The notes beneath the pieces were generated by a model. It was given only the letters and a program-made list of their open reading frames with translations. It was not told where the DNA came from and ran no database searches. Shown here piece by piece: positions 1 to 32,000 of a DNA stretch of 32,000 nucleotides. This DNA comes from Sphingobacterium thalpophilum (GTDB lineage: Bacteria; Bacteroidota; Bacteroidia; Sphingobacteriales; Sphingobacteriaceae), in the NCBI GenBank assembly GCA_943372995.1, contig CALSAQ010000003.1, positions 297,443 to 329,442 on the forward strand, given 5' to 3'. Within the stretch, counting starts at the first letter, position 1; every line of letters begins with the position of its first letter. Both the position numbers and the translations under genes were made by a program.

Positions 1-3000
1 CCAGCAAAATCATCTACTAAAGTATTGTTGTAGAATGCAACATTACCACTTGTGCTATTGTACAAACCATAGTGAGTACCACTATTATTTAATGCATATA
101 ACAAATTGTTTTTAACAATACTTTGTTTACCAACTTGCGCAGCACTAGTTGCAAAACCAATACCATACATTGCACTAGTATTCGTATTTAACAATTCGAA
201 TAAGTGATGTATTTTATTTTTCTCAACAATAATATCTTGTGATGCACCTCCACAATAAATACCATAGGTAGTGGTAGTAGCTGTTTGACCTGGACGAGAA
301 ATATCGTTACCCATAATATAAGTACTATCTGCATACATATTATAAATACCGTACGAATAGAAGTCTTTTATTACGTTATTTTTTAGAATATTTCCTTTGT
401 TTAATGCATTACCACCCGATGCACCGTACACACTAATACCATAGTAACCACCAGTAATTAAATTATTTTCAATTCTGTTGTATGATGAATTACTTGCTGA
501 TGTTGGTGAATTTGGTGTACCTACAAACATTATTCCACCGAAGCTATTCGAAGTAGCTGCAATAGAGTGATATTGTCCGTTGGTGATGGTATTGTAGTTT
601 GCATTATTTCCAATAACTAATGCATAACCTACTGATGAAGCAACACTAACATTAGCATAAATACTATCTAAGGTTAAGTACTTCGTTCCGTTTAATCTTA
701 TTAAATGACGTTCTTCTGTATTTGCAAGTGTTCCTGTAATTACAGATCCTCTACCTCTAACGATAATGGTATTGGTACTGCTTGCTCCGTCGATATTTCC
801 AAAAGAGACCTGACCATCATAAGGACCAGCAGCTGGGTTCATAATAAACTCAACTGGACCACAAACCCCACCTGCATTTAACGTATTTACAGCAGCAACA
901 AGTGAAGGGAAGTTTGCACCTACACCTCCAATAGTATATGTACCTGATAATGCTGTTGTAAAATTATTGATTAATAATGTATCGTTAGTTGGATTAGCAT
1001 CTACAAATCCATTAGGAGAAGATGTCCAGAATTTCAAAGTATATGCTTGTCCCTGTAAGAAGTTGTAATTCCCTAAAGTAACGGTAGTTGAAGCCGTAGA
1101 TGCCAAACTACCTGAGAAATTATATACAGGTTGTGCTACACCATTAACCGACCAATTAACATCAACACTAGAAAGAATATTTGCACTAGAATTCAAAATA
1201 TTAACACTCACTGGATTTACACCGGCACATACTGATGCAAAACCTAATGAGCTAACACTAGCGTCTTCACCAACTGCGGTAAATTCGTAAGCACCAATAT
1301 CTGGAGTAACTCCACGTACAGAATCCATGATATCTGTAGTTACTTCAGTAAGATAAATCCCTTTATTATCAAACCCACCAGAGAATGGTCTGAAAATACC
1401 TGAACTTGCTAAATTGAATAATGGGTTAATATCTATACTGTTTTGATCGTAGATATTTGAATTGGATGCTTTCCAATCGGCCAAAGTATTGTAGTTACTT
1501 ACAAAGTACGATACCGCATTCACACCAACTCCATTAATAATATAGAAGTTATTGTAATCTGACTCGAATGAAGATGTTGATGTTGTCCAATACATCCCTA
1601 TTCTATTTGCAGAACCTGGGCGAGTAATTACAAAATTATTATTTTTTAATTTCACTCCAATTGCAGCTGTAGAAGTTTGTAAAAATCCGTTCACTACAGC
1701 AGAAGATTGAGCAGTATCATTCATTACAACAGTATTGTGGTAATAGTAAATACTATCGCTACCATTATTAGCTAAACCATAATGTGCTCCCTGTCCATTG
1801 AAATTATAAATCACGTTATTTTTAATAATAGAGCTACCAGGAGCAGCATCACTTGATGCTGTATATATACCATACGAAGCTGACGTAGATGTTAAATTAC
1901 CATCAAAAGGATTATGTATTTTATTTTTTTCTACAAGTAATTTAAATGAATTTGTTGAATTATAAATTCCATAGAACGTACTTGATGTTGATCTTGTAGG
2001 GCGAGATATATCGTTGCCTGAAACAATTAAACTATCTACCCCTACAGTAAATAGTGAGTAAATATAACTATCGTAAATTTTATTATTTCTGATTACGTTA
2101 CCCTTACAAGATGCTGAATTAGTTGATGTACCATAAATTACCATGGTATAGTATCCATTGTAAATGGTGTTGTTTTCTATAGTATTAAAACTCATGTCTA
2201 ATCCAGCCGTTGATGGAGATGATTCTGAACCAGAAAATACGATACCACCATAATTTGTGCTTGACGAATTTGGAATGGTTTTAATAATATTTCTCTTTAT
2301 TGTATTATGATTAGAACCTGATAATACATGAATAGGGAATCCATAAGTTGAACTAGGATTCATTTCCAATATAAAACTATCAATAGTTACATAATCTGTT
2401 CCTCTTAATTTAAATAATTGTCGTGATGAAGTAGTTGTTGCATTATAAGTAACAAGCGCACCATTACCATTAAATACTATTTTGCTAGTATCAGATGTTC
2501 CTGCAACTGCATTTAAAGTAACTTGTTCGTTGTAAGGTCCAGCAGTTGGGTTCACATTAAATGTTACGTTACCACAGACACCATAATTATTCAAATCGTT
2601 TGCTGCTGCCGAAAGTGTTGGATAGTTTGCACCTACACCTCCGATTGTGTACACCCCTCTTAATCCAGTTCTAATATTGTTTGCGTACAGAGTATCGTTC
2701 AAAGGATTTGGATCTGTTACACCATTAGGTAAAGAAGACCAAACTTTAAGACTATAAGAATTACCAACTACGAAGTTAATATTACCTAATATTAATGAAG
2801 TATCGGCACCAGTAGCTAAACTACCAGAATAAGCAATCATGGTTTGTGGAACACCATTTAATGTCCAATGAATATTTACTGAAGTAAGTGCATTAGCTCC
2901 TAAAGACCTTAATTTTACTGCAATTGGATTATTACCTGCGCAAACAGATCCTACTTCAAAACTTGTAATAGCAGCATCGTCATTTACAGGAGTAAATTCG

Positions 3001-6000
3001 TATGCTCCCATATCTGGTGTTGTTAAACTTCTAGCGTTTCCTAATATATCACTAGTCACATTCGCTAGTGGAGTACCCAAATCGTTAATCGCTGGAGAGG
3101 CAGGCATAAAGTTACCTATGCTTCTGTAAGGGAAAATTGGGTTTACACTTATACTGTTAGGATCGAATGTTGCGTTAACCGCTTGCCAATCTGCAAGAGT
3201 TGCTCGAGCTGATGAATTGTAACCTACATTTCCTGTAGGTACATAAAGATTATTGTAATTAGTTAATAACGGCGTAGCGGCTGTAACCATGTAAATTCCA
3301 TACTTAGTTCCAGATCCAGTTTTAGAAATTACAAAATTATTGTTTTTCAATTCGATACTATCCGCTGAACCAGTTTGGTAAAAACCATAGGCTGTACCAG
3401 CAGTTGCTTGATGATCTAAGATAATTGTATTATGATAATATTGAACATTTCCACTCGTAGAATTGTACATACCATAATGAGTACCACTGCTATTAATATT
3501 ATATACTAAATTATTTCTCACTATGGTTTTCTTCCCTACTTGTGCAGCTCCTGTCGATAAATGCAATGCATACAATGCACCTGTTCCAGAAGGATCCTGA
3601 TCGAACATGTTGTGAATTTTATTTTTCTCAATCAACAAGTTTTGTGAAGCACCAAGAATATATGTTGCGTAGGTAGTTGACGACATTTGAGTAGCATTCG
3701 GACGAGAAATATCGTTTCCAATTATCTGCGTTCCATCAGCATAATAATGGTATAGACCATAGTAGTAGAAATCTTGAATCTTATTATCCTTCAAAATGTT
3801 TCCAGCTGTAAGTGCATTACTACCGCTAGTTCCATAAACCGTAATTCCATAATAACCTCCAATAATGGTATTATTCTCAATTAAATTAAATCTCGAATTA
3901 GATGCAGTGCTAATTGAACCTGGAGCACCAATTACTAAACCAGCATAATTCGAGGAGCCTACATTAATTGATTTTAATACTGAATTTCTAATAATATTAT
4001 TGTCTGATGTATTAGTTATCACCACTGGGTATCCATAGGTAGATGTAGGATCCACTTCAATGGTTAAACTATCGATAATAATATAATCAGCATTGTTTAA
4101 TGTAAGAACTCCACGATCTGCTGAAGCTGTAATTACTGTTGTTAATAAAGCTTCATTACCTTTAAAGGTTACTGTATTTGTTGAGCTTGCTCCTGGTACA
4201 GTAGTGATGGTTACTTTCTCTTCGTACGGACCATCTGAAGCATTTACACTAAATACTACAGGGCCACATACTCCTCGAGATAATAAATCGCTAACTGCAG
4301 CATTGAAACTTGTGTAGTTTGCAGGTGTATTACCAATGGTATATGTTCCTGCTAAACCTGTTAAAATATTTAGTTTTTGAGTACTATCGTTTAATGTGTT
4401 TTCATCTGCAAGTCCATTTGGTAATGTAGACCATACTTTAATATTGTAAACTGTATTAGATACTCCTACGAATGACCCGATAGTAATAATACTATCTTTA
4501 TTCTTAGGCATTGCACCTGTGAAATTAAATGGAGTTTGAACAACATTATTCACCGACCAGTTAACTACTAAAGAACTCAATGTTGCTGTTCCTTTATTTT
4601 TAATTTTTACAGGAACTGGATTACTACCATTACAAACAATATTTGGACCTTCTATAGACATTACCTCTGCATCATTTACAGTAGGCGTAAACTCAAATGC
4701 ACCGATATCTGGTGTAACACTACGAGTAGTTCCATTGTAGTCTTTTGTAACTGCTGCAATTGGAGTTGCTGCATTGTTTAATACCGAACTATTCGGTACA
4801 AAATTATTTTTTTGTAATGACCTGTATTCTGGATCAACACTGAAACCGTTTTGATCATATGCATTTGAATTGGCTGCTTTCCAATCGGCAAGTGTTGCTT
4901 TTGCAGAACTATAATAACCCACGTTACCACTTGTTGCATTGATGTAATAGTTGTTATAATCTGCTGTAACACCTGGAGGGTTGGTTGCTAAATAAATACC
5001 ATATTTTACAGATGAACCACCACGTGTAATAGAGAAAGTATTATTTTTCACTTCAATATTTGAGGTTCCACCAGTTTGATAAAAACCATAAGCTGATCCT
5101 GTAGTAGAAGTTTTATTATCTAATGAAATAGTATTATTATAAAATCTTATATAGCTAGATGTTCCACCTGCATATAATCCATAATGACCACCTGATCCCG
5201 CAAAATTGTACACTACGTTATTCGTAACAATTGCTTCTCTACCCGCCGAGTGAGGGCAATTTGTGAAATATATACCATAAGGCGATTGAGTAGTACTTGG
5301 ATTTGCATTAAATGCATCGTGAATATTATTTCCATCAATTTTTGTACTTCCACTTACTCCATTACAATATACCCCAACAAAGTTTACAGAAGTAACACGA
5401 GTTGATCTCGACATTTCATTTTTACTTACCTCTGCACTATCTTGGTTGAATAAAGAAACACTATAATGGTATGGATCATACATTTTATTTCCAATAATTC
5501 TATTCGCTCTAGTTAATGCATTTGAACCCGCAACACCATAAATATTAATGTTGTAATATCCACCATAAATGGTGTTATTTTCGATTAAGTTACCGACAAA
5601 CAAACCACCAGTAGAATTTAATACTGAAGTAGAACCTGTAAGAGTAATACCAGTATAATTTTGTGTGATGATGTCGTTATTTAAATTGATAATGTTATTA
5701 GTGATTTTATTATAATCGGAATTAGTTCCTAAGAATATACCCCATCCGTAATTAGTTGCTCCATAAGCAGGAGTAATTACAAAGCTGTCGATTGTTACAT
5801 AGTCTGATCCATTTAAATAAAATCCGTAACGAACAACTGATGATATAGAGCTAAAATTCAATGCAGATCCATGTCCAAGAACACGTACAGTATTTACAGC
5901 ACTTGTTCCTACGATTTGATCGAATCTTACCTGCTCGTTATAAGGACCAGCATTTTTATTTACATCAATAATTACAGGGCCACACACACCACGATTATTT

Positions 6001-8150
6001 AAATCGGTTGCTGCTTCAGAAATCGTTTGATACCTAGCTCCTACACCACCAACGGTATATGTACCATTCATCGCCGATTTATAATTGATATTTTTAATCG
6101 TATCGTTTGAGTTTCTATTATCAGCAACGGTATTCGGTAAACTCGACCAAGCATGAATTGTATATGCAGTATCTAAACCTATAGATTGTAAACCTACATA
6201 TACCATGGTATCTTGACCAGATCCTAAATTCCCAGTATAATTAAATGGTGTTCTTGGGATTCCATCTACTGTCCAATTAATTTGTGCTGATGTTAAATCA
6301 TTAGCTCCAAAGTTTTTCAAACGGAAGCCTATAGGGTTATTACCCGCACAAGATCCATTAACTAACGTCATTGCAATAATTCCAGCATCGTTTAATATAG
6401 GAGTAAATTCATAAGCACCAGGATCCGGATTGGTTGCATTTCTTGCTACCCCATTAATATCCTCTGTTACTTGAGGAATTGGTGTTCCGATATTATTCAA
6501 ATCAAATGAGTTTGGAGTAAAGTCACCTGCGAGTACATTGGCAAATAATGCACGAGCGCTCACAGAGTTCTGATCCCACATATTTGAGTTTGCCGTTTTC
6601 CAATTTGCTAAAGTGACAAATGGAGTTGATACAAAATATCCAATATTTCTTTGTCCTGCTTTACCTACGGTTGTATCAACATATATATTATTATAGTTGA
6701 TTGTAGCCGTAACATCTGCAGTATTTACAAAAACACCATGTTTATTCCCGTTACCTGCTTTAGAAATAACAATATTATTGTTTAAGTATTTTACTCCAGT
6801 AGCTGCTGCGGTAGTATAAATACCAACCGCACCTCCTGCAGTTGCATTCGGGTTATCAATATGTACTGTATTATTAAAATACCAAATACTATCACTATTA
6901 TTTGTATGGAAACCATACTGAGTACCATTACCTCTTAAATTATATGCAAGATTATTTCTAAGGATCATTTCTTTCCCTGCTCTTGCATCGTTACCTGTAA
7001 CAAAGAACGCATAGAAATTGGATGTAGAAGTAGGGACTTGGAAGAACACATCGTGTACTCTGTTTTTTTCTACTAACATCGATTGGTTATGTGTGGTAAA
7101 GTACATTCCGTAATTACCAGCATAGGTTAATCTATTAGGTTTCGATATATCGTTAGAAACGATTTGTGTACTATCTGTTGCTGCGGCATATACCCCATAC
7201 AAATAATGATCTTGTATCGTATTGTTTCTAATTATATTTCCTTTAGACAAATGTTGAGAACCATTTGTTCCAACTAATGCCACACCAGCATATCCACCTC
7301 TAATTAAATTATTCTCAATAATATTATAGCTCGCATTAGTAGCCACAATATAGTTTGCACTCGAACCCGTAAAACTAATTGCAGAAAAATCTACAGTAGT
7401 AGTATTCGGATCCATTAATATCTGACAGTTTTTTATTCTATTATAATTTGCACCATTACCTATTACTACAGGTAAACAATACAATGATGTTTCTTCGTAT
7501 GTAATTGTGAAATTATCGAACGTAGTATAGTCTGTACCATTTAAAAACACAATATGTTTATTGTTTACTTTACTTGAATTAATGGTATCAATAATAGTTG
7601 CACCATTACCATTAAATACAATAGTATTCGTTGCACTTGCACCAAGAATTTCTTTTAGTTCAATCTGACCAATGTATGGACCTTCTAATGGGTCCACATT
7701 AAATACTACAGGACCGCAAACACCTCTTTCATTTAAGTCTTTTACAGCTGCAAGTAAGTTTGGATAATTTGCTGTTAAGCCACCAATAGTATAAGTTCCT
7801 GCTGATAATGCAGGACCATCAGCATGATATAAAATTGTATCATTTGCTGGAAATTTATCGGCAACACCATTAGGTAAGTTAGTCCATGCTTTTATATCTA
7901 TAGGTTGACCCACAGGGAAATTAATTGAACCTATTGCTACAGTTGCGCTTGCATTCGTAGCTAAAGAACCATTATATACAAAAGGTGCTTGTGCAACACC
8001 ATTGATTGTCCAATTTACATCTACAGAAGTAATGGTATTAACACCTAAGTTTTTTATACGGATACGTACCGAATCTGACCCACCAGCACATATACCTTTA
8101 TGTGGTACAATTTGATCGATAGTTGCATTTAGCGAATAATTAAAATCAAT
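1..8150 (-). repeat. Intragenic tandem repeat of a module of about 1.70-1.72 kb: 4 full copies plus 1 partial copy at the window edge. The copies are diverged at the DNA level.
   Basis: The module-end motif P-D-x-G-A-[YF]-E-F recurs on the minus strand at 1281-1304 (PDIGAYEF), 2994-3017 (PDMGAYEF), 4689-4712 (PDIGAFEF) and 6406-6429 (PDPGAYEF). The spacings are 1713, 1695 and 1717 nt. After each motif comes a CARDB-like stretch (xCAGxNPIxxxxKNxGxNxLTSxxxNWTVxG), then GTYT[IV]GG...GVCGPV, then the beta-helix rungs. Confidence 0.85.
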
Positions 8151-8846
8151 ACGCAATTGAGGGTGATTCACACTCGATGTACCTAGGGTTGCTGCAGGAG
8201 TACTACCCGCTGTTGAACTAGCATATTTAACCTGATTAGTAGCATAATCAGGAACACCTGTTTGTGTATCGTAAATCCAAGTCACTGCCGTTGATGCAGA
8301 TGTTTGAATGTATTCTACATACACCGCAATATTTCCACCTGTATAGTTGAATGGACTTGTAAAAGAAAAAGTTTTAAATCCACTTGTACTACCTAGTATA
8401 GAATTTGGATTCCCATCAAACACTAAAGTTGCTGTTGCAATTTCTGTAGCCCATGTTAAACTTCCACTCCCGAAATTTGCTAAGCCTGTATTTTTAATAT
8501 ACATCTTAAAATTTGGAGATCCAGTTGGAGCCGTAGTTACTGCTTTTCGAAATGCTAAAGCAACAATTTGATCTCCATTAGTTAATCCAGGAAACAATGT
8601 TGATGGATAAATATATGCTGTACGATTATAACGTGCAGCAGTTGTTCCACAGTTCATTGGTCCATATGTTACAGAAGCAGTTGATGTTCCGGAAGGACCA
8701 ATAGTAATACTTGTTTGTGAATAACCATTACGATTAACAAGCAGTACCATTAATGATAACAACAGTAATTTTAATGAAAACTCATATAGAGTTTTTAGCG
8801 ATAAGTAGCCGACCTTAGCGGTAGCTGAGCGTAGTGCTTTTTCCAT
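1..8846 (-). CDS. Giant secreted/cell-surface repeat protein. The 5' end is complete and the 3' end runs off the left window edge (more than 2948 codons visible). It has a signal peptide, a unique N-terminal domain of about 230 aa, and at least 5 tandem modules of about 570 aa (CARDB/Ig-like domain plus right-handed parallel beta-helix).
   Basis: The start ATG appears as 'cat' at 8844-8846 on the + strand. Hand translation gives MEKALRSATAKVGYLSLKTLYEFSLKLLLLSLMVLLVNRNGYSQTSITIGPSG.... I hand-translated 8846 to about 5900 and 1310 to 1 with no stops. The codon phase of the start (8846) agrees with the last full codon at 5..3 (GCT). The ORF track appears to list only ORFs with both a start and a stop in the window; an ORF starting at 8846 would be listed if it terminated here, and it is not. 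Beta-helix rung motifs recur (NNxIxxN, GxYGIY, NNTI), and each module ends in PD[IMP]GA[YF]EF. Confidence 0.85.
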   Translation of the reverse strand, partial: MEKALRSATAKVGYLSLKTLYEFSLKLLLLSLMVLLVNRNGYSQTSITIGPSGTSTASVTYGPMNCGTTAARYNRTAYIYPSTLFPGLTNGDQIVALAFRKAVTTAPTGSPNFKMYIKNTGLANFGSGSLTWATEIATATLVFDGNPNSILGSTSGFKTFSFTSPFNYTGGNIAVYVEYIQTSASTAVTWIYDTQTGVPDYATNQVKYASSTAGSTPAATLGTSSVNHPQLRIDFNYSLNATIDQIVPHKGICAGGSDSVRIRIKNLGVNTITSVDVNWTINGVAQAPFVYNGSLATNASATVAIGSINFPVGQPIDIKAWTNLPNGVADKFPANDTILYHADGPALSAGTYTIGGLTANYPNLLAAVKDLNERGVCGPVVFNVDPLEGPYIGQIELKEILGASATNTIVFNGNGATIIDTINSSKVNNKHIVFLNGTDYTTFDNFTITYEETSLYCLPVVIGNGANYNRIKNCQILMDPNTTTVDFSAISFTGSSANYIVATNASYNIIENNLIRGGYAGVALVGTNGSQHLSKGNIIRNNTIQDHYLYGVYAAATDSTQIVSNDISKPNRLTYAGNYGMYFTTHNQSMLVEKNRVHDVFFQVPTSTSNFYAFFVTGNDARAGKEMILRNNLAYNLRGNGTQYGFHTNNSDSIWYFNNTVHIDNPNATAGGAVGIYTTAAATGVKYLNNNIVISKAGNGNKHGVFVNTADVTATINYNNIYVDTTVGKAGQRNIGYFVSTPFVTLANWKTANSNMWDQNSVSARALFANVLAGDFTPNSFDLNNIGTPIPQVTEDINGVARNATNPDPGAYEFTPILNDAGIIAMTLVNGSCAGNNPIGFRLKNFGANDLTSAQINWTVDGIPRTPFNYTGNLGSGQDTMVYVGLQSIGLDTAYTIHAWSSLPNTVADNRNSNDTIKNINYKSAMNGTYTVGGVGARYQTISEAATDLNNRGVCGPVIIDVNKNAGPYNEQVRFDQIVGTSAVNTVRVLGHGSALNFSSISSVVRYGFYLNGSDYVTIDSFVITPAYGATNYGWGIFLGTNSDYNKITNNIINLNNDIITQNYTGITLTGSTSVLNSTGGLFVGNLIENNTIYGGYYNINIYGVAGSNALTRANRIIGNKMYDPYHYSVSLFNQDSAEVSKNEMSRSTRVTSVNFVGVYCNGVSGSTKIDGNNIHDAFNANPSTTQSPYGIYFTNCPHSAGREAIVTNNVVYNFAGSGGHYGLYAGGTSSYIRFYNNTISLDNKTSTTGSAYGFYQTGGTSNIEVKNNTFSITRGGSSVKYGIYLATNPPGVTADYNNYYINATSGNVGYYSSAKATLADWKAANSNAYDQNGFSVDPEYRSLQKNNFVPNSSVLNNAATPIAAVTKDYNGTTRSVTPDIGAFEFTPTVNDAEVMSIEGPNIVCNGSNPVPVKIKNKGTATLSSLVVNWSVNNVVQTPFNFTGAMPKNKDSIITIGSFVGVSNTVYNIKVWSTLPNGLADENTLNDSTQKLNILTGLAGTYTIGNTPANYTSFNAAVSDLLSRGVCGPVVFSVNASDGPYEEKVTITTVPGASSTNTVTFKGNEALLTTVITASADRGVLTLNNADYIIIDSLTIEVDPTSTYGYPVVITNTSDNNIIRNSVLKSINVGSSNYAGLVIGAPGSISTASNSRFNLIENNTIIGGYYGITVYGTSGSNALTAGNILKDNKIQDFYYYGLYHYYADGTQIIGNDISRPNATQMSSTTYATYILGASQNLLIEKNKIHNMFDQDPSGTGALYALHLSTGAAQVGKKTIVRNNLVYNINSSGTHYGMYNSTSGNVQYYHNTIILDHQATAGTAYGFYQTGSADSIELKNNNFVISKTGSGTKYGIYMVTAATPLLTNYNNLYVPTGNVGYNSSARATLADWQAVNATFDPNSISVNPIFPYRSIGNFMPASPAINDLGTPLANVTSDILGNARSLTTPDMGAYEFTPVNDDAAITSFEVGSVCAGNNPIAVKLRSLGANALTSVNIHWTLNGVPQTMIAYSGSLATGADTSLILGNINFVVGNSYSLKVWSSLPNGVTDPNPLNDTLYANNIRTGLRGVYTIGGVGANYPTLSAAANDLNNYGVCGNVTFNVNPTAGPYNEQVTLNAVAGTSDTSKIVFNGNGALVTYNATTTSSRQLFKLRGTDYVTIDSFILEMNPSSTYGFPIHVLSGSNHNTIKRNIIKTIPNSSSTNYGGIVFSGSESSPSTAGLDMSFNTIENNTIYNGYYTMVIYGTSTNSASCKGNVIRNNKIYDSYIYSLFTVGVDSLIVSGNDISRPTRSTSSTFYGIYNSTNSFKLLVEKNKIHNPFDGNLTSTSASYGIYTASSDAAPGSSIIKNNVIYNFNGQGAHYGLANNGSDSIYYYHNTVVMNDTAQSSAVVNGFLQTSTAAIGVKLKNNNFVITRPGSANRIGMYWTTSTSSFESDYNNFYIINGVGVNAVSYFVSNYNTLADWKASNSNIYDQNSIDINPLFNLASSGIFRPFSGGFDNKGIYLTEVTTDIMDSVRGVTPDIGAYEFTAVGEDASVSSLGFASVCAGVNPVSVNILNSSANILSSVDVNWSVNGVAQPVYNFSGSLASTASTTVTLGNYNFLQGQAYTLKFWTSSPNGFVDANPTNDTLLINNFTTALSGTYTIGGVGANFPSLVAAVNTLNAGGVCGPVEFIMNPAAGPYDGQVSFGNIDGASSTNTIIVRGRGSVITGTLANTEERHLIRLNGTKYLTLDSIYANVSVASSVGYALVIGNNANYNTITNGQYHSIAATSNSFGGIMFVGTPNSPTSASNSSYNRIENNLITGGYYGISVYGASGGNALNKGNILKNNVIKDFYSYGIYNMYADSTYIMGNDISRPGQTATTTTYGIYCGGASQDIIVEKNKIHHLFELLNTNTSAMYGIGFATSAAQVGKQSIVKNNLLYALNNSGTHYGLYNSTSGNVAFYNNTLVDDFA

Positions 8847-9132
8847 ATTGTAGTATAAACTTTTTAGAAGTACTTACTAATATAGAGCAAAAACTATACT
8901 AATAATAACTATATAATTTAAATTTTTTAGTAAATTTTACCAAAATATTACTATTCTGCCTTTGAACTATTCTGCTATTTATACTAAAAACATGATTTTT
9001 TTATATTGTATTTATAATGAAGTTTAAACATTAAATCATTTTGTGTATGAGGAATATTATATAAATCTTTATGTAACTTTTTAGTTACATAAACTAAAAT
9101 CAAGAGCTCGGATGTTTTATTAATTTTGAGAT

Positions 9133-10125
9133 ATGAAAAAAGTAAGAGTAGCGATAAACGGATTCGGTAGAATTGGACGGGTATATCTAAGAAATGCATT
9201 ATTGAAACCAGAAATTGAAGTAGTTGCTATTAACGATATTACTGATAATAAAACACTAGCTCATCTATTTAAATACGATTCTATCCATAGAGGATTCAAT
9301 GGCTCTATTGAGATTGTTGAAGAGGGTATTGTAATTAATGGACAATTAATAAAAACATTTTCAGAAAAAGATCCAAGTGCATTGCCATGGGCTGAATTAA
9401 ATATAGATGTGGTGATTGAATCTACAGGTAAATTTTTATCTCGAGAAAAAGCGAATCTTCATTTAAGCGCAGGTGCAAAAAAGGTAATCCTCTCAGCCCC
9501 TCCTAACGACAAAGATATTCCAACTATAGTAATTGGAGTAAACGATTATATTTTAAAAGAGAATCATACCATCATTTCAAATGCATCCTGCACTACAAAT
9601 AATGTGGCTCCAATGGTAAAAGTACTCGATGATTTAGGGGAGATAGAAGATGGATACATAACTACTGTACATTCATATACTGGAGATCAGAATTTACACG
9701 ATGCACCTCACAGAGATTTGCGCAGAGCAAGAGCTGCTGCAGTTTCTATGATTCCAACAACTACTGGCGCAGCTAAAGCCATCACTAGCATTTTTCCTCA
9801 TTTAGAAGGTAAGCTTGGTGGGGCGGGAATTAGAGTCCCTGTTCCAAATGGTTCTCTAACCGATTTCACTTGCTTATTAAAAAAAGAAGTAACTGTTGAT
9901 GAAATAAATGAAGCCTTTAAATTAGCCTCTGAAAAAGAATTAAAAGGAATATTAGAATATACAGAAGACCCTATAGTATCTATCGACATACAAGAAAATC
10001 CTCATTCATGTATATTCGATGCTCAACTTACTTCAATTGTTGGCAAACTGGTGAAAGTTGTAGGATGGTACGATAATGAATGGGGTTACTCAAACCGATT
10101 GGTAGAATTAACCATTGTATTTTAA
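9133..10125 (+). CDS. gap: Type I glyceraldehyde-3-phosphate dehydrogenase
   Basis: 330-aa ORF. It has the N-terminal Rossmann motif INGFGRIGR and the catalytic motif SNASCTTN, and is full-length and colinear with the GapA family. Confidence 0.95.
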   Translation: MKKVRVAINGFGRIGRVYLRNALLKPEIEVVAINDITDNKTLAHLFKYDSIHRGFNGSIEIVEEGIVINGQLIKTFSEKDPSALPWAELNIDVVIESTGKFLSREKANLHLSAGAKKVILSAPPNDKDIPTIVIGVNDYILKENHTIISNASCTTNNVAPMVKVLDDLGEIEDGYITTVHSYTGDQNLHDAPHRDLRRARAAAVSMIPTTTGAAKAITSIFPHLEGKLGGAGIRVPVPNGSLTDFTCLLKKEVTVDEINEAFKLASEKELKGILEYTEDPIVSIDIQENPHSCIFDAQLTSIVGKLVKVVGWYDNEWGYSNRLVELTIVF

Positions 10126-10772
10126 TCTTTAATCAACCTCTCATTAAGTGCTTTTGCTACTGCTTCCGACATAGTAGTAACATGTAACTTCATGTATATA
10201 TTGCGAATATGTGTACGAACTGTTTCATAACTAATATTACACTCTGCGGAGATTGCTTTGTATGATTTACCTAATGTTAACAATTTTAAAATCTCTAACT
10301 CTCGTTTTGTTAAATTGTATTCGTCTTTCGCTTTAGGCGGCTGAATCTCTTCTGAAAATTTCTTTAAAATTCGTCGCGCAATACTTGGTGTCATGGGTGC
10401 CCCACCAGTCATTAAATCCTCTATAGAAGAAATGAGAATTTCTGGAGTGCTATTTTTTAATAAGTAGCCTTGTGCTCCAGCACAAATTGAATTGAATATT
10501 TTTTCATCATCTTCGAAAACAGTAAACATCAAAACTGGAATATCTAATCCTGCCTTACGTATCTCAGTAACAGCTTCTATCCCATCCTTAGGTGGAATCT
10601 CGATATCCATAATAACTAAGTTGGCTGCCACTCTATTTATTTTATTCACAATATCATCATAAGTAGCAAATGAATCGACTAGGTGAATATGCTCATATCC
10701 ACTAAACATTAATGCTAATGAGTTTCTAATTTTCTCATTGTCATCAAAAATAATTACTCTAATTTCTACCAT
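10122..10772 (-). CDS. NarL/FixJ (LuxR-type HTH) response regulator
   Basis: 216 aa. The receiver domain has the acidic pocket FDD, the phospho-acceptor context VIMDIEIP, and the conserved Lys in YLLK. The C-terminal LuxR/GerE HTH reads LTKRELEILKLLTLGKSYKAISAECNISYETVRTHIRNIYMKL. It lies 8 nt downstream of the kinase gene. Confidence 0.9.
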   Translation of the reverse strand: MVEIRVIIFDDNEKIRNSLALMFSGYEHIHLVDSFATYDDIVNKINRVAANLVIMDIEIPPKDGIEAVTEIRKAGLDIPVLMFTVFEDDEKIFNSICAGAQGYLLKNSTPEILISSIEDLMTGGAPMTPSIARRILKKFSEEIQPPKAKDEYNLTKRELEILKLLTLGKSYKAISAECNISYETVRTHIRNIYMKLHVTTMSEAVAKALNERLIKD

Positions 10773-10780
10773 TTTACTCT

Positions 10781-11470
10781 CTACAATTTAACCTTTAGTT
10801 TAACCTGAGTTCCATTGTTTGGGCTCGAACTCATTTGATATTGGGCTCCAATATTTTTTGCTCTAACTTTCATGTTTAGCAAACCGTTACCTTGCTTGTC
10901 TGTGTTCATATCAAATCCAACACCATTGTCTTTTATTTCAATCTCCAAGAATTTCGACAAAAGTGTTATTATAATTTGTACTCGACTTGCTTCAGAATAT
11001 TTTGCTATGTTGTTAATTGCTTCCTTACATATCAAGTACAAATCTCTTCTCATTAGCATATCTAAGTTACTGATATTATTAATATTCGAGTTTAGTTCAA
11101 AATTAATACTTTTTGCACTTAGAATCTTATTTGCATAGGCTTCAATTTTTTGAATAAGATTTTGAAGTGAATCATTTTTAGGGTTTACTACCCAAACAAT
11201 GTCGCCCATATTCTCAACTGTATCTCTCGCACTATCTGCCATTTGATTTAGAATTAATTCCGCATCTGCTAGTTTGTTGCTGTTCATTCTTTGCTTTACT
11301 GCTTGTGCATAAAATGATATACTACTCAAAGTAGCTCCTACATCATCGTGTAAATCTTGTGCAATGTTGTTTCTTATGGTGTTTACATACTTAGATTTCC
11401 TCAATACTCTCAGTCCATAGAAGTAAAAAAATACCGAGCAAATAAATAATAGAATAGAGACAAATATCAT
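10781..11470 (-). CDS. Small membrane-anchored sensor histidine kinase (HisKA_3 + HATPase_c) with no obvious sensor domain
   Basis: 229 aa. It has a single N-terminal TM (MIFVSILLFICSVFFYFYGL), the H-box DLHDDVGATLSSI, the N-box EAINNIAKYS, and the G-boxes DNGVGF and GNGLLNM. Confidence 0.85.
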   Translation of the reverse strand: MIFVSILLFICSVFFYFYGLRVLRKSKYVNTIRNNIAQDLHDDVGATLSSISFYAQAVKQRMNSNKLADAELILNQMADSARDTVENMGDIVWVVNPKNDSLQNLIQKIEAYANKILSAKSINFELNSNINNISNLDMLMRRDLYLICKEAINNIAKYSEASRVQIIITLLSKFLEIEIKDNGVGFDMNTDKQGNGLLNMKVRAKNIGAQYQMSSSPNNGTQVKLKVKL

Positions 11471-11534
11471 TTAATAATAATAAATTAATTAATGTCTAAT
11501 TTAACTATTAAATTTGAAATGCAAGACTTCTACA

Positions 11535-12944
11535 ATGAGATATCTAGAATTTAAACTTTATATTGAGAATAGGCTAAAAACAGAACTGCCCGAGTCTTTA
11601 TCGTATCATTCTTACGAACACACACTAGATGTTTTACATTGTGCTTTGTTTTATGCTAATGAATACAATCTATCTGAATATGAAAAAGAGCTTTTAGCTG
11701 TTGCAGTTCTTTTACACGATTCTGGTTTTATCTACACCACTCATCAGCACGAAGAAAAAAGTTGTGAGCTTGCACAAGAACTTCTACCTAAATTCGATTA
11801 TGGCATTTCAGAGATTAATCAGATTTGTGGAATGATACGTGCCACAAAAATTCCTCAAGTGGCAAACAATCTATTGGAAGAAATTATATGTGATGCCGAT
11901 CTTGACTATTTAGGCAGAGAAGACTTTTGGGAGATAGGGAATAAATTATATGCTGAATTAATTGAATTGAAAATAATTCGCGATAGAAAAGATTGGGATA
12001 AACTACAAATTGATTTTTTAGAAAAGCACAAATATTTTAGCGAATATGCACTGCTGAACAGAGAGCCGAAGAAACAAGAACATTTAGCAAAAGTAAAATC
12101 GAGATACGAGTCTCATCCAGAGCAAACTGCTCAGAACATTGTAGTACCTATTGATTTCACTCCAATCACAGAAAATGCTCTTCAATATGCTTGTACTATA
12201 GCCGCAAAAAACAGCGATGCCATACAACTTATTCATATTGTAAAAAAAGGCGAATTAAACATTAATTCTATAGACATAAAACTTAAAAATCTAGCCAGTG
12301 AGTATTCTAAAAAGTACTCCATCTCAATACATGCAAACATTAAAGAGGGAAGTATATTTAGTGACATTGCTGAATTTGCAGAGGAAATAAAGGCAGTACT
12401 AATAATTATGGGAACTCATGGTGTAAAAGGAATGCAATATGTAATTGGGGCCTTTGCTATAAAAGTGATTTCAAGCAGTACCGTTCCAGTATTAATTACC
12501 CAAGCTCAATCGAAATTAAAAGATTCGTTTAGTAGAATTGTTATTCCGATTGACCATACCGGCGAGAATAAACAAAAGGCCTTACAGACTATCCAATTTG
12601 CAAAAATATTTAATTCTGAAGTATATCTCTTTAAGCAAAACAGTGGCGATGAAGACAAGAAAAACAGGACACAGTTAAACCTAAATTTTTTTAAAAAGCT
12701 GTTACTTTCTCAAGATGTGAACTGTTATGTTGAAGAAATGAGTATTTCCGCGAAAGATTTTCATAAAGAATTTATCAAATTCGCCGAGAAAATATCCGCA
12801 GATCTCATCATTATATTAACTAGTCATGATAAAGGTATTATCGATTACGTGTTAGGCCCAACAGAGCAACAAGTGATTAACAATACTGCAAATATCCCAG
12901 TGATGTGTGTAAACCCATTACAACTTATTTATACTAGGAAATAG
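11535..12944 (+). CDS. HD-domain metal-dependent phosphohydrolase fused to two tandem universal stress protein (UspA) domains
   Basis: The track ORF starts at a TTG at 11514; the first ATG (MRYLEF) at 11535 is the more likely start. HD motifs: [25 protein letters not shown]. Usp domain 1 starts at about 12138 (IVVPIDFTP...IIMGTHG...[11 protein letters not shown]). Usp domain 2 starts at about 12534 (IVIPIDHTG...IIILTSH...[13 protein letters not shown]). Confidence 0.8.
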
Positions 12945-14121
12945 CAGCAACACCAGGCAGTACTTTACCTTCCATATACTCTAATAAGGCACCACCACCG
13001 GTTGAAACATAAGAAACATCGTCGGTTAAATTAAATTTTGCCACCGCTGCAGCAGAATCTCCACCTCCTATTAAAGAAAAGGCACCGTTTTTTGTTGCAT
13101 CTACTACCGCAAGTGCTATTTGCTTTGTTCCATTTTCAAAATTACTCATCTCAAAAACACCCATAGGTCCATTCCATAAAATTGTTTTTGAATTAGCAAT
13201 TATTTCTTTGAAGGTTTTTATCGATTTTTCTCCAATATCTAAGCCCATCCAACCATCAGGTATAGAATCGTTGTTAGCACTTGATTTTTGGGCATCATTA
13301 TTAAATGCATCAGCTATAATTGAATCTACAGGTAATGCTAAGTTCACACCTTTAGATTTTGCTTTTTCTATTAAGCTAAGTGCTAAATCTAATTTGTCTG
13401 CTTCGACTAAAGAAGATCCGATGTTACCACCTAGAGCTTTTGCAAATGTATAGGCCATTCCCCCTCCAATAATAATAGAGTTTACATTATCTAGGAGTTT
13501 CTCTATTAATAATATTTTATCCGACACCTTTGCTCCACCCATAATTGCAGTAAACGGACGATCGGCATTATTCATTACCTTCTCTGCATTCTTTAATTCG
13601 TTTGCCATCACATAACCAAAGACCTTTGCATTAGGGAAGAATTTAGCTACAATGGTTGTAGAAGCATGTGCTCTGTGTGCTGTACCGAATGCATCGTTCA
13701 CATATACATCTCCATGTTTCGATAATTTCTCAGCAAAAATTTCATCTCCCTTTTCTTCTTCTTTATAAAATCTTAAATTTTCTAATAATAAAATTTCACC
13801 AGGTTTTAAGTTCGATGATTTCATAAATGCATCATCCGATATACAATCATCAGCAAAAATTACATTCGCCTTGGTTAAATCAGAAAGATGTTTTACTATA
13901 TGTTTTAGTGAATATTTTTCTACAGGACCTTCTTTTGGTCGACCTAAATGAGACATTAATACTACAGATCCACCATCAGATAAAATCTTTTTTATTGTTG
14001 GAAGTGCTGCCCTCATACGAGTATCATCAGTAATTTCAAAAGCAGCATTCAATGGGACATTAAAATCGACGCGGATTAAGGCTCTTTCCCCTTGGAAGTC
14101 AACAGAATCAATAGTTTTCAT
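12934..14121 (-). CDS. pgk: Phosphoglycerate kinase
   Basis: 395 aa and full-length colinear with Pgk. Motifs seen: [25 protein letters not shown], and GGGDSAAAV near the C-terminus. Confidence 0.95.
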
Positions 14122-14161
14122 TTCAAAATTATATTATGCGGCAAAAATAACATTAAAATTA

Positions 14162-14198
14162 ATATGTTAATATGTTAATGAGTGAATATGTTAATGAG
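14162..14198. repeat. Three direct copies of ATATGTTAAT between the motB-like stop and the pgk start; two copies extend to ATATGTTAATGAG
   Basis: ATATGTTAAT occurs at 14162-14171, 14170-14179 and 14186-14195. ATATGTTAATGAG occurs at 14170-14182 and 14186-14198. All were read directly from the sequence. Confidence 0.7.
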
Positions 14199-14206
14199 CA
14201 CACGAA

Positions 14207-14893
14207 CTAGTAGTGTATTCTTAGTACCACCCTCCTATTTATCGATTGGTTATTTGGTATTGGCTCCCCTTTTGGATTTCTATTAGGCACTACCGGTTGT
14301 GTATCTGCATACCCTGAAGCTTTTAGTCGACCAGGCTCCATACCTCTCTCAATTAAATACCTAACTACATTTGAAGCTCTTGCAACAGATAGCTCCCAGT
14401 TTGATGGGAAGTTTATATTATTTATAGGATTATCGTCGGTATGCCCCTCAACATCAATATGGAAATTAGCTTTTTTCTTTTTACTTACCGAATTAATAAT
14501 TTCGAAGATTTTGTCTACAATCTCCTTCCCTTCAGGTAATAATTTTGCATCCCCACTATTGTAAAAAGAATTACTCAAGAAACGCATATTAATCCCATTG
14601 TCTTTATTTTCAATCTCGAGATTTTTGTTCTTCACCTCTTTCATTAACATCGAATCGAGCTGATGTTTTATTTCACTTAATGGAGTAACAACTTCCTTAT
14701 TTTTTACTTTCGATCGGTAACTTGCTTTTACCCTATCCCAAACGTTCTGATCGACATTAGCTGAGGCAAATAATAAAATAAAGAAACAAAGTAGCAATGT
14801 AATCAAATCGGCATACGTAATTAACCAAAGCTCGCCTGGCTCTTCACCATGCAGCGACTTCATTACTTTACGTTTGTTATTATCCGACGACAT
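14207..14893 (-). CDS. MotB/PomB-type stator subunit (single TM with conserved Asp, plus an OmpA-like peptidoglycan-binding domain)
   Basis: 228 aa. The TM segment is WLITYADLITLLLCFFILLFA, with an Asp in the position of the proton-relay Asp of MotB. The C-terminal OmpA-like signature is VEGHTDDNP...SNWELSVARASNVVRYL...GYADTQP...NRRVVLRI. Its start overlaps the motA-like stop (TAATG at 14893). Confidence 0.85.
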   Translation of the reverse strand: MSSDNNKRKVMKSLHGEEPGELWLITYADLITLLLCFFILLFASANVDQNVWDRVKASYRSKVKNKEVVTPLSEIKHQLDSMLMKEVKNKNLEIENKDNGINMRFLSNSFYNSGDAKLLPEGKEIVDKIFEIINSVSKKKKANFHIDVEGHTDDNPINNINFPSNWELSVARASNVVRYLIERGMEPGRLKASGYADTQPVVPNRNPKGEPIPNNQSINRRVVLRIHY

Positions 14894-15720
14894 TATTTGT
14901 TTGAATTTTGTTTGCTATCGTTTTCCGATTCTCTACTAACAAATGACATTAATTGGTCTCTGATTACCAATGTTGGCTTATTCTCTTTAAGTAATAATAA
15001 TCCTTCTAGAATTATTATTTCTCTTCTTTGAGTAAGTGCGGCGTTGTATTTTATCTTCTTTGCTAATGGGATAAAAAATAAATTTGCAGAAGCAACTCCA
15101 TATAATGTACCAATTAATCCGGTAGAAATACCCGGACCAATATTCGAAGGGTCGTTCAAGTTATTTAACATCACAATCATCCCAAGTACTGTTCCCAACA
15201 TCCCGAATGCTGGTGCAGAATTAGCCATTGAGTGAAATACATCCGACATTTGTAATGCTTGGTTGTATTCTTTATCGATACTCGTTTCGCCCATTGTTCT
15301 AATATCATTAGACGAATAGTTCGTATTGTATAAATCGAACAACAATTTCACAAAAGTATCTTTCTCATTTTGTGAAATATGATTCATAAACTCTTTCTTA
15401 TCTTTTTTTATTCTATCGGCCCAACTCACTACCATTTCAATATCTTCATTAATAGAGATGGTTTTGTGTTTAGTCTGACTGAATAATCTTCCAAAATTTC
15501 TTAAAGCCGAAAAAACTACATTAATAGGATACATCACAAACATAGCTGCGAGCACTCCACCAAATACAATGAAAAAACCTGCAATATGTATAAAAGGATT
15601 TTTTAAGAAATTTGGCAAGTAATGTTCCAATCGTATTGCTCCTGCTGTATCCATAATACCTAATACAACCAAAGCAGTACAAATAACAAATCCTAAAAAT
15701 GTACCTAAAGAAAATTTCAT
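14893..15720 (-). CDS. MotA/PomA-type proton-channel stator subunit (4 TM)
   Basis: 275 aa. It has two N-terminal TMs, a cytoplasmic loop of about 100 aa, and then SAPAFGMLGTVLGMIVML and GPGISTGLIGTLYGVASANLFFIPLAKK. That is the MotA/TolQ/ExbB family signature, with prolines in both TM3 and TM4 as in MotA. Confidence 0.85.
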   Translation of the reverse strand: MKFSLGTFLGFVICTALVVLGIMDTAGAIRLEHYLPNFLKNPFIHIAGFFIVFGGVLAAMFVMYPINVVFSALRNFGRLFSQTKHKTISINEDIEMVVSWADRIKKDKKEFMNHISQNEKDTFVKLLFDLYNTNYSSNDIRTMGETSIDKEYNQALQMSDVFHSMANSAPAFGMLGTVLGMIVMLNNLNDPSNIGPGISTGLIGTLYGVASANLFFIPLAKKIKYNAALTQRREIIILEGLLLLKENKPTLVIRDQLMSFVSRESENDSKQNSNK

Positions 15721-15722
15721 AA

Positions 15723-16292
15723 TTATTTTTTTGAAGTAATATCTTTTAATTCTTTAGCTGTTGGTACTCTAATCTCTGGGTCTAGTTTTGCTGCCTGCAT
15801 CCAAAGCTCTTTTGCTTTTTCTTCGTTACCCATAACATATAAAACACTTCCCTTTAATGATAAGGCCTCAGCTGTTTCAACAATTTTTAATGCTTCATCT
15901 ATATAGTCGAGTGCCGAATTATAATCATCAACATATAAAAACTCTTGCGCTCTTCTATAATATTTCATAGACAGGTTAATTGCATCCATTGCCTCTCTAC
16001 TTACATTAAGTGTTCCATCTATTACATCTTTCTTAGACTTAGGATCGGTAGTCATGGTAAGCACAAACTCTTCATTACCTTTTCCCACAGCGTACTCAAT
16101 GGAAGCTGCGTTGTTTTTGTATTTCACATTTACAGGGTCTTTAACCGAATAAGCTCTACGAGCATTTTCTGAGATACGTTGTTGCTCGGCTAAATCCTCT
16201 ATAGTATATCTTGTTTCACATGAACACAAGACCAATACTGTAGCGAGTAAGCTATATTTAAGGCCTGTATATAAAGCTGATTCCATAACCAA
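15723..16292 (-). CDS. Putative TPR-repeat lipoprotein
   Basis: 189 aa. The N-terminus has a hydrophobic stretch ending in a lipobox-like LVLCSC. The C-terminal half is TPR-like (YYRRAQEFLYVDDYNSALDYIDEALKI...GNEEKAKELWMQAAKLDP). The true start may be the Met two codons downstream (16286). It overlaps the upstream gene by up to 35 nt. Confidence 0.6.
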   Translation of the reverse strand: MVMESALYTGLKYSLLATVLVLCSCETRYTIEDLAEQQRISENARRAYSVKDPVNVKYKNNAASIEYAVGKGNEEFVLTMTTDPKSKKDVIDGTLNVSREAMDAINLSMKYYRRAQEFLYVDDYNSALDYIDEALKIVETAEALSLKGSVLYVMGNEEKAKELWMQAAKLDPEIRVPTAKELKDITSKK

Positions 16293-17325
16293 AATTTTGT
16301 GTTTGAAGAGAGCTCTTCGTATTTGTAAAAACTGAATTAATAAGGAAATATCTGAAGTCTGTTTCCAGACTTAAGTTCTGTGTAAAGTTTATCATTAATC
16401 CCTGACGAACATAGGGCACCACTTCCGACGATATTAAAGTTCCTATCGACTGAAATGCTTCCATCCAATATTTTCTAGGTTGATCGTTTTTCTTTAAAAA
16501 GCATAACGAGTAATAAAATGCAGCATTAGGCATTATCTTGCCAAATTTCTGAAAATTTGTAGTATCAATATCAGAGGCAGTGAGCTGTAGATATGAAAGT
16601 CCTGTTTTAAATCCATAATACCCATTATGAGTACGGTTAAATGGTTGGCGCCATGCTACGTTTGCATCGTATAGCGAGGTAAGAAATTTATCACCTAAAT
16701 CAACATTATCAACAATATAATATTGTGTTTTTAAGAAAGTAATTCCTAAGCCTACTTGTAACTCCGCTCTTCGTGGGTTATATAGATCAGGGTTCGAATT
16801 AATCACTGTACTATATATCAATTCTTTTGACCTAGATTTTACAACTTGTAAATTAATTTGATAACCGGTAATATGATCATAGGTTAACTGTGCATATACT
16901 AAAGCTTGCAAAGAATACTTATCTATCACTTCACTCATTCTATTCTCATCGAGTATTAAACGCTCTAATGAATTCTGACGAGTGATGGTGAGATTAGAAT
17001 CTGTTCCGTTCACAATAGTAAGCGCTTTTTGTTTAAACTCAGGAGCCGAAACTACAGTAAAACCTGCACCTGCAAAAGTCCCTTCTAATCGGCTTCTAAT
17101 TTGTGAAGCTTCACTTTCATTGATAATGTATTCTGGATAGTCGAACTGTGCAATAGAAACTCTTTTATATAACAAATCATTCACCTTTACTTTATCAGCA
17201 ATCTCATCCATTAAATCGACTAATTCCAATTGCTTCCTAATGATTGGGTTGTTTTTATCTATTTGCGAATATGATGATACATTCCAAAAACTAAAAAACA
17301 GCACAACTATTATAATCTTTTTCAT
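16258..17325 (-). CDS. Secreted envelope protein: a periplasmic alpha/beta N-terminal domain plus a beta-strand-rich C-terminal half (possible outer-membrane beta-barrel)
   Basis: 355 aa. The signal peptide is MKKIIIVVLFFSFWNVSSYSQ. The C-terminal half shows alternating hydrophobic/polar strands (AELQVGLGITFLKT, GYYGFKTGLSYLQL, LMINFTQNLSLETDFRYFLI, NFGYGISFIYRP). No family was recognised with confidence. Confidence 0.5.
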   Translation of the reverse strand: MKKIIIVVLFFSFWNVSSYSQIDKNNPIIRKQLELVDLMDEIADKVKVNDLLYKRVSIAQFDYPEYIINESEASQIRSRLEGTFAGAGFTVVSAPEFKQKALTIVNGTDSNLTITRQNSLERLILDENRMSEVIDKYSLQALVYAQLTYDHITGYQINLQVVKSRSKELIYSTVINSNPDLYNPRRAELQVGLGITFLKTQYYIVDNVDLGDKFLTSLYDANVAWRQPFNRTHNGYYGFKTGLSYLQLTASDIDTTNFQKFGKIMPNAAFYYSLCFLKKNDQPRKYWMEAFQSIGTLISSEVVPYVRQGLMINFTQNLSLETDFRYFLINSVFTNTKSSLQTQNFGYGISFIYRP

Positions 17326-19160
17326 TAAGCTACAAGTTTTAAAGTTTTACGTATAGAGTCGATAATTACTTTTCTTGCACGATCTCTATCTTCTGGGGTT
17401 ACGGCATTTCCACTTTCCAATTCGGCTTTAATTAGCGACTGCTCACGAGGTGGACGTTGAACAATAATTTTGTTTTGAACATGACTACTAATTCCTGTAA
17501 GTGCGTTAACAATGGTAGTAGTATCAATATCTCTTAATGCAGTTTCTAGTTGTAAGTCGGTTAAGTAAACTACATTTTTAAATCCAACAAATTGTTGCTT
17601 AATATTATTTGCCAATTCTAAATCTTGCGATGCAATGGTACTAATTAATTGATCTTGATCTTCATCCTGCATTTGATCTAAAATATCAAGTATAGATTGT
17701 AATCCATCAAAAGCAACATTCTTCATACCTTTCACATCAATTGCTTTCTTAGAGAAATAGGTTGCCACTTCTCTATATATAGAAGAAGAGATAAAATCAA
17801 TTTTACTCATCTTCATTAAAATTGAAGAACGACGATTAATTTCTATCATGCTCAATACATTTTTACTTCTCTTACTTTCCAATTGAGCTAATAATATTGC
17901 TGATAAATTATCATCCTCTTCTTTAATCATATGAATAATTTGAGAATCGGTAATTTGATTTAAGAATTCAAAGAGGTCTTCATTTCTATCAGGCTCTGCA
18001 TTTAACGAAAGCAATTCTTTACTAAAATCTCTTGCCTCTTGATATTTATCATTATGTGATTTTAATTGATGATTGGAGATTGCCTGATTTAATTCCGAAT
18101 ATGCATTGTCGGACATAAAAGGTCTTAAGAAATTAATCAACTTCGGATTAACAGCATTAAGAGCATTTGCAGCTCTAACCCTTCCCTCTTCTGGATTAGT
18201 TAACATCCAAGTTTCAAACATACTCGCCACTTCTTTAGGATTACTAATTACAGATGTAATGACGTGTTGGCGATTAAATTCGTAATTGATTATATCTTCT
18301 GTTTGATAATTACTTCCACCAGAATCGTTTCCGTTTGGATATATAATATTTAAATCATTTGGATTAGCATTATTCCCTAATAATTTAGCTTCCTCATCAC
18401 CTTTAGATTTCTTATCCGAATCTTTACTCTTACGATAAAGTAAGTACGTAACAAATACTATTATGATAAAACAAAGAATTAGTAAAATAACAAACACATA
18501 CAAAAGAGTATTATCTGTTTCAGCTTTCTCTACTTTATTCTCTGTAGGTTGTACAGCTGGTCTTTGTTCAGGCTCTTTCTGCTGGAAGTAGTTAGGTACT
18601 GGATTAGCAGGTGCTGCATTATTTTTTGCTGTTAAATCTTCTAGGCCTTTTGGAAATACTGAACGTTTAATTTTTACAACATCCCCTTTCGTTTCATCAA
18701 TGGGTATAATTGATCGGATTAATGAATTGATAAAGTCAATATCCGAATTCGAATAAGTAGTATCTACAATTACATTTACATATAGGTATTCTACTTCCTC
18801 AATGCTATATGTGTAATTCTTAGTTGTGTCGACCTCAGAATCTTGATATCCTTTTGGAAGCACTGGCATTCCTGGTAAACGCTGTAAACTTTTTTTTCTC
18901 TTATTTGATGCTGTTGGCTTAATGACCTCCACATTCCCTTGCAACATATTTATATCGACCAAAAAAGTACTCGGAGCAAAGAATTTGGTTAATTCTTGAC
19001 GAACTACGATCTCAAAATTGTTGGCTTGATTTAATGGCTCTGGGTTTTGTCCAGTTTTGGGTTGATACAGGAAAGATTGACTACTGGCTTGTTCAATACA
19101 AACAACACACAGCAAAAAGCTCAAAAAGGTATTAATAAGTATCTTCTTTCCCTCGCTCAT
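17325..19160 (-). CDS. Two-TM protein with a FliF-like periplasmic segment fused to a cytoplasmic full-length FliG homologue (N, M and C domains)
   Basis: 611 aa. An N-terminal hydrophobic segment spans aa 7-27, a periplasmic region spans about aa 28-218, and a TM spans aa 219-242 (LLYVFVILLILCFIIIVFVTYLLY). The cytoplasmic region, about aa 325-608, is colinear with FliG. Matching stretches: GRVRAANALNAVNPKL (FliG-N style), LFEFLNQITDSQIIHMIKEEDDNLSAILLAQLESKRSKNVLSMIE (FliG-M), and FVGFKNVVYLTDLQLETALRDIDTTTIVNALTGIS...RPPREQSLIKAELE...ARKVIIDSIRK (FliG-C, including the torque-helix region). The comparison is against FliG sequences recalled from memory, not a computed search. Confidence 0.7.
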   Translation of the reverse strand: MSEGKKILINTFLSFLLCVVCIEQASSQSFLYQPKTGQNPEPLNQANNFEIVVRQELTKFFAPSTFLVDINMLQGNVEVIKPTASNKRKKSLQRLPGMPVLPKGYQDSEVDTTKNYTYSIEEVEYLYVNVIVDTTYSNSDIDFINSLIRSIIPIDETKGDVVKIKRSVFPKGLEDLTAKNNAAPANPVPNYFQQKEPEQRPAVQPTENKVEKAETDNTLLYVFVILLILCFIIIVFVTYLLYRKSKDSDKKSKGDEEAKLLGNNANPNDLNIIYPNGNDSGGSNYQTEDIINYEFNRQHVITSVISNPKEVASMFETWMLTNPEEGRVRAANALNAVNPKLINFLRPFMSDNAYSELNQAISNHQLKSHNDKYQEARDFSKELLSLNAEPDRNEDLFEFLNQITDSQIIHMIKEEDDNLSAILLAQLESKRSKNVLSMIEINRRSSILMKMSKIDFISSSIYREVATYFSKKAIDVKGMKNVAFDGLQSILDILDQMQDEDQDQLISTIASQDLELANNIKQQFVGFKNVVYLTDLQLETALRDIDTTTIVNALTGISSHVQNKIIVQRPPREQSLIKAELESGNAVTPEDRDRARKVIIDSIRKTLKLVA

Positions 19161-19378
19161 AATTTATCAATGAAATAGTCGATTGGTCTAGTTAATTAGG
19201 GTACTACACATTATAGCCGCTTTTAAAAATATGTATATTTTATATAAAAACAAACATTTTTGAAGCTGCTACAAGCCAATAAATGCCATTAAAGCCCTTT
19301 TTAGACTACTGAAACATGAATAAACAATTAGAAAGAATTGAAAATCAGCAGGTCATAGGCATAATCAAAACCAAAATA

Positions 19379-19783
19379 TTATTCCTTGTCTTCCCAACTT
19401 GATTGGATATTATCTATTTCTCTTCTTTCTTTTTTAGTAGGGCGGCCTGTTCCACGGTCTCTTTTCAAAACAGGGGTTGTAAAAACTGAATGAAACTTAG
19501 GAGCATCATCTTTTGGTGATAAATCTTCAAAATATTTTTGAACTGAACTTGCATCTAGTCTTTTTTCGAGTAATTCGAGAACTTTAACAACTTTCTTTTG
19601 TTGATCTTTTTGAATATGATAAACATCGCCAACTTTAACCACATAAGATGCTTTTATACTTTGCTGGTCTAGTTTAATTTTTCCAGCCTTACATGCATCT
19701 GTAGCTAAACTTCTGGTTTTAAAGATTCGAATGGCCCATAAATATTTATCGATTCTGAGCTTTTCATTTTTTTCAGTTGTCAT
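19379..19783 (-). CDS. S4-domain RNA-binding protein (Hsp15/HslR-like)
   Basis: 134 aa. The S4 motif is RIDKYLWAIRIFKTRSLATDACKAGKIKLDQQSIKASYVVKVGDVYHI, followed by a basic C-terminal tail. Confidence 0.8.
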   Translation of the reverse strand: MTTEKNEKLRIDKYLWAIRIFKTRSLATDACKAGKIKLDQQSIKASYVVKVGDVYHIQKDQQKKVVKVLELLEKRLDASSVQKYFEDLSPKDDAPKFHSVFTTPVLKRDRGTGRPTKKERREIDNIQSSWEDKE

Positions 19784-19851
19784 GGAAAAATATACTCGAT
19801 TGAATTAATTTTTTAAATTACTTTTGTGATGAGAATATAAAATTACACCTT

Positions 19852-20670
19852 ATGATTAATAAATATAAAGAATTAATAGAAAAAGCATGGGAAGATCGTA
19901 ACATGCTAACTTATCCAGATGTAGCACAGGCCATTGAATTTGTAATCGACAAACTTGATAAAGGCGAATTGAGAGTTGCCGAATTAGTATTAAACAGATG
20001 GCATGTAAACGATTGGGTAAAAAAAGCAGTTATTCTATATTTCCCTATTTCTGTTATGCAAGAGACCAAAGTAGGTCCTTTTGTATTTCACGACAAAATG
20101 AAACTAAAAACCAATTATAAAGCTGCAGGAGTAAGAGTAGTTCCTCATGGTGTGGCTAGGTATGGAGCTTTTCTTGCAAAAGGTGTAATTATGATGCCTT
20201 CATACGTAAATATTGGTGCTTATGTTGATGAAGGTACAATGGTTGATACTTGGGCTACGGTAGGTTCTTGTGCTCAAATCGGAAAAAATGTACACCTAAG
20301 TGGTGGTGTTGGAATTGGTGGTGTTTTAGAACCTGTACAAGCCGCACCTGTAATTATAGAAGATGGATGTTTTATTGGTTCTAGATGTATAGTTGTTGAG
20401 GGTGTACGCGTAGAGAAAGAAGCTGTATTAGGAGCAAATGTGGTATTAACTGGTTCTACAAAAATTATAGATGTAACGGGCGACGAACCTGTAGAACATA
20501 AAGGTATTGTTCCATCTCGTTCTGTAGTAATACCTGGTTCTTACACTAAAAAATATCCTGCAGGAGAATATCAAGTACCATGTGCTCTCATTATTGGTAA
20601 ACGTAAAGAATCTACCGATTTAAAAACTTCACTTAATGATACGTTGAGGGAGTATAATGTAGCAGTATAA
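19852..20670 (+). CDS. dapD: 2,3,4,5-tetrahydropyridine-2,6-dicarboxylate N-succinyltransferase
   Basis: 272 aa. It has an N-terminal helical domain followed by left-handed beta-helix hexapeptide repeats (GAYVDEGTMVDTWATVGSCAQIGKNVHLSGGVGIGGVLEP...IIEDGCFIGSRCIVVEGVRV), which is the typical short-form DapD. Confidence 0.85.
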   Translation: MINKYKELIEKAWEDRNMLTYPDVAQAIEFVIDKLDKGELRVAELVLNRWHVNDWVKKAVILYFPISVMQETKVGPFVFHDKMKLKTNYKAAGVRVVPHGVARYGAFLAKGVIMMPSYVNIGAYVDEGTMVDTWATVGSCAQIGKNVHLSGGVGIGGVLEPVQAAPVIIEDGCFIGSRCIVVEGVRVEKEAVLGANVVLTGSTKIIDVTGDEPVEHKGIVPSRSVVIPGSYTKKYPAGEYQVPCALIIGKRKESTDLKTSLNDTLREYNVAV

Positions 20671-20673
20671 ATC

Positions 20674-20761
20674 AATTGTAAATTGTGAATTGTAAATTGT
20701 AAATGAAAAAACTAATACAATTTATTCACAATTTACAATTTACAATTTACAATTTACAATT
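20674..20761. repeat. Long AT-rich inverted repeat built from tandem octamers (TTGTAAAT / ATTTACAA). It forms a 31-bp stem with a 26-nt loop and may be the dapD terminator.
   Basis: The left arm is 20674-20704 (aattgtaaattgtgaattgtaaattgtaaat). Its reverse complement matches 20731-20761 at 30 of 31 positions, counted by hand. The 8-nt periodicity also allows alternative pairing registers. Confidence 0.75.
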
Positions 20762-20762
20762 T

Positions 20763-21896
20763 ATGAAAATCGGTTTCGATGCCAAACGTGCTTTTACAAA
20801 CTATACTGGATTGGGTAATTACAGCCGATCGACAGTAAAGATATTGGCAGAAGAGTTTCGTAACCACCAGTTCTACCTATATACACCCAGAGTGCCGAAT
20901 GAGAATCAAATTAAATTTCTTGATTTACCTCATCATGCAGAAGTACATATTAGAATTCCGAAATCGTTTTTTTATGAATTACTTCCATCATTGTGGCGAC
21001 GTGTGGGTATAACCAAAGACTTGGTTCGTGATGGTATTAATTTATATCATGGACTAAGTCATGAACTTCCAGTTGGCATCGAAAAAACTGGGATTAAAAC
21101 AGTTGTAACAATACATGATTTAATCTTCTTACGTTTCCCCGAATATTATAAAGCTACTGATCGCAAAATTTATGCAAGCAAATTTAAATCGGCCTGTGAA
21201 AATGCTGATTTAGTAATTGCCATATCAGAACAAACCAAAAAAGACATTATACATTTTTTCAATATTGATGAGAAAAAAATTCGAGTGGTATACCAATCAT
21301 GTTCTGAAATTTTTCATCAAAAAATAAATGAAATGTCGTTGATGAAAGTGAGAGTAAAATATCAATTACCAGAGCGTTTTTTGTTGAATGTAGGAACTAT
21401 TGAGCAGAGAAAAAACGCCTTGCTAATTATCAAGTCATTAAATCTACTCAACGAAAATATTCCATTAGTAATCATTGGAAAAGAAACACCTTACGTAAAC
21501 GAATTAAAATCATACTTAGTAAAACAAAATTTAGAACATCGTGTTCAATTTTTACATAAGATATCATTTGATGAGCTTCCTATTATTTATCATTTAGCCT
21601 CTTTATTTATATATCCTTCGCGTTTTGAAGGATTTGGCATCCCAATTATCGAGGCCATTCAGTCTGGAACTCCAGTAATTGCTGCTACAGGATCTTGCTT
21701 AGAAGAAGCAGGTGGACCAAACAGTATTTATGTTTCTCCTGATGATGAAAGTGAATTAGCTCATGCCATTAATCATTTGCTCGTGGCCGATAACACAGAA
21801 CGTATTCTTTCAGGTAAAGAATATGTGAAAAGGTTTGAGCATAGTGCTGTAGCTAATCACATAATGAATGTATACAAAGAATTGATTCCCGAATAA
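20763..21896 (+). CDS. Glycosyltransferase family 4 (GT-B, GT1-fold)
   Basis: The track ORF starts at 20703, inside the hairpin, and its first 20 aa are just translated repeat (LIQFIHNLQFTIYNLQF). The ATG at 20763 gives the typical N-terminus MKIGFDAKRAF. C-terminal motifs are PSRFEGFGIPIIEA and TPVIA. Confidence 0.85.
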   Translation: MKIGFDAKRAFTNYTGLGNYSRSTVKILAEEFRNHQFYLYTPRVPNENQIKFLDLPHHAEVHIRIPKSFFYELLPSLWRRVGITKDLVRDGINLYHGLSHELPVGIEKTGIKTVVTIHDLIFLRFPEYYKATDRKIYASKFKSACENADLVIAISEQTKKDIIHFFNIDEKKIRVVYQSCSEIFHQKINEMSLMKVRVKYQLPERFLLNVGTIEQRKNALLIIKSLNLLNENIPLVIIGKETPYVNELKSYLVKQNLEHRVQFLHKISFDELPIIYHLASLFIYPSRFEGFGIPIIEAIQSGTPVIAATGSCLEEAGGPNSIYVSPDDESELAHAINHLLVADNTERILSGKEYVKRFEHSAVANHIMNVYKELIPE

Positions 21897-21898
21897 GC

Positions 21899-22399
21899 AT
21901 GAATACTCCCTCATTATCTATACTCTTTGAAGCTTTAAAGAACAACGGAATATTGTTTATAGAATATGCTGGAGAATACTATTTCCTTGTCGCTACAAAC
22001 AACCCTGAATTAGTTAAACAAATTGAACTCCATAAAGCAACTGCTGTACTATTGGTCGACTCAACGGTTAAATTAGAGTCGTATGTAAAAGAATTGAACC
22101 CTTTGGTTTATGATTTAGTAGAATATAGTGAGCGTCCAGTGATTTTAGAATTACCTCATGGCACAAACCTTCCCGAAAAAGTTTTACTCTCAGATGGCAG
22201 CTTAAGAGTTAGGGTGGTGCGAAATGGAATACTTCAACAACTTATTCGTAAATACAGGTCTCCGCTATTCTTAATAAACATTACAGAATTAGACCACAAC
22301 AACACTACTACTTATGAGTTTTCTGAAGAAGATGCATTTTTGGATTACTCAGAAATACGTTTAGAACCAAATGGAAAAGTTCAAATTAAAAAGAACTAA
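21899..22399 (+). CDS. Divergent YrdC/Sua5-like domain protein (function unclear)
   Basis: 166 aa. It is weakly colinear with YrdC as recalled from memory (helix-strand start, ...LLVDS...LESYV..., ...PVILELP..., SLRVRVV...LIRKYRSPLF). The usual TSAN-type motif is replaced by LINI. Confidence 0.35.
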   Translation: MNTPSLSILFEALKNNGILFIEYAGEYYFLVATNNPELVKQIELHKATAVLLVDSTVKLESYVKELNPLVYDLVEYSERPVILELPHGTNLPEKVLLSDGSLRVRVVRNGILQQLIRKYRSPLFLINITELDHNNTTTYEFSEEDAFLDYSEIRLEPNGKVQIKKN

Positions 22400-23632
22400 C
22401 TATATAACATTCTTTTTTTCATACTGTCTGATTAACAGATAATACCAGAAGACTCCTAAGGCATACAAAGCTGCTGTAATTAAAAACACACTTGCATACA
22501 TCATCCCAGAGTTTCTTAATATTCTAAAAATAATAGCGCTTAAGAACCAACTACCCGACCAAATCGAAGCTGTTAGCGCTGAAATAATCTCTTGATTTTT
22601 CGGACCAACATAATTCATCACTAGTTCTGATGCAGCTGGCGCAGCCATATTCATTAAAGGCTGGCGAAGAAGAAAGAAAAACACTGCGGCAAAGTAAGCC
22701 CATCCTTCTGCATGATAATATTCTGTACATGCTAGTAATGCTAAAGATATTACTGCAATTGTTTGTGTTCTCGTAATCGCAACCTTATATCCATATCTGT
22801 TCTTTATATGAGGAACAAGCAATGCTGCGAAGGCAACTGTAACCGATGAGAATGCATTAACAATGGAAAACTTTTCAGCACTCATTCCAAATACCTTATA
22901 AAAGAATAAATTGATAAATGGAATGGTTAATCCTGCTCCTACAGCTAAAATTAATGAAGGGGTCATCGCCATAGCTATAACCTTCCAGTCGAAACCCGAA
23001 AGGTCTTTCCGATTACCTTCCACTACAGGTAAAAATTCTTTTTTACCCATTTTCCAAACAAAATAAATGCTTAATGCGGATAAGCATGAAATAAGTAAAA
23101 GCGATTCGTATTCTTTGAACAAGGTCGGAGAAAAGTAATTTAATAAAAACACTAGTGTTCCTGATACAATCATTGCGAAGCTATACGTAGAATAACTCAG
23201 TGAAATTGCTGCGCTCTGATTAGGCAACGAAGTATTTCTAATGATAAAGGGCAATGCAAGTACTTGCATAAAGGCATAGGAAACACCCCAGAATGCCAAA
23301 GCAAAATGAACTAATACAGGTAAGTTATATTCAACAAATAAAAGAATACAAACACTAAACAACGAAACTCCAATAGATGCAATGTAAAAGAAGGGTATTA
23401 TTTTTCTTCCTTTGATAAATAAACCCAATGGGAATGCCAGCAACATTACACTTAAGAATCTCCATGAAATAAAATCTGCTATCTCTGGGTCGGTATACCC
23501 TTTCTTAGCCAAATAAATATTTAATACCATCATCATTGCGGCATTTACCATTTGAATAAAAAACTCAGCAGCGATCATGTACACTACTGTTTTTTCTATT
23601 AATCGGTAAGGGCGCAACATTCGGCTTATCAT
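22400..23632 (-). CDS. MFS-type transporter (about 12 TM)
   Basis: 410 aa and hydrophobic throughout, with about 12 predicted TM segments. A basic loop after TM2 (LFIKGRKI) resembles MFS motif A. It overlaps the miaA stop by 4 nt. Confidence 0.65.
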   Translation of the reverse strand: MISRMLRPYRLIEKTVVYMIAAEFFIQMVNAAMMMVLNIYLAKKGYTDPEIADFISWRFLSVMLLAFPLGLFIKGRKIIPFFYIASIGVSLFSVCILLFVEYNLPVLVHFALAFWGVSYAFMQVLALPFIIRNTSLPNQSAAISLSYSTYSFAMIVSGTLVFLLNYFSPTLFKEYESLLLISCLSALSIYFVWKMGKKEFLPVVEGNRKDLSGFDWKVIAMAMTPSLILAVGAGLTIPFINLFFYKVFGMSAEKFSIVNAFSSVTVAFAALLVPHIKNRYGYKVAITRTQTIAVISLALLACTEYYHAEGWAYFAAVFFFLLRQPLMNMAAPAASELVMNYVGPKNQEIISALTASIWSGSWFLSAIIFRILRNSGMMYASVFLITAALYALGVFWYYLLIRQYEKKNVI

Positions 23633-24519
23633 GCTATATTTTTTTGCTGGATATATTTAATTATAGAATCTCTATCTTTTATATTAAACCAAGTAATTTC
23701 TTTATCTCTATTAAACCAGGTCAGTTGCCTCTTTGCATATCTTCTGGTATTTCTTTTTATTAATTCAATTGCTTCTTCTCTACTTGTTTTTCCATCAAAG
23801 TAATCGAACCATTCCGAATAGCCAACAGTCTGAAGAGTATAGGCTTCTTTATGTGGATAGAAAAACCGAGATTCTTCTTCTAATCCATTTTTTATCATCT
23901 CATCAACGCGAGTATTAATTCTCTGATATAAAATCTCTCTATCGTCTGTAAGACCAATTTTAATGATGTTAAAATTCCGATCTTTCTTCTGACCAGTTCT
24001 CAAGCTTGAATAAGTATTTCCCGACAATGTAATTACTTCTATAGCTCGCATTAAACGTTGAGGGTTTTGCAAATCTACTTCGTTGTAATATTGAGGGTCG
24101 AGCAACTTTAATTTCTCTTGTAATACCTCTAATGATAATTCCGAAAGCTCATGTCTCAACTCATCATCTCGCAAATCCACAGGATCTAATCCTTCACACA
24201 GAGCTTGTACATATAAACCAGAGCCACCAACTACTACCACAGCCTCATACTTAGTAAATAACTCTTGCAAAATAGTTAATGCTAAACGTTCGAAAGTACC
24301 TGCATCTACGAGTTCTGTGTATGAATGTGAATTAATGAGGTGATGTTTAACGGCTGATAGTTCCTCTACACTTGGTTTTGCGGTACCAATTTCTAATTCT
24401 TTATAAAACTGCCTAGAATCAGCAGAAATTATTTCTGTACCCAATTGTTTAGCAACATCAATTGCTAATGCTGTTTTCCCAACTGCTGTTGGACCTACGA
24501 TGAGTACTATATGTTTCAT
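23629..24519 (-). CDS. miaA: tRNA dimethylallyltransferase
   Basis: 296 aa. It has the P-loop IVGPTAVGKTALAI, plus SADSRQFYKELEIGTAKP and RYAKRQLTWF, all typical MiaA motifs. Confidence 0.93.
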   Translation of the reverse strand: MKHIVLIVGPTAVGKTALAIDVAKQLGTEIISADSRQFYKELEIGTAKPSVEELSAVKHHLINSHSYTELVDAGTFERLALTILQELFTKYEAVVVVGGSGLYVQALCEGLDPVDLRDDELRHELSELSLEVLQEKLKLLDPQYYNEVDLQNPQRLMRAIEVITLSGNTYSSLRTGQKKDRNFNIIKIGLTDDREILYQRINTRVDEMIKNGLEEESRFFYPHKEAYTLQTVGYSEWFDYFDGKTSREEAIELIKRNTRRYAKRQLTWFNRDKEITWFNIKDRDSIIKYIQQKNIA

Positions 24520-24531
24520 TAATTACAAAAT

Positions 24532-24595
24532 GTAAATTACAAATTGTAAATTACGAACTACATTTTTCATTTACAATTTACAATTCGTAATTCAC
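24532..24595 (-). terminator. Hairpin from the same TTGTAAAT-word family, downstream of the 193-aa gene. It is a candidate intrinsic terminator.
   Basis: The arm at 24532-24552 (gtaaattacaaattgtaaatt) pairs with 24575-24595 (aatttacaattcgtaattcac) at 19 of 21 positions, with a 22-nt loop. On the minus strand the stem is followed by AUUUUGUAAUUA and then the miaA ATG. Confidence 0.45.
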
Positions 24596-24601
24596 AACTG
24601 A

Positions 24602-25183
24602 TTAAATTTCCTCTTCAAACTCCCCTGCACCGAACTCATCTTTACTTTCTTCATCTGTTGTTTCCTCGTCGTCGAATCCCATATCTTCCGTTTCATCATC
24701 GTCGCCATATTCCATCTCATTAAGGAAGTCTAAGTCTTCATTACTTTCTGTAGATGCAATGATAGGGGTATTCCCAAATTGTTTAGGAGCTTCGCCAATT
24801 GACTTTACACATAGAGGGTAAGATACTTTGGCATCTTCGTTAATTACTATTTTAATTAACTCAATATGGAAAGTCCAAGGCTTATCGAAATTAAAAATAT
24901 AATATATTTTTTGGTGTGGATCTACAATGAAATTTTTCAATAATGCATTTTCCATTAATGCAACTTGTTCAGTTTTTACATCTTTTTCGAGTAAAGTAAT
25001 CTCTTTACCCTTATGCCAATAATCGTTACTCATGTAGAACGATGCAGATGCATTTCCGTCGAAAGCGATAGATTGATGAATTACTTTATGAAAATCGGCA
25101 AAAGATTGATTTGACTTAATCTCAATATCTCTGCTAATGTCGTCGTAATCTTCAAAACTCACTCTAAATTTATATACAGCCAT
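24602..25183 (-). CDS. Hypothetical protein with a strongly acidic C-terminal tail
   Basis: 193 aa. The N-terminal 140 aa look globular (MAVYKFRVSFEDYDDISRDIEIKSNQSFADFHKVIHQSIAF...). The last 45 aa or so are dominated by D/E (EYGDDDETEDMGFDDEETTDEESKDEFGAGEFEEEI). No family was assigned with confidence. Confidence 0.5.
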   Translation of the reverse strand: MAVYKFRVSFEDYDDISRDIEIKSNQSFADFHKVIHQSIAFDGNASASFYMSNDYWHKGKEITLLEKDVKTEQVALMENALLKNFIVDPHQKIYYIFNFDKPWTFHIELIKIVINEDAKVSYPLCVKSIGEAPKQFGNTPIIASTESNEDLDFLNEMEYGDDDETEDMGFDDEETTDEESKDEFGAGEFEEEI

Positions 25184-25230
25184 ACTTTTGTATTCTTATT
25201 ACAAAATAAAGAAATCTAATCTTTATTTAA

Positions 25231-26640
25231 TTATTTTTTTCTAATTAATCCTAATTGTTCCCCTTGCTTAAACATAAAAGCGAGGGCAGCTTCGCGCTCA
25301 TTTGGAATATCTCCTTCCAATATCGCTTCTCTAATTGCATTTTTAATAATCCCTACTTCTCTTCCAGCCGACAAGCCAAAATACTCCATGATATCGTTAC
25401 CATCTACTGGCGGTTGCCAATTTCGTAATTTATCTTTCTCCTCTACTTCGATAAGCTTCTGCTTAACTAACTCAAAATTATTCTTGTATTTTTTTACTTT
25501 GTACTCATTTTTGGTAGTAATATCAGCATTACACAATAGCATTAATGCATCTATTTCTTCTCCTGCTTCAAATAATAAGCGCCTCACTGCCGAATCAGTT
25601 ACTGTACTTTGTGCTAATACAATTGGCCTCAAGTGTAATTGAACCAATTTTTGTACCAATTTCATCTTCTCATTTTGTGGAAGTCGTAAATCCCTAAATA
25701 TTTTAGGCACCATACGCGCTCCTTTATCTTCGTGGCCATGAAATGTCCAGCCTATGCCCTCTTCGAATCTTTTTGTAGCAGGTTTCGCAATATCATGTAA
25801 AATCGCAGCCCATCTCAACCAAAGGTCGTCGGTAGTTTCCGAGATATTATCCAAAACTTGTAAAGTATGGTAGAAATTATCTTTATGAGATTTCCCTTTA
25901 ATGGTTTCTACACCATGCAATTGTGCCATTAATGGAAAAATCAATTCCAACAATCCTGAATCAAAAAGTAATCCGAAACCTATTGAAGGCTTTTCAGATA
26001 AAATAATTTTATTCAGCTCATCGGTGATTCTTTCCTTAGAAACTATGCTTATTCGATGTGCATTCTTCTTAATTGCTAAAAAAGACTCCTTATCAATCGT
26101 AAACTTTAATTGCGATGCAAATCTAATGGCTCTCATCATCCTTAAAGGGTCATCGGAATAGGTAATGTCGGGGTCGAGTGGTGTTCTAATTCTTTTACTC
26201 TTCAAATCCGATTGTCCATCAAATGGGTCAATAAGTTTACCTGAATCTATCGGGTTTAAACTTATTGCCATAGCATTTATGGTAAAATCTCTTCTGTTTT
26301 GATCATCTTGTAAAGAACCATCTTCCACAATAGGTTTACGGGAGTCGCTTCTGTACGATTCTTTTCGGGCACCCACAAATTCTATATCCCAATCTTGAAA
26401 TACCAACTGTGCAGTCCCAAAATTCTTGAACACATTGACCTTCGTCCCTTTCCCAATTTTTTTGGCAACTAATTCTGCAAATTCTATCCCGTTGCCTAAA
26501 ATCAAGAAATCCACGTCTTTTGAAGCACGGTTTAGCAATAAATCCCTAACATACCCTCCGATTACGTACGCAGGAATTTTATGCTCCTGGGCAACATCGG
26601 CAACTATATTAAATATTGGATTTTTCAGTAAATGCTTCAT
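25231..26640 (-). CDS. tRNA nucleotidyltransferase / poly(A) polymerase family protein with an HD domain (CCA-adding-enzyme-like)
   Basis: Head-domain motifs: [12 protein letters not shown]...KDVDF and [11 protein letters not shown]-domain motifs: [10 protein letters not shown] and [10 protein letters not shown]. The track start at 26667 lies inside a perfect palindrome, so the ATG at 26640 ([10 protein letters not shown]) is preferred. Confidence 0.85.
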
Positions 26641-26659
26641 TTGGGCACGAAGATAGCAA

Positions 26660-26693
26660 ATTAACAAATTAGCTAATTAGCTAATTTGTTAAT
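26660..26693. promoter_or_regulatory. 34-bp perfect palindrome in a divergent intergenic region (candidate operator for a dimeric regulator)
   Basis: The sequence is attaacaaattagctaattagctaatttgttaat. All 17 base pairs were verified by hand, from 26660 paired with 26693 in to 26676 paired with 26677. It lies 20 nt upstream of the CCA-like start (26640) and 12 nt upstream of the GTG start at 26705. Confidence 0.5.
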
Positions 26694-26704
26694 ATATTTG
26701 AATA

Positions 26705-27088
26705 GTGAAGAGATACCTAACATATCTAATTATTAGTCTTTACCTTATGGGTAGCACAGAAGCCCATCAGTTATTGAAGATTGGCTATTTGGTAGAACAT
26801 TATCTCGAACACAAGAATGCTTCTAATCTTAATCTGTTAGAGTTTATCGACTTACATTATGTACAACCTACTGTAGTCGACGACGATTATGCAGAAGACA
26901 TGAAACTCCCTTTCAAATCTCATAACGAATGTAAAGTACAGGTTACTCCGATTGACAAAATCGAACTTGTATCCTATTGCATTGAAACTCCTTACATAGA
27001 AACTAAAAATCAACCCTCACAATATCGCTCGCCATTATTAGGTGATCAGTACCTCAACGAGATTTTCCAACCTCCTAGATTTTCTTAA
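26705..27088 (+). CDS. Small secreted hypothetical protein at the head of the czc-like locus
   Basis: 127 aa with a GTG start. It has the signal-peptide-like N-terminus MKRYLTYLIISLYLMGSTEA and a His/Glu-rich stretch (AHQLLKIGYLVEHYLEHK). It sits directly upstream of the RND pump on the same strand. Confidence 0.5.
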   Translation: MKRYLTYLIISLYLMGSTEAHQLLKIGYLVEHYLEHKNASNLNLLEFIDLHYVQPTVVDDDYAEDMKLPFKSHNECKVQVTPIDKIELVSYCIETPYIETKNQPSQYRSPLLGDQYLNEIFQPPRFS

Positions 27089-27180
27089 CTCATAACTCGT
27101 AGCTCGTCACTCGTGATACGTATACAAGTGAGGTTTAACTCACAATTTATAATTCATAACACATAACTCATAATTTACAA
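27087..27180 (+). repeat. Two directly oriented arrays of tandem heptamers (consensus about CTCRTAA / TTTAYAA) flanking a 24-bp spacer
   Basis: Array 1 (27087-27114): aactcat aactcgt agctcgt cactcgt. Array 2 (27139-27180): ctcacaa tttataa ttcataa cacataa ctcataa tttacaa. All were read directly. The arrays fill the intergenic region just upstream of the czcA ATG at 27183. Confidence 0.7.
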
Positions 27181-27182
27181 TT

Positions 27183-30100
27183 ATGTTAAATGCTATAATT
27201 TCATTTTCTGTTCGTCAGAAATTGATCATCGCTTTATTTACCCTAGGTATAATTCTTTGGGGAATTTATGAAGCGACTCGTTTGCCAATTGATGCGGTAC
27301 CCGATATTACCGACAATCAGGCACAAATTATTACCGTTAGTCCAGCTTTAGGAGCTCCTGATGTGGAGCGTCTGATCACTTTCCCTATAGAGCAGGCAAA
27401 TAGTAATATTCCAGGTATAAAAAAAATTAGAAGTTTTTCCAGATTTGGTCTTTCATTAGTCACCATTGTCTTTGAAGATGATGTAGATATTTATTGGGCA
27501 AGGCAACAAATTGCAGAACGACTATTACAAGTACAAAATGAATTGCCTGATGGCATTGGTAACCCGGAATTAGGTCCAGTAACTACAGGACTTGGCGAAA
27601 TTTATCAATATGTTGTACGACCTAAAAAGGGGTATGAAAATAAATTCAGTCAGACTGATTTGCGTACCATTCAAGACTGGATAATACGCAGGCAATTGTT
27701 AGGTGTAAAAGGAGTTGCCGATGTTTCTAGTTTTGGTGGTGCTTTGAAACAATATGAAGTAAGTATTAACCCTGCTCGTTTACAAGCCAATGGTGTAAGT
27801 ATTTCTGATGTATTTGCTGCCATTGAGAATAATAATGAAAATACTGGAGGAGCATATATAGAAAGAGGTGAAAGCATACTATACATTCGTTCTGAAGGTC
27901 TGATGAAAAACTTTAGCGATATCGAAAACTGTATTGTTAAAAATACAGCTAATGGAAATCCCATTAGAATAAGAGATGTTGCAAAAGTTCAGTTTGCAGA
28001 AGCTATAAAATATGGCACATTATGTTATAATGCCGATGGTCAGGTAGCTGGTGCTGTAGTAATGATGCTAAAGGGAGCGAACTCTTCTGAGGTGATTAAA
28101 AATGTAAAGACTAGAATTGAAGAAATAAAAAAGACATTACCTGAAGGAATAGAGTTAGAAGCATTTTTAGATCGTAGTAAAATGGTAAACAATGCCATAG
28201 GAACTGTGGAGAAAAATCTACTCGAAGGTGCGCTCATTGTAATATTTGTATTAGTACTCTTTCTTGGTAATCTTAGAGCTGGCTTAATAGTAGCTTCTGT
28301 AATTCCTTTATCCATGCTTTTCGCTATCATCATGATGAACATGTTTGGTGTAAGTGGGAACTTGATGAGTTTAGGAGCAATTGATTTCGGATTAATTGTT
28401 GATGGTGCAGTAATCATTGTGGAAGCGATAATGCATCAGCTTAGCCATTCCAAAAAATTCAATGTAATAAATAAACTCAGTCAGGAACAAATGAACGAAG
28501 AGGTTAAAGGTTCGGCCTCTAAAATGATGAACTCTGCTGTATTTGGTCAAATAATTATTCTAATAGTTTATCTACCAATATTCACTTTGCAAGGTATAGA
28601 AGGAAAAATGTTTGCTCCAATGGCTGCTACTGTTGCCTTTGCATTATTAGGGGCATTCATCATGTCGCTCACTTATGTGCCAATGATGAGTTCATTATTC
28701 ATTAGTAAAAAAATCCATCACGAAGCCAATTTAGCTGAACGTGTATTCTTCAAAATAGAAAGAGTATACCAACATTTATTAGACAAGGTACTTCATAAAT
28801 CTATGATAAGCTTAGGTATTGTTCTATCATTTTTTATATTTTCTATTTTCATATTAATAAACATGGGTGGTGAATTTATCCCTGAATTAGAAGAAGGTGA
28901 TTTTGCCGTAGACACTAGAGTACTTACAGGGAGTAATTTGAATACCACTGTAGAAGCAACCACAGCGAGTGCTAAAATTTTATTAGAAAAATTTCCAGAA
29001 GTAGAAAAGATAGTTACAAAAATTGGAAGTGGCGAAATACCTACCGACCCCATGCCTATAGAGGCTAGTGATATGATGGTCATATTAAAAGACAAAGAGG
29101 ATTGGACATCTGCTAGCAGTTATAATGAACTTGCTGAAAAGATGAGTGTTGAGCTGGCGAAAATTCCTGGAGTAACGGCTGGATTTCAATACCCTGTTCA
29201 AATGAGATTTAATGAATTAATGACGGGAGCGCGACAAGATGTAGTATGTAAAATCTATGGTGAAGACTTAGATACATTAGCTGCTTATGCTCAAAAGCTC
29301 GGCAATATTGTATCAAGTGTTGAAGGAGCAAAAGATTTATATGTAGAAGCCATTGGAGGAATGCCTCAAATGGTTGTTAGATACAACAGAGAATCGTTAA
29401 CACAATACGGTGTAAATATCAGCGACTTGAACAGAGTGCTACGAACCGCTTATGCTGGAGATGTGAGTGGCAAAATATACGAAGGAGAAAAGCAATTTGA
29501 GTTAGTACTCAGGATGGATGCATCTATAAAAGATGATGTGAGTAGCATTGAAGAACTACTCATCCCAACACCAAATGGTTCACCAGTACCATTACGCTTA
29601 TTGGCAAGCATCGACATTATTGATGGACCAAATCAAATACAAAGAGAAGATGCCAAACGAAGAATTATTGTTGGATTTAATACACGTGGTAGAGATGTTC
29701 AAAGTATAGTAAAAGAGCTACAAGAGAAAGTCGACAAACAAATTAATTTACCCGACGGATATTATACCGTTTATGGTGGAGCTTTTGAAAATTTAGTAGC
29801 CGCAAAGAACAGATTATCTATTGCTGTTCCCCTTTCATTATTACTTATTCTATTACTACTCTATTTTGCATTTGGCTCAATAAAACAGAGTATCTTAATT
29901 TTCTCAGCAATACCACTGTCGGCAATTGGAGGAATCTTTGCTTTAAGCGCAAGAGGTTTACCATTTAGCATATCTGCAGGTATAGGTTTCATAGCGTTGT
30001 TTGGTGTAGCTGTATTAAATGGAATAGTACTTATCGCCGAATTTAACCGACTAAAAAAAGAAGGCTGGACTGATGCAAGAAAAATTGTACTGCAAGGAAC

Positions 30101-31532
30101 CAAGATTAGACTAAGGCCTGTATTAATGACTGCTGCTGTAGCATCACTTGGGTTTATCCCAATGGCTTTAAGTAATGGAGCAGGAGCCGAAGTGCAGAGA
30201 CCACTTGCAACTGTTGTTATAGGAGGATTACTTTCTGCTACACTTCTTACTTTATTTATCCTTCCGATTTTATACGCTGCTACTGCTAAAAAAGAATTGA
30301 TCAAAGGGAATAAATCTATTGCTATGATATTAATCTTTTTAGGTTTATTAAGTACAAGTCGGATAAGTGTCGCTCAGCAAACTATATCATGGAATGATGC
30401 GAAACAGAAACTCCTTAATCAAAATCAACTGGTTAAAGCCGAGCAGAATTATCAACAAACACTTAATAAGAACAATATACAAGGTATAGAAATCCCAAAA
30501 ACCGAATTCAGTATACAAAACGGGCAGTACAACAGTTCTGCTAATGATCAAGCATACGGTGTAGTACAAAGTTTTCATTTCCCAAGTTATTACGTAAAGA
30601 ACTATCAGTATTATAACAGTCAGCGAGATTTATCTGAAATAAATGTAGAATTAAAAAAAATGGAACTTCTTTCGGAGCTTTATTATCAATACCATTCTAT
30701 TTTATTGTATGAAGAAAAAGCAAAATTCTTAGTATCTGCGGAAGAGTACCTGCAAAACACCAAAAAAAGTGTTCAATCGCAATACGAGAAAGGTGTAATT
30801 AGTATCATGGATAAGTCGGCACTCGATAATGCCTACATCAACATACAAACAGAACTACGGTTAAACAATGTTCATCTCGAAACTGCAATACAAAAATTCA
30901 ATTGGTTAATGGCTGATAAAGAAAAAAATATGCCAAATGCTACATTGTTCTTTTCAGAAGAAATTGCAAATGCAGAAACGTCAGAAAATTCTTATTATAT
31001 AAAAAGAATATTGGCTGAAAATAGAATTGCCGAATTGCAGTGGAGAACTGAAAAAGCAAAAACATTTCCAGACATACGTATAGGGTATACTAATCAAAGC
31101 CTAAATGGAATGCTCGATAATGGTCGAATAACAAACTCTTCAGATCGATTTCAATACTTAAGTGCTGGTTTAAGCATCCCTATTTTCTTTGGTTCTCAAC
31201 TAGCAAAAAATAAAGTTGCCAAAGCGAATTGGGAAAAACATACAAGTATTGTTCAGTTAGAAAAAGAGAAACTCGCACTTGAAAAAGACAGGCTATTCAA
31301 TACTTATAAAGAAGAACAAGAATTACTTCGTAAATACAACCACGACATTATTCCGGAATTGATGTTAGCCTTAAAGGCATCCGCTTTACAAATAGAAAAA
31401 GGCACCATTAATTACAACACATGGGCTATGTACATACATCAAACTATAACAACGTATAATGCTTATGCAGCTTTATATTTAAGAAGTCTACAAGACTATA
31501 CTGAACTAAAAATGATTAATAACGAACTTTAA
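27183..31532 (+). CDS. czcA: CzcA/CusA-family heavy-metal RND efflux pump fused in frame to a TolC-like outer-membrane factor
   Basis: 1449 aa. Residues 1 to about 1040 are a full-length HME-RND permease: MLNAIISFSVRQKLII..., 12 TM, ending ...LFILPILYAATAKKE. There is then no stop codon. Next comes KSIAMILIFLGLLSTSRISVAQQ, a signal-peptide-like segment with Met1048 encoded at 30324. About 400 aa of coiled-coil plus beta-rich OEP/TolC-like sequence follow. Confidence 0.85.
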   Translation: MLNAIISFSVRQKLIIALFTLGIILWGIYEATRLPIDAVPDITDNQAQIITVSPALGAPDVERLITFPIEQANSNIPGIKKIRSFSRFGLSLVTIVFEDDVDIYWARQQIAERLLQVQNELPDGIGNPELGPVTTGLGEIYQYVVRPKKGYENKFSQTDLRTIQDWIIRRQLLGVKGVADVSSFGGALKQYEVSINPARLQANGVSISDVFAAIENNNENTGGAYIERGESILYIRSEGLMKNFSDIENCIVKNTANGNPIRIRDVAKVQFAEAIKYGTLCYNADGQVAGAVVMMLKGANSSEVIKNVKTRIEEIKKTLPEGIELEAFLDRSKMVNNAIGTVEKNLLEGALIVIFVLVLFLGNLRAGLIVASVIPLSMLFAIIMMNMFGVSGNLMSLGAIDFGLIVDGAVIIVEAIMHQLSHSKKFNVINKLSQEQMNEEVKGSASKMMNSAVFGQIIILIVYLPIFTLQGIEGKMFAPMAATVAFALLGAFIMSLTYVPMMSSLFISKKIHHEANLAERVFFKIERVYQHLLDKVLHKSMISLGIVLSFFIFSIFILINMGGEFIPELEEGDFAVDTRVLTGSNLNTTVEATTASAKILLEKFPEVEKIVTKIGSGEIPTDPMPIEASDMMVILKDKEDWTSASSYNELAEKMSVELAKIPGVTAGFQYPVQMRFNELMTGARQDVVCKIYGEDLDTLAAYAQKLGNIVSSVEGAKDLYVEAIGGMPQMVVRYNRESLTQYGVNISDLNRVLRTAYAGDVSGKIYEGEKQFELVLRMDASIKDDVSSIEELLIPTPNGSPVPLRLLASIDIIDGPNQIQREDAKRRIIVGFNTRGRDVQSIVKELQEKVDKQINLPDGYYTVYGGAFENLVAAKNRLSIAVPLSLLLILLLLYFAFGSIKQSILIFSAIPLSAIGGIFALSARGLPFSISAGIGFIALFGVAVLNGIVLIAEFNRLKKEGWTDARKIVLQGTKIRLRPVLMTAAVASLGFIPMALSNGAGAEVQRPLATVVIGGLLSATLLTLFILPILYAATAKKELIKGNKSIAMILIFLGLLSTSRISVAQQTISWNDAKQKLLNQNQLVKAEQNYQQTLNKNNIQGIEIPKTEFSIQNGQYNSSANDQAYGVVQSFHFPSYYVKNYQYYNSQRDLSEINVELKKMELLSELYYQYHSILLYEEKAKFLVSAEEYLQNTKKSVQSQYEKGVISIMDKSALDNAYINIQTELRLNNVHLETAIQKFNWLMADKEKNMPNATLFFSEEIANAETSENSYYIKRILAENRIAELQWRTEKAKTFPDIRIGYTNQSLNGMLDNGRITNSSDRFQYLSAGLSIPIFFGSQLAKNKVAKANWEKHTSIVQLEKEKLALEKDRLFNTYKEEQELLRKYNHDIIPELMLALKASALQIEKGTINYNTWAMYIHQTITTYNAYAALYLRSLQDYTELKMINNEL

Positions 31533-31540
31533 CAATAGAC

Positions 31541-32000
31541 ATGAAACGTACATACATATATATATTAGGACTAGGAATGTTAATCCTACACTCGTGTAGC
31601 AAAAATCCTAATGCAGGAACAGAAACAAAAGAGGAAACTGCTTCAAATATTATTGTTTTAAGCAAAGATCAACTCAGCAATATTTCTATAAGTCAAATAG
31701 GCTTGGTAGAAAAAAATATTGGTAGCATCATAAAAGCTAATGGAATAATAGATGTACCACCAGAGAGCATGATTAGCATATCAGCACCTATGGGAGGGTA
31801 TTTGAAATTTACCAAGCTATTGCCAGGACTTAAGGTAAGTAAGGGACAATTATTGGCCATAATAGAAGACCAACAATTTATTCAACTAAGTGAAGAATAC
31901 TTAAGCAGTAAGAATCGACTTGAGTTAGAAAAATTTGAATTCCAAAAACAAAAAGAATTGTATGCTGAAAAAGCTATTTCAGAAAAAGCATATCTAGAAT
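31541..32000 (+). CDS. Efflux RND periplasmic adaptor (membrane fusion protein, CzcB-like). This is the 5' part; it runs off the right window edge.
   Basis: Hand translation: MKRTYIYILGLGMLILHSCSKNPNAG...IKANGIIDVPPESMISISAPMGGYLKFTKLLPGLKVSKGQLLAIIEDQQF.... It has a lipoprotein-type signal (LHSC) and the typical MFP lipoyl/hairpin start. It is absent from the track because it has no stop in the window. Confidence 0.8.
   Translation, partial: MKRTYIYILGLGMLILHSCSKNPNAGTETKEETASNIIVLSKDQLSNISISQIGLVEKNIGSIIKANGIIDVPPESMISISAPMGGYLKFTKLLPGLKVSKGQLLAIIEDQQFIQLSEEYLSSKNRLELEKFEFQKQKELYAEKAISEKAYLE

Follow-up and report, generated by a model that had tools for sequence, protein, structure and literature searches.

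A cassette of five open reading frames, here called P1 to P5, was found on the minus strand of the 32,000-nucleotide window (the whole stretch of DNA that was analysed); the cassette and the domains of P1 are listed in Table 1. Each of the five is intact; they are coupled in translation and look to be co-transcribed. P1 and P2 overlap by one base in a TAATG at 17325 (GCTTAATGAAA), as do P4 and P5 at 14893 (AAATAATGTCG), and P3 and P4 are separated by a 2-nt gap at 15721–15722 (TAA-TT-ATG). The overlap between P2 and P3 (16258–16292) is 35 nt with the TTG start of P3 (189 aa) and 29 nt if P3 starts at the ATG at 16286 (187 aa). The 218-nt spacer upstream of P1, which separates it from an S4-domain gene (19379–19783), contained the highest-scoring sigma-70-like match in the scanned stretch (19237–19210, 10/12); as promoter-like matches over this stretch were at chance level (27 found vs 25.8 expected), the match is no evidence of function. 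The ORFs, the junctions and the upstream spacer given in a preliminary description of this DNA all agreed with the sequence.

Table 1. Coordinates in the window of the cassette genes, the domains of P1 and the upstream region.
Feature	Position	Strand	Description	Basis
P1	17325..19160	(-)	611 aa; FliF(ΔRBM1-2)–FliG natural fusion, presumed rotor subunit	
P1 ~40-170	18651..19043	(-)	RBM3-type periplasmic ring-building motif	Pfam, profile, Foldseek
P1 ~218-242	18435..18509	(-)	second TM helix (FliF TM2 equivalent)	model + profile
P1 ~285-390	17991..18308	(-)	FliF C-terminal tail + FliG N-domain equivalent	profile
P1 ~397-476	17733..17972	(-)	FliG middle domain	Pfam FliG_M
P1 ~508-605	17346..17639	(-)	FliG C-terminal (torque) domain	Pfam FliG_C
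P2	16258..17325	(-)	355 aa; signal peptide + TolB-N/LpoB-like domain + 8-stranded OM β-barrel (modelled)	
P3	15723..16292	(-)	189 aa; lipoprotein with two C-terminal TPR repeats	
P4	14893..15720	(-)	275 aa; flagellar-type MotA/PomA stator A subunit	
P5	14207..14893	(-)	228 aa; MotB-type stator B subunit (plug, channel Asp, OmpA-like peptidoglycan-binding domain)	
Upstream intergenic region	19161..19378	(-)	218 nt; presumed cassette promoter region	

P1 had been described as a membrane-tethered FliG, and its homology to FliG was borne out. A Pfam search of P1 gave matches above gathering score to FliG_C (E=5.7e-15, residues 508–605) and FliG_M (E=1.2e-8, residues 406–476), both stronger than MgtE_N, and a match to FliG_N (E=1.6e-4) slightly under the gathering score. 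The NCBIfam fliG model scored 84.6 bits against a cut-off of 226.7 bits. P1 matched Thermotoga maritima FliG with phmmer (E=1.7e-14), and its residues 331–605 aligned with residues 42–314 of Salmonella FliG. A profile built from the P1 family matched FliG-MC (E=4e-49), and positions 313–603 of this profile matched full-length Aquifex aeolicus FliG (11–326; E=3.5e-44). The earlier label nevertheless understates P1: directly upstream of the FliG match, positions 136–311 of the family profile matched Salmonella FliF 404–560, comprising the end of RBM3, TM2 and the C-terminus (E=2.1e-9), and Pfam YscJ_FliF_C was matched above gathering score (E=1.1e-5, residues 110–169). No match to PF01514 (RBM1-2) was found in the Pfam search. 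The predicted model of P1 was poor overall (pLDDT 57), and its top 31 Foldseek matches, all with a probability of 1.00, were FliG or FliF RBM3 rings. P1 is an end-to-end fusion in which a shortened FliF (TM1/signal segment, RBM3-type domain, TM2 and C-tail), devoid of RBM1 and RBM2, is followed by a complete FliG (N, M and C).

The RBM3-type motif of P1 has an α-β, ~50-aa insert, β-α-β layout, with predicted secondary structure H45–58, E66–73, insert, E125–133, H138–151 and E161–167. The insert bears a near-invariant LPGxPxxP and the motif ends in a near-invariant RGD…FP; P96 and G97 were each conserved in 119/122 sequences, G159 in 115/122 and D160 in 121/122, and together the insert and the RGD…FP end are the most conserved surface of the whole P1 family. 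The periplasmic segment matched YscJ_FliF_C in 19 of 26 diverse family members. In the PDB, a profile of the periplasmic part alone matched FliF best (E=0.0096), with the RGD motif aligned on FliF's own 'RGDllnV', and Foldseek returned FliF RBM3/collar rings (e.g. 6sd1, TMt 0.46). The second TM helix falls within the segment that is colinear with Salmonella FliF 404–560; a helix was modelled there (residues 216–247, pLDDT about 80) and nearly all family members had a hydrophobic segment at about residues 200–260. The following region, covering the C-tail and FliG N-domain equivalents, was modelled as six helices (pLDDT 70–85). In the FliG middle domain, the EHPQ of T. maritima FliG, which is the FliM-binding motif, aligned with EDDN in P1; across the family the Glu alone was kept (97/122) and the other three positions varied. 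With Foldseek, the C-domain of P1 superposed on T. maritima FliG-C (TMt 0.83, rmsd 2.0 Å) and on FliG-C bound to a MotAB stator (8ucs_H; TMt 0.77, rmsd 1.7 Å). The equivalent of FliG R281 is R572, which was R or K in 116/122 sequences, and that of D289 is E580, which did not vary within the window's clade and was acidic (E or D) in 61/122. The equivalents of FliG D288 and K264 showed no conservation in the P1 family alignment.

The proposed MotA/PomA-type and MotB-type identities of P4 and P5 were upheld. Analysis of P4 revealed a Pfam MotA_ExbB match (E=2.5e-22), PDB matches that were flagellar stators without exception (MotA or PomA; 2.7e-27 to 3e-11) and NCBIfam matches to flagellar MotA/MotP/PomA models (E=4e-39 to 2e-18) far ahead of TolQ (1.4e-5) and ExbB (3e-3), with all NCBIfam scores of P4 and P5 under the equivalog cut-offs. 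The cytoplasmic loop of P4 is colinear with that of PomA and does not contain the E. coli insert, and equivalents of MotA P173 and P222 are present. P4 has a basic residue at the R90/R88 column; such a residue was found at the MotA R90 column in 5/7 lineages and no more than 2 residues away in the other 2. P4 has N at the MotA E98 column; the window's clade has N, Q or T there, and three deeper lineages have D or E. As this acidic residue has been lost and the FliG D288/K264 equivalents are not conserved, the window's cassette keeps only half of the classical charge pairing. P5 matched Pfam MotB_plug (E=1e-15, residues 10–58) and OmpA (E=2.5e-17, residues 110–209) as well as NCBIfam MotD/MotB/MotS models (E=1.7e-44 and weaker). 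The Asp in its 'WLITYADLITLL', D29, aligned with E. coli MotB D32, and SNWELS…R…NRR was kept in all lineages aligned. Judged from their sequences, P4 and P5 make up a stator of the flagellar MotA/MotB type, equipped with a plug, a channel Asp and an OmpA domain that binds peptidoglycan.

P2 had no family match in Pfam or NCBIfam. Its AF2 model (mean pLDDT 75; barrel about 85–92) comprised a periplasmic α/β domain (~27–176) and an outer-membrane β-barrel (~188–355), so that the β-rich C-terminal half noted previously can now be refined to an 8-stranded barrel. Foldseek matched the barrel to the OmpA TM domain 1bxw (E=2.9e-6, TMt 0.61) and also to Ail, OprG and NspA, and matched the N-terminal domain to TolB, LpoB (4q6z) and GNA1162 (4hrv). 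According to the model, P2 consists of an OmpA-type outer-membrane barrel of eight strands, preceded by a TolB-N/LpoB-like domain in the periplasm. P3 proved to be the TPR lipoprotein that had been expected, with Pfam matches to TPR_2 (E=2.3e-9) and TPR_1 (E=4.4e-9), a lipobox-type Cys after the hydrophobic N-terminus in 6/7 aligned lineages and a TPR block (…TAEAxALKGS…W…A…L[DN]P) conserved among the aligned lineages.

The cassette is a widespread family and not a single-genome oddity. The P1 family contained 141 representatives (50% identity clustering) at E≤1e-30, nearly all about 570–730 aa long and sharing one layout, with named carriers among Sphingobacteriales-like, Balneolaceae and Fibrobacterales MAGs. 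The five genes travel as one unit across distant lineages: their order was kept in 8/10 independent lineages at a P1 identity of 21–32%, and a P2 homologue occupied the same position in 9/10. As one lineage (L018) encoded P1-P2-P3 with no MotAB on its contig and another (L017) encoded P1-MotAB without P2 or P3, the five-gene unit is not obligatory. The flanks of the cassette were unrelated between lineages and consisted of housekeeping genes throughout. All five genes are under strong purifying selection (dN/dS 0.02–0.18; pN 0.06–0.29; pS saturated at 0.63–0.81). No other flagellar family was present among the called genes of the window, as the preliminary description had stated, and in ten lineages the 10 kb on either side of the cassette were free of flagellar genes; an MCP gene was located 10 kb from the Fibrobacterales cassette. 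T9SS-tailed proteins were encoded near some cassettes. The hosts examined were small-genome planktonic MAGs (contigs 2.3–3.2 Mb); Balneolaceae and some Fibrobacterota have flagellated relatives. In the searchable literature library, no paper was found to name or describe the cassette.

As this set is conserved in many uncultured Bacteroidota-group bacteria without nearby flagellar genes, the cassette has the look of an ion-driven envelope machine that has yet to be described. On balance, we think it probable that the cassette encodes a self-contained, ion-motive-force-driven, envelope-spanning rotor–stator machine that is made from flagellar-motor parts but is not itself a flagellum; the minimal rotor-plus-stator reading put forward previously is supported by the FliG/FliF profile matches, the flagellar-type stator and the lack of flagellar neighbours. 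By homology, P1 would oligomerise via its RBM3 domain, forming in the inner membrane one assembly that unites S-ring and FliG ring. Stator units of the MotA5B2 type, fixed to the peptidoglycan by P5, would be powered by proton or sodium flow; by pushing on the conserved torque helix in the FliG C-domain of P1, they would make this ring rotate. In FliF, the export gate is housed by RBM1 and RBM2; because both are absent from P1, type III export would be lacking, as would a rod, a hook and a filament, and because the FliM-binding EHPQ is lost there would be no switch complex. Rotation would probably be unidirectional. The ring may couple to P2 and/or P3 via the LPGxPxxP insert and the RGD…FP end of RBM3, and this coupling could transmit force to, or organise, the outer membrane; candidate outputs are the movement of outer-membrane or surface proteins and Tol-Pal-like envelope maintenance. 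A connection with the giant beta-helix protein mentioned in the preliminary description is speculative, as that description already said. We infer ring formation, stoichiometry and rotation from homology, and the engineered Salmonella FliF–FliG fusions cited in PMC4768692, which assemble and rotate, lend this mechanical plausibility. Counting against this reading are the flagellated relatives of Balneolaceae and some Fibrobacterota, the MCP gene near the Fibrobacterales cassette, the half-kept charge pairing and the two lineages with an incomplete cassette.

A less likely but credible explanation is that P1 forms a fixed FliF–FliG platform with no continuous rotation, on which MotAB does Tol-Pal- or Ton-like work, pulling on or remodelling the outer-membrane partners P2 and P3 in a PMF-dependent way to serve envelope integrity, division or uptake. 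The Tol-Pal-like make-up of the cassette (a motor pair of the 5:2 type, a periplasmic domain like TolB-N, an OmpA-type PG binder and a CpoB-like TPR protein) and the loss of the classical MotA E98 charge in the window's clade are consistent with it, and a motility organelle is not obviously expected in small-genome planktonic hosts. However, the stator is clearly of the flagellar type and not TolQR- or ExbBD-like, and no TolA- or TonB-like extended protein is encoded in the cassette. The FliG C-domain is also among the best conserved parts, with R572 near-invariant, and we know of no role for this domain other than torque reception.

It is improbable that these bacteria have a real, if divergent, flagellum whose MS-ring, C-ring and stator come from the cassette and whose other genes lie elsewhere in the genome. 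Such a flagellum would account for the flagellar homology of all three core proteins and for a stator that is flagellar and not of the Tol/Exb type; the JGI pipeline calls P1 homologues 'flagellar motor switch protein FliG', and the MCP gene near the Fibrobacterales cassette also points this way. Against it, flagellar genes normally cluster and the ten independent lineages had no flagellar family within ±10 kb, P1 is without the FliF part that houses the export gate, and EHPQ is not conserved. Bacteroidota have been reported to be without filament, C-ring and MS/P/L-ring proteins (PMC12199754). Additionally, every NCBIfam flagellar equivalog cut-off was missed widely, as for fliG above, and the OM barrel protein and TPR lipoprotein had no flagellar Pfam match.

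A Zorya-like anti-phage system or another known non-flagellar MotAB-family system (GldLM/T9SS, AglRQS, ExbBD) is very improbable and is contradicted by the data: PADLOC ZorB models did match P5 (best E=6.4e-22) and T9SS-tailed proteins occur near some cassettes, but the ZorB matches reflect generic MotB homology, PADLOC gave no ZorA match for P4 and no match of any kind for P1–P3, ZorC/D-like genes are absent next to the cassette, P4 and P5 fit flagellar models far better than TolQ or ExbB, and we know of none of these systems with FliG or FliF. Equally hard to credit is a decaying, functionless remnant of an ancestral flagellar cluster, for which remnant flagellar genes in non-motile lineages (PMC12199754) and the apparent loss of MotAB in L018 could be cited; the intact, coupled ORFs and a five-gene synteny persisting at 21–32% identity over Bacteroidota-like, Balneolaceae and Fibrobacterales MAGs speak against it, and the low dN/dS at saturated synonymous sites, together with the conservation of catalytic and structural residues in the stator and P1, effectively refutes it.

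The non-flagellar rotor–stator machine that we favour can be compared with several known systems. With the flagellar motor core (FliF MS-ring, FliG and MotA5B2), the cassette shares homologous FliF RBM3/TM2/C-tail, FliG N/M/C, MotA/PomA and MotB, and it conserves the Arg of the torque helix and, partly, the acidic residue. It differs in having FliF and FliG on one polypeptide, in the absence of RBM1/RBM2 and the loss of EHPQ, in having no nearby FliM/N, export apparatus, rod, hook or filament genes, and in the OM barrel protein and TPR lipoprotein that are the fixed non-flagellar members of its operon. Periplasmic TPR and outer-membrane-associated proteins also stand beside MotB-type stators in the scaffolded high-torque motors of Campylobacter (PflA/PflB) and Vibrio (H/T-ring proteins); unlike in the cassette, these are accessories of complete flagella, and Pfam and NCBIfam searches of P2 and P3 gave no sign of sequence similarity to them. 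Tol-Pal (TolQRA-TolB-Pal-CpoB) likewise joins a 5:2 motor pair in the inner membrane with a TolB-N-like domain, a PG binder of the OmpA type and a TPR protein, encoded together and spanning the envelope, whereas the cassette has a flagellar-type motor instead of TolQR, a FliF–FliG ring protein, and neither TolA nor the TolB beta-propeller.

Engineered Salmonella and Vibrio FliF–FliG fusions (e.g. PDB 8z4d; PMC11481574) have the same end-to-end order as P1, and their rings assemble and, in Salmonella, support rotation; unlike P1, they are laboratory constructs in which FliF is full-length and the flagellum around it complete. In Chlamydiaceae, which are regarded as non-flagellated, a natural protein has been described that, like P1, joins a truncated FliF to a FliG-like cytoplasmic domain (Bergeron 2016, PMC4768692). 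By its description, this protein is about 330 aa long and has SctJ-type RBMs, no RBM3/SpoIIIAG-like domain and a FliG-M-like region alone; it has no MotAB partner in Chlamydia and is suspected of an injectisome role. Set against this description P1 is the opposite case, with RBM3 kept, FliG complete and the stator adjacent.

Five open reading frames were found head-to-tail on the minus strand of the window, at exactly the coordinates predicted in the preliminary description. The junction sequences also read as it had described: there were one-base TAATG overlaps at the P1/P2 and P4/P5 junctions, the P3/P4 junction was TAA-TT-ATG and P2 and P3 overlapped by 29-35 nt. The spacer upstream of the cassette was 218 nt. 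Both the promoter scan (27 promoter-like matches versus 25.8 expected) and the terminator scan (3 terminator-like matches versus 2.4 expected) were at chance level and uninformative, so the operon boundaries are drawn from gene spacing only.

The five genes of the cassette and their products
Protein	Position in window	Strand	Length	Product
P1	17325-19160	minus	611 aa	natural FliF–FliG fusion, presumed rotor
P2	16258-17325	minus	355 aa	periplasmic domain and predicted outer-membrane barrel
P3	15723-16292	minus	189 aa from TTG; 187 aa from ATG at 16286	TPR lipoprotein
P4	14893-15720	minus	275 aa	MotA/PomA-type stator A subunit
P5	14207-14893	minus	228 aa	MotB-type stator B subunit

The 85 nt between the motB (P5) stop and the pgk start (14122-14206, minus strand) carried a tandem direct repeat, CTCATTAACATATT, present twice and followed by AACATATTAA. 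The terminator scan found no terminator-like hairpin in this spacer, and the repeat may serve pgk as an operator or promoter element. The pgk gene (12934-14121, minus strand) is converged upon by a 476-aa HD-domain/universal-stress-protein fusion (11514-12944, plus strand); the 3′-ends of the two overlap by 11 nt when the fusion is read from a TTG start, and the gene call on the source contig is 469 aa.

Pfam analysis of P1 revealed matches to FliG_M (35.5 bits against a cut-off of 25, E=1.2e-8) and FliG_C (55.9 bits against 23.3, E=5.7e-15), while FliG_N scored 22.7 against a cut-off of 25 and was out of register. The FliG N-terminal domain was recognised through alignments: a P1 family profile built from 122 diverse members aligned with full-length A. 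aeolicus FliG from residue 11 to residue 326 (E=3.5e-44), and in a phmmer search of PDB sequences Salmonella FliG 42-314 aligned with P1 331-605. FliG was the sole significant match in the latter search, with T. maritima FliG-MC at 1.7e-14; the family profile matched the same protein at E=4e-49. Additionally, the FliG C-domain of the P1 AF2 model superposed on known structures at 1.7-2.0 Å rmsd in Foldseek, including a copy solved bound to a MotAB stator. A protein with MgtE_N only, or a generic helical repeat, was rejected, as MgtE_N reached just 19 bits, short of its own cut-off, and was outscored by a wide margin by the FliG models.

P1 scored 84.6 bits against the NCBIfam fliG equivalog TIGR00207, which has a cut-off of 226.7. 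In the family alignment, the equivalent of E. coli R281 was R or K in 116/122 members. At the D289 equivalent, 61/122 had E or D, with no variation in the clade of the window, and at the D288 equivalent most had S or A. The FliM-binding EHPQ motif was replaced by EDDN in the P1 of the window; family-wide only its Glu was kept (97/122).

The periplasmic part of P1 gave an unexpected Pfam match to YscJ_FliF_C (26.3 bits against a cut-off of 23.8, E=1.1e-5), which was also matched by the periplasmic domain in 19 of 26 diverse family members. Positions 136-311 of the family profile aligned with Salmonella FliF 404-560 (E=2.1e-9), directly upstream of the FliG match. This section of FliF spans the end of the third ring-building motif (RBM3), TM2 and the FliF C-terminus, of which the last ~40 residues bind FliG (PMC4768692). 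When the periplasmic part was searched separately, the best PDB match was FliF, aligned on a common 'RGDllnV' motif that closes RBM3. The AF2 model of P1 was poor overall (pLDDT 57); the topology it predicted, α-β, a 50-residue insert and β-α-β, is the split topology of FliF RBM3 with the collar insert in the same place, and its confident Foldseek matches were all FliG or FliF RBM3/collar rings. The RBM3/S-ring domain, the second TM helix and the C-terminal FliG-binding tail of FliF were each recognised in P1. No PF01514 match was found in P1 at E≤1 for RBM1 and RBM2, the SctJ-homology part that houses the export gate, and the periplasmic part, of only about 190 aa, held one RBM.

Because of the family profile, which was decisive, and of the periplasmic-domain and Foldseek matches, P1 is identified as a natural FliF–FliG fusion with one ring-building motif and without RBM1 and RBM2. 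The preliminary description had called it a membrane-tethered FliG homologue; the FliG identity stands, and the periplasmic segment can further be assigned to the FliF RBM3 type. The best-conserved positions across the family were periplasmic, namely L-P-G-L-P (P96 and G97 each 119/122) and R-G-D (G159 115/122, D160 121/122) followed by F-P. Conservation at these sites suggests an essential interface, whether between ring subunits or with partners.

The PDB matches of P4 were all flagellar MotA or PomA (2.7e-27 to 3e-11). NCBIfam flagellar stator models matched it at E=4e-39, the TolQ model at 1.4e-5 and the ExbB model at 3e-3, with no score reaching an equivalog cut-off; a Tol/Exb/Gld-type motor was rejected on this comparison. 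P5 matched MotB_plug (E=1e-15) and OmpA (E=2.5e-17) in Pfam, and showed the plug plus linker, channel Asp and OmpA-like peptidoglycan-binding domain of B subunits of the flagellar-type stator clade (FIT). In alignments of both proteins to Vibrio PomA and to MotA and MotB of E. coli, whose reference sequences were verified through their residue numbering, every lineage kept the two MotA prolines, the channel Asp (at the position of E. coli D32) and the peptidoglycan-binding SNWELS…R…NRR, and the cytoplasmic loop of P4 was colinear with that of PomA (TGI4 type) with no gaps. A basic residue occupied the E. coli MotA R90 column in 5/7 lineages; the E98 column held N, Q or T in the clade of the window and D or E in three deeper lineages. 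FIT A subunits are defined by an expanded cytoplasmic torque-generating interface of at least 4 helices and an unbroken TM3 (PMC12505986). By the criteria of that study, P4 and P5 would, at the level of sequence, be a flagellar-type (FIT) stator.

P2 matched no family in Pfam or NCBIfam. Its AF2 model (pLDDT 75, about 85-92 in the barrel) predicts an 8-stranded outer-membrane barrel of the OmpA/Ail/OprG type (1bxw, E=2.9e-6, TMt 0.61) and a periplasmic α/β domain resembling the TolB N-domain, LpoB and GNA1162. In P3, the lipobox Cys was present in 6/7 lineages and two C-terminal TPRs were conserved. The earlier assignments of a TPR lipoprotein, a MotA/PomA-type channel and a MotB-type protein with a TM Asp and an OmpA-like peptidoglycan-binding domain all agree with these results, and the beta-rich half noted in P2 is now more precisely a predicted outer-membrane barrel.

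A word-index search for P1 homologues returned 27-28 clusters, from uncultured freshwater 'Sphingobacteriales' MAGs and one Balneolaceae MAG, an undercount that wrongly suggested a tiny family. An exhaustive profile search found 4182 proteins at E≤1e-3, of which 1140 reached E≤1e-10 and 141 reached E≤1e-30; ordinary FliG proteins are probably among the weaker matches. Of the 150 best matches, nearly all were about 570-730 aa with a signal/TM segment, a TM helix near 200-260 and usually LPGxP. Another family member was found in Fibrobacterales MAGs, and the names returned by cluster look-ups were Balneolaceae and Fibrobacterales only. The MAGs with P1 copies 64-82% identical to that of the window (L004, L005, L008, L009) carry the NCBI labels 'Rhizobium sp. 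Q54' and 'Sphingobacterium thalpophilum' and their sister MAGs 'Sphingobacteriales bacterium'; the NCBI species-level labels of these MAGs are inconsistent and evidently unreliable.

Gene context was compared in ten lineages, with P1 21-100% identical to that of the window and GC content from 32% to 49%. The full order P1-P2-P3-MotA-MotB was found in 8/10, seven complete and one (L020) with MotB cut by the contig end; L017 had P1-MotA-MotB only, and L018 had P1-P2-P3 with no MotAB on its contig. The flanks differed in every lineage and consisted of housekeeping genes, and no flagellar Pfam families were found in them. No export apparatus, rod, hook, filament or FliM/FliN genes were present in the 32-kb window, which bears out the earlier reading, or within ±10 kb in the ten lineages. 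Comparison of the window with four related lineages gave pS of 0.63-0.81 (saturated), pN of 0.06-0.29 and dN/dS of 0.02-0.18 for all five genes. The cassette is a conserved, selected module.

Individual loci showed further variants. In L018, the P1-, P2- and P3-like genes (3930-7650) were followed by two short ORFs (132 and 78 aa), and tblastn found no MotA/MotB anywhere on the 15-kb contig; its stator may be encoded elsewhere or lost. The 754-aa P1-like protein of L017 (9712-12265) had a C-terminal segment (about 646-743) resembling the TPR block of P3, and a 966-aa ORF upstream also ended in a P3-like TPR. Since P3 is a lipoprotein and a cytoplasmic location is expected for the FliG C-terminus, this segment may reflect generic TPR similarity or a different topology in the variant. 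After motB, single lineages encoded a DUF5723 protein (L016, 12251-13768) or a BBP2_2 outer-membrane barrel (L022, 15406-16539). L022 also encoded a PilZ-domain protein 4 kb upstream (5409-5813), and the Fibrobacterales locus L021 a methyl-accepting chemotaxis protein 10 kb upstream (1-353).

In the window, 2.7 kb downstream of motB, are genes for a HisKA_3 histidine kinase and a LuxR/GerE-type response regulator (10122-11470, minus strand); in the distant locus L017, a PAS-HisKA_3 kinase and a GerE-type regulator are encoded directly 3′ of motB (13859-16080). Such a pair may recur as a regulatory neighbour, or its position may be coincidental. A giant surface protein with Beta_helix (E=2.4e-23), Ig_7 and PKD domains is also encoded, its N-terminal 2948 aa falling within the window (1-8846, minus strand, running off the window start; 3930 aa on the source contig). 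Large T9SS-tailed proteins were likewise found near the cassettes of L011 (20829 onward) and L017 (217-3423). T9SS-type cargo is abundant in these phyla, so the proximity may be due to chance.

We give about half of our belief to an autonomous, flagellum-independent rotary engine in FCB-group bacteria without flagella, composed of a fused mini MS-ring/FliG rotor, a flagellar-type MotAB and dedicated outer-membrane partners. P1 would form an inner-membrane ring through RBM3, like FliF, and peptidoglycan-anchored MotAB units would turn this ring through the FliG C-domain. Lacking RBM1 and RBM2, the machine would have no export gate and so could not build an axial structure, and without EHPQ it would have no FliM/FliN switch. 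The conserved periplasmic surface of P1 would link the ring with P2 and/or P3 at the outer membrane. Engineered FliF–FliG fusions assemble and rotate (cited in PMC4768692), which makes a fused rotor mechanically plausible. Such an engine would have arisen by exaptation of the motor core once the flagellum was lost, or else would represent a sister lineage.

A non-rotating, Tol-Pal-like force transducer is the most credible alternative, although we consider it improbable; the Pfam search of the five proteins found no TolA- or TonB-like gene in the cassette. Still less probable is a divergent flagellum with its remaining genes elsewhere in the genome. Against it speak the absence of RBM1/2 and EHPQ, the scores below the equivalog cut-offs and the lack of flagellar genes in all ten neighbourhoods. 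A decaying pseudogene remnant is refuted by the dN/dS values of all five genes. Zorya or another MotAB-family system is also refuted, as flagellar stator models fit P4 far better than TolQ/ExbB and, of the Zorya components (ZorA plus ZorB, with ZorC/D or ZorE/F/G), only ZorB was matched, by P5, with no ZorA match for P4 and none for P1-P3.

To our knowledge, no role of FliG is known other than that of the flagellar rotor element on which torque acts. If the rotary reading is true, this selected and conserved rotor-stator operon, which has its own outer-membrane proteins and no export gate, rod, filament or switch, would represent a new ion-driven machine of the envelope, and a minimal system of three core proteins in which to study how MotAB turns a FliG ring. 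About 11% of non-motile species keep rotor proteins, the reason for which is an open question (ISME J 2025, PMC12199754), and the cassette offers a concrete example. It would also allow a test of models that derive the flagellum from the union of a rotor–stator module with a secretion module; as a sister lineage, it would mean that a rotor–stator pair can work without a type III export apparatus. The cassette may explain some as yet unassigned envelope or surface-motility behaviour in abundant freshwater Bacteroidota.

No description of the cassette was found in the literature searched. One of the two nearest precedents is in Chlamydiaceae, where a short FliF is fused to a FliG-M-like domain, without a stator, RBM3 or FliG-C (PMC4768692); the other is the laboratory FliF–FliG fusions. 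FIT stators are defined as flagellum-specific (PMC12505986). On the features compared, the cassette differs from a FliG equivalog, a full FliF and, in the gene neighbourhoods covered, a flagellum. To judge from its sequence, it would work like the flagellar motor core.

Follow-up and report, generated by a model that had tools for sequence, protein, structure and literature searches.

A putative flagellar-type stator pair in a five-gene cassette with a FliF-FliG fusion gene in Sphingobacterium thalpophilum

What does a flagellar-type stator drive in a bacterium without a flagellum? The question is raised by a motA-like and a motB-like gene in a window of Sphingobacterium thalpophilum DNA (the whole 32,000 bp stretch analysed here), which an earlier note, made from the sequence alone, described as a flagellar-type stator pair with intact catalytic hallmarks, dedicated to an upstream FliG-like protein. 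The genome is 99.99% complete and contains no match to FlhA, flagellin, rod or FliMN_C domains (PF00771, PF00669, PF00460 and PF01052), and its only FliG_C domain is that of a FliF-FliG fusion gene in the same cluster. It also encodes two separate ExbB/TolQ-type pairs with ExbD/TolR-type partners, and GldM. The reading that we favor, at a probability of about 0.68 and drawn from sequence and model comparisons, is that the pair forms a functional stator of MotA5MotB2 type and flagellar descent, PomAB/MotCD-like, that has been recruited or retained to power a flagellum-independent five-gene cassette. The machine it powers is probably an undescribed one of the cell envelope.

The MotA- and MotB-like proteins

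The coordinates and reading frames of both genes were verified on the window sequence (Table 1), and the one-base overlap reported in the earlier note is present, suggesting that motA and motB are translationally coupled.

Table 1. Coordinates of the cassette genes and of the features discussed in the text; all are on the minus strand of the window.
Feature	Coordinates (strand)	Remarks
FliF-FliG fusion gene, presumed rotor	17325..19160 (-)	611 aa; three genes upstream of motA
355-aa cassette protein	16258..17325 (-)	No Pfam match; conserved in cas1 cassettes
189-aa TPR protein gene	15723..16292 (-)	TPR_1/TPR_2 E ~1e-9; ends 2 nt before motA start
motA-like gene	14893..15720 (-)	275 aa; putative A subunit of 5:2-type stator; PF01618 E 2.5e-22
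MotA periplasmic TM1-TM2 loop insertion	15598..15642 (-)	About residues 27-41; Bacteroidota cassette clades only
MotA rotor-facing helix segment K105..N113	15382..15408 (-)	K105 = E. coli R90; N113 = E. coli E98
MotA P170 codon	15211..15213 (-)	SAPAFGMLGTV from residue 168; = E. coli P173, PomA P151; TM3 start
MotA P218 codon	15067..15069 (-)	FFIPLAKK from residue 215; = E. coli P222; in TM4
motA stop/motB start overlap TAATG	14893..14897 (-)	Base 14893 common to TAA and ATG; ..AAATAATGTCG..
motB-like gene	14207..14893 (-)	228 aa; putative B subunit: TM helix with Asp, plug helix, OmpA-like peptidoglycan-binding domain
MotB D29 codon	14807..14809 (-)	Single TM; = E. coli D32, PomB D24; ion-binding Asp
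MotB plug helix, residues 47-63	14705..14755 (-)	PF13677; column counts; AF2 helix 49-63
MotB OmpA-like peptidoglycan-binding domain	14213..14620 (-)	Motifs G150-H-T-D153 and N165-W-E-L-S-x-x-R172-A

A hydropathy scan places TM1, TM2 and TM4 of MotA at residues 5-23, 44-62 and 202-220. TM3 (about residues 168-188) falls under a simple hydropathy threshold, and the AlphaFold model (pLDDT 84.9) has an unbroken helix at 137-186, with cytoplasmic helices at 66-81, 90-118, 122-132 and 137-~165 between TM2 and TM3. Hydropathy and model thus agree with the four-TM protein that had been read from the sequence, and the large cytoplasmic TM2-TM3 loop measures about 105 residues. The prolines previously picked out in both channel helices, P170 and P218, are invariant among 59 relatives, and belong to a set of TM3/TM4 cleft residues that also includes T177, T205 and a G173xxG176xxxG180 glycine zipper. 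The Na+-site signature is mixed, with T177, G204 and T205 at the positions of PomA T158, T185 and T186, such that two of the three threonines are kept. In Balneolaceae, cassette MotA has the full T/T/T pattern. MotA is under purifying selection, with dN/dS of 0.07-0.09 against orthologues at 82% and 56% identity, a figure that applies to MotA only since dS is saturated in the MotB pairs.

All 18 cas1 and cas2 sequences in our alignment carry the insertion in the periplasmic TM1-TM2 loop, of 11 residues in 11 of the 12 cas1 members and eight in cas2, and it was not found in the flagellar-context, unknown-context or other cassette sequences of that alignment. One cas1 sequence (L129) has an insertion of just four residues, and a flagellar-context sequence (L136) has an unrelated insertion elsewhere in the TM1-TM2 segment.

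The match of MotB to MotB_plug (PF13677) has an E value of 1e-15 (57.5 bits against a cut-off of 24), and the AlphaFold model consists of helices at residues 21-45 and 49-63 followed by an alpha/beta domain. The transmembrane aspartate, singled out in advance as the residue to follow through the orthologues, is D29; all 119 of the full-length relatives have it, as do all cassette types. Column counts in the relatives show conservation of V47, D48, N50, W52 and K56 in the plug. The OmpA-like domain described in the earlier note is borne out: it matches PF00691 (E 2.5e-17, 63.5 bits), and the best Foldseek match of MotB is a C-terminal fragment of PomB (3wpw, TMt 0.86), with PomB, MotS and Helicobacter pylori MotB periplasmic domains among the matches. 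No variation was counted at G150, D153, N165, W166, L168, S169, R172 or A173 (121 of 121), and H151, T152 and E167 vary slightly. MotB is unusually well conserved, with 48-54% identity between the window clade and Balneolaceae against 33-37% for MotA.

The charges that face the rotor are a different matter. Lysine or arginine occupies the position of E. coli R90 in 12 of 12 cas1 sequences (K105 in the window), whereas an acidic residue at the E98 position is found in one of 12 cas1 and none of six cas2 orthologues, as against 15 of 15 stators from flagellar gene contexts, and is replaced by N113 in the window. The description of the hallmarks as intact consequently stands for the prolines, the transmembrane aspartate, the plug and the peptidoglycan-binding motifs, but not for the E98-position acid; similarly, the conservation expected of plug and charged loop is seen in the plug residues and in the K/R at R90 only.

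Placement among flagellar and other ion-driven motors

The NCBIfam models that score best are flagellar ones for both proteins, MotA/MotP/PomA (PRK09109, E 4e-39; NF005383 MotP, 1e-37) and MotD/MotS/MotB (NF006541 MotD, 1.7e-44; NF005382 MotS, 1.1e-38). None of the equivalog cut-offs for MotA, MotB, PomA, MotP, MotS or MotD is reached, the best scores being 134.2 against 237 for PRK09109 and 152.4 against 283 for MotD, and because these are about half of the cut-offs the pair lies outside the NCBIfam MotCD and MotPS equivalog families. A PDB sequence search with MotA returned flagellar A subunits only (E 3e-27 to 3e-11), and Foldseek ranks 1 to 23 are all flagellar MotA or PomA (E 5e-11 to 9e-7, TMt up to 0.89), on which the MotA model superimposes with an rmsd of ~2 Å over 213-222 columns. 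TolQ and ExbB first appear in Foldseek at an E value of 0.012 with TM values of 0.2-0.5, and the NCBIfam models give E values of 1.4e-5 for TolQ (24.9 bits against a cut-off of 221) and 3e-3 for ExbB. An ExbB/TolQ-type (GIT) identity was rejected on these weak profile scores and TM values and on the OmpA domain of MotB.

In a maximum likelihood tree with an outgroup of four ExbB/TolQ-type sequences and no ZorA, the MotA-type sequences separate from ExbB/TolQ with support of 100/97, and the cassette MotAs group together at 99/95. In an AU test of whether this clade is nested within the flagellar stators or sister to them, nesting was not significantly favored (p = 0.41). The pair is supported, from sequence and model comparisons, as a member of the flagellar MotAB/PomAB side and of the four-helix TGI4 type. 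The claim that it is of flagellar rather than ExbBD/TolQR or Zorya type is thereby upheld by five independent tests, namely NCBIfam, PADLOC, the PDB search, Foldseek and the tree.

Criteria for flagellar ion transporters (FIT) have been set out by Puente-Lelievre et al. (2025, PMC12505986), who term the special structures of this group 'flagellar-specific'. MotA has four cytoplasmic helices between TM2 and TM3 in the AlphaFold model, and the four-helix transmembrane 'square fold' with an unbroken TM3 by hydropathy, AlphaFold and Foldseek; MotB has a plug and short linker beside the TM helix and the expanded OmpA-like peptidoglycan-binding domain of the group. In the tree, with its four outgroup sequences, the pair belongs with FIT rather than GIT motors. 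With regard to the rotor-contact charges of FIT stators (R90 and E98), the R90 position is kept and the E98 acid is lost, and a flagellum, the remaining FIT criterion, is not encoded in the S. thalpophilum genome.

A cassette with a presumed rotor

The fusion protein comprises a signal/TM segment, a FliF-C-like periplasmic part, a second TM, FliG_M and FliG_C, with Pfam matches to PF01706 (5.7e-15), PF14841 (1.2e-8) and PF08345 (1.1e-5). Its torque helix keeps an arginine and one acidic residue, as in nearly all of the fusions, and the glutamate at the position of E. coli FliG D289 is retained; D288, K264, R297 and the FliM-binding EHPQR motif have no equivalents. Together with the loss of MotA E98, these absences fit a motor that has no switch complex. 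In flagellar stators the E98-type acidic residue works against FliG R281, and because it is missing here the contact of MotA with FliG may differ or be weak. On sequence grounds the rotor-stator interface appears to be a simplified version of the flagellar one, in which the pairing of MotA K105 with the rotor glutamate is kept, and the torque helix appears to be simplified to match the lost MotA acid, such that the divergence is matched in both partners.

A profile built from the 355-aa protein and its cas1 orthologues finds these orthologues flanked by the fusion gene and the TPR gene, and pgk lies downstream of the five genes. A promoter and terminator scan of positions 13900-19500, using a promoter type that may not suit this organism, gave counts that did not exceed those of shuffled sequence (27 against 25.8, and 3 against 2.4).

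Approximately 62 long FliF-FliG fusion genes are present among 401 sampled genomes of the phylum, and all but two lie within ~3.5 kb of a cassette-type MotA gene; the two exceptions are on other contigs of fragmented assemblies. Conversely, MotA adjoins a long FliG-fusion ORF (~600-700 aa) in 20 of 20 cas1 and 36 of 37 cas2 loci of these genomes, and about five further loci have MotA and fusion in a third gene order. Two envelope proteins are co-encoded in every cas1 cassette, and the paralogous cas2 MotB has SPOR domains. The cassette also occurs in Sericytochromatia, whose fusions were missed by plain tblastn with the window fusion protein and recovered with a profile HMM, and in unclassified MAGs. 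The MAGs L079 and L092 have the full five-gene cassette, yet their MotA falls in a different subclade, which could mean that stators have been exchanged or that the tree understates the age of the cassette. Elsewhere in the window's own class or family the cassette was not found among the 401 sampled genomes, and it is dispensable for most relatives.

Two carriers (G136 and G372) have FlhA and a third motAB ~9-10 kb from flhA, and in G136 a canonical FliG lies ~8 kb upstream of this third pair; in three others (G240, G252 and G184) FlhA was not found. The linkage to the fusion gene and the separate flagellar motAB of the flagellated carriers make it most likely that the window pair is dedicated to the fusion rotor, in agreement with the earlier note. 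A search of part of the journal literature found no published account of the cassette, nor of FIT stators in Bacteroidota that lack flagella.

What the pair may drive, and comparison with known systems

By homology with solved stators we infer a 5:2 complex that conducts ions, touches the fusion protein and rotates. A MotB dimer would sit at the center of a MotA pentamer, with the plug helix closing the channel until docking, after which the OmpA-like domain would anchor MotB on peptidoglycan. Ions would pass MotB D29 and the cleft between TM3 and TM4 of MotA, and so turn the MotA ring round MotB, and the four-helix cytoplasmic domain of MotA would push the FliG_C torque helix of the 611-aa fusion, turning or loading the fusion ring. 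More tentatively, and at a little under even odds, the cassette may be a switch-less rotary engine in which a flagellar-lineage stator turns a self-anchored FliF-FliG ring, the periplasmic part of the ring and the two envelope proteins work on the wall or outer membrane, and the charges at the interface have been rewired in rotor and stator alike. One place where it acts could be the division septum, as the SPOR domains of the paralogous stator hint.

Alternatively, the peptidoglycan-anchored pair could be a linear force transducer that passes force across the periplasm to two proteins, the TPR lipoprotein and the one of 355 aa, in a Tol-Pal/Ton-like manner, with the fusion as a static scaffold or docking ring. 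The lost E98-type acid and reduced FliG charges are as this would predict, and attention is drawn to the periplasm by the stronger conservation of MotB, the position of the clade-specific MotA insertion, the SPOR domains in cas2 and the constant company of two envelope proteins in cas1. However, MotA keeps the full four-helix torque domain, predicted with high confidence and under purifying selection, nearly all of the fusions retain the torque-helix arginine and one acidic residue, and MotB is held on peptidoglycan and lacks an extended partner domain like that of TonB or TolA; we consider such a transducer unlikely.

That the cassette is instead a decaying, functionless relic of a lost flagellum is very improbable, although the phylum includes flagellated lineages and stray rotor proteins are reported to be common in non-motile genomes (PMC12199754). 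The five genes are all intact and tightly coupled, no frequent frameshifts or stops were seen among the orthologues, the low MotA dN/dS and the conservation of channel, plug and peptidoglycan-binding residues in ~120 relatives speak against decay, and G136 and G372 maintain the cassette alongside a full flagellar system that has a stator to itself. Furthermore, the architecture of the fusion is not that of a flagellar-operon fragment.

Still less credible is an auxiliary stator, a second set like MotCD or MotPS, for a flagellum encoded elsewhere. The top NCBIfam models (the MotD equivalog and that for the 'flagellar motor protein' PRK09109) point that way, as do the nearest non-cassette relatives, motAB pairs that stand alone, at least one from an FlhA-bearing genome, but FlhA, flagellin, rod and FliMN are all missing here, and the sole FliG domain of the genome is in the adjacent fusion. 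A Zorya-like anti-phage sensor motor can be dismissed. MotB does match ZorB profiles (E 6e-22), and Foldseek lists ZorB chains at ranks 45-47, but its scores with flagellar MotB models are much better. MotA has no PADLOC ZorA match at E <= 0.01, no ZorA chain in its Foldseek top 50 and, at 275 aa, no long C-terminal tail. The fusion protein has no PADLOC match, and the neighbors are the FliG fusion, a protein of no family, a TPR protein and pgk rather than nuclease or helicase genes, with no ZorC/ZorD or ZorE-type effector among them.

A flagellum-independent stator of this lineage would matter for several reasons. FIT stators have so far been defined by their link to flagella, and here a stator with all four FIT structural traits lies away from flagellar genes in ~60 of 401 sampled genomes of one phylum, with no FlhA found in S. 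thalpophilum and at least three other carriers (the G240, G252 and G184 genomes). The separation of the cassette from flagellar genes suggests that the torque-generating core, stator plus FliG, is separable from the flagellum. The cassette could supply structural work with a minimal, naturally occurring rotor-stator pair, and offer a natural experiment on which rotor-stator charges are required, one pair being kept and one lost. It is also relevant to the order of descent of the flagellar motor and a simpler motor of the envelope, either of which may have come from the other, a question that culturable Balneolaceae carriers would make testable. Should the cassette clade prove to be a sister group of the flagellar stators and not a branch from within them, it could be a living relative of the pre-flagellar motor.

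Of the known systems, ExbBD/TolQR belong to the same MotA_ExbB superfamily and share PF01618 with the window MotA, in ExbB/TolQ, and the 5:2 rotary principle with flagellar stators, and the partners of ExbB/TolQ lack OmpA domains. The closest likeness is to TGI4 flagellar stators, at 24-30% identity and with the Foldseek TMt values given above. Vibrio PomA5B2 (8BRD, 8ZYV), Clostridium sporogenes MotAB (6YSF, 8UCS) and Paenibacillus MotA1B1 (9LU9) have the same four-TM A subunit with a four-helix cytoplasmic domain and unbroken TM3; common to this type are the TM3 proline, glycine zipper and TM4 proline of MotA, the TM aspartate, plug and OmpA-type domain of the B subunit, and adjacent, overlapping A and B genes. 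Unlike these stators, the window pair sits in a cassette with the fusion, 355-aa and TPR genes and no flagellum, its MotA lacks the E98/E96-type acid and carries the cassette-specific insertion (8-11 residues, four in one sequence), its MotB linker is short (228 aa in total), and only two of the three Na+-site threonines of PomA are kept. Pseudomonas-type MotCD and Bacillus MotPS are the top-scoring curated families, but the pair scores about half of their cut-offs, and MotCD and MotPS drive flagella. Vibrio fischeri MotA2B2 is a second MotAB that is not needed for swimming and lies outside the FlrA flagellar regulon (Brennan et al. 2013, PMC3948606). For the fusion partner there is precedent in engineered Salmonella FliF-FliG fusions, which still assemble and rotate (cited in Bergeron 2016, PMC4768692), and in the fusion of Chlamydiaceae, which is ~330 aa long, contains a FliG_M-like part only and has no reported adjacent MotAB (Bergeron 2016, PMC4768692); in contrast, the 611-aa window fusion has both FliG_M and FliG_C and is encoded beside motAB.

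Family assignment, fold and genomic setting of the stator pair

The MotA-like and MotB-like genes are the last two of five closely packed genes on the minus strand spanning 19160 to 14207, which we refer to as the cassette (see table). The motA start lies 2 nt past the end of the TPR gene, as read from the junction, and the stop codon of motA shares one base with the start codon of motB (..AAATAATGTCG.., read from the sequence). The reading frames, transmembrane layout, membrane Asp and gene overlap reported in an earlier note are correct throughout. Only 85 nt (14122-14206) separate the motB stop from the start of the co-directional pgk gene, and because a simple scan revealed no convincing terminator in this interval, transcriptional read-through from motB into pgk may occur.

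The A subunit matches Pfam MotA_ExbB (E 2.5e-22), and the B subunit matches both MotB_plug (1e-15) and OmpA (2.5e-17). The top NCBIfam models are all flagellar for either subunit, with PRK09109 (4e-39), MotP (1e-37) and PomA (2.7e-30) for A, and MotD (1.7e-44), a MotB subfamily (7e-41) and MotS (1e-38) for B; TolQ and ExbB reach 1.4e-5 and 3e-3 at best, and neither subunit attains a curated NCBIfam equivalog cut-off. In a sequence search of the whole PDB, the A subunit hits flagellar MotA/PomA chains only (E 2.7e-27 to 3.2e-11), ExbB, TolQ and ZorA being absent at E < 1, and the B subunit is closest to flagellar MotB/PomB/MotS (~1e-26), with ZorB at 1e-4. In PADLOC, no ZorA model matches the A subunit, and the B subunit scores much lower with the ZorB models than with the flagellar ones.

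A hydropathy scan of MotA places hydrophobic segments at 5-23, 44-62 and 202-220, with TM3 (~168-188) weakly hydrophobic, as is typical of the MotA family, and a cytoplasmic stretch of ~105 residues between TM2 and TM3; MotB has a single TM (24-42) that contains D29. An AlphaFold2 model of MotA built from a 59-sequence alignment (mean pLDDT 84.9) has TM1 at 5-25 and TM2 at 46-63, four cytoplasmic helices (66-81, 90-118, 122-132 and the start of 137-186), an unbroken TM3, a long TM4 and a C-terminal helix. In the classification of Puente-Lelievre et al. 2025 (PMC12505986), these traits are the criteria for TGI4-type flagellar ion transporters, which have a four-helix cytoplasmic domain. In a Foldseek search of the PDB, ranks 1-23 are flagellar MotA/PomA chains (E 5e-11 to 9e-7, with TM reaching 0.89 and rmsd ~2 A over ~215 columns), the next hits, TolQ and ExbB, are four orders of magnitude weaker (E >= 0.012, TM 0.2-0.5), and no ZorA or GldL chain is among the top 50. 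In the MotB model (pLDDT 77), a TM helix (21-45) and a plug helix (49-63) precede an alpha/beta domain closest to the periplasmic domains of PomB, MotS and H. pylori MotB, with ZorB at ranks 45-47.

The genome (2.95 Mb, 99.99% complete) has no match to the FHIPEP/FlhA, flagellin, rod or FliMN_C families, and its sole FliG_C domain is that of the adjacent 611-aa protein. Its two further MotA_ExbB genes are of the TolQ/ExbB type with TolR/ExbD-type partners. With the motor associated with GldM included, the genome encodes four ion-driven motor systems of the envelope, which belong to at least three kinds.

Coordinates of the cassette genes, other motors of the genome, and related loci
Feature	Location	Strand	Remarks
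FliF-FliG fusion, 611 aa	17325-19160	-	window
355-aa protein	16258-17325	-	window
TPR protein, 189 aa	15723-16292	-	window
MotA-like protein, 275 aa	14893-15720	-	window
MotB-like protein, 228 aa	14207-14893	-	window
ExbB/TolQ-type motors, two	G000:C12:31795-34712 (L001); G000:C3:115333-118698 (L003)		window's genome; one with two TolR/ExbD-like genes
GldM of gliding/type IX secretion motor	G000:C4:72501-74015		window's genome; other contig than cassette
Closest non-cassette relatives	L121 and L122, 7481-9466; also L037-L044		stand-alone motAB, alphaproteobacterial or Rickettsiales-like MAGs
Complete five-gene cassettes	L079:4174-9289; L092:5216-10655		two unclassified MAGs; fusion, 367-376-aa protein, 221-aa protein, MotA, MotB
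SPOR-terminated MotB	L125:7244-9049 (G136); L128:10512-12248 (G240)		paralogous cassette
Third gene order, family f36 of the phylum	G161:C21; G305:C11; G233:C13; G357:C56; G065:C19		MotA upstream of long fusion gene, space for MotB between
Counterpart of 355-aa protein	L120:6382-7468		two overlapping ORFs

Phylogeny and conserved residues

In a maximum likelihood tree of 71 MotA-family sequences (LG+C20+F+G4), the four ExbB/TolQ-type rows are split from every MotA-type row with support of 100/97, so that the pair lies outside the ExbB/TolQ clades and, together with the NCBIfam, PADLOC, PDB and Foldseek results, the earlier assignment as flagellar-type rather than ExbBD, TolQR or Zorya-type is borne out. 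The MotAs of cassettes with the gene order of the window (cas1), of a paralogous cassette ordered TPR-fusion-TPR-MotA-MotB (cas2), and of Fibrobacterales and Sericytochromatia form one clade (99/95; cas1 with cas2 100/100). Together with stand-alone motAB pairs of alphaproteobacterial MAGs, Melioribacteraceae and others, it belongs to a larger clade of 39 rows (100/98), itself among stators from flagellar gene context. However, the nesting among flagellar stators is statistically insecure: placing the cassette clade outside all flagellar-context rows costs only 3.3 log-likelihood units (AU p = 0.41). Housekeeping genes flank the stand-alone relatives, and at least one of the genomes with such a pair (G402) encodes FlhA; two of these loci (L121 and L122) have a GcrA-family gene directly upstream of motAB and no FliG nearby. 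The MotAs of two complete cassettes in unclassified MAGs (L079, where the 221-aa protein has a TPR match, and L092) fall not in the main cassette clade but in another subclade with Calditrichota and Guyparkeria stators, a placement that suggests possible stator exchange or an older origin.

The earlier description of intact catalytic hallmarks holds for the channel prolines, TM Asp, plug and peptidoglycan motifs, but not for the acid of the E98 type. MotA P170 and P218 (E. coli P173 and P222) and the glycine zipper G173/G176/G180 are invariant in 59 relatives, and MotB D29, whose loss from orthologues would have spoken against the assignment, is present in 119/119 full-length relatives. Plug positions V47, D48, N50, W52 and K56 are strongly conserved, and the core of the MotB motifs G150-H-T-D153 and N165-W-E-L-S-x-x-R172-A is invariant (121/121), with slight variation at H151, T152 and E167. 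The position of E. coli MotA R90 is K105, with Lys or Arg in 12/12 cas1 orthologues, whereas that of E98 is N113, acidic in one of 12 cas1 and none of six cas2 sequences and Asp or Glu in all 15 stators from flagellar gene context; an HMMER alignment agrees on the register. Sequence, fold and phylogeny all mark the pair as a bona fide stator of the flagellar lineage, yet two membership features of 'flagellar' stators are missing: the genome has no flagellum, and the E98-type charge is lost.

In canonical FliG proteins EHPQR, K264, R281, R297 and an acid at 288 (usually also at 289) are conserved. Among cassette fusions R281 persists (14/15), and ten of the 11 cas1 and cas2 fusions have Glu at the D289 position, but D288, K264, R297 and the FliM-binding EHPQR are lost. 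The fusion in the window likewise has the R281-type torque-helix Arg and Glu at the D289 position, and its missing EHPQR, K264, D288 and R297 are consistent with the absence of FliM/FliN. With N113 in MotA and these losses in the fusions, the predicted rotor-stator interface is therefore simplified on both partners together. As to the coupling ion, T158/T185/T186 of PomA have been described as the mark of Na+ stators, and H+ stators carry Ala at 158 and 185 (PMC10374538); the window MotA has the mixed pattern T177/G204/T205, and Balneolaceae cassette MotAs have T/T/T.

The periplasmic loop between TM1 and TM2 is longer in all 18 cas1 and cas2 MotAs, by 11 residues in 11 of 12 cas1 rows, four in one cas1 row and eight in cas2, an insertion that is absent from the flagellar-context, unknown-context and other cassette rows. 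In the Balneolaceae-type genomes G136 and G240, the cas2 MotB has 578-601 aa, and its terminal SPOR domains (PF05036 at E 8e-12 and 1e-17) are of a type that binds septal or denuded peptidoglycan; the cas2 MotB of G184 is short (220 aa), and the linker of the window MotB is also short. MotA dN/dS is 0.07-0.09. Between the window clade and Balneolaceae, MotB is better conserved (48-54% identity) than MotA (33-37%), opposite to the reported family-wide trend (PMC12505986).

Distribution of the cassette and its proposed role

MotA and the fusion protein served as separate queries against 401 genomes of the phylum. All but two of the ~62 long fusion ORFs listed (~590-710 aa) are within ~3.5 kb of a MotA of the same type, and the two unlinked ORFs (G023 and G061) are on other contigs in fragmented assemblies. 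A long fusion ORF lies beside 20/20 MotA genes of the cas1 order and 36/37 of the cas2 order, ~5 more have a third order, and gene orders were confirmed on individual loci. Balneolaceae is the main carrier family by source names; the cassette is also in Sericytochromatia and unclassified MAGs, with a partial copy on a Fibrobacterales contig. The searches did not find it in any of the seven other sampled genomes of the window's family, or in the other genomes of its class in the 401-genome sample. Close relatives, at 52-94% identity, comprise ~20-30 metagenomic clusters plus a single Sphingobacteriales MAG. In place of the 355-aa protein, a 56%-identical relative (L120, on a contig of 3.28 Mb) has two overlapping ORFs of 229 and 153 aa (called as genes of 229 and 86 aa), which reflects either a frameshift or a true split of the gene.

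Carriers G240, G252 and G184 have no FlhA. Two others, G136 and G372, encode FlhA and each carry a third motAB at a distance of ~9-10 kb from flhA; in G136, a canonical FliG (~350 aa) is encoded ~8 kb upstream of this motAB. The cassette stator is therefore a paralogue that is kept separate from the flagellar stator. Some Balneolaceae carriers are flagellated, unlike the window's genome.

Most likely, the adjacent FliF-FliG fusion forms a ring that the pair drives or loads, as part of a machine lacking a switch complex. The main rival is that the stator passes force through the periplasm and the fusion serves as a scaffold; readings of the pair as a relic, an auxiliary stator, or a Zorya or Ton/Tol system are poorly supported. 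We found no published description of such a cassette in the literature. The nearest in print include the classification of flagellar ion transporters versus ExbB/TolQ-type motors, the text of which nowhere mentions Bacteroidota (PMC12505986), and a survey that notes rotor proteins in non-motile genomes (PMC12199754). V. fischeri motA2B2, which is dispensable for swimming (PMC3948606), is a possible counterpart of the cassette stator, and the chlamydial FliF-FliG fusion (PMC4768692) is also among the nearest described systems.

Follow-up and report, generated by a model that had tools for sequence, protein, structure and literature searches.

Could a single gene encode both the membrane ring and the rotor protein of a flagellar-type motor, and what would such a protein do? 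This question was raised by a gene of Sphingobacterium thalpophilum that lies within the window analyzed here, a stretch of 32,000 nt. An earlier note, made from the sequence alone, had described the gene as a FliF-like segment joined to FliG and had proposed a natural, much shortened MS-ring/rotor fusion. The ORF was present as described and encodes 611 aa. It opens an operon of five genes, hereafter the cassette, a setting that the earlier note had not mentioned.

17325..19160 (-), FliF(RBM3)-FliG fusion gene, first gene of the cassette (ORF, Pfam, PDB profile, Foldseek)
16258..17325 (-), gene for a 355-aa secreted protein with an OmpA/OmpX-like barrel (AF2 and Foldseek)
15723..16292 (-), gene for a TPR lipoprotein, 189 aa, lipobox L-C-S-C (Pfam and sequence)
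14893..15720 (-), motA, 275 aa, flagellar-type, 4 TM and a large cytoplasmic domain (Pfam, NCBIfam, PDB)
14207..14893 (-), motB, 228 aa, plug, channel Asp and OmpA-like peptidoglycan-binding domain (Pfam, NCBIfam, sequence)
19161..19378 (-), upstream intergenic region, 218 nt, presumed operon promoter region (the only sizeable gap)

Neighboring genes of the cassette overlap or lie 2 nt apart; the start of the 355-aa protein gene overlaps the stop of the fusion gene, and the start of motB overlaps the stop of motA. The operon promoter may lie in 19161..19378; a consensus promoter scan of this upstream region performed no better than chance.

Architecture of the fusion protein

From N- to C-terminus, the fusion protein consists of a signal peptide, a FliF RBM3-like periplasmic domain, one TM helix and a disordered linker, followed by a motif resembling the FliG-binding helix at the FliF C-terminus and then by FliG domains N, M and C. 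Foldseek matched the model of the fusion to structures of full-length FliG and of the FliF S-ring. All of the 13 best structural matches were FliG; 311 columns aligned to full-length Aquifex FliG (3hjl), and MotAB-bound FliG (8ucs_H) was matched as well. Each element of the proposed fusion (RBM3 only, complete FliG, junction motif) passed testing, and the proposal is thus supported: by sequence and predicted fold, the gene is a cut-down FliF (MS-ring) fused head-to-tail to a complete FliG (rotor).

The FliG part and the torque helix

17976..18197 (-), FliG N-terminal domain, aa 322-395 (PDB profile and Foldseek)
17721..17975 (-), FliG middle domain, aa 396-480 (Pfam FliG_M, T. maritima FliG alignment)
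17328..17720 (-), FliG C-terminal domain, aa 481-611 (Pfam FliG_C, Foldseek)
17412..17459 (-), torque helix, aa 568-583 (alignment to T. maritima FliG)

FliG-like sequence had been assigned to aa 325-608. The FliG identity stood and the start did not, as FliG_N lies at about aa 322-390, preceded by a motif like the FliF C-terminus. The profile of this region had T. maritima FliG_N (5tdy_B) as its top PDB match (E = 4.4e-4). The M and C domains, also claimed previously, were recovered: a family profile and T. maritima FliG-MC (1lkv, E = 8.9e-21) gave a gap-free alignment of 209 residues, Pfam placed FliG_M at aa 406-476 (E = 1.2e-8) and FliG_C at aa 508-605 (E = 5.7e-15), and TIGR00207 (fliG) matched aa 394-605 (E = 7.8e-24). 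The hand-counted identity of about one quarter agreed with Foldseek, which gave 30% over 85 columns of the T. maritima C domain (1qc7, rmsd 2.0 Å) and 21% for the MC fragment.

In the torque helix, R572 corresponds to R281 of T. maritima and E. coli FliG, E580 to D289 and A579 to D288; the earlier observation that the Arg and one acidic residue are kept and the other acidic residue is replaced by Ala was correct. Position 572 is Arg in 46 and Lys in 4 of 51 diverse relatives. Of the 5 charged residues that FliG uses in E. coli, only 2 are kept in the fusion. The EHPQR motif is degenerate (E-D-D-N...K by alignment to T. maritima FliG and column counts), and this FliM-binding motif is lost in the fusion family.

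The helical C-terminal region could alternatively be a regulatory domain of the MgtE-N type, or another ARM-like repeat, with a role in ion sensing and none in a rotor. MgtE_N and FliG are homologous folds, and Pfam did match MgtE_N weakly in the fusion (E = 2e-3) and in 32 of 51 relatives (up to 6.7e-8). However, FliG_C (51/51 relatives, best 3.6e-27) and FliG_M (49/51) were matched far more strongly, profile and fold searches led to FliG only and not to a different helical-repeat family, the torque-helix Arg is conserved, and in most lineages the gene is obligately encoded together with MotAB. We regard an ion-sensing domain as highly improbable.

The N-terminus and the periplasmic domain

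19077..19160 (-), probable cleavable signal peptide, aa 1-28 (sequence and family alignment; cleavage putative)
18648..19055 (-), periplasmic FliF RBM3-like (YscJ_FliF_C) domain, aa 36-171 (Pfam, Foldseek, profile, predicted secondary structure)
18435..18506 (-), transmembrane helix, aa 219-242 (hydropathy and AF2 helix 215-249)

Both hydrophobic segments of the earlier note, at aa 7-27 and at aa 219-242, were found, and an internal TM was present in 129 of 131 full-length relatives. The two-TM topology like that of FliF was not upheld. The N-terminal segment has a K-rich n-region, a 16-residue h-region and the sequence ...ASS-QSF, with the putative cleavage site before Q, and A/S-x-A followed by Q after the h-region is conserved in the alignment of the fusion family. 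This segment is probably a cleavable signal peptide, which would leave the mature fusion probably single-pass.

An RBM-like alpha/beta fold was predicted for the periplasmic domain (alpha 40-58, beta 66-82, beta 116-133, alpha 138-151, beta 161-167), with FliF rings as the best structural matches; AF2 confidence was moderate (mean pLDDT 63). A low-confidence insertion (aa 83-115), placed where FliF has its beta-collar, carries a motif, LPG(L/M)P..P, that is invariant in the family alignment. The domain ends in a K/RGD-x-V...FP motif, and the weaker resemblance to FliF/SctJ ring motifs that had been pointed out at this end proved real but weak. Pfam YscJ_FliF_C was matched at aa 110-169 (E = 1.1e-5, 26.3 bits against a cut-off of 23.8), Foldseek found the FliF S-ring/RBM3 chains 8z4g and 6sd1 (E about 1e-3), and the sole top PDB matches of the domain profile were FliF (E = 0.015 and 0.026). 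YscJ_FliF_C was matched in 13 of 51 relatives, nearly full-length in P0165 and P0166. At the sequence level the likeness to FliF is therefore marginal (E about 0.01 to 1e-5). RBM1/RBM2 (PF01514) had no match in the fusion protein or the 51 relatives, and the periplasmic part is predicted to be FliF RBM3 (YscJ_FliF_C) alone. In distant relatives, a peptidoglycan-binding LysM domain replaces the RBM3-like domain.

The junction between FliF and FliG

18309..18434 (-), low-complexity cytoplasmic linker, aa 243-284, predicted disordered (pLDDT and alignment)
18198..18308 (-), two conserved helices, aa 285-321 (AF2 helices 285-306 and 308-321)

The linker is variable in the family alignment and had pLDDT below 50 for aa 246-286. 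The two helices that follow include ...SNPKEVASMFETWMLTN, which resembles the FliG-binding helix at the C-terminus of FliF (Salmonella NDPRVVALVIRQWMSNDHE). The Salmonella FliF C-terminal sequence was verified, and the motif scored 15.0 bits with the family profile; shuffled sequences reached at most 11.2 bits, and 0 of 5000 reached 15.0. The motif stands immediately before FliG_N, as expected if fliF and fliG had been fused head to tail.

Stator genes and partner proteins

MotA matched Pfam MotA_ExbB (E = 2.5e-22), the flagellar MotA/MotP/PomA models of NCBIfam (4e-39 to 1e-18) and MotA/PomA chains in the PDB (2.7e-27 to 1e-23); TolQ reached 1.4e-5. The column of E. coli MotA R90 holds Lys or Arg in 29 of 30 aligned MotA proteins of the family (Ser in the exception, L016), and that of E98 is non-acidic in the MotA of the window. 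MotB matched MotB_plug (1e-15) and OmpA (2.5e-17) in Pfam and MotD/MotB/MotS in NCBIfam (1.7e-44 and weaker), and its channel Asp is Asp29, in TYAD. Key residues of both stator and rotor are conserved. Flagellar stators are told from generic ion transporters by a plug, a linker and an enlarged cytoplasmic domain (PMC12505986). The profile matches identify the cassette stator as flagellar-type, not TolQR/ExbBD-type.

The 355-aa protein had no match in Pfam or NCBIfam. It is predicted to comprise an N-domain, periplasmic, alpha/beta and of uncertain fold, and a C-terminal outer-membrane beta-barrel (aa 188-353, AF2 pLDDT about 90). Foldseek matched the OmpA TM domain (6e-5) and also Ail, OmpX and NspA; matches to TolB were weak. 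The C-terminus reads YRP, YRF or VQF across phyla. The gene was found in 42 loci, and that of the TPR lipoprotein (Pfam TPR_2 and TPR_1, about 1e-9) in 38.

This gene set resembles tolQ-tolR-tolA-tolB-pal-cpoB, with a MotA/MotB pair, a transducer in the inner membrane, an OmpA-type peptidoglycan binder, a TPR protein, and a periplasmic/outer-membrane partner whose N-domain gives weak hints of TolB or LpoB. The cassette could accordingly be a static, Tol-Pal-like envelope tether or force transducer, its FliF-FliG protein a non-rotating inner-membrane platform without continuous spinning. MotAB turnover would pull or flex the platform and energize contacts with the barrel protein and TPR lipoprotein, which would serve to tether the outer membrane, to invaginate it during division or to remodel the cell wall. 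The relatives with LysM point to peptidoglycan attachment of some family members, a better fit to a static anchor than to a free rotor, and the cassette is surrounded by housekeeping genes. However, its stator has a MotB plug and scores far better as flagellar than as TolQ, the parts that have been kept are exactly those for flagellar torque (FliG_C with its conserved Arg, and the RBM3 ring domain), and no extended periplasmic domain like that of TolA or TonB is present. The TolB/LpoB hints are of low probability and fall where the model has low confidence. We consider a static tether unlikely.

Distribution and selection

The fusion architecture occurs in at least 131 full-length cluster representatives at 50% identity. 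The cassette of fusion (FG), outer-membrane barrel (OM), TPR lipoprotein, MotA and MotB recurs with unrelated flanks in Bacteroidota, Balneolaceae, Fibrobacterales, Elusimicrobia and Gammaproteobacteria MAGs, and these five families are the only ones that recur across lineages at the loci. The order FG-OM-TPR-MotA-MotB was found in every locus with sufficient downstream DNA (Sphingobacteriales, Balneolaceae-like, Elusimicrobia, Fibrobacterales and GCA_050293925.1, with flanks differing by lineage), while the Gammaproteobacteria MAG had the same five genes in another order. Adjacent motAB genes were missing for some relatives (L014, L018).

All homology is to flagellar proteins, and JGI annotates relatives as 'flagellar motor switch protein FliG'. 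The gene could then be an ordinary, divergent basal-body gene, the FliF/FliG of a flagellated host located away from its other flagellar genes, and some Balneolaceae are flagellated. RBM1 and RBM2, which accommodate the export gate and retain the rod, are nevertheless missing from the fusion protein and from 51 relatives, the FliM-binding motif is lost, and the score of 84.6 bits is far under the fliG equivalog cut-off of 226.7. No other flagellar family was found within 10 kb of the fusion gene in 49 loci. Hosts also include Fibrobacterales and Sphingobacteriales-type Bacteroidota, and Bacteroidota are reported to be without filament, C-ring and MS/P/L-ring proteins (survey PMC12199754). An ordinary basal-body gene therefore seems quite improbable.

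Flagellar gene remnants are known from non-motile lineages (PMC12199754), and the cassette might be left over from a lost flagellum, in decay and without a function today. Against this, reading frames were intact at all cassette loci, and pN was 0.08-0.12 with pS saturated, similar to pgk; the fusion family is under strong purifying selection. Gene order is kept in at least 5 phylum-level lineages, including two genes without flagellar counterpart, and key catalytic and interface residues are retained. Decay is very hard to reconcile with these data.

Proposed function of the cassette

Because a FliF-FliG fusion is combined with a conserved MotA/MotB/barrel/TPR cassette, the system looks like a filament-less flagellar-type motor, in bacteria of mostly non-flagellated phyla. 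We favor, with some reservation, the reading that the fusion is the rotor subunit of a self-contained, switch-less, proton-driven five-gene rotary machine, whose rotation and output we infer. The RBM3-like domains of many copies would assemble into a periplasmic ring above a ring of TM helices, each copy bringing its own FliG to the cytoplasmic face, a built-in 1:1 stoichiometry. MotA5B2 units would be anchored to peptidoglycan via the OmpA-like domain of MotB; protons would pass Asp29 of MotB, and the rotating cytoplasmic domains of MotA would push the FliG_C torque helix (Arg572). With EHPQR lost and no FliM, FliN or CheY gene in the cassette, the ring would turn in a single direction, without a switch.

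The cassette contains no genes for an export gate, rod, hook or filament, so the output would have to be delivered within the envelope. Its likeliest route leads from the periplasmic ring, with its invariant LPGLP loop, to the two envelope partners of the cassette, the barrel protein in the outer membrane and the TPR lipoprotein; as candidate outputs, the machine might move an outer-membrane component at the cell surface or remodel the envelope. Several points speak against this reading: the moderate AF2 confidence of the periplasmic domain and its marginal likeness to FliF, the loss of 3 of the 5 charged FliG residues, the non-acidic E98 column of MotA, the relatives without adjacent motAB and the LysM domain of distant relatives. 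A FliG ring may also be unstable or wrongly oriented without FliM and FliN.

Comparison with known systems

We found no earlier description of a FliF-FliG rotor of this kind in the published literature. The nearest precedent is the smaller FliF-FliG(M) fusion of Chlamydiaceae, where a shortened FliF is likewise joined in nature to a FliG-like part, in bacteria not known to be flagellated (Bergeron 2016, PeerJ 4:e1718, PMC4768692). That protein is about 330 aa long, with an RBM2-like and a second RBM-like region and without the SpoIIIAG-like RBM3; its FliG part resembles the middle domain only, so it lacks the torque-generating C domain, and it was discussed in the context of the injectisome, not of MotAB (PMC4768692). 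In contrast, the protein described here keeps RBM3 and full FliG N/M/C and is co-encoded with MotAB.

Engineered fusions are likewise head-to-tail. In Salmonella, rings of FliF-FliG fusions assemble and the motor works, as described in PMC4768692 (citing Francis 1992 and Thomas 2001) and PMC6079021; with Vibrio FliFG fusions, MS-rings assemble and motor function is supported or compatible (PMC10941966, PMC11481574). These are laboratory constructs with full-length FliF (about 560-580 aa) in a complete flagellum, whereas the present fusion is natural, two thirds of the FliF periplasmic region are missing, and it would have no flagellum to turn.

The periplasmic scaffolds of elaborate flagellar motors, MotX/MotY/FlgT/FlgO/FlgP in Vibrio and PflA/PflB/FlgP in Campylobacter, use TPR/Sel1-repeat and outer-membrane-associated proteins to ring the motor and position stators. 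Their likeness to the cassette partners is architectural only, as Pfam and NCBIfam gave no match of the 355-aa protein or the TPR lipoprotein to any named family of flagellar accessory proteins.

Other ion-driven 5:2 motors have non-flagellar outputs: GldLM/PorLM (T9SS, gliding), TolQR-TolA, ExbBD-TonB, AglRQS (Myxococcus gliding) and ZorAB (Zorya defence). Like the cassette, they combine a proton motor of the MotAB family with an envelope-spanning output that has outer-membrane and TPR components; Tol-Pal and Agl-Glt likewise join TPR proteins, OmpA-like domains and outer-membrane partners (in part after PMC9389320 and PMC12505986). Their A/B subunits are generic, and FliG never takes part in force transmission, which relies on an extended domain that the B-like or partner protein has in the periplasm. 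In the cassette, by contrast, the stator is flagellar-type (TolQ/ExbB models scored poorly on its MotA, and PADLOC did not find ZorA in the region) and its partner is FliG.

The flagellar rotor core (FliF, FliG and MotA5B2 of Salmonella, Vibrio and T. maritima) keeps FliF and FliG separate, whereas here they form one polypeptide without RBM1/RBM2, the beta-collar is cut to a short loop, a probable cleaved signal peptide stands in place of TM1, and EHPQR is lost. The cassette is without FliM/FliN, export apparatus, rod, hook, filament and chemotaxis genes, and the flagellum has no counterpart of the two partner genes. Common to both are a homologous RBM3/S-ring, the TM helix, the FliG-binding motif, FliG N/M/C with the torque-helix Arg, and stators of the same type (MotB plug, Asp and OmpA).

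FliG domains of the fusion protein

The first gene of the cassette encodes a protein that was modeled with AlphaFold2 at a mean pLDDT of 63. The gene and the predicted features of its product are as follows.

17325..19160 (-): fusion gene, open reading frame of 611 aa
N-terminus (-): hydrophobic helix
aa 40-167 (-): alpha/beta domain in the periplasm, with helices 40-58 and 138-151 and strands 66-82, 116-133, and 161-167
aa 83-115 (-): low-confidence insertion in the periplasmic domain
aa 215-249 (-): TM helix (TM proper aa 219-242)
aa 246-286 (-): disordered linker
aa 285-610 (-): all-helical region

Pfam matched FliG_C (PF01706) to aa 508-605 (E=5.7e-15) and FliG_M (PF14841) to aa 406-476 (E=1.2e-8) of the window protein, and the same domains were matched in 51/51 and 49/51 relatives, respectively, of a diverse family sample. 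The NCBIfam fliG model, TIGR00207, spanned aa 394-605 (E=7.8e-24). Its score of 84.6 bits was well under the equivalog cut-off of 226.7, and the fusion protein, at 611 aa and membrane-anchored, is unlike the soluble fliG equivalog of ~330-350 aa. When a profile built from 12 family members was compared to PDB sequences, T. maritima FliG-MC (1lkv) was aligned without gaps over 209 residues (E=8.9e-21), and FliG of Aquifex, Vibrio, Helicobacter, and Salmonella was likewise matched. The M and C domains had been aligned by hand to T. maritima FliG in an earlier note made from the sequence alone; the Pfam, NCBIfam, and family-profile matches indicate that those alignments were correct.

The fold of the C-terminal region was assessed by a Foldseek search with the AlphaFold2 model. 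The 13 best PDB matches were FliG only, including Salmonella C-ring FliG, and a reading of the region as an MgtE-type regulatory domain is much less likely. Full-length Aquifex FliG (3hjl) was matched over 311 aligned columns (E=2.9e-9), and the C domain matched 1qc7 with an rmsd of 2.0 A at 30% identity. The top PDB match of a profile of aa 284-400 was T. maritima FliG_N (5tdy_B; E=4.4e-4), which places a FliG_N domain at approximately aa 322-390.

In the torque helix, R572 corresponds to E. coli R281, E580 to D289, and A579 to D288, in agreement with the first reading that the Arg and one acidic residue are kept and the other acidic position is Ala. The equivalents of E. coli K264 and R297 are both Thr in the window protein. 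Position 572 was R in 46/51 relatives and K in 4/51, and this position and a preceding Pro were the most conserved of the helix. The D289 equivalent was E or D in 24/51 relatives, and the D288 equivalent was A or S. The EHPQ...R motif, with which FliG binds FliM, reads E-D-D-N...K in the fusion protein, and the Glu alone is kept across the family.

FliF-like region and the junction with FliG

A weaker resemblance to FliF ring-building motifs (RBMs) had been noticed at the end of the periplasmic stretch, which is only ~190 residues long. YscJ_FliF_C (PF08345), the S-ring domain or RBM3, was matched at aa 110-169 (E=1.1e-5, 26.3 bits vs. a cut-off of 23.8) and in 13/51 relatives, at almost the full domain length in P0165 and P0166. 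In the Foldseek search, FliF S-ring/RBM3 structures (8z4g, 6sd1, 7d84, and others) ranked after FliG with E of ~1e-3, followed by weak matches to SpoIIIAG and PrgK. The modeled alpha/beta domain and these S-ring chains are consistent with the RBM-like fold that had been suspected. When all PDB sequences were searched with a profile of the periplasmic domain alone, FliF chains were the only top matches (E=0.015 and 0.026), the second in three collinear pieces across RBM3. PF01514, which covers RBM1/RBM2, had no match in the fusion protein at E<=1 or in the 51 relatives at E<=0.01. Because the profile and fold matches were to FliF, YscJ_FliF_C was matched, and PF01514 never was, the periplasmic part corresponds to RBM3 of FliF only, with the beta-collar cut down to a short loop. 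Support for this assignment is moderate, not strong; the FliF resemblance is real but weaker than that of the FliG part.

The motif LPG(L/M)P..P (window 18855..18878 (-), aa 95-102) was invariant or nearly so in the 51 relatives, which share 17-30% identity. The loop that carries it was modeled at low confidence and sits where FliF has its beta-collar; the motif may serve the TPR lipoprotein of the cassette as a docking peptide. The TM helix claimed in the first reading was clear at aa 219-242. The N-terminal hydrophobic segment resembles a cleavable signal peptide. In the family alignment, nearly all relatives have the pattern small-x-small and then Q (A before Q conserved) after this segment, and cleaved signal peptides of Bacteroidota typically show this pattern. 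This conservation suggests that the mature fusion protein is probably single-pass and that the N-terminal segment is a putative signal peptide.

Two conserved helices directly before FliG_N contain ...SNPKEVASMFETWMLTN, a stretch similar to the very C-terminal end of Salmonella FliF, NDPRVVALVIRQWMSNDHE, whose sequence was checked against 6scn_A (residues 535-560). The family motif gnPk.v..vl..Wi aligned with Salmonella FliF 542-559 (NDPRVVALVIRQWMSNDH). The Salmonella peptide scored 15.0 bits with the family profile, a score reached by 0 of 5000 composition-preserving shuffles (maximum 11.2). A phmmer search of aa 285-350 alone against the PDB gave chance matches only, and the resemblance was visible only through the family profile with the shuffle control. 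In flagella, the C-terminal helix of FliF is the FliG_N-binding element (structure 5TDY), and a helix like the FliF C-terminus directly before FliG_N is expected from a head-to-tail fusion of fliF and fliG. With RBM3, the TM helix, the FliF C-terminal-like motif, and FliG N, M, and C in one open reading frame, the proposal of a natural, shortened FliF-FliG fusion is supported.

The five-gene cassette and its setting

The fusion gene is the first of five same-strand genes, the neighbors of which overlap or lie 2 nt apart. The second encodes a 355-aa protein with no match in Pfam or NCBIfam. In its AlphaFold2 model, which was built from a shallower alignment than the cross-phylum one, a C-terminal barrel (aa 188-353) was confident (pLDDT ~90) and resembled the OmpA transmembrane domain, Ail, OmpX, and NspA in Foldseek; the N-terminal alpha/beta domain was of low confidence, with weak hints of TolB and LpoB. 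The third gene encodes a 189-aa TPR protein bearing a lipobox.

The last two genes encode MotA and MotB. MotA was matched by PF01618 (2.5e-22), and among NCBIfam models by flagellar MotA/MotP/PomA (4e-39 to 1e-18) and, far more weakly, by TolQ (1.4e-5), with all the NCBIfam scores under their equivalog cut-offs. It also matched MotA/PomA chains in the PDB over almost its full length (2.7e-27 to 1e-23). It has 4 TM helices and the enlarged cytoplasmic domain typical of flagellar stators. MotB carries the plug (PF13677, 1e-15) and the OmpA-like peptidoglycan-binding domain (PF00691, 2.5e-17), and its channel Asp is Asp29, within a TYAD motif. The column of E. coli MotA R90 was K or R in 29/30 aligned MotA sequences of the cassette family, the exception being Ser in an Elusimicrobia locus (L016). 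The E98 column was variable and its alignment ambiguous, so the pairing of E98 with FliG R281 is not settled by alignment.

The genes flanking the cassette in the window are housekeeping genes (pgk, an S4-domain protein gene, and dapD), and a scan for promoters and terminators gave results no better than shuffles. The gap between the S4-domain and fusion genes is 218 nt in the window; 2 homologous loci have ~2.5 kb of extra DNA there (L003:5377-8001 and L009:5488-8001).

Elsewhere in the window, a single 1449-aa open reading frame at 27183..31532 (+) links a complete RND pump of AcrB type (PF00873, aa 5-1033, E=1e-277) with an outer-membrane-factor domain like OEP/TolC (PF02321, aa 1268-1442); the two usually occur as distinct proteins, each in its own membrane. 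At 3..8873 (-) lies a giant secreted protein, at least 2957 aa long, that carries right-handed beta-helix repeats (PF13229, E=3e-23); its N-terminus and signal peptide are near nt 8873, and the frame extends past the window start. At 11514..12944 (+) and 10122..11470 (-), an HD-domain protein fused to two universal-stress-protein domains lies beside a 229-aa histidine kinase (HisKA_3 and HATPase, without a sensor or TM) that is paired with a LuxR-type response regulator.

Conservation and distribution

Across 1.84 billion cluster representatives, searched exhaustively by HMM, 141 matches fell below 1e-30. Among the best 150 representatives, 131 were at least 550 aa (median 618), with an internal TM in 129 of these 131, so the length and architecture of the fusion recur among its homologues. 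Named sources included Bacteroidota, Balneolaceae, Fibrobacterales, Elusimicrobia, Gammaproteobacteria, and Deltaproteobacteria MAGs. Repeating the homology search with the 51-sequence alignment brought back the same 27 proteins and one ordinary FliG; the metagenome scan for further loci was run with a narrower family alignment. Free FliG-like representatives of ~330 aa (e.g., P0127) were considered as unfused versions and rejected, as they are contig-end fragments.

Across 49 loci, the order fusion, barrel protein, TPR, MotA, MotB was kept wherever downstream DNA sufficed, rearranged and motAB-less exceptions aside. The order-keeping loci were ten of Sphingobacteriales type, ~25 marine Balneolaceae-like, one each from Elusimicrobia and Fibrobacterales, and one from GCA_050293925.1. 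As exceptions, a Gammaproteobacteria MAG had all five genes in a different order, and two loci had the fusion and TPR genes, with or without the barrel protein gene, and no adjacent motAB. The flanks of the cassette were unrelated from lineage to lineage. When all flanking open reading frames were clustered, the five cassette families alone recurred across lineages (46, 42, 38, 34, and 32 loci); the next commonest family was found at 11 loci of one lineage only.

No other flagellar family was present in any flank, and FliM/FliN were found within 10 kb at none of the loci. Flagellar FliF builds a ring of ~33-34 subunits around the type III export gate, and no export-gate genes were near the cassette. 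The fusion gene could also be read as a divergent gene of a true flagellum, which is much less likely. Also much less likely is a decaying relic gene. Between the window and orthologous loci, pN was 0.08-0.12 for the fusion, TPR, MotA, and MotB genes and 0.07 for pgk, with pS saturated at ~0.7; the relic reading was rejected on this purifying selection and the conserved synteny.

Individual loci and relatives showed further features. The rearranged Gammaproteobacteria cassette (L015:5191-19415, GCA_029884425.1) has the order MotA-MotB-barrel-TPR-fusion, with a Sel1-repeat and SPOR protein before it and a BBP2 barrel and Wza/Wzc/Wzy-type polysaccharide export genes after it; these neighbors may be a functional hint or a coincidence. 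In the Elusimicrobia MAG (L016:16090-21334), PilX_N, T2SSF, and T2SSE genes (Type IV pilus/T2SS-like) directly follow the cassette on the opposite strand. Some of the distant membrane-anchored FliG relatives P0118, P0137, and P0145 have a LysM peptidoglycan-binding domain replacing the RBM3-like domain, and one has TPR repeats after FliG_C. These proteins suggest that membrane-tethered FliG proteins make up a wider superfamily, and they fit awkwardly with free rotation.

A proposed rotary machine

The cassette is a self-contained module that holds the torque-generating core of the flagellum without the genes to build or switch one. These retained parts led us to propose that the fusion protein would form a switch-less, proton-driven rotor ring, that MotAB would drive this ring, and that the barrel protein of the outer membrane and the TPR lipoprotein, both encoded alongside, would receive the ring's output. 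What we infer here is that the ring assembles, that it turns, and where its output goes. The full reading, to which we give an even chance, is that the cassette encodes a previously unrecognized, widespread, envelope-spanning rotary machine. It would be a minimal flagellar-type pair, a FliF-RBM3-FliG ring with MotAB, that needs no type III export apparatus, rod, hook, filament, or switch and drives the barrel protein and TPR lipoprotein in place of a propeller.

The main alternative is a non-rotating force transducer like Tol-Pal. The gene inventory of the cassette parallels that of Tol-Pal, and the relatives with LysM in place of the RBM3-like domain also favor a transducer. In contrast to Tol-Pal, the cassette has no TolA, beta-propeller, or Pal; the TolQ match of MotA is the weak one, and the structural matches of the 355-aa protein to TolB had probabilities of 0.3-0.6.

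FliG has to our knowledge been treated so far as a flagellum-specific rotor protein, and our literature search found no non-flagellar FliG-MotAB system. If the rotary machine is real, FliG-MotA torque generation is not confined to flagella, and the module would be either an offshoot by reduction or a relative of the pre-flagellar motor that has survived. In planktonic Bacteroidota, Fibrobacterota, and others, it may power an undescribed kind of movement without flagella or dynamics of the outer membrane, and it may reveal, among abundant aquatic bacteria not yet in culture, a new energy-coupled function of the outer membrane or a new mode of motility. The cassette would bear on the order of events in flagellar evolution, in particular on whether the export apparatus is required for a rotor-stator pair to exist, and would offer a five-gene minimal system for stator-rotor coupling without the flagellar regulon of 40-plus genes.

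Comparison with known systems

The finding extends from the FliF-FliG fusion to a conserved five-gene, multi-phylum cassette around it. A search of 8 million papers and preprints gave no published description of this cassette, only the Chlamydia and engineered fusions, and NCBIfam (June 2026) had no model for the fusion-protein family. A defense-system reading was rejected, as PADLOC gave no sign of one; for Zorya, it found no match to ZorA, ZorC, ZorD, or ZorE and only a generic similarity of MotB to ZorB.

The closest natural precedent is the FliF-FliG fusion of Chlamydiaceae, a protein of ~330 aa in which an RBM2-like domain is fused to a FliG-M-like region only (PMC4768692). By that published description it is set apart from the window protein, since it keeps RBM2 whereas the window protein keeps RBM3. 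The assembly of rings by engineered full-length FliF-FliG fusions in Salmonella and Vibrio (PMC4768692, PMC6079021, PMC10941966) shows that a fusion of this kind can be tolerated mechanically. In a classification of MotAB homologues from 2025 (PMC12505986), flagellar stators are marked by the plug, the linker, and the enlarged cytoplasmic domain, and MotAB of the cassette shows all of these. A 2025 survey reported a rotor protein without a filament in ~11% of non-motile species and asked what use there is for "half a motor" (PMC12199754). The cassette, which retains a predicted RBM3 ring, the FliF-FliG junction, FliG, and MotAB, with two envelope proteins standing in for all else, would be a concrete, conserved, and testable answer to that question.
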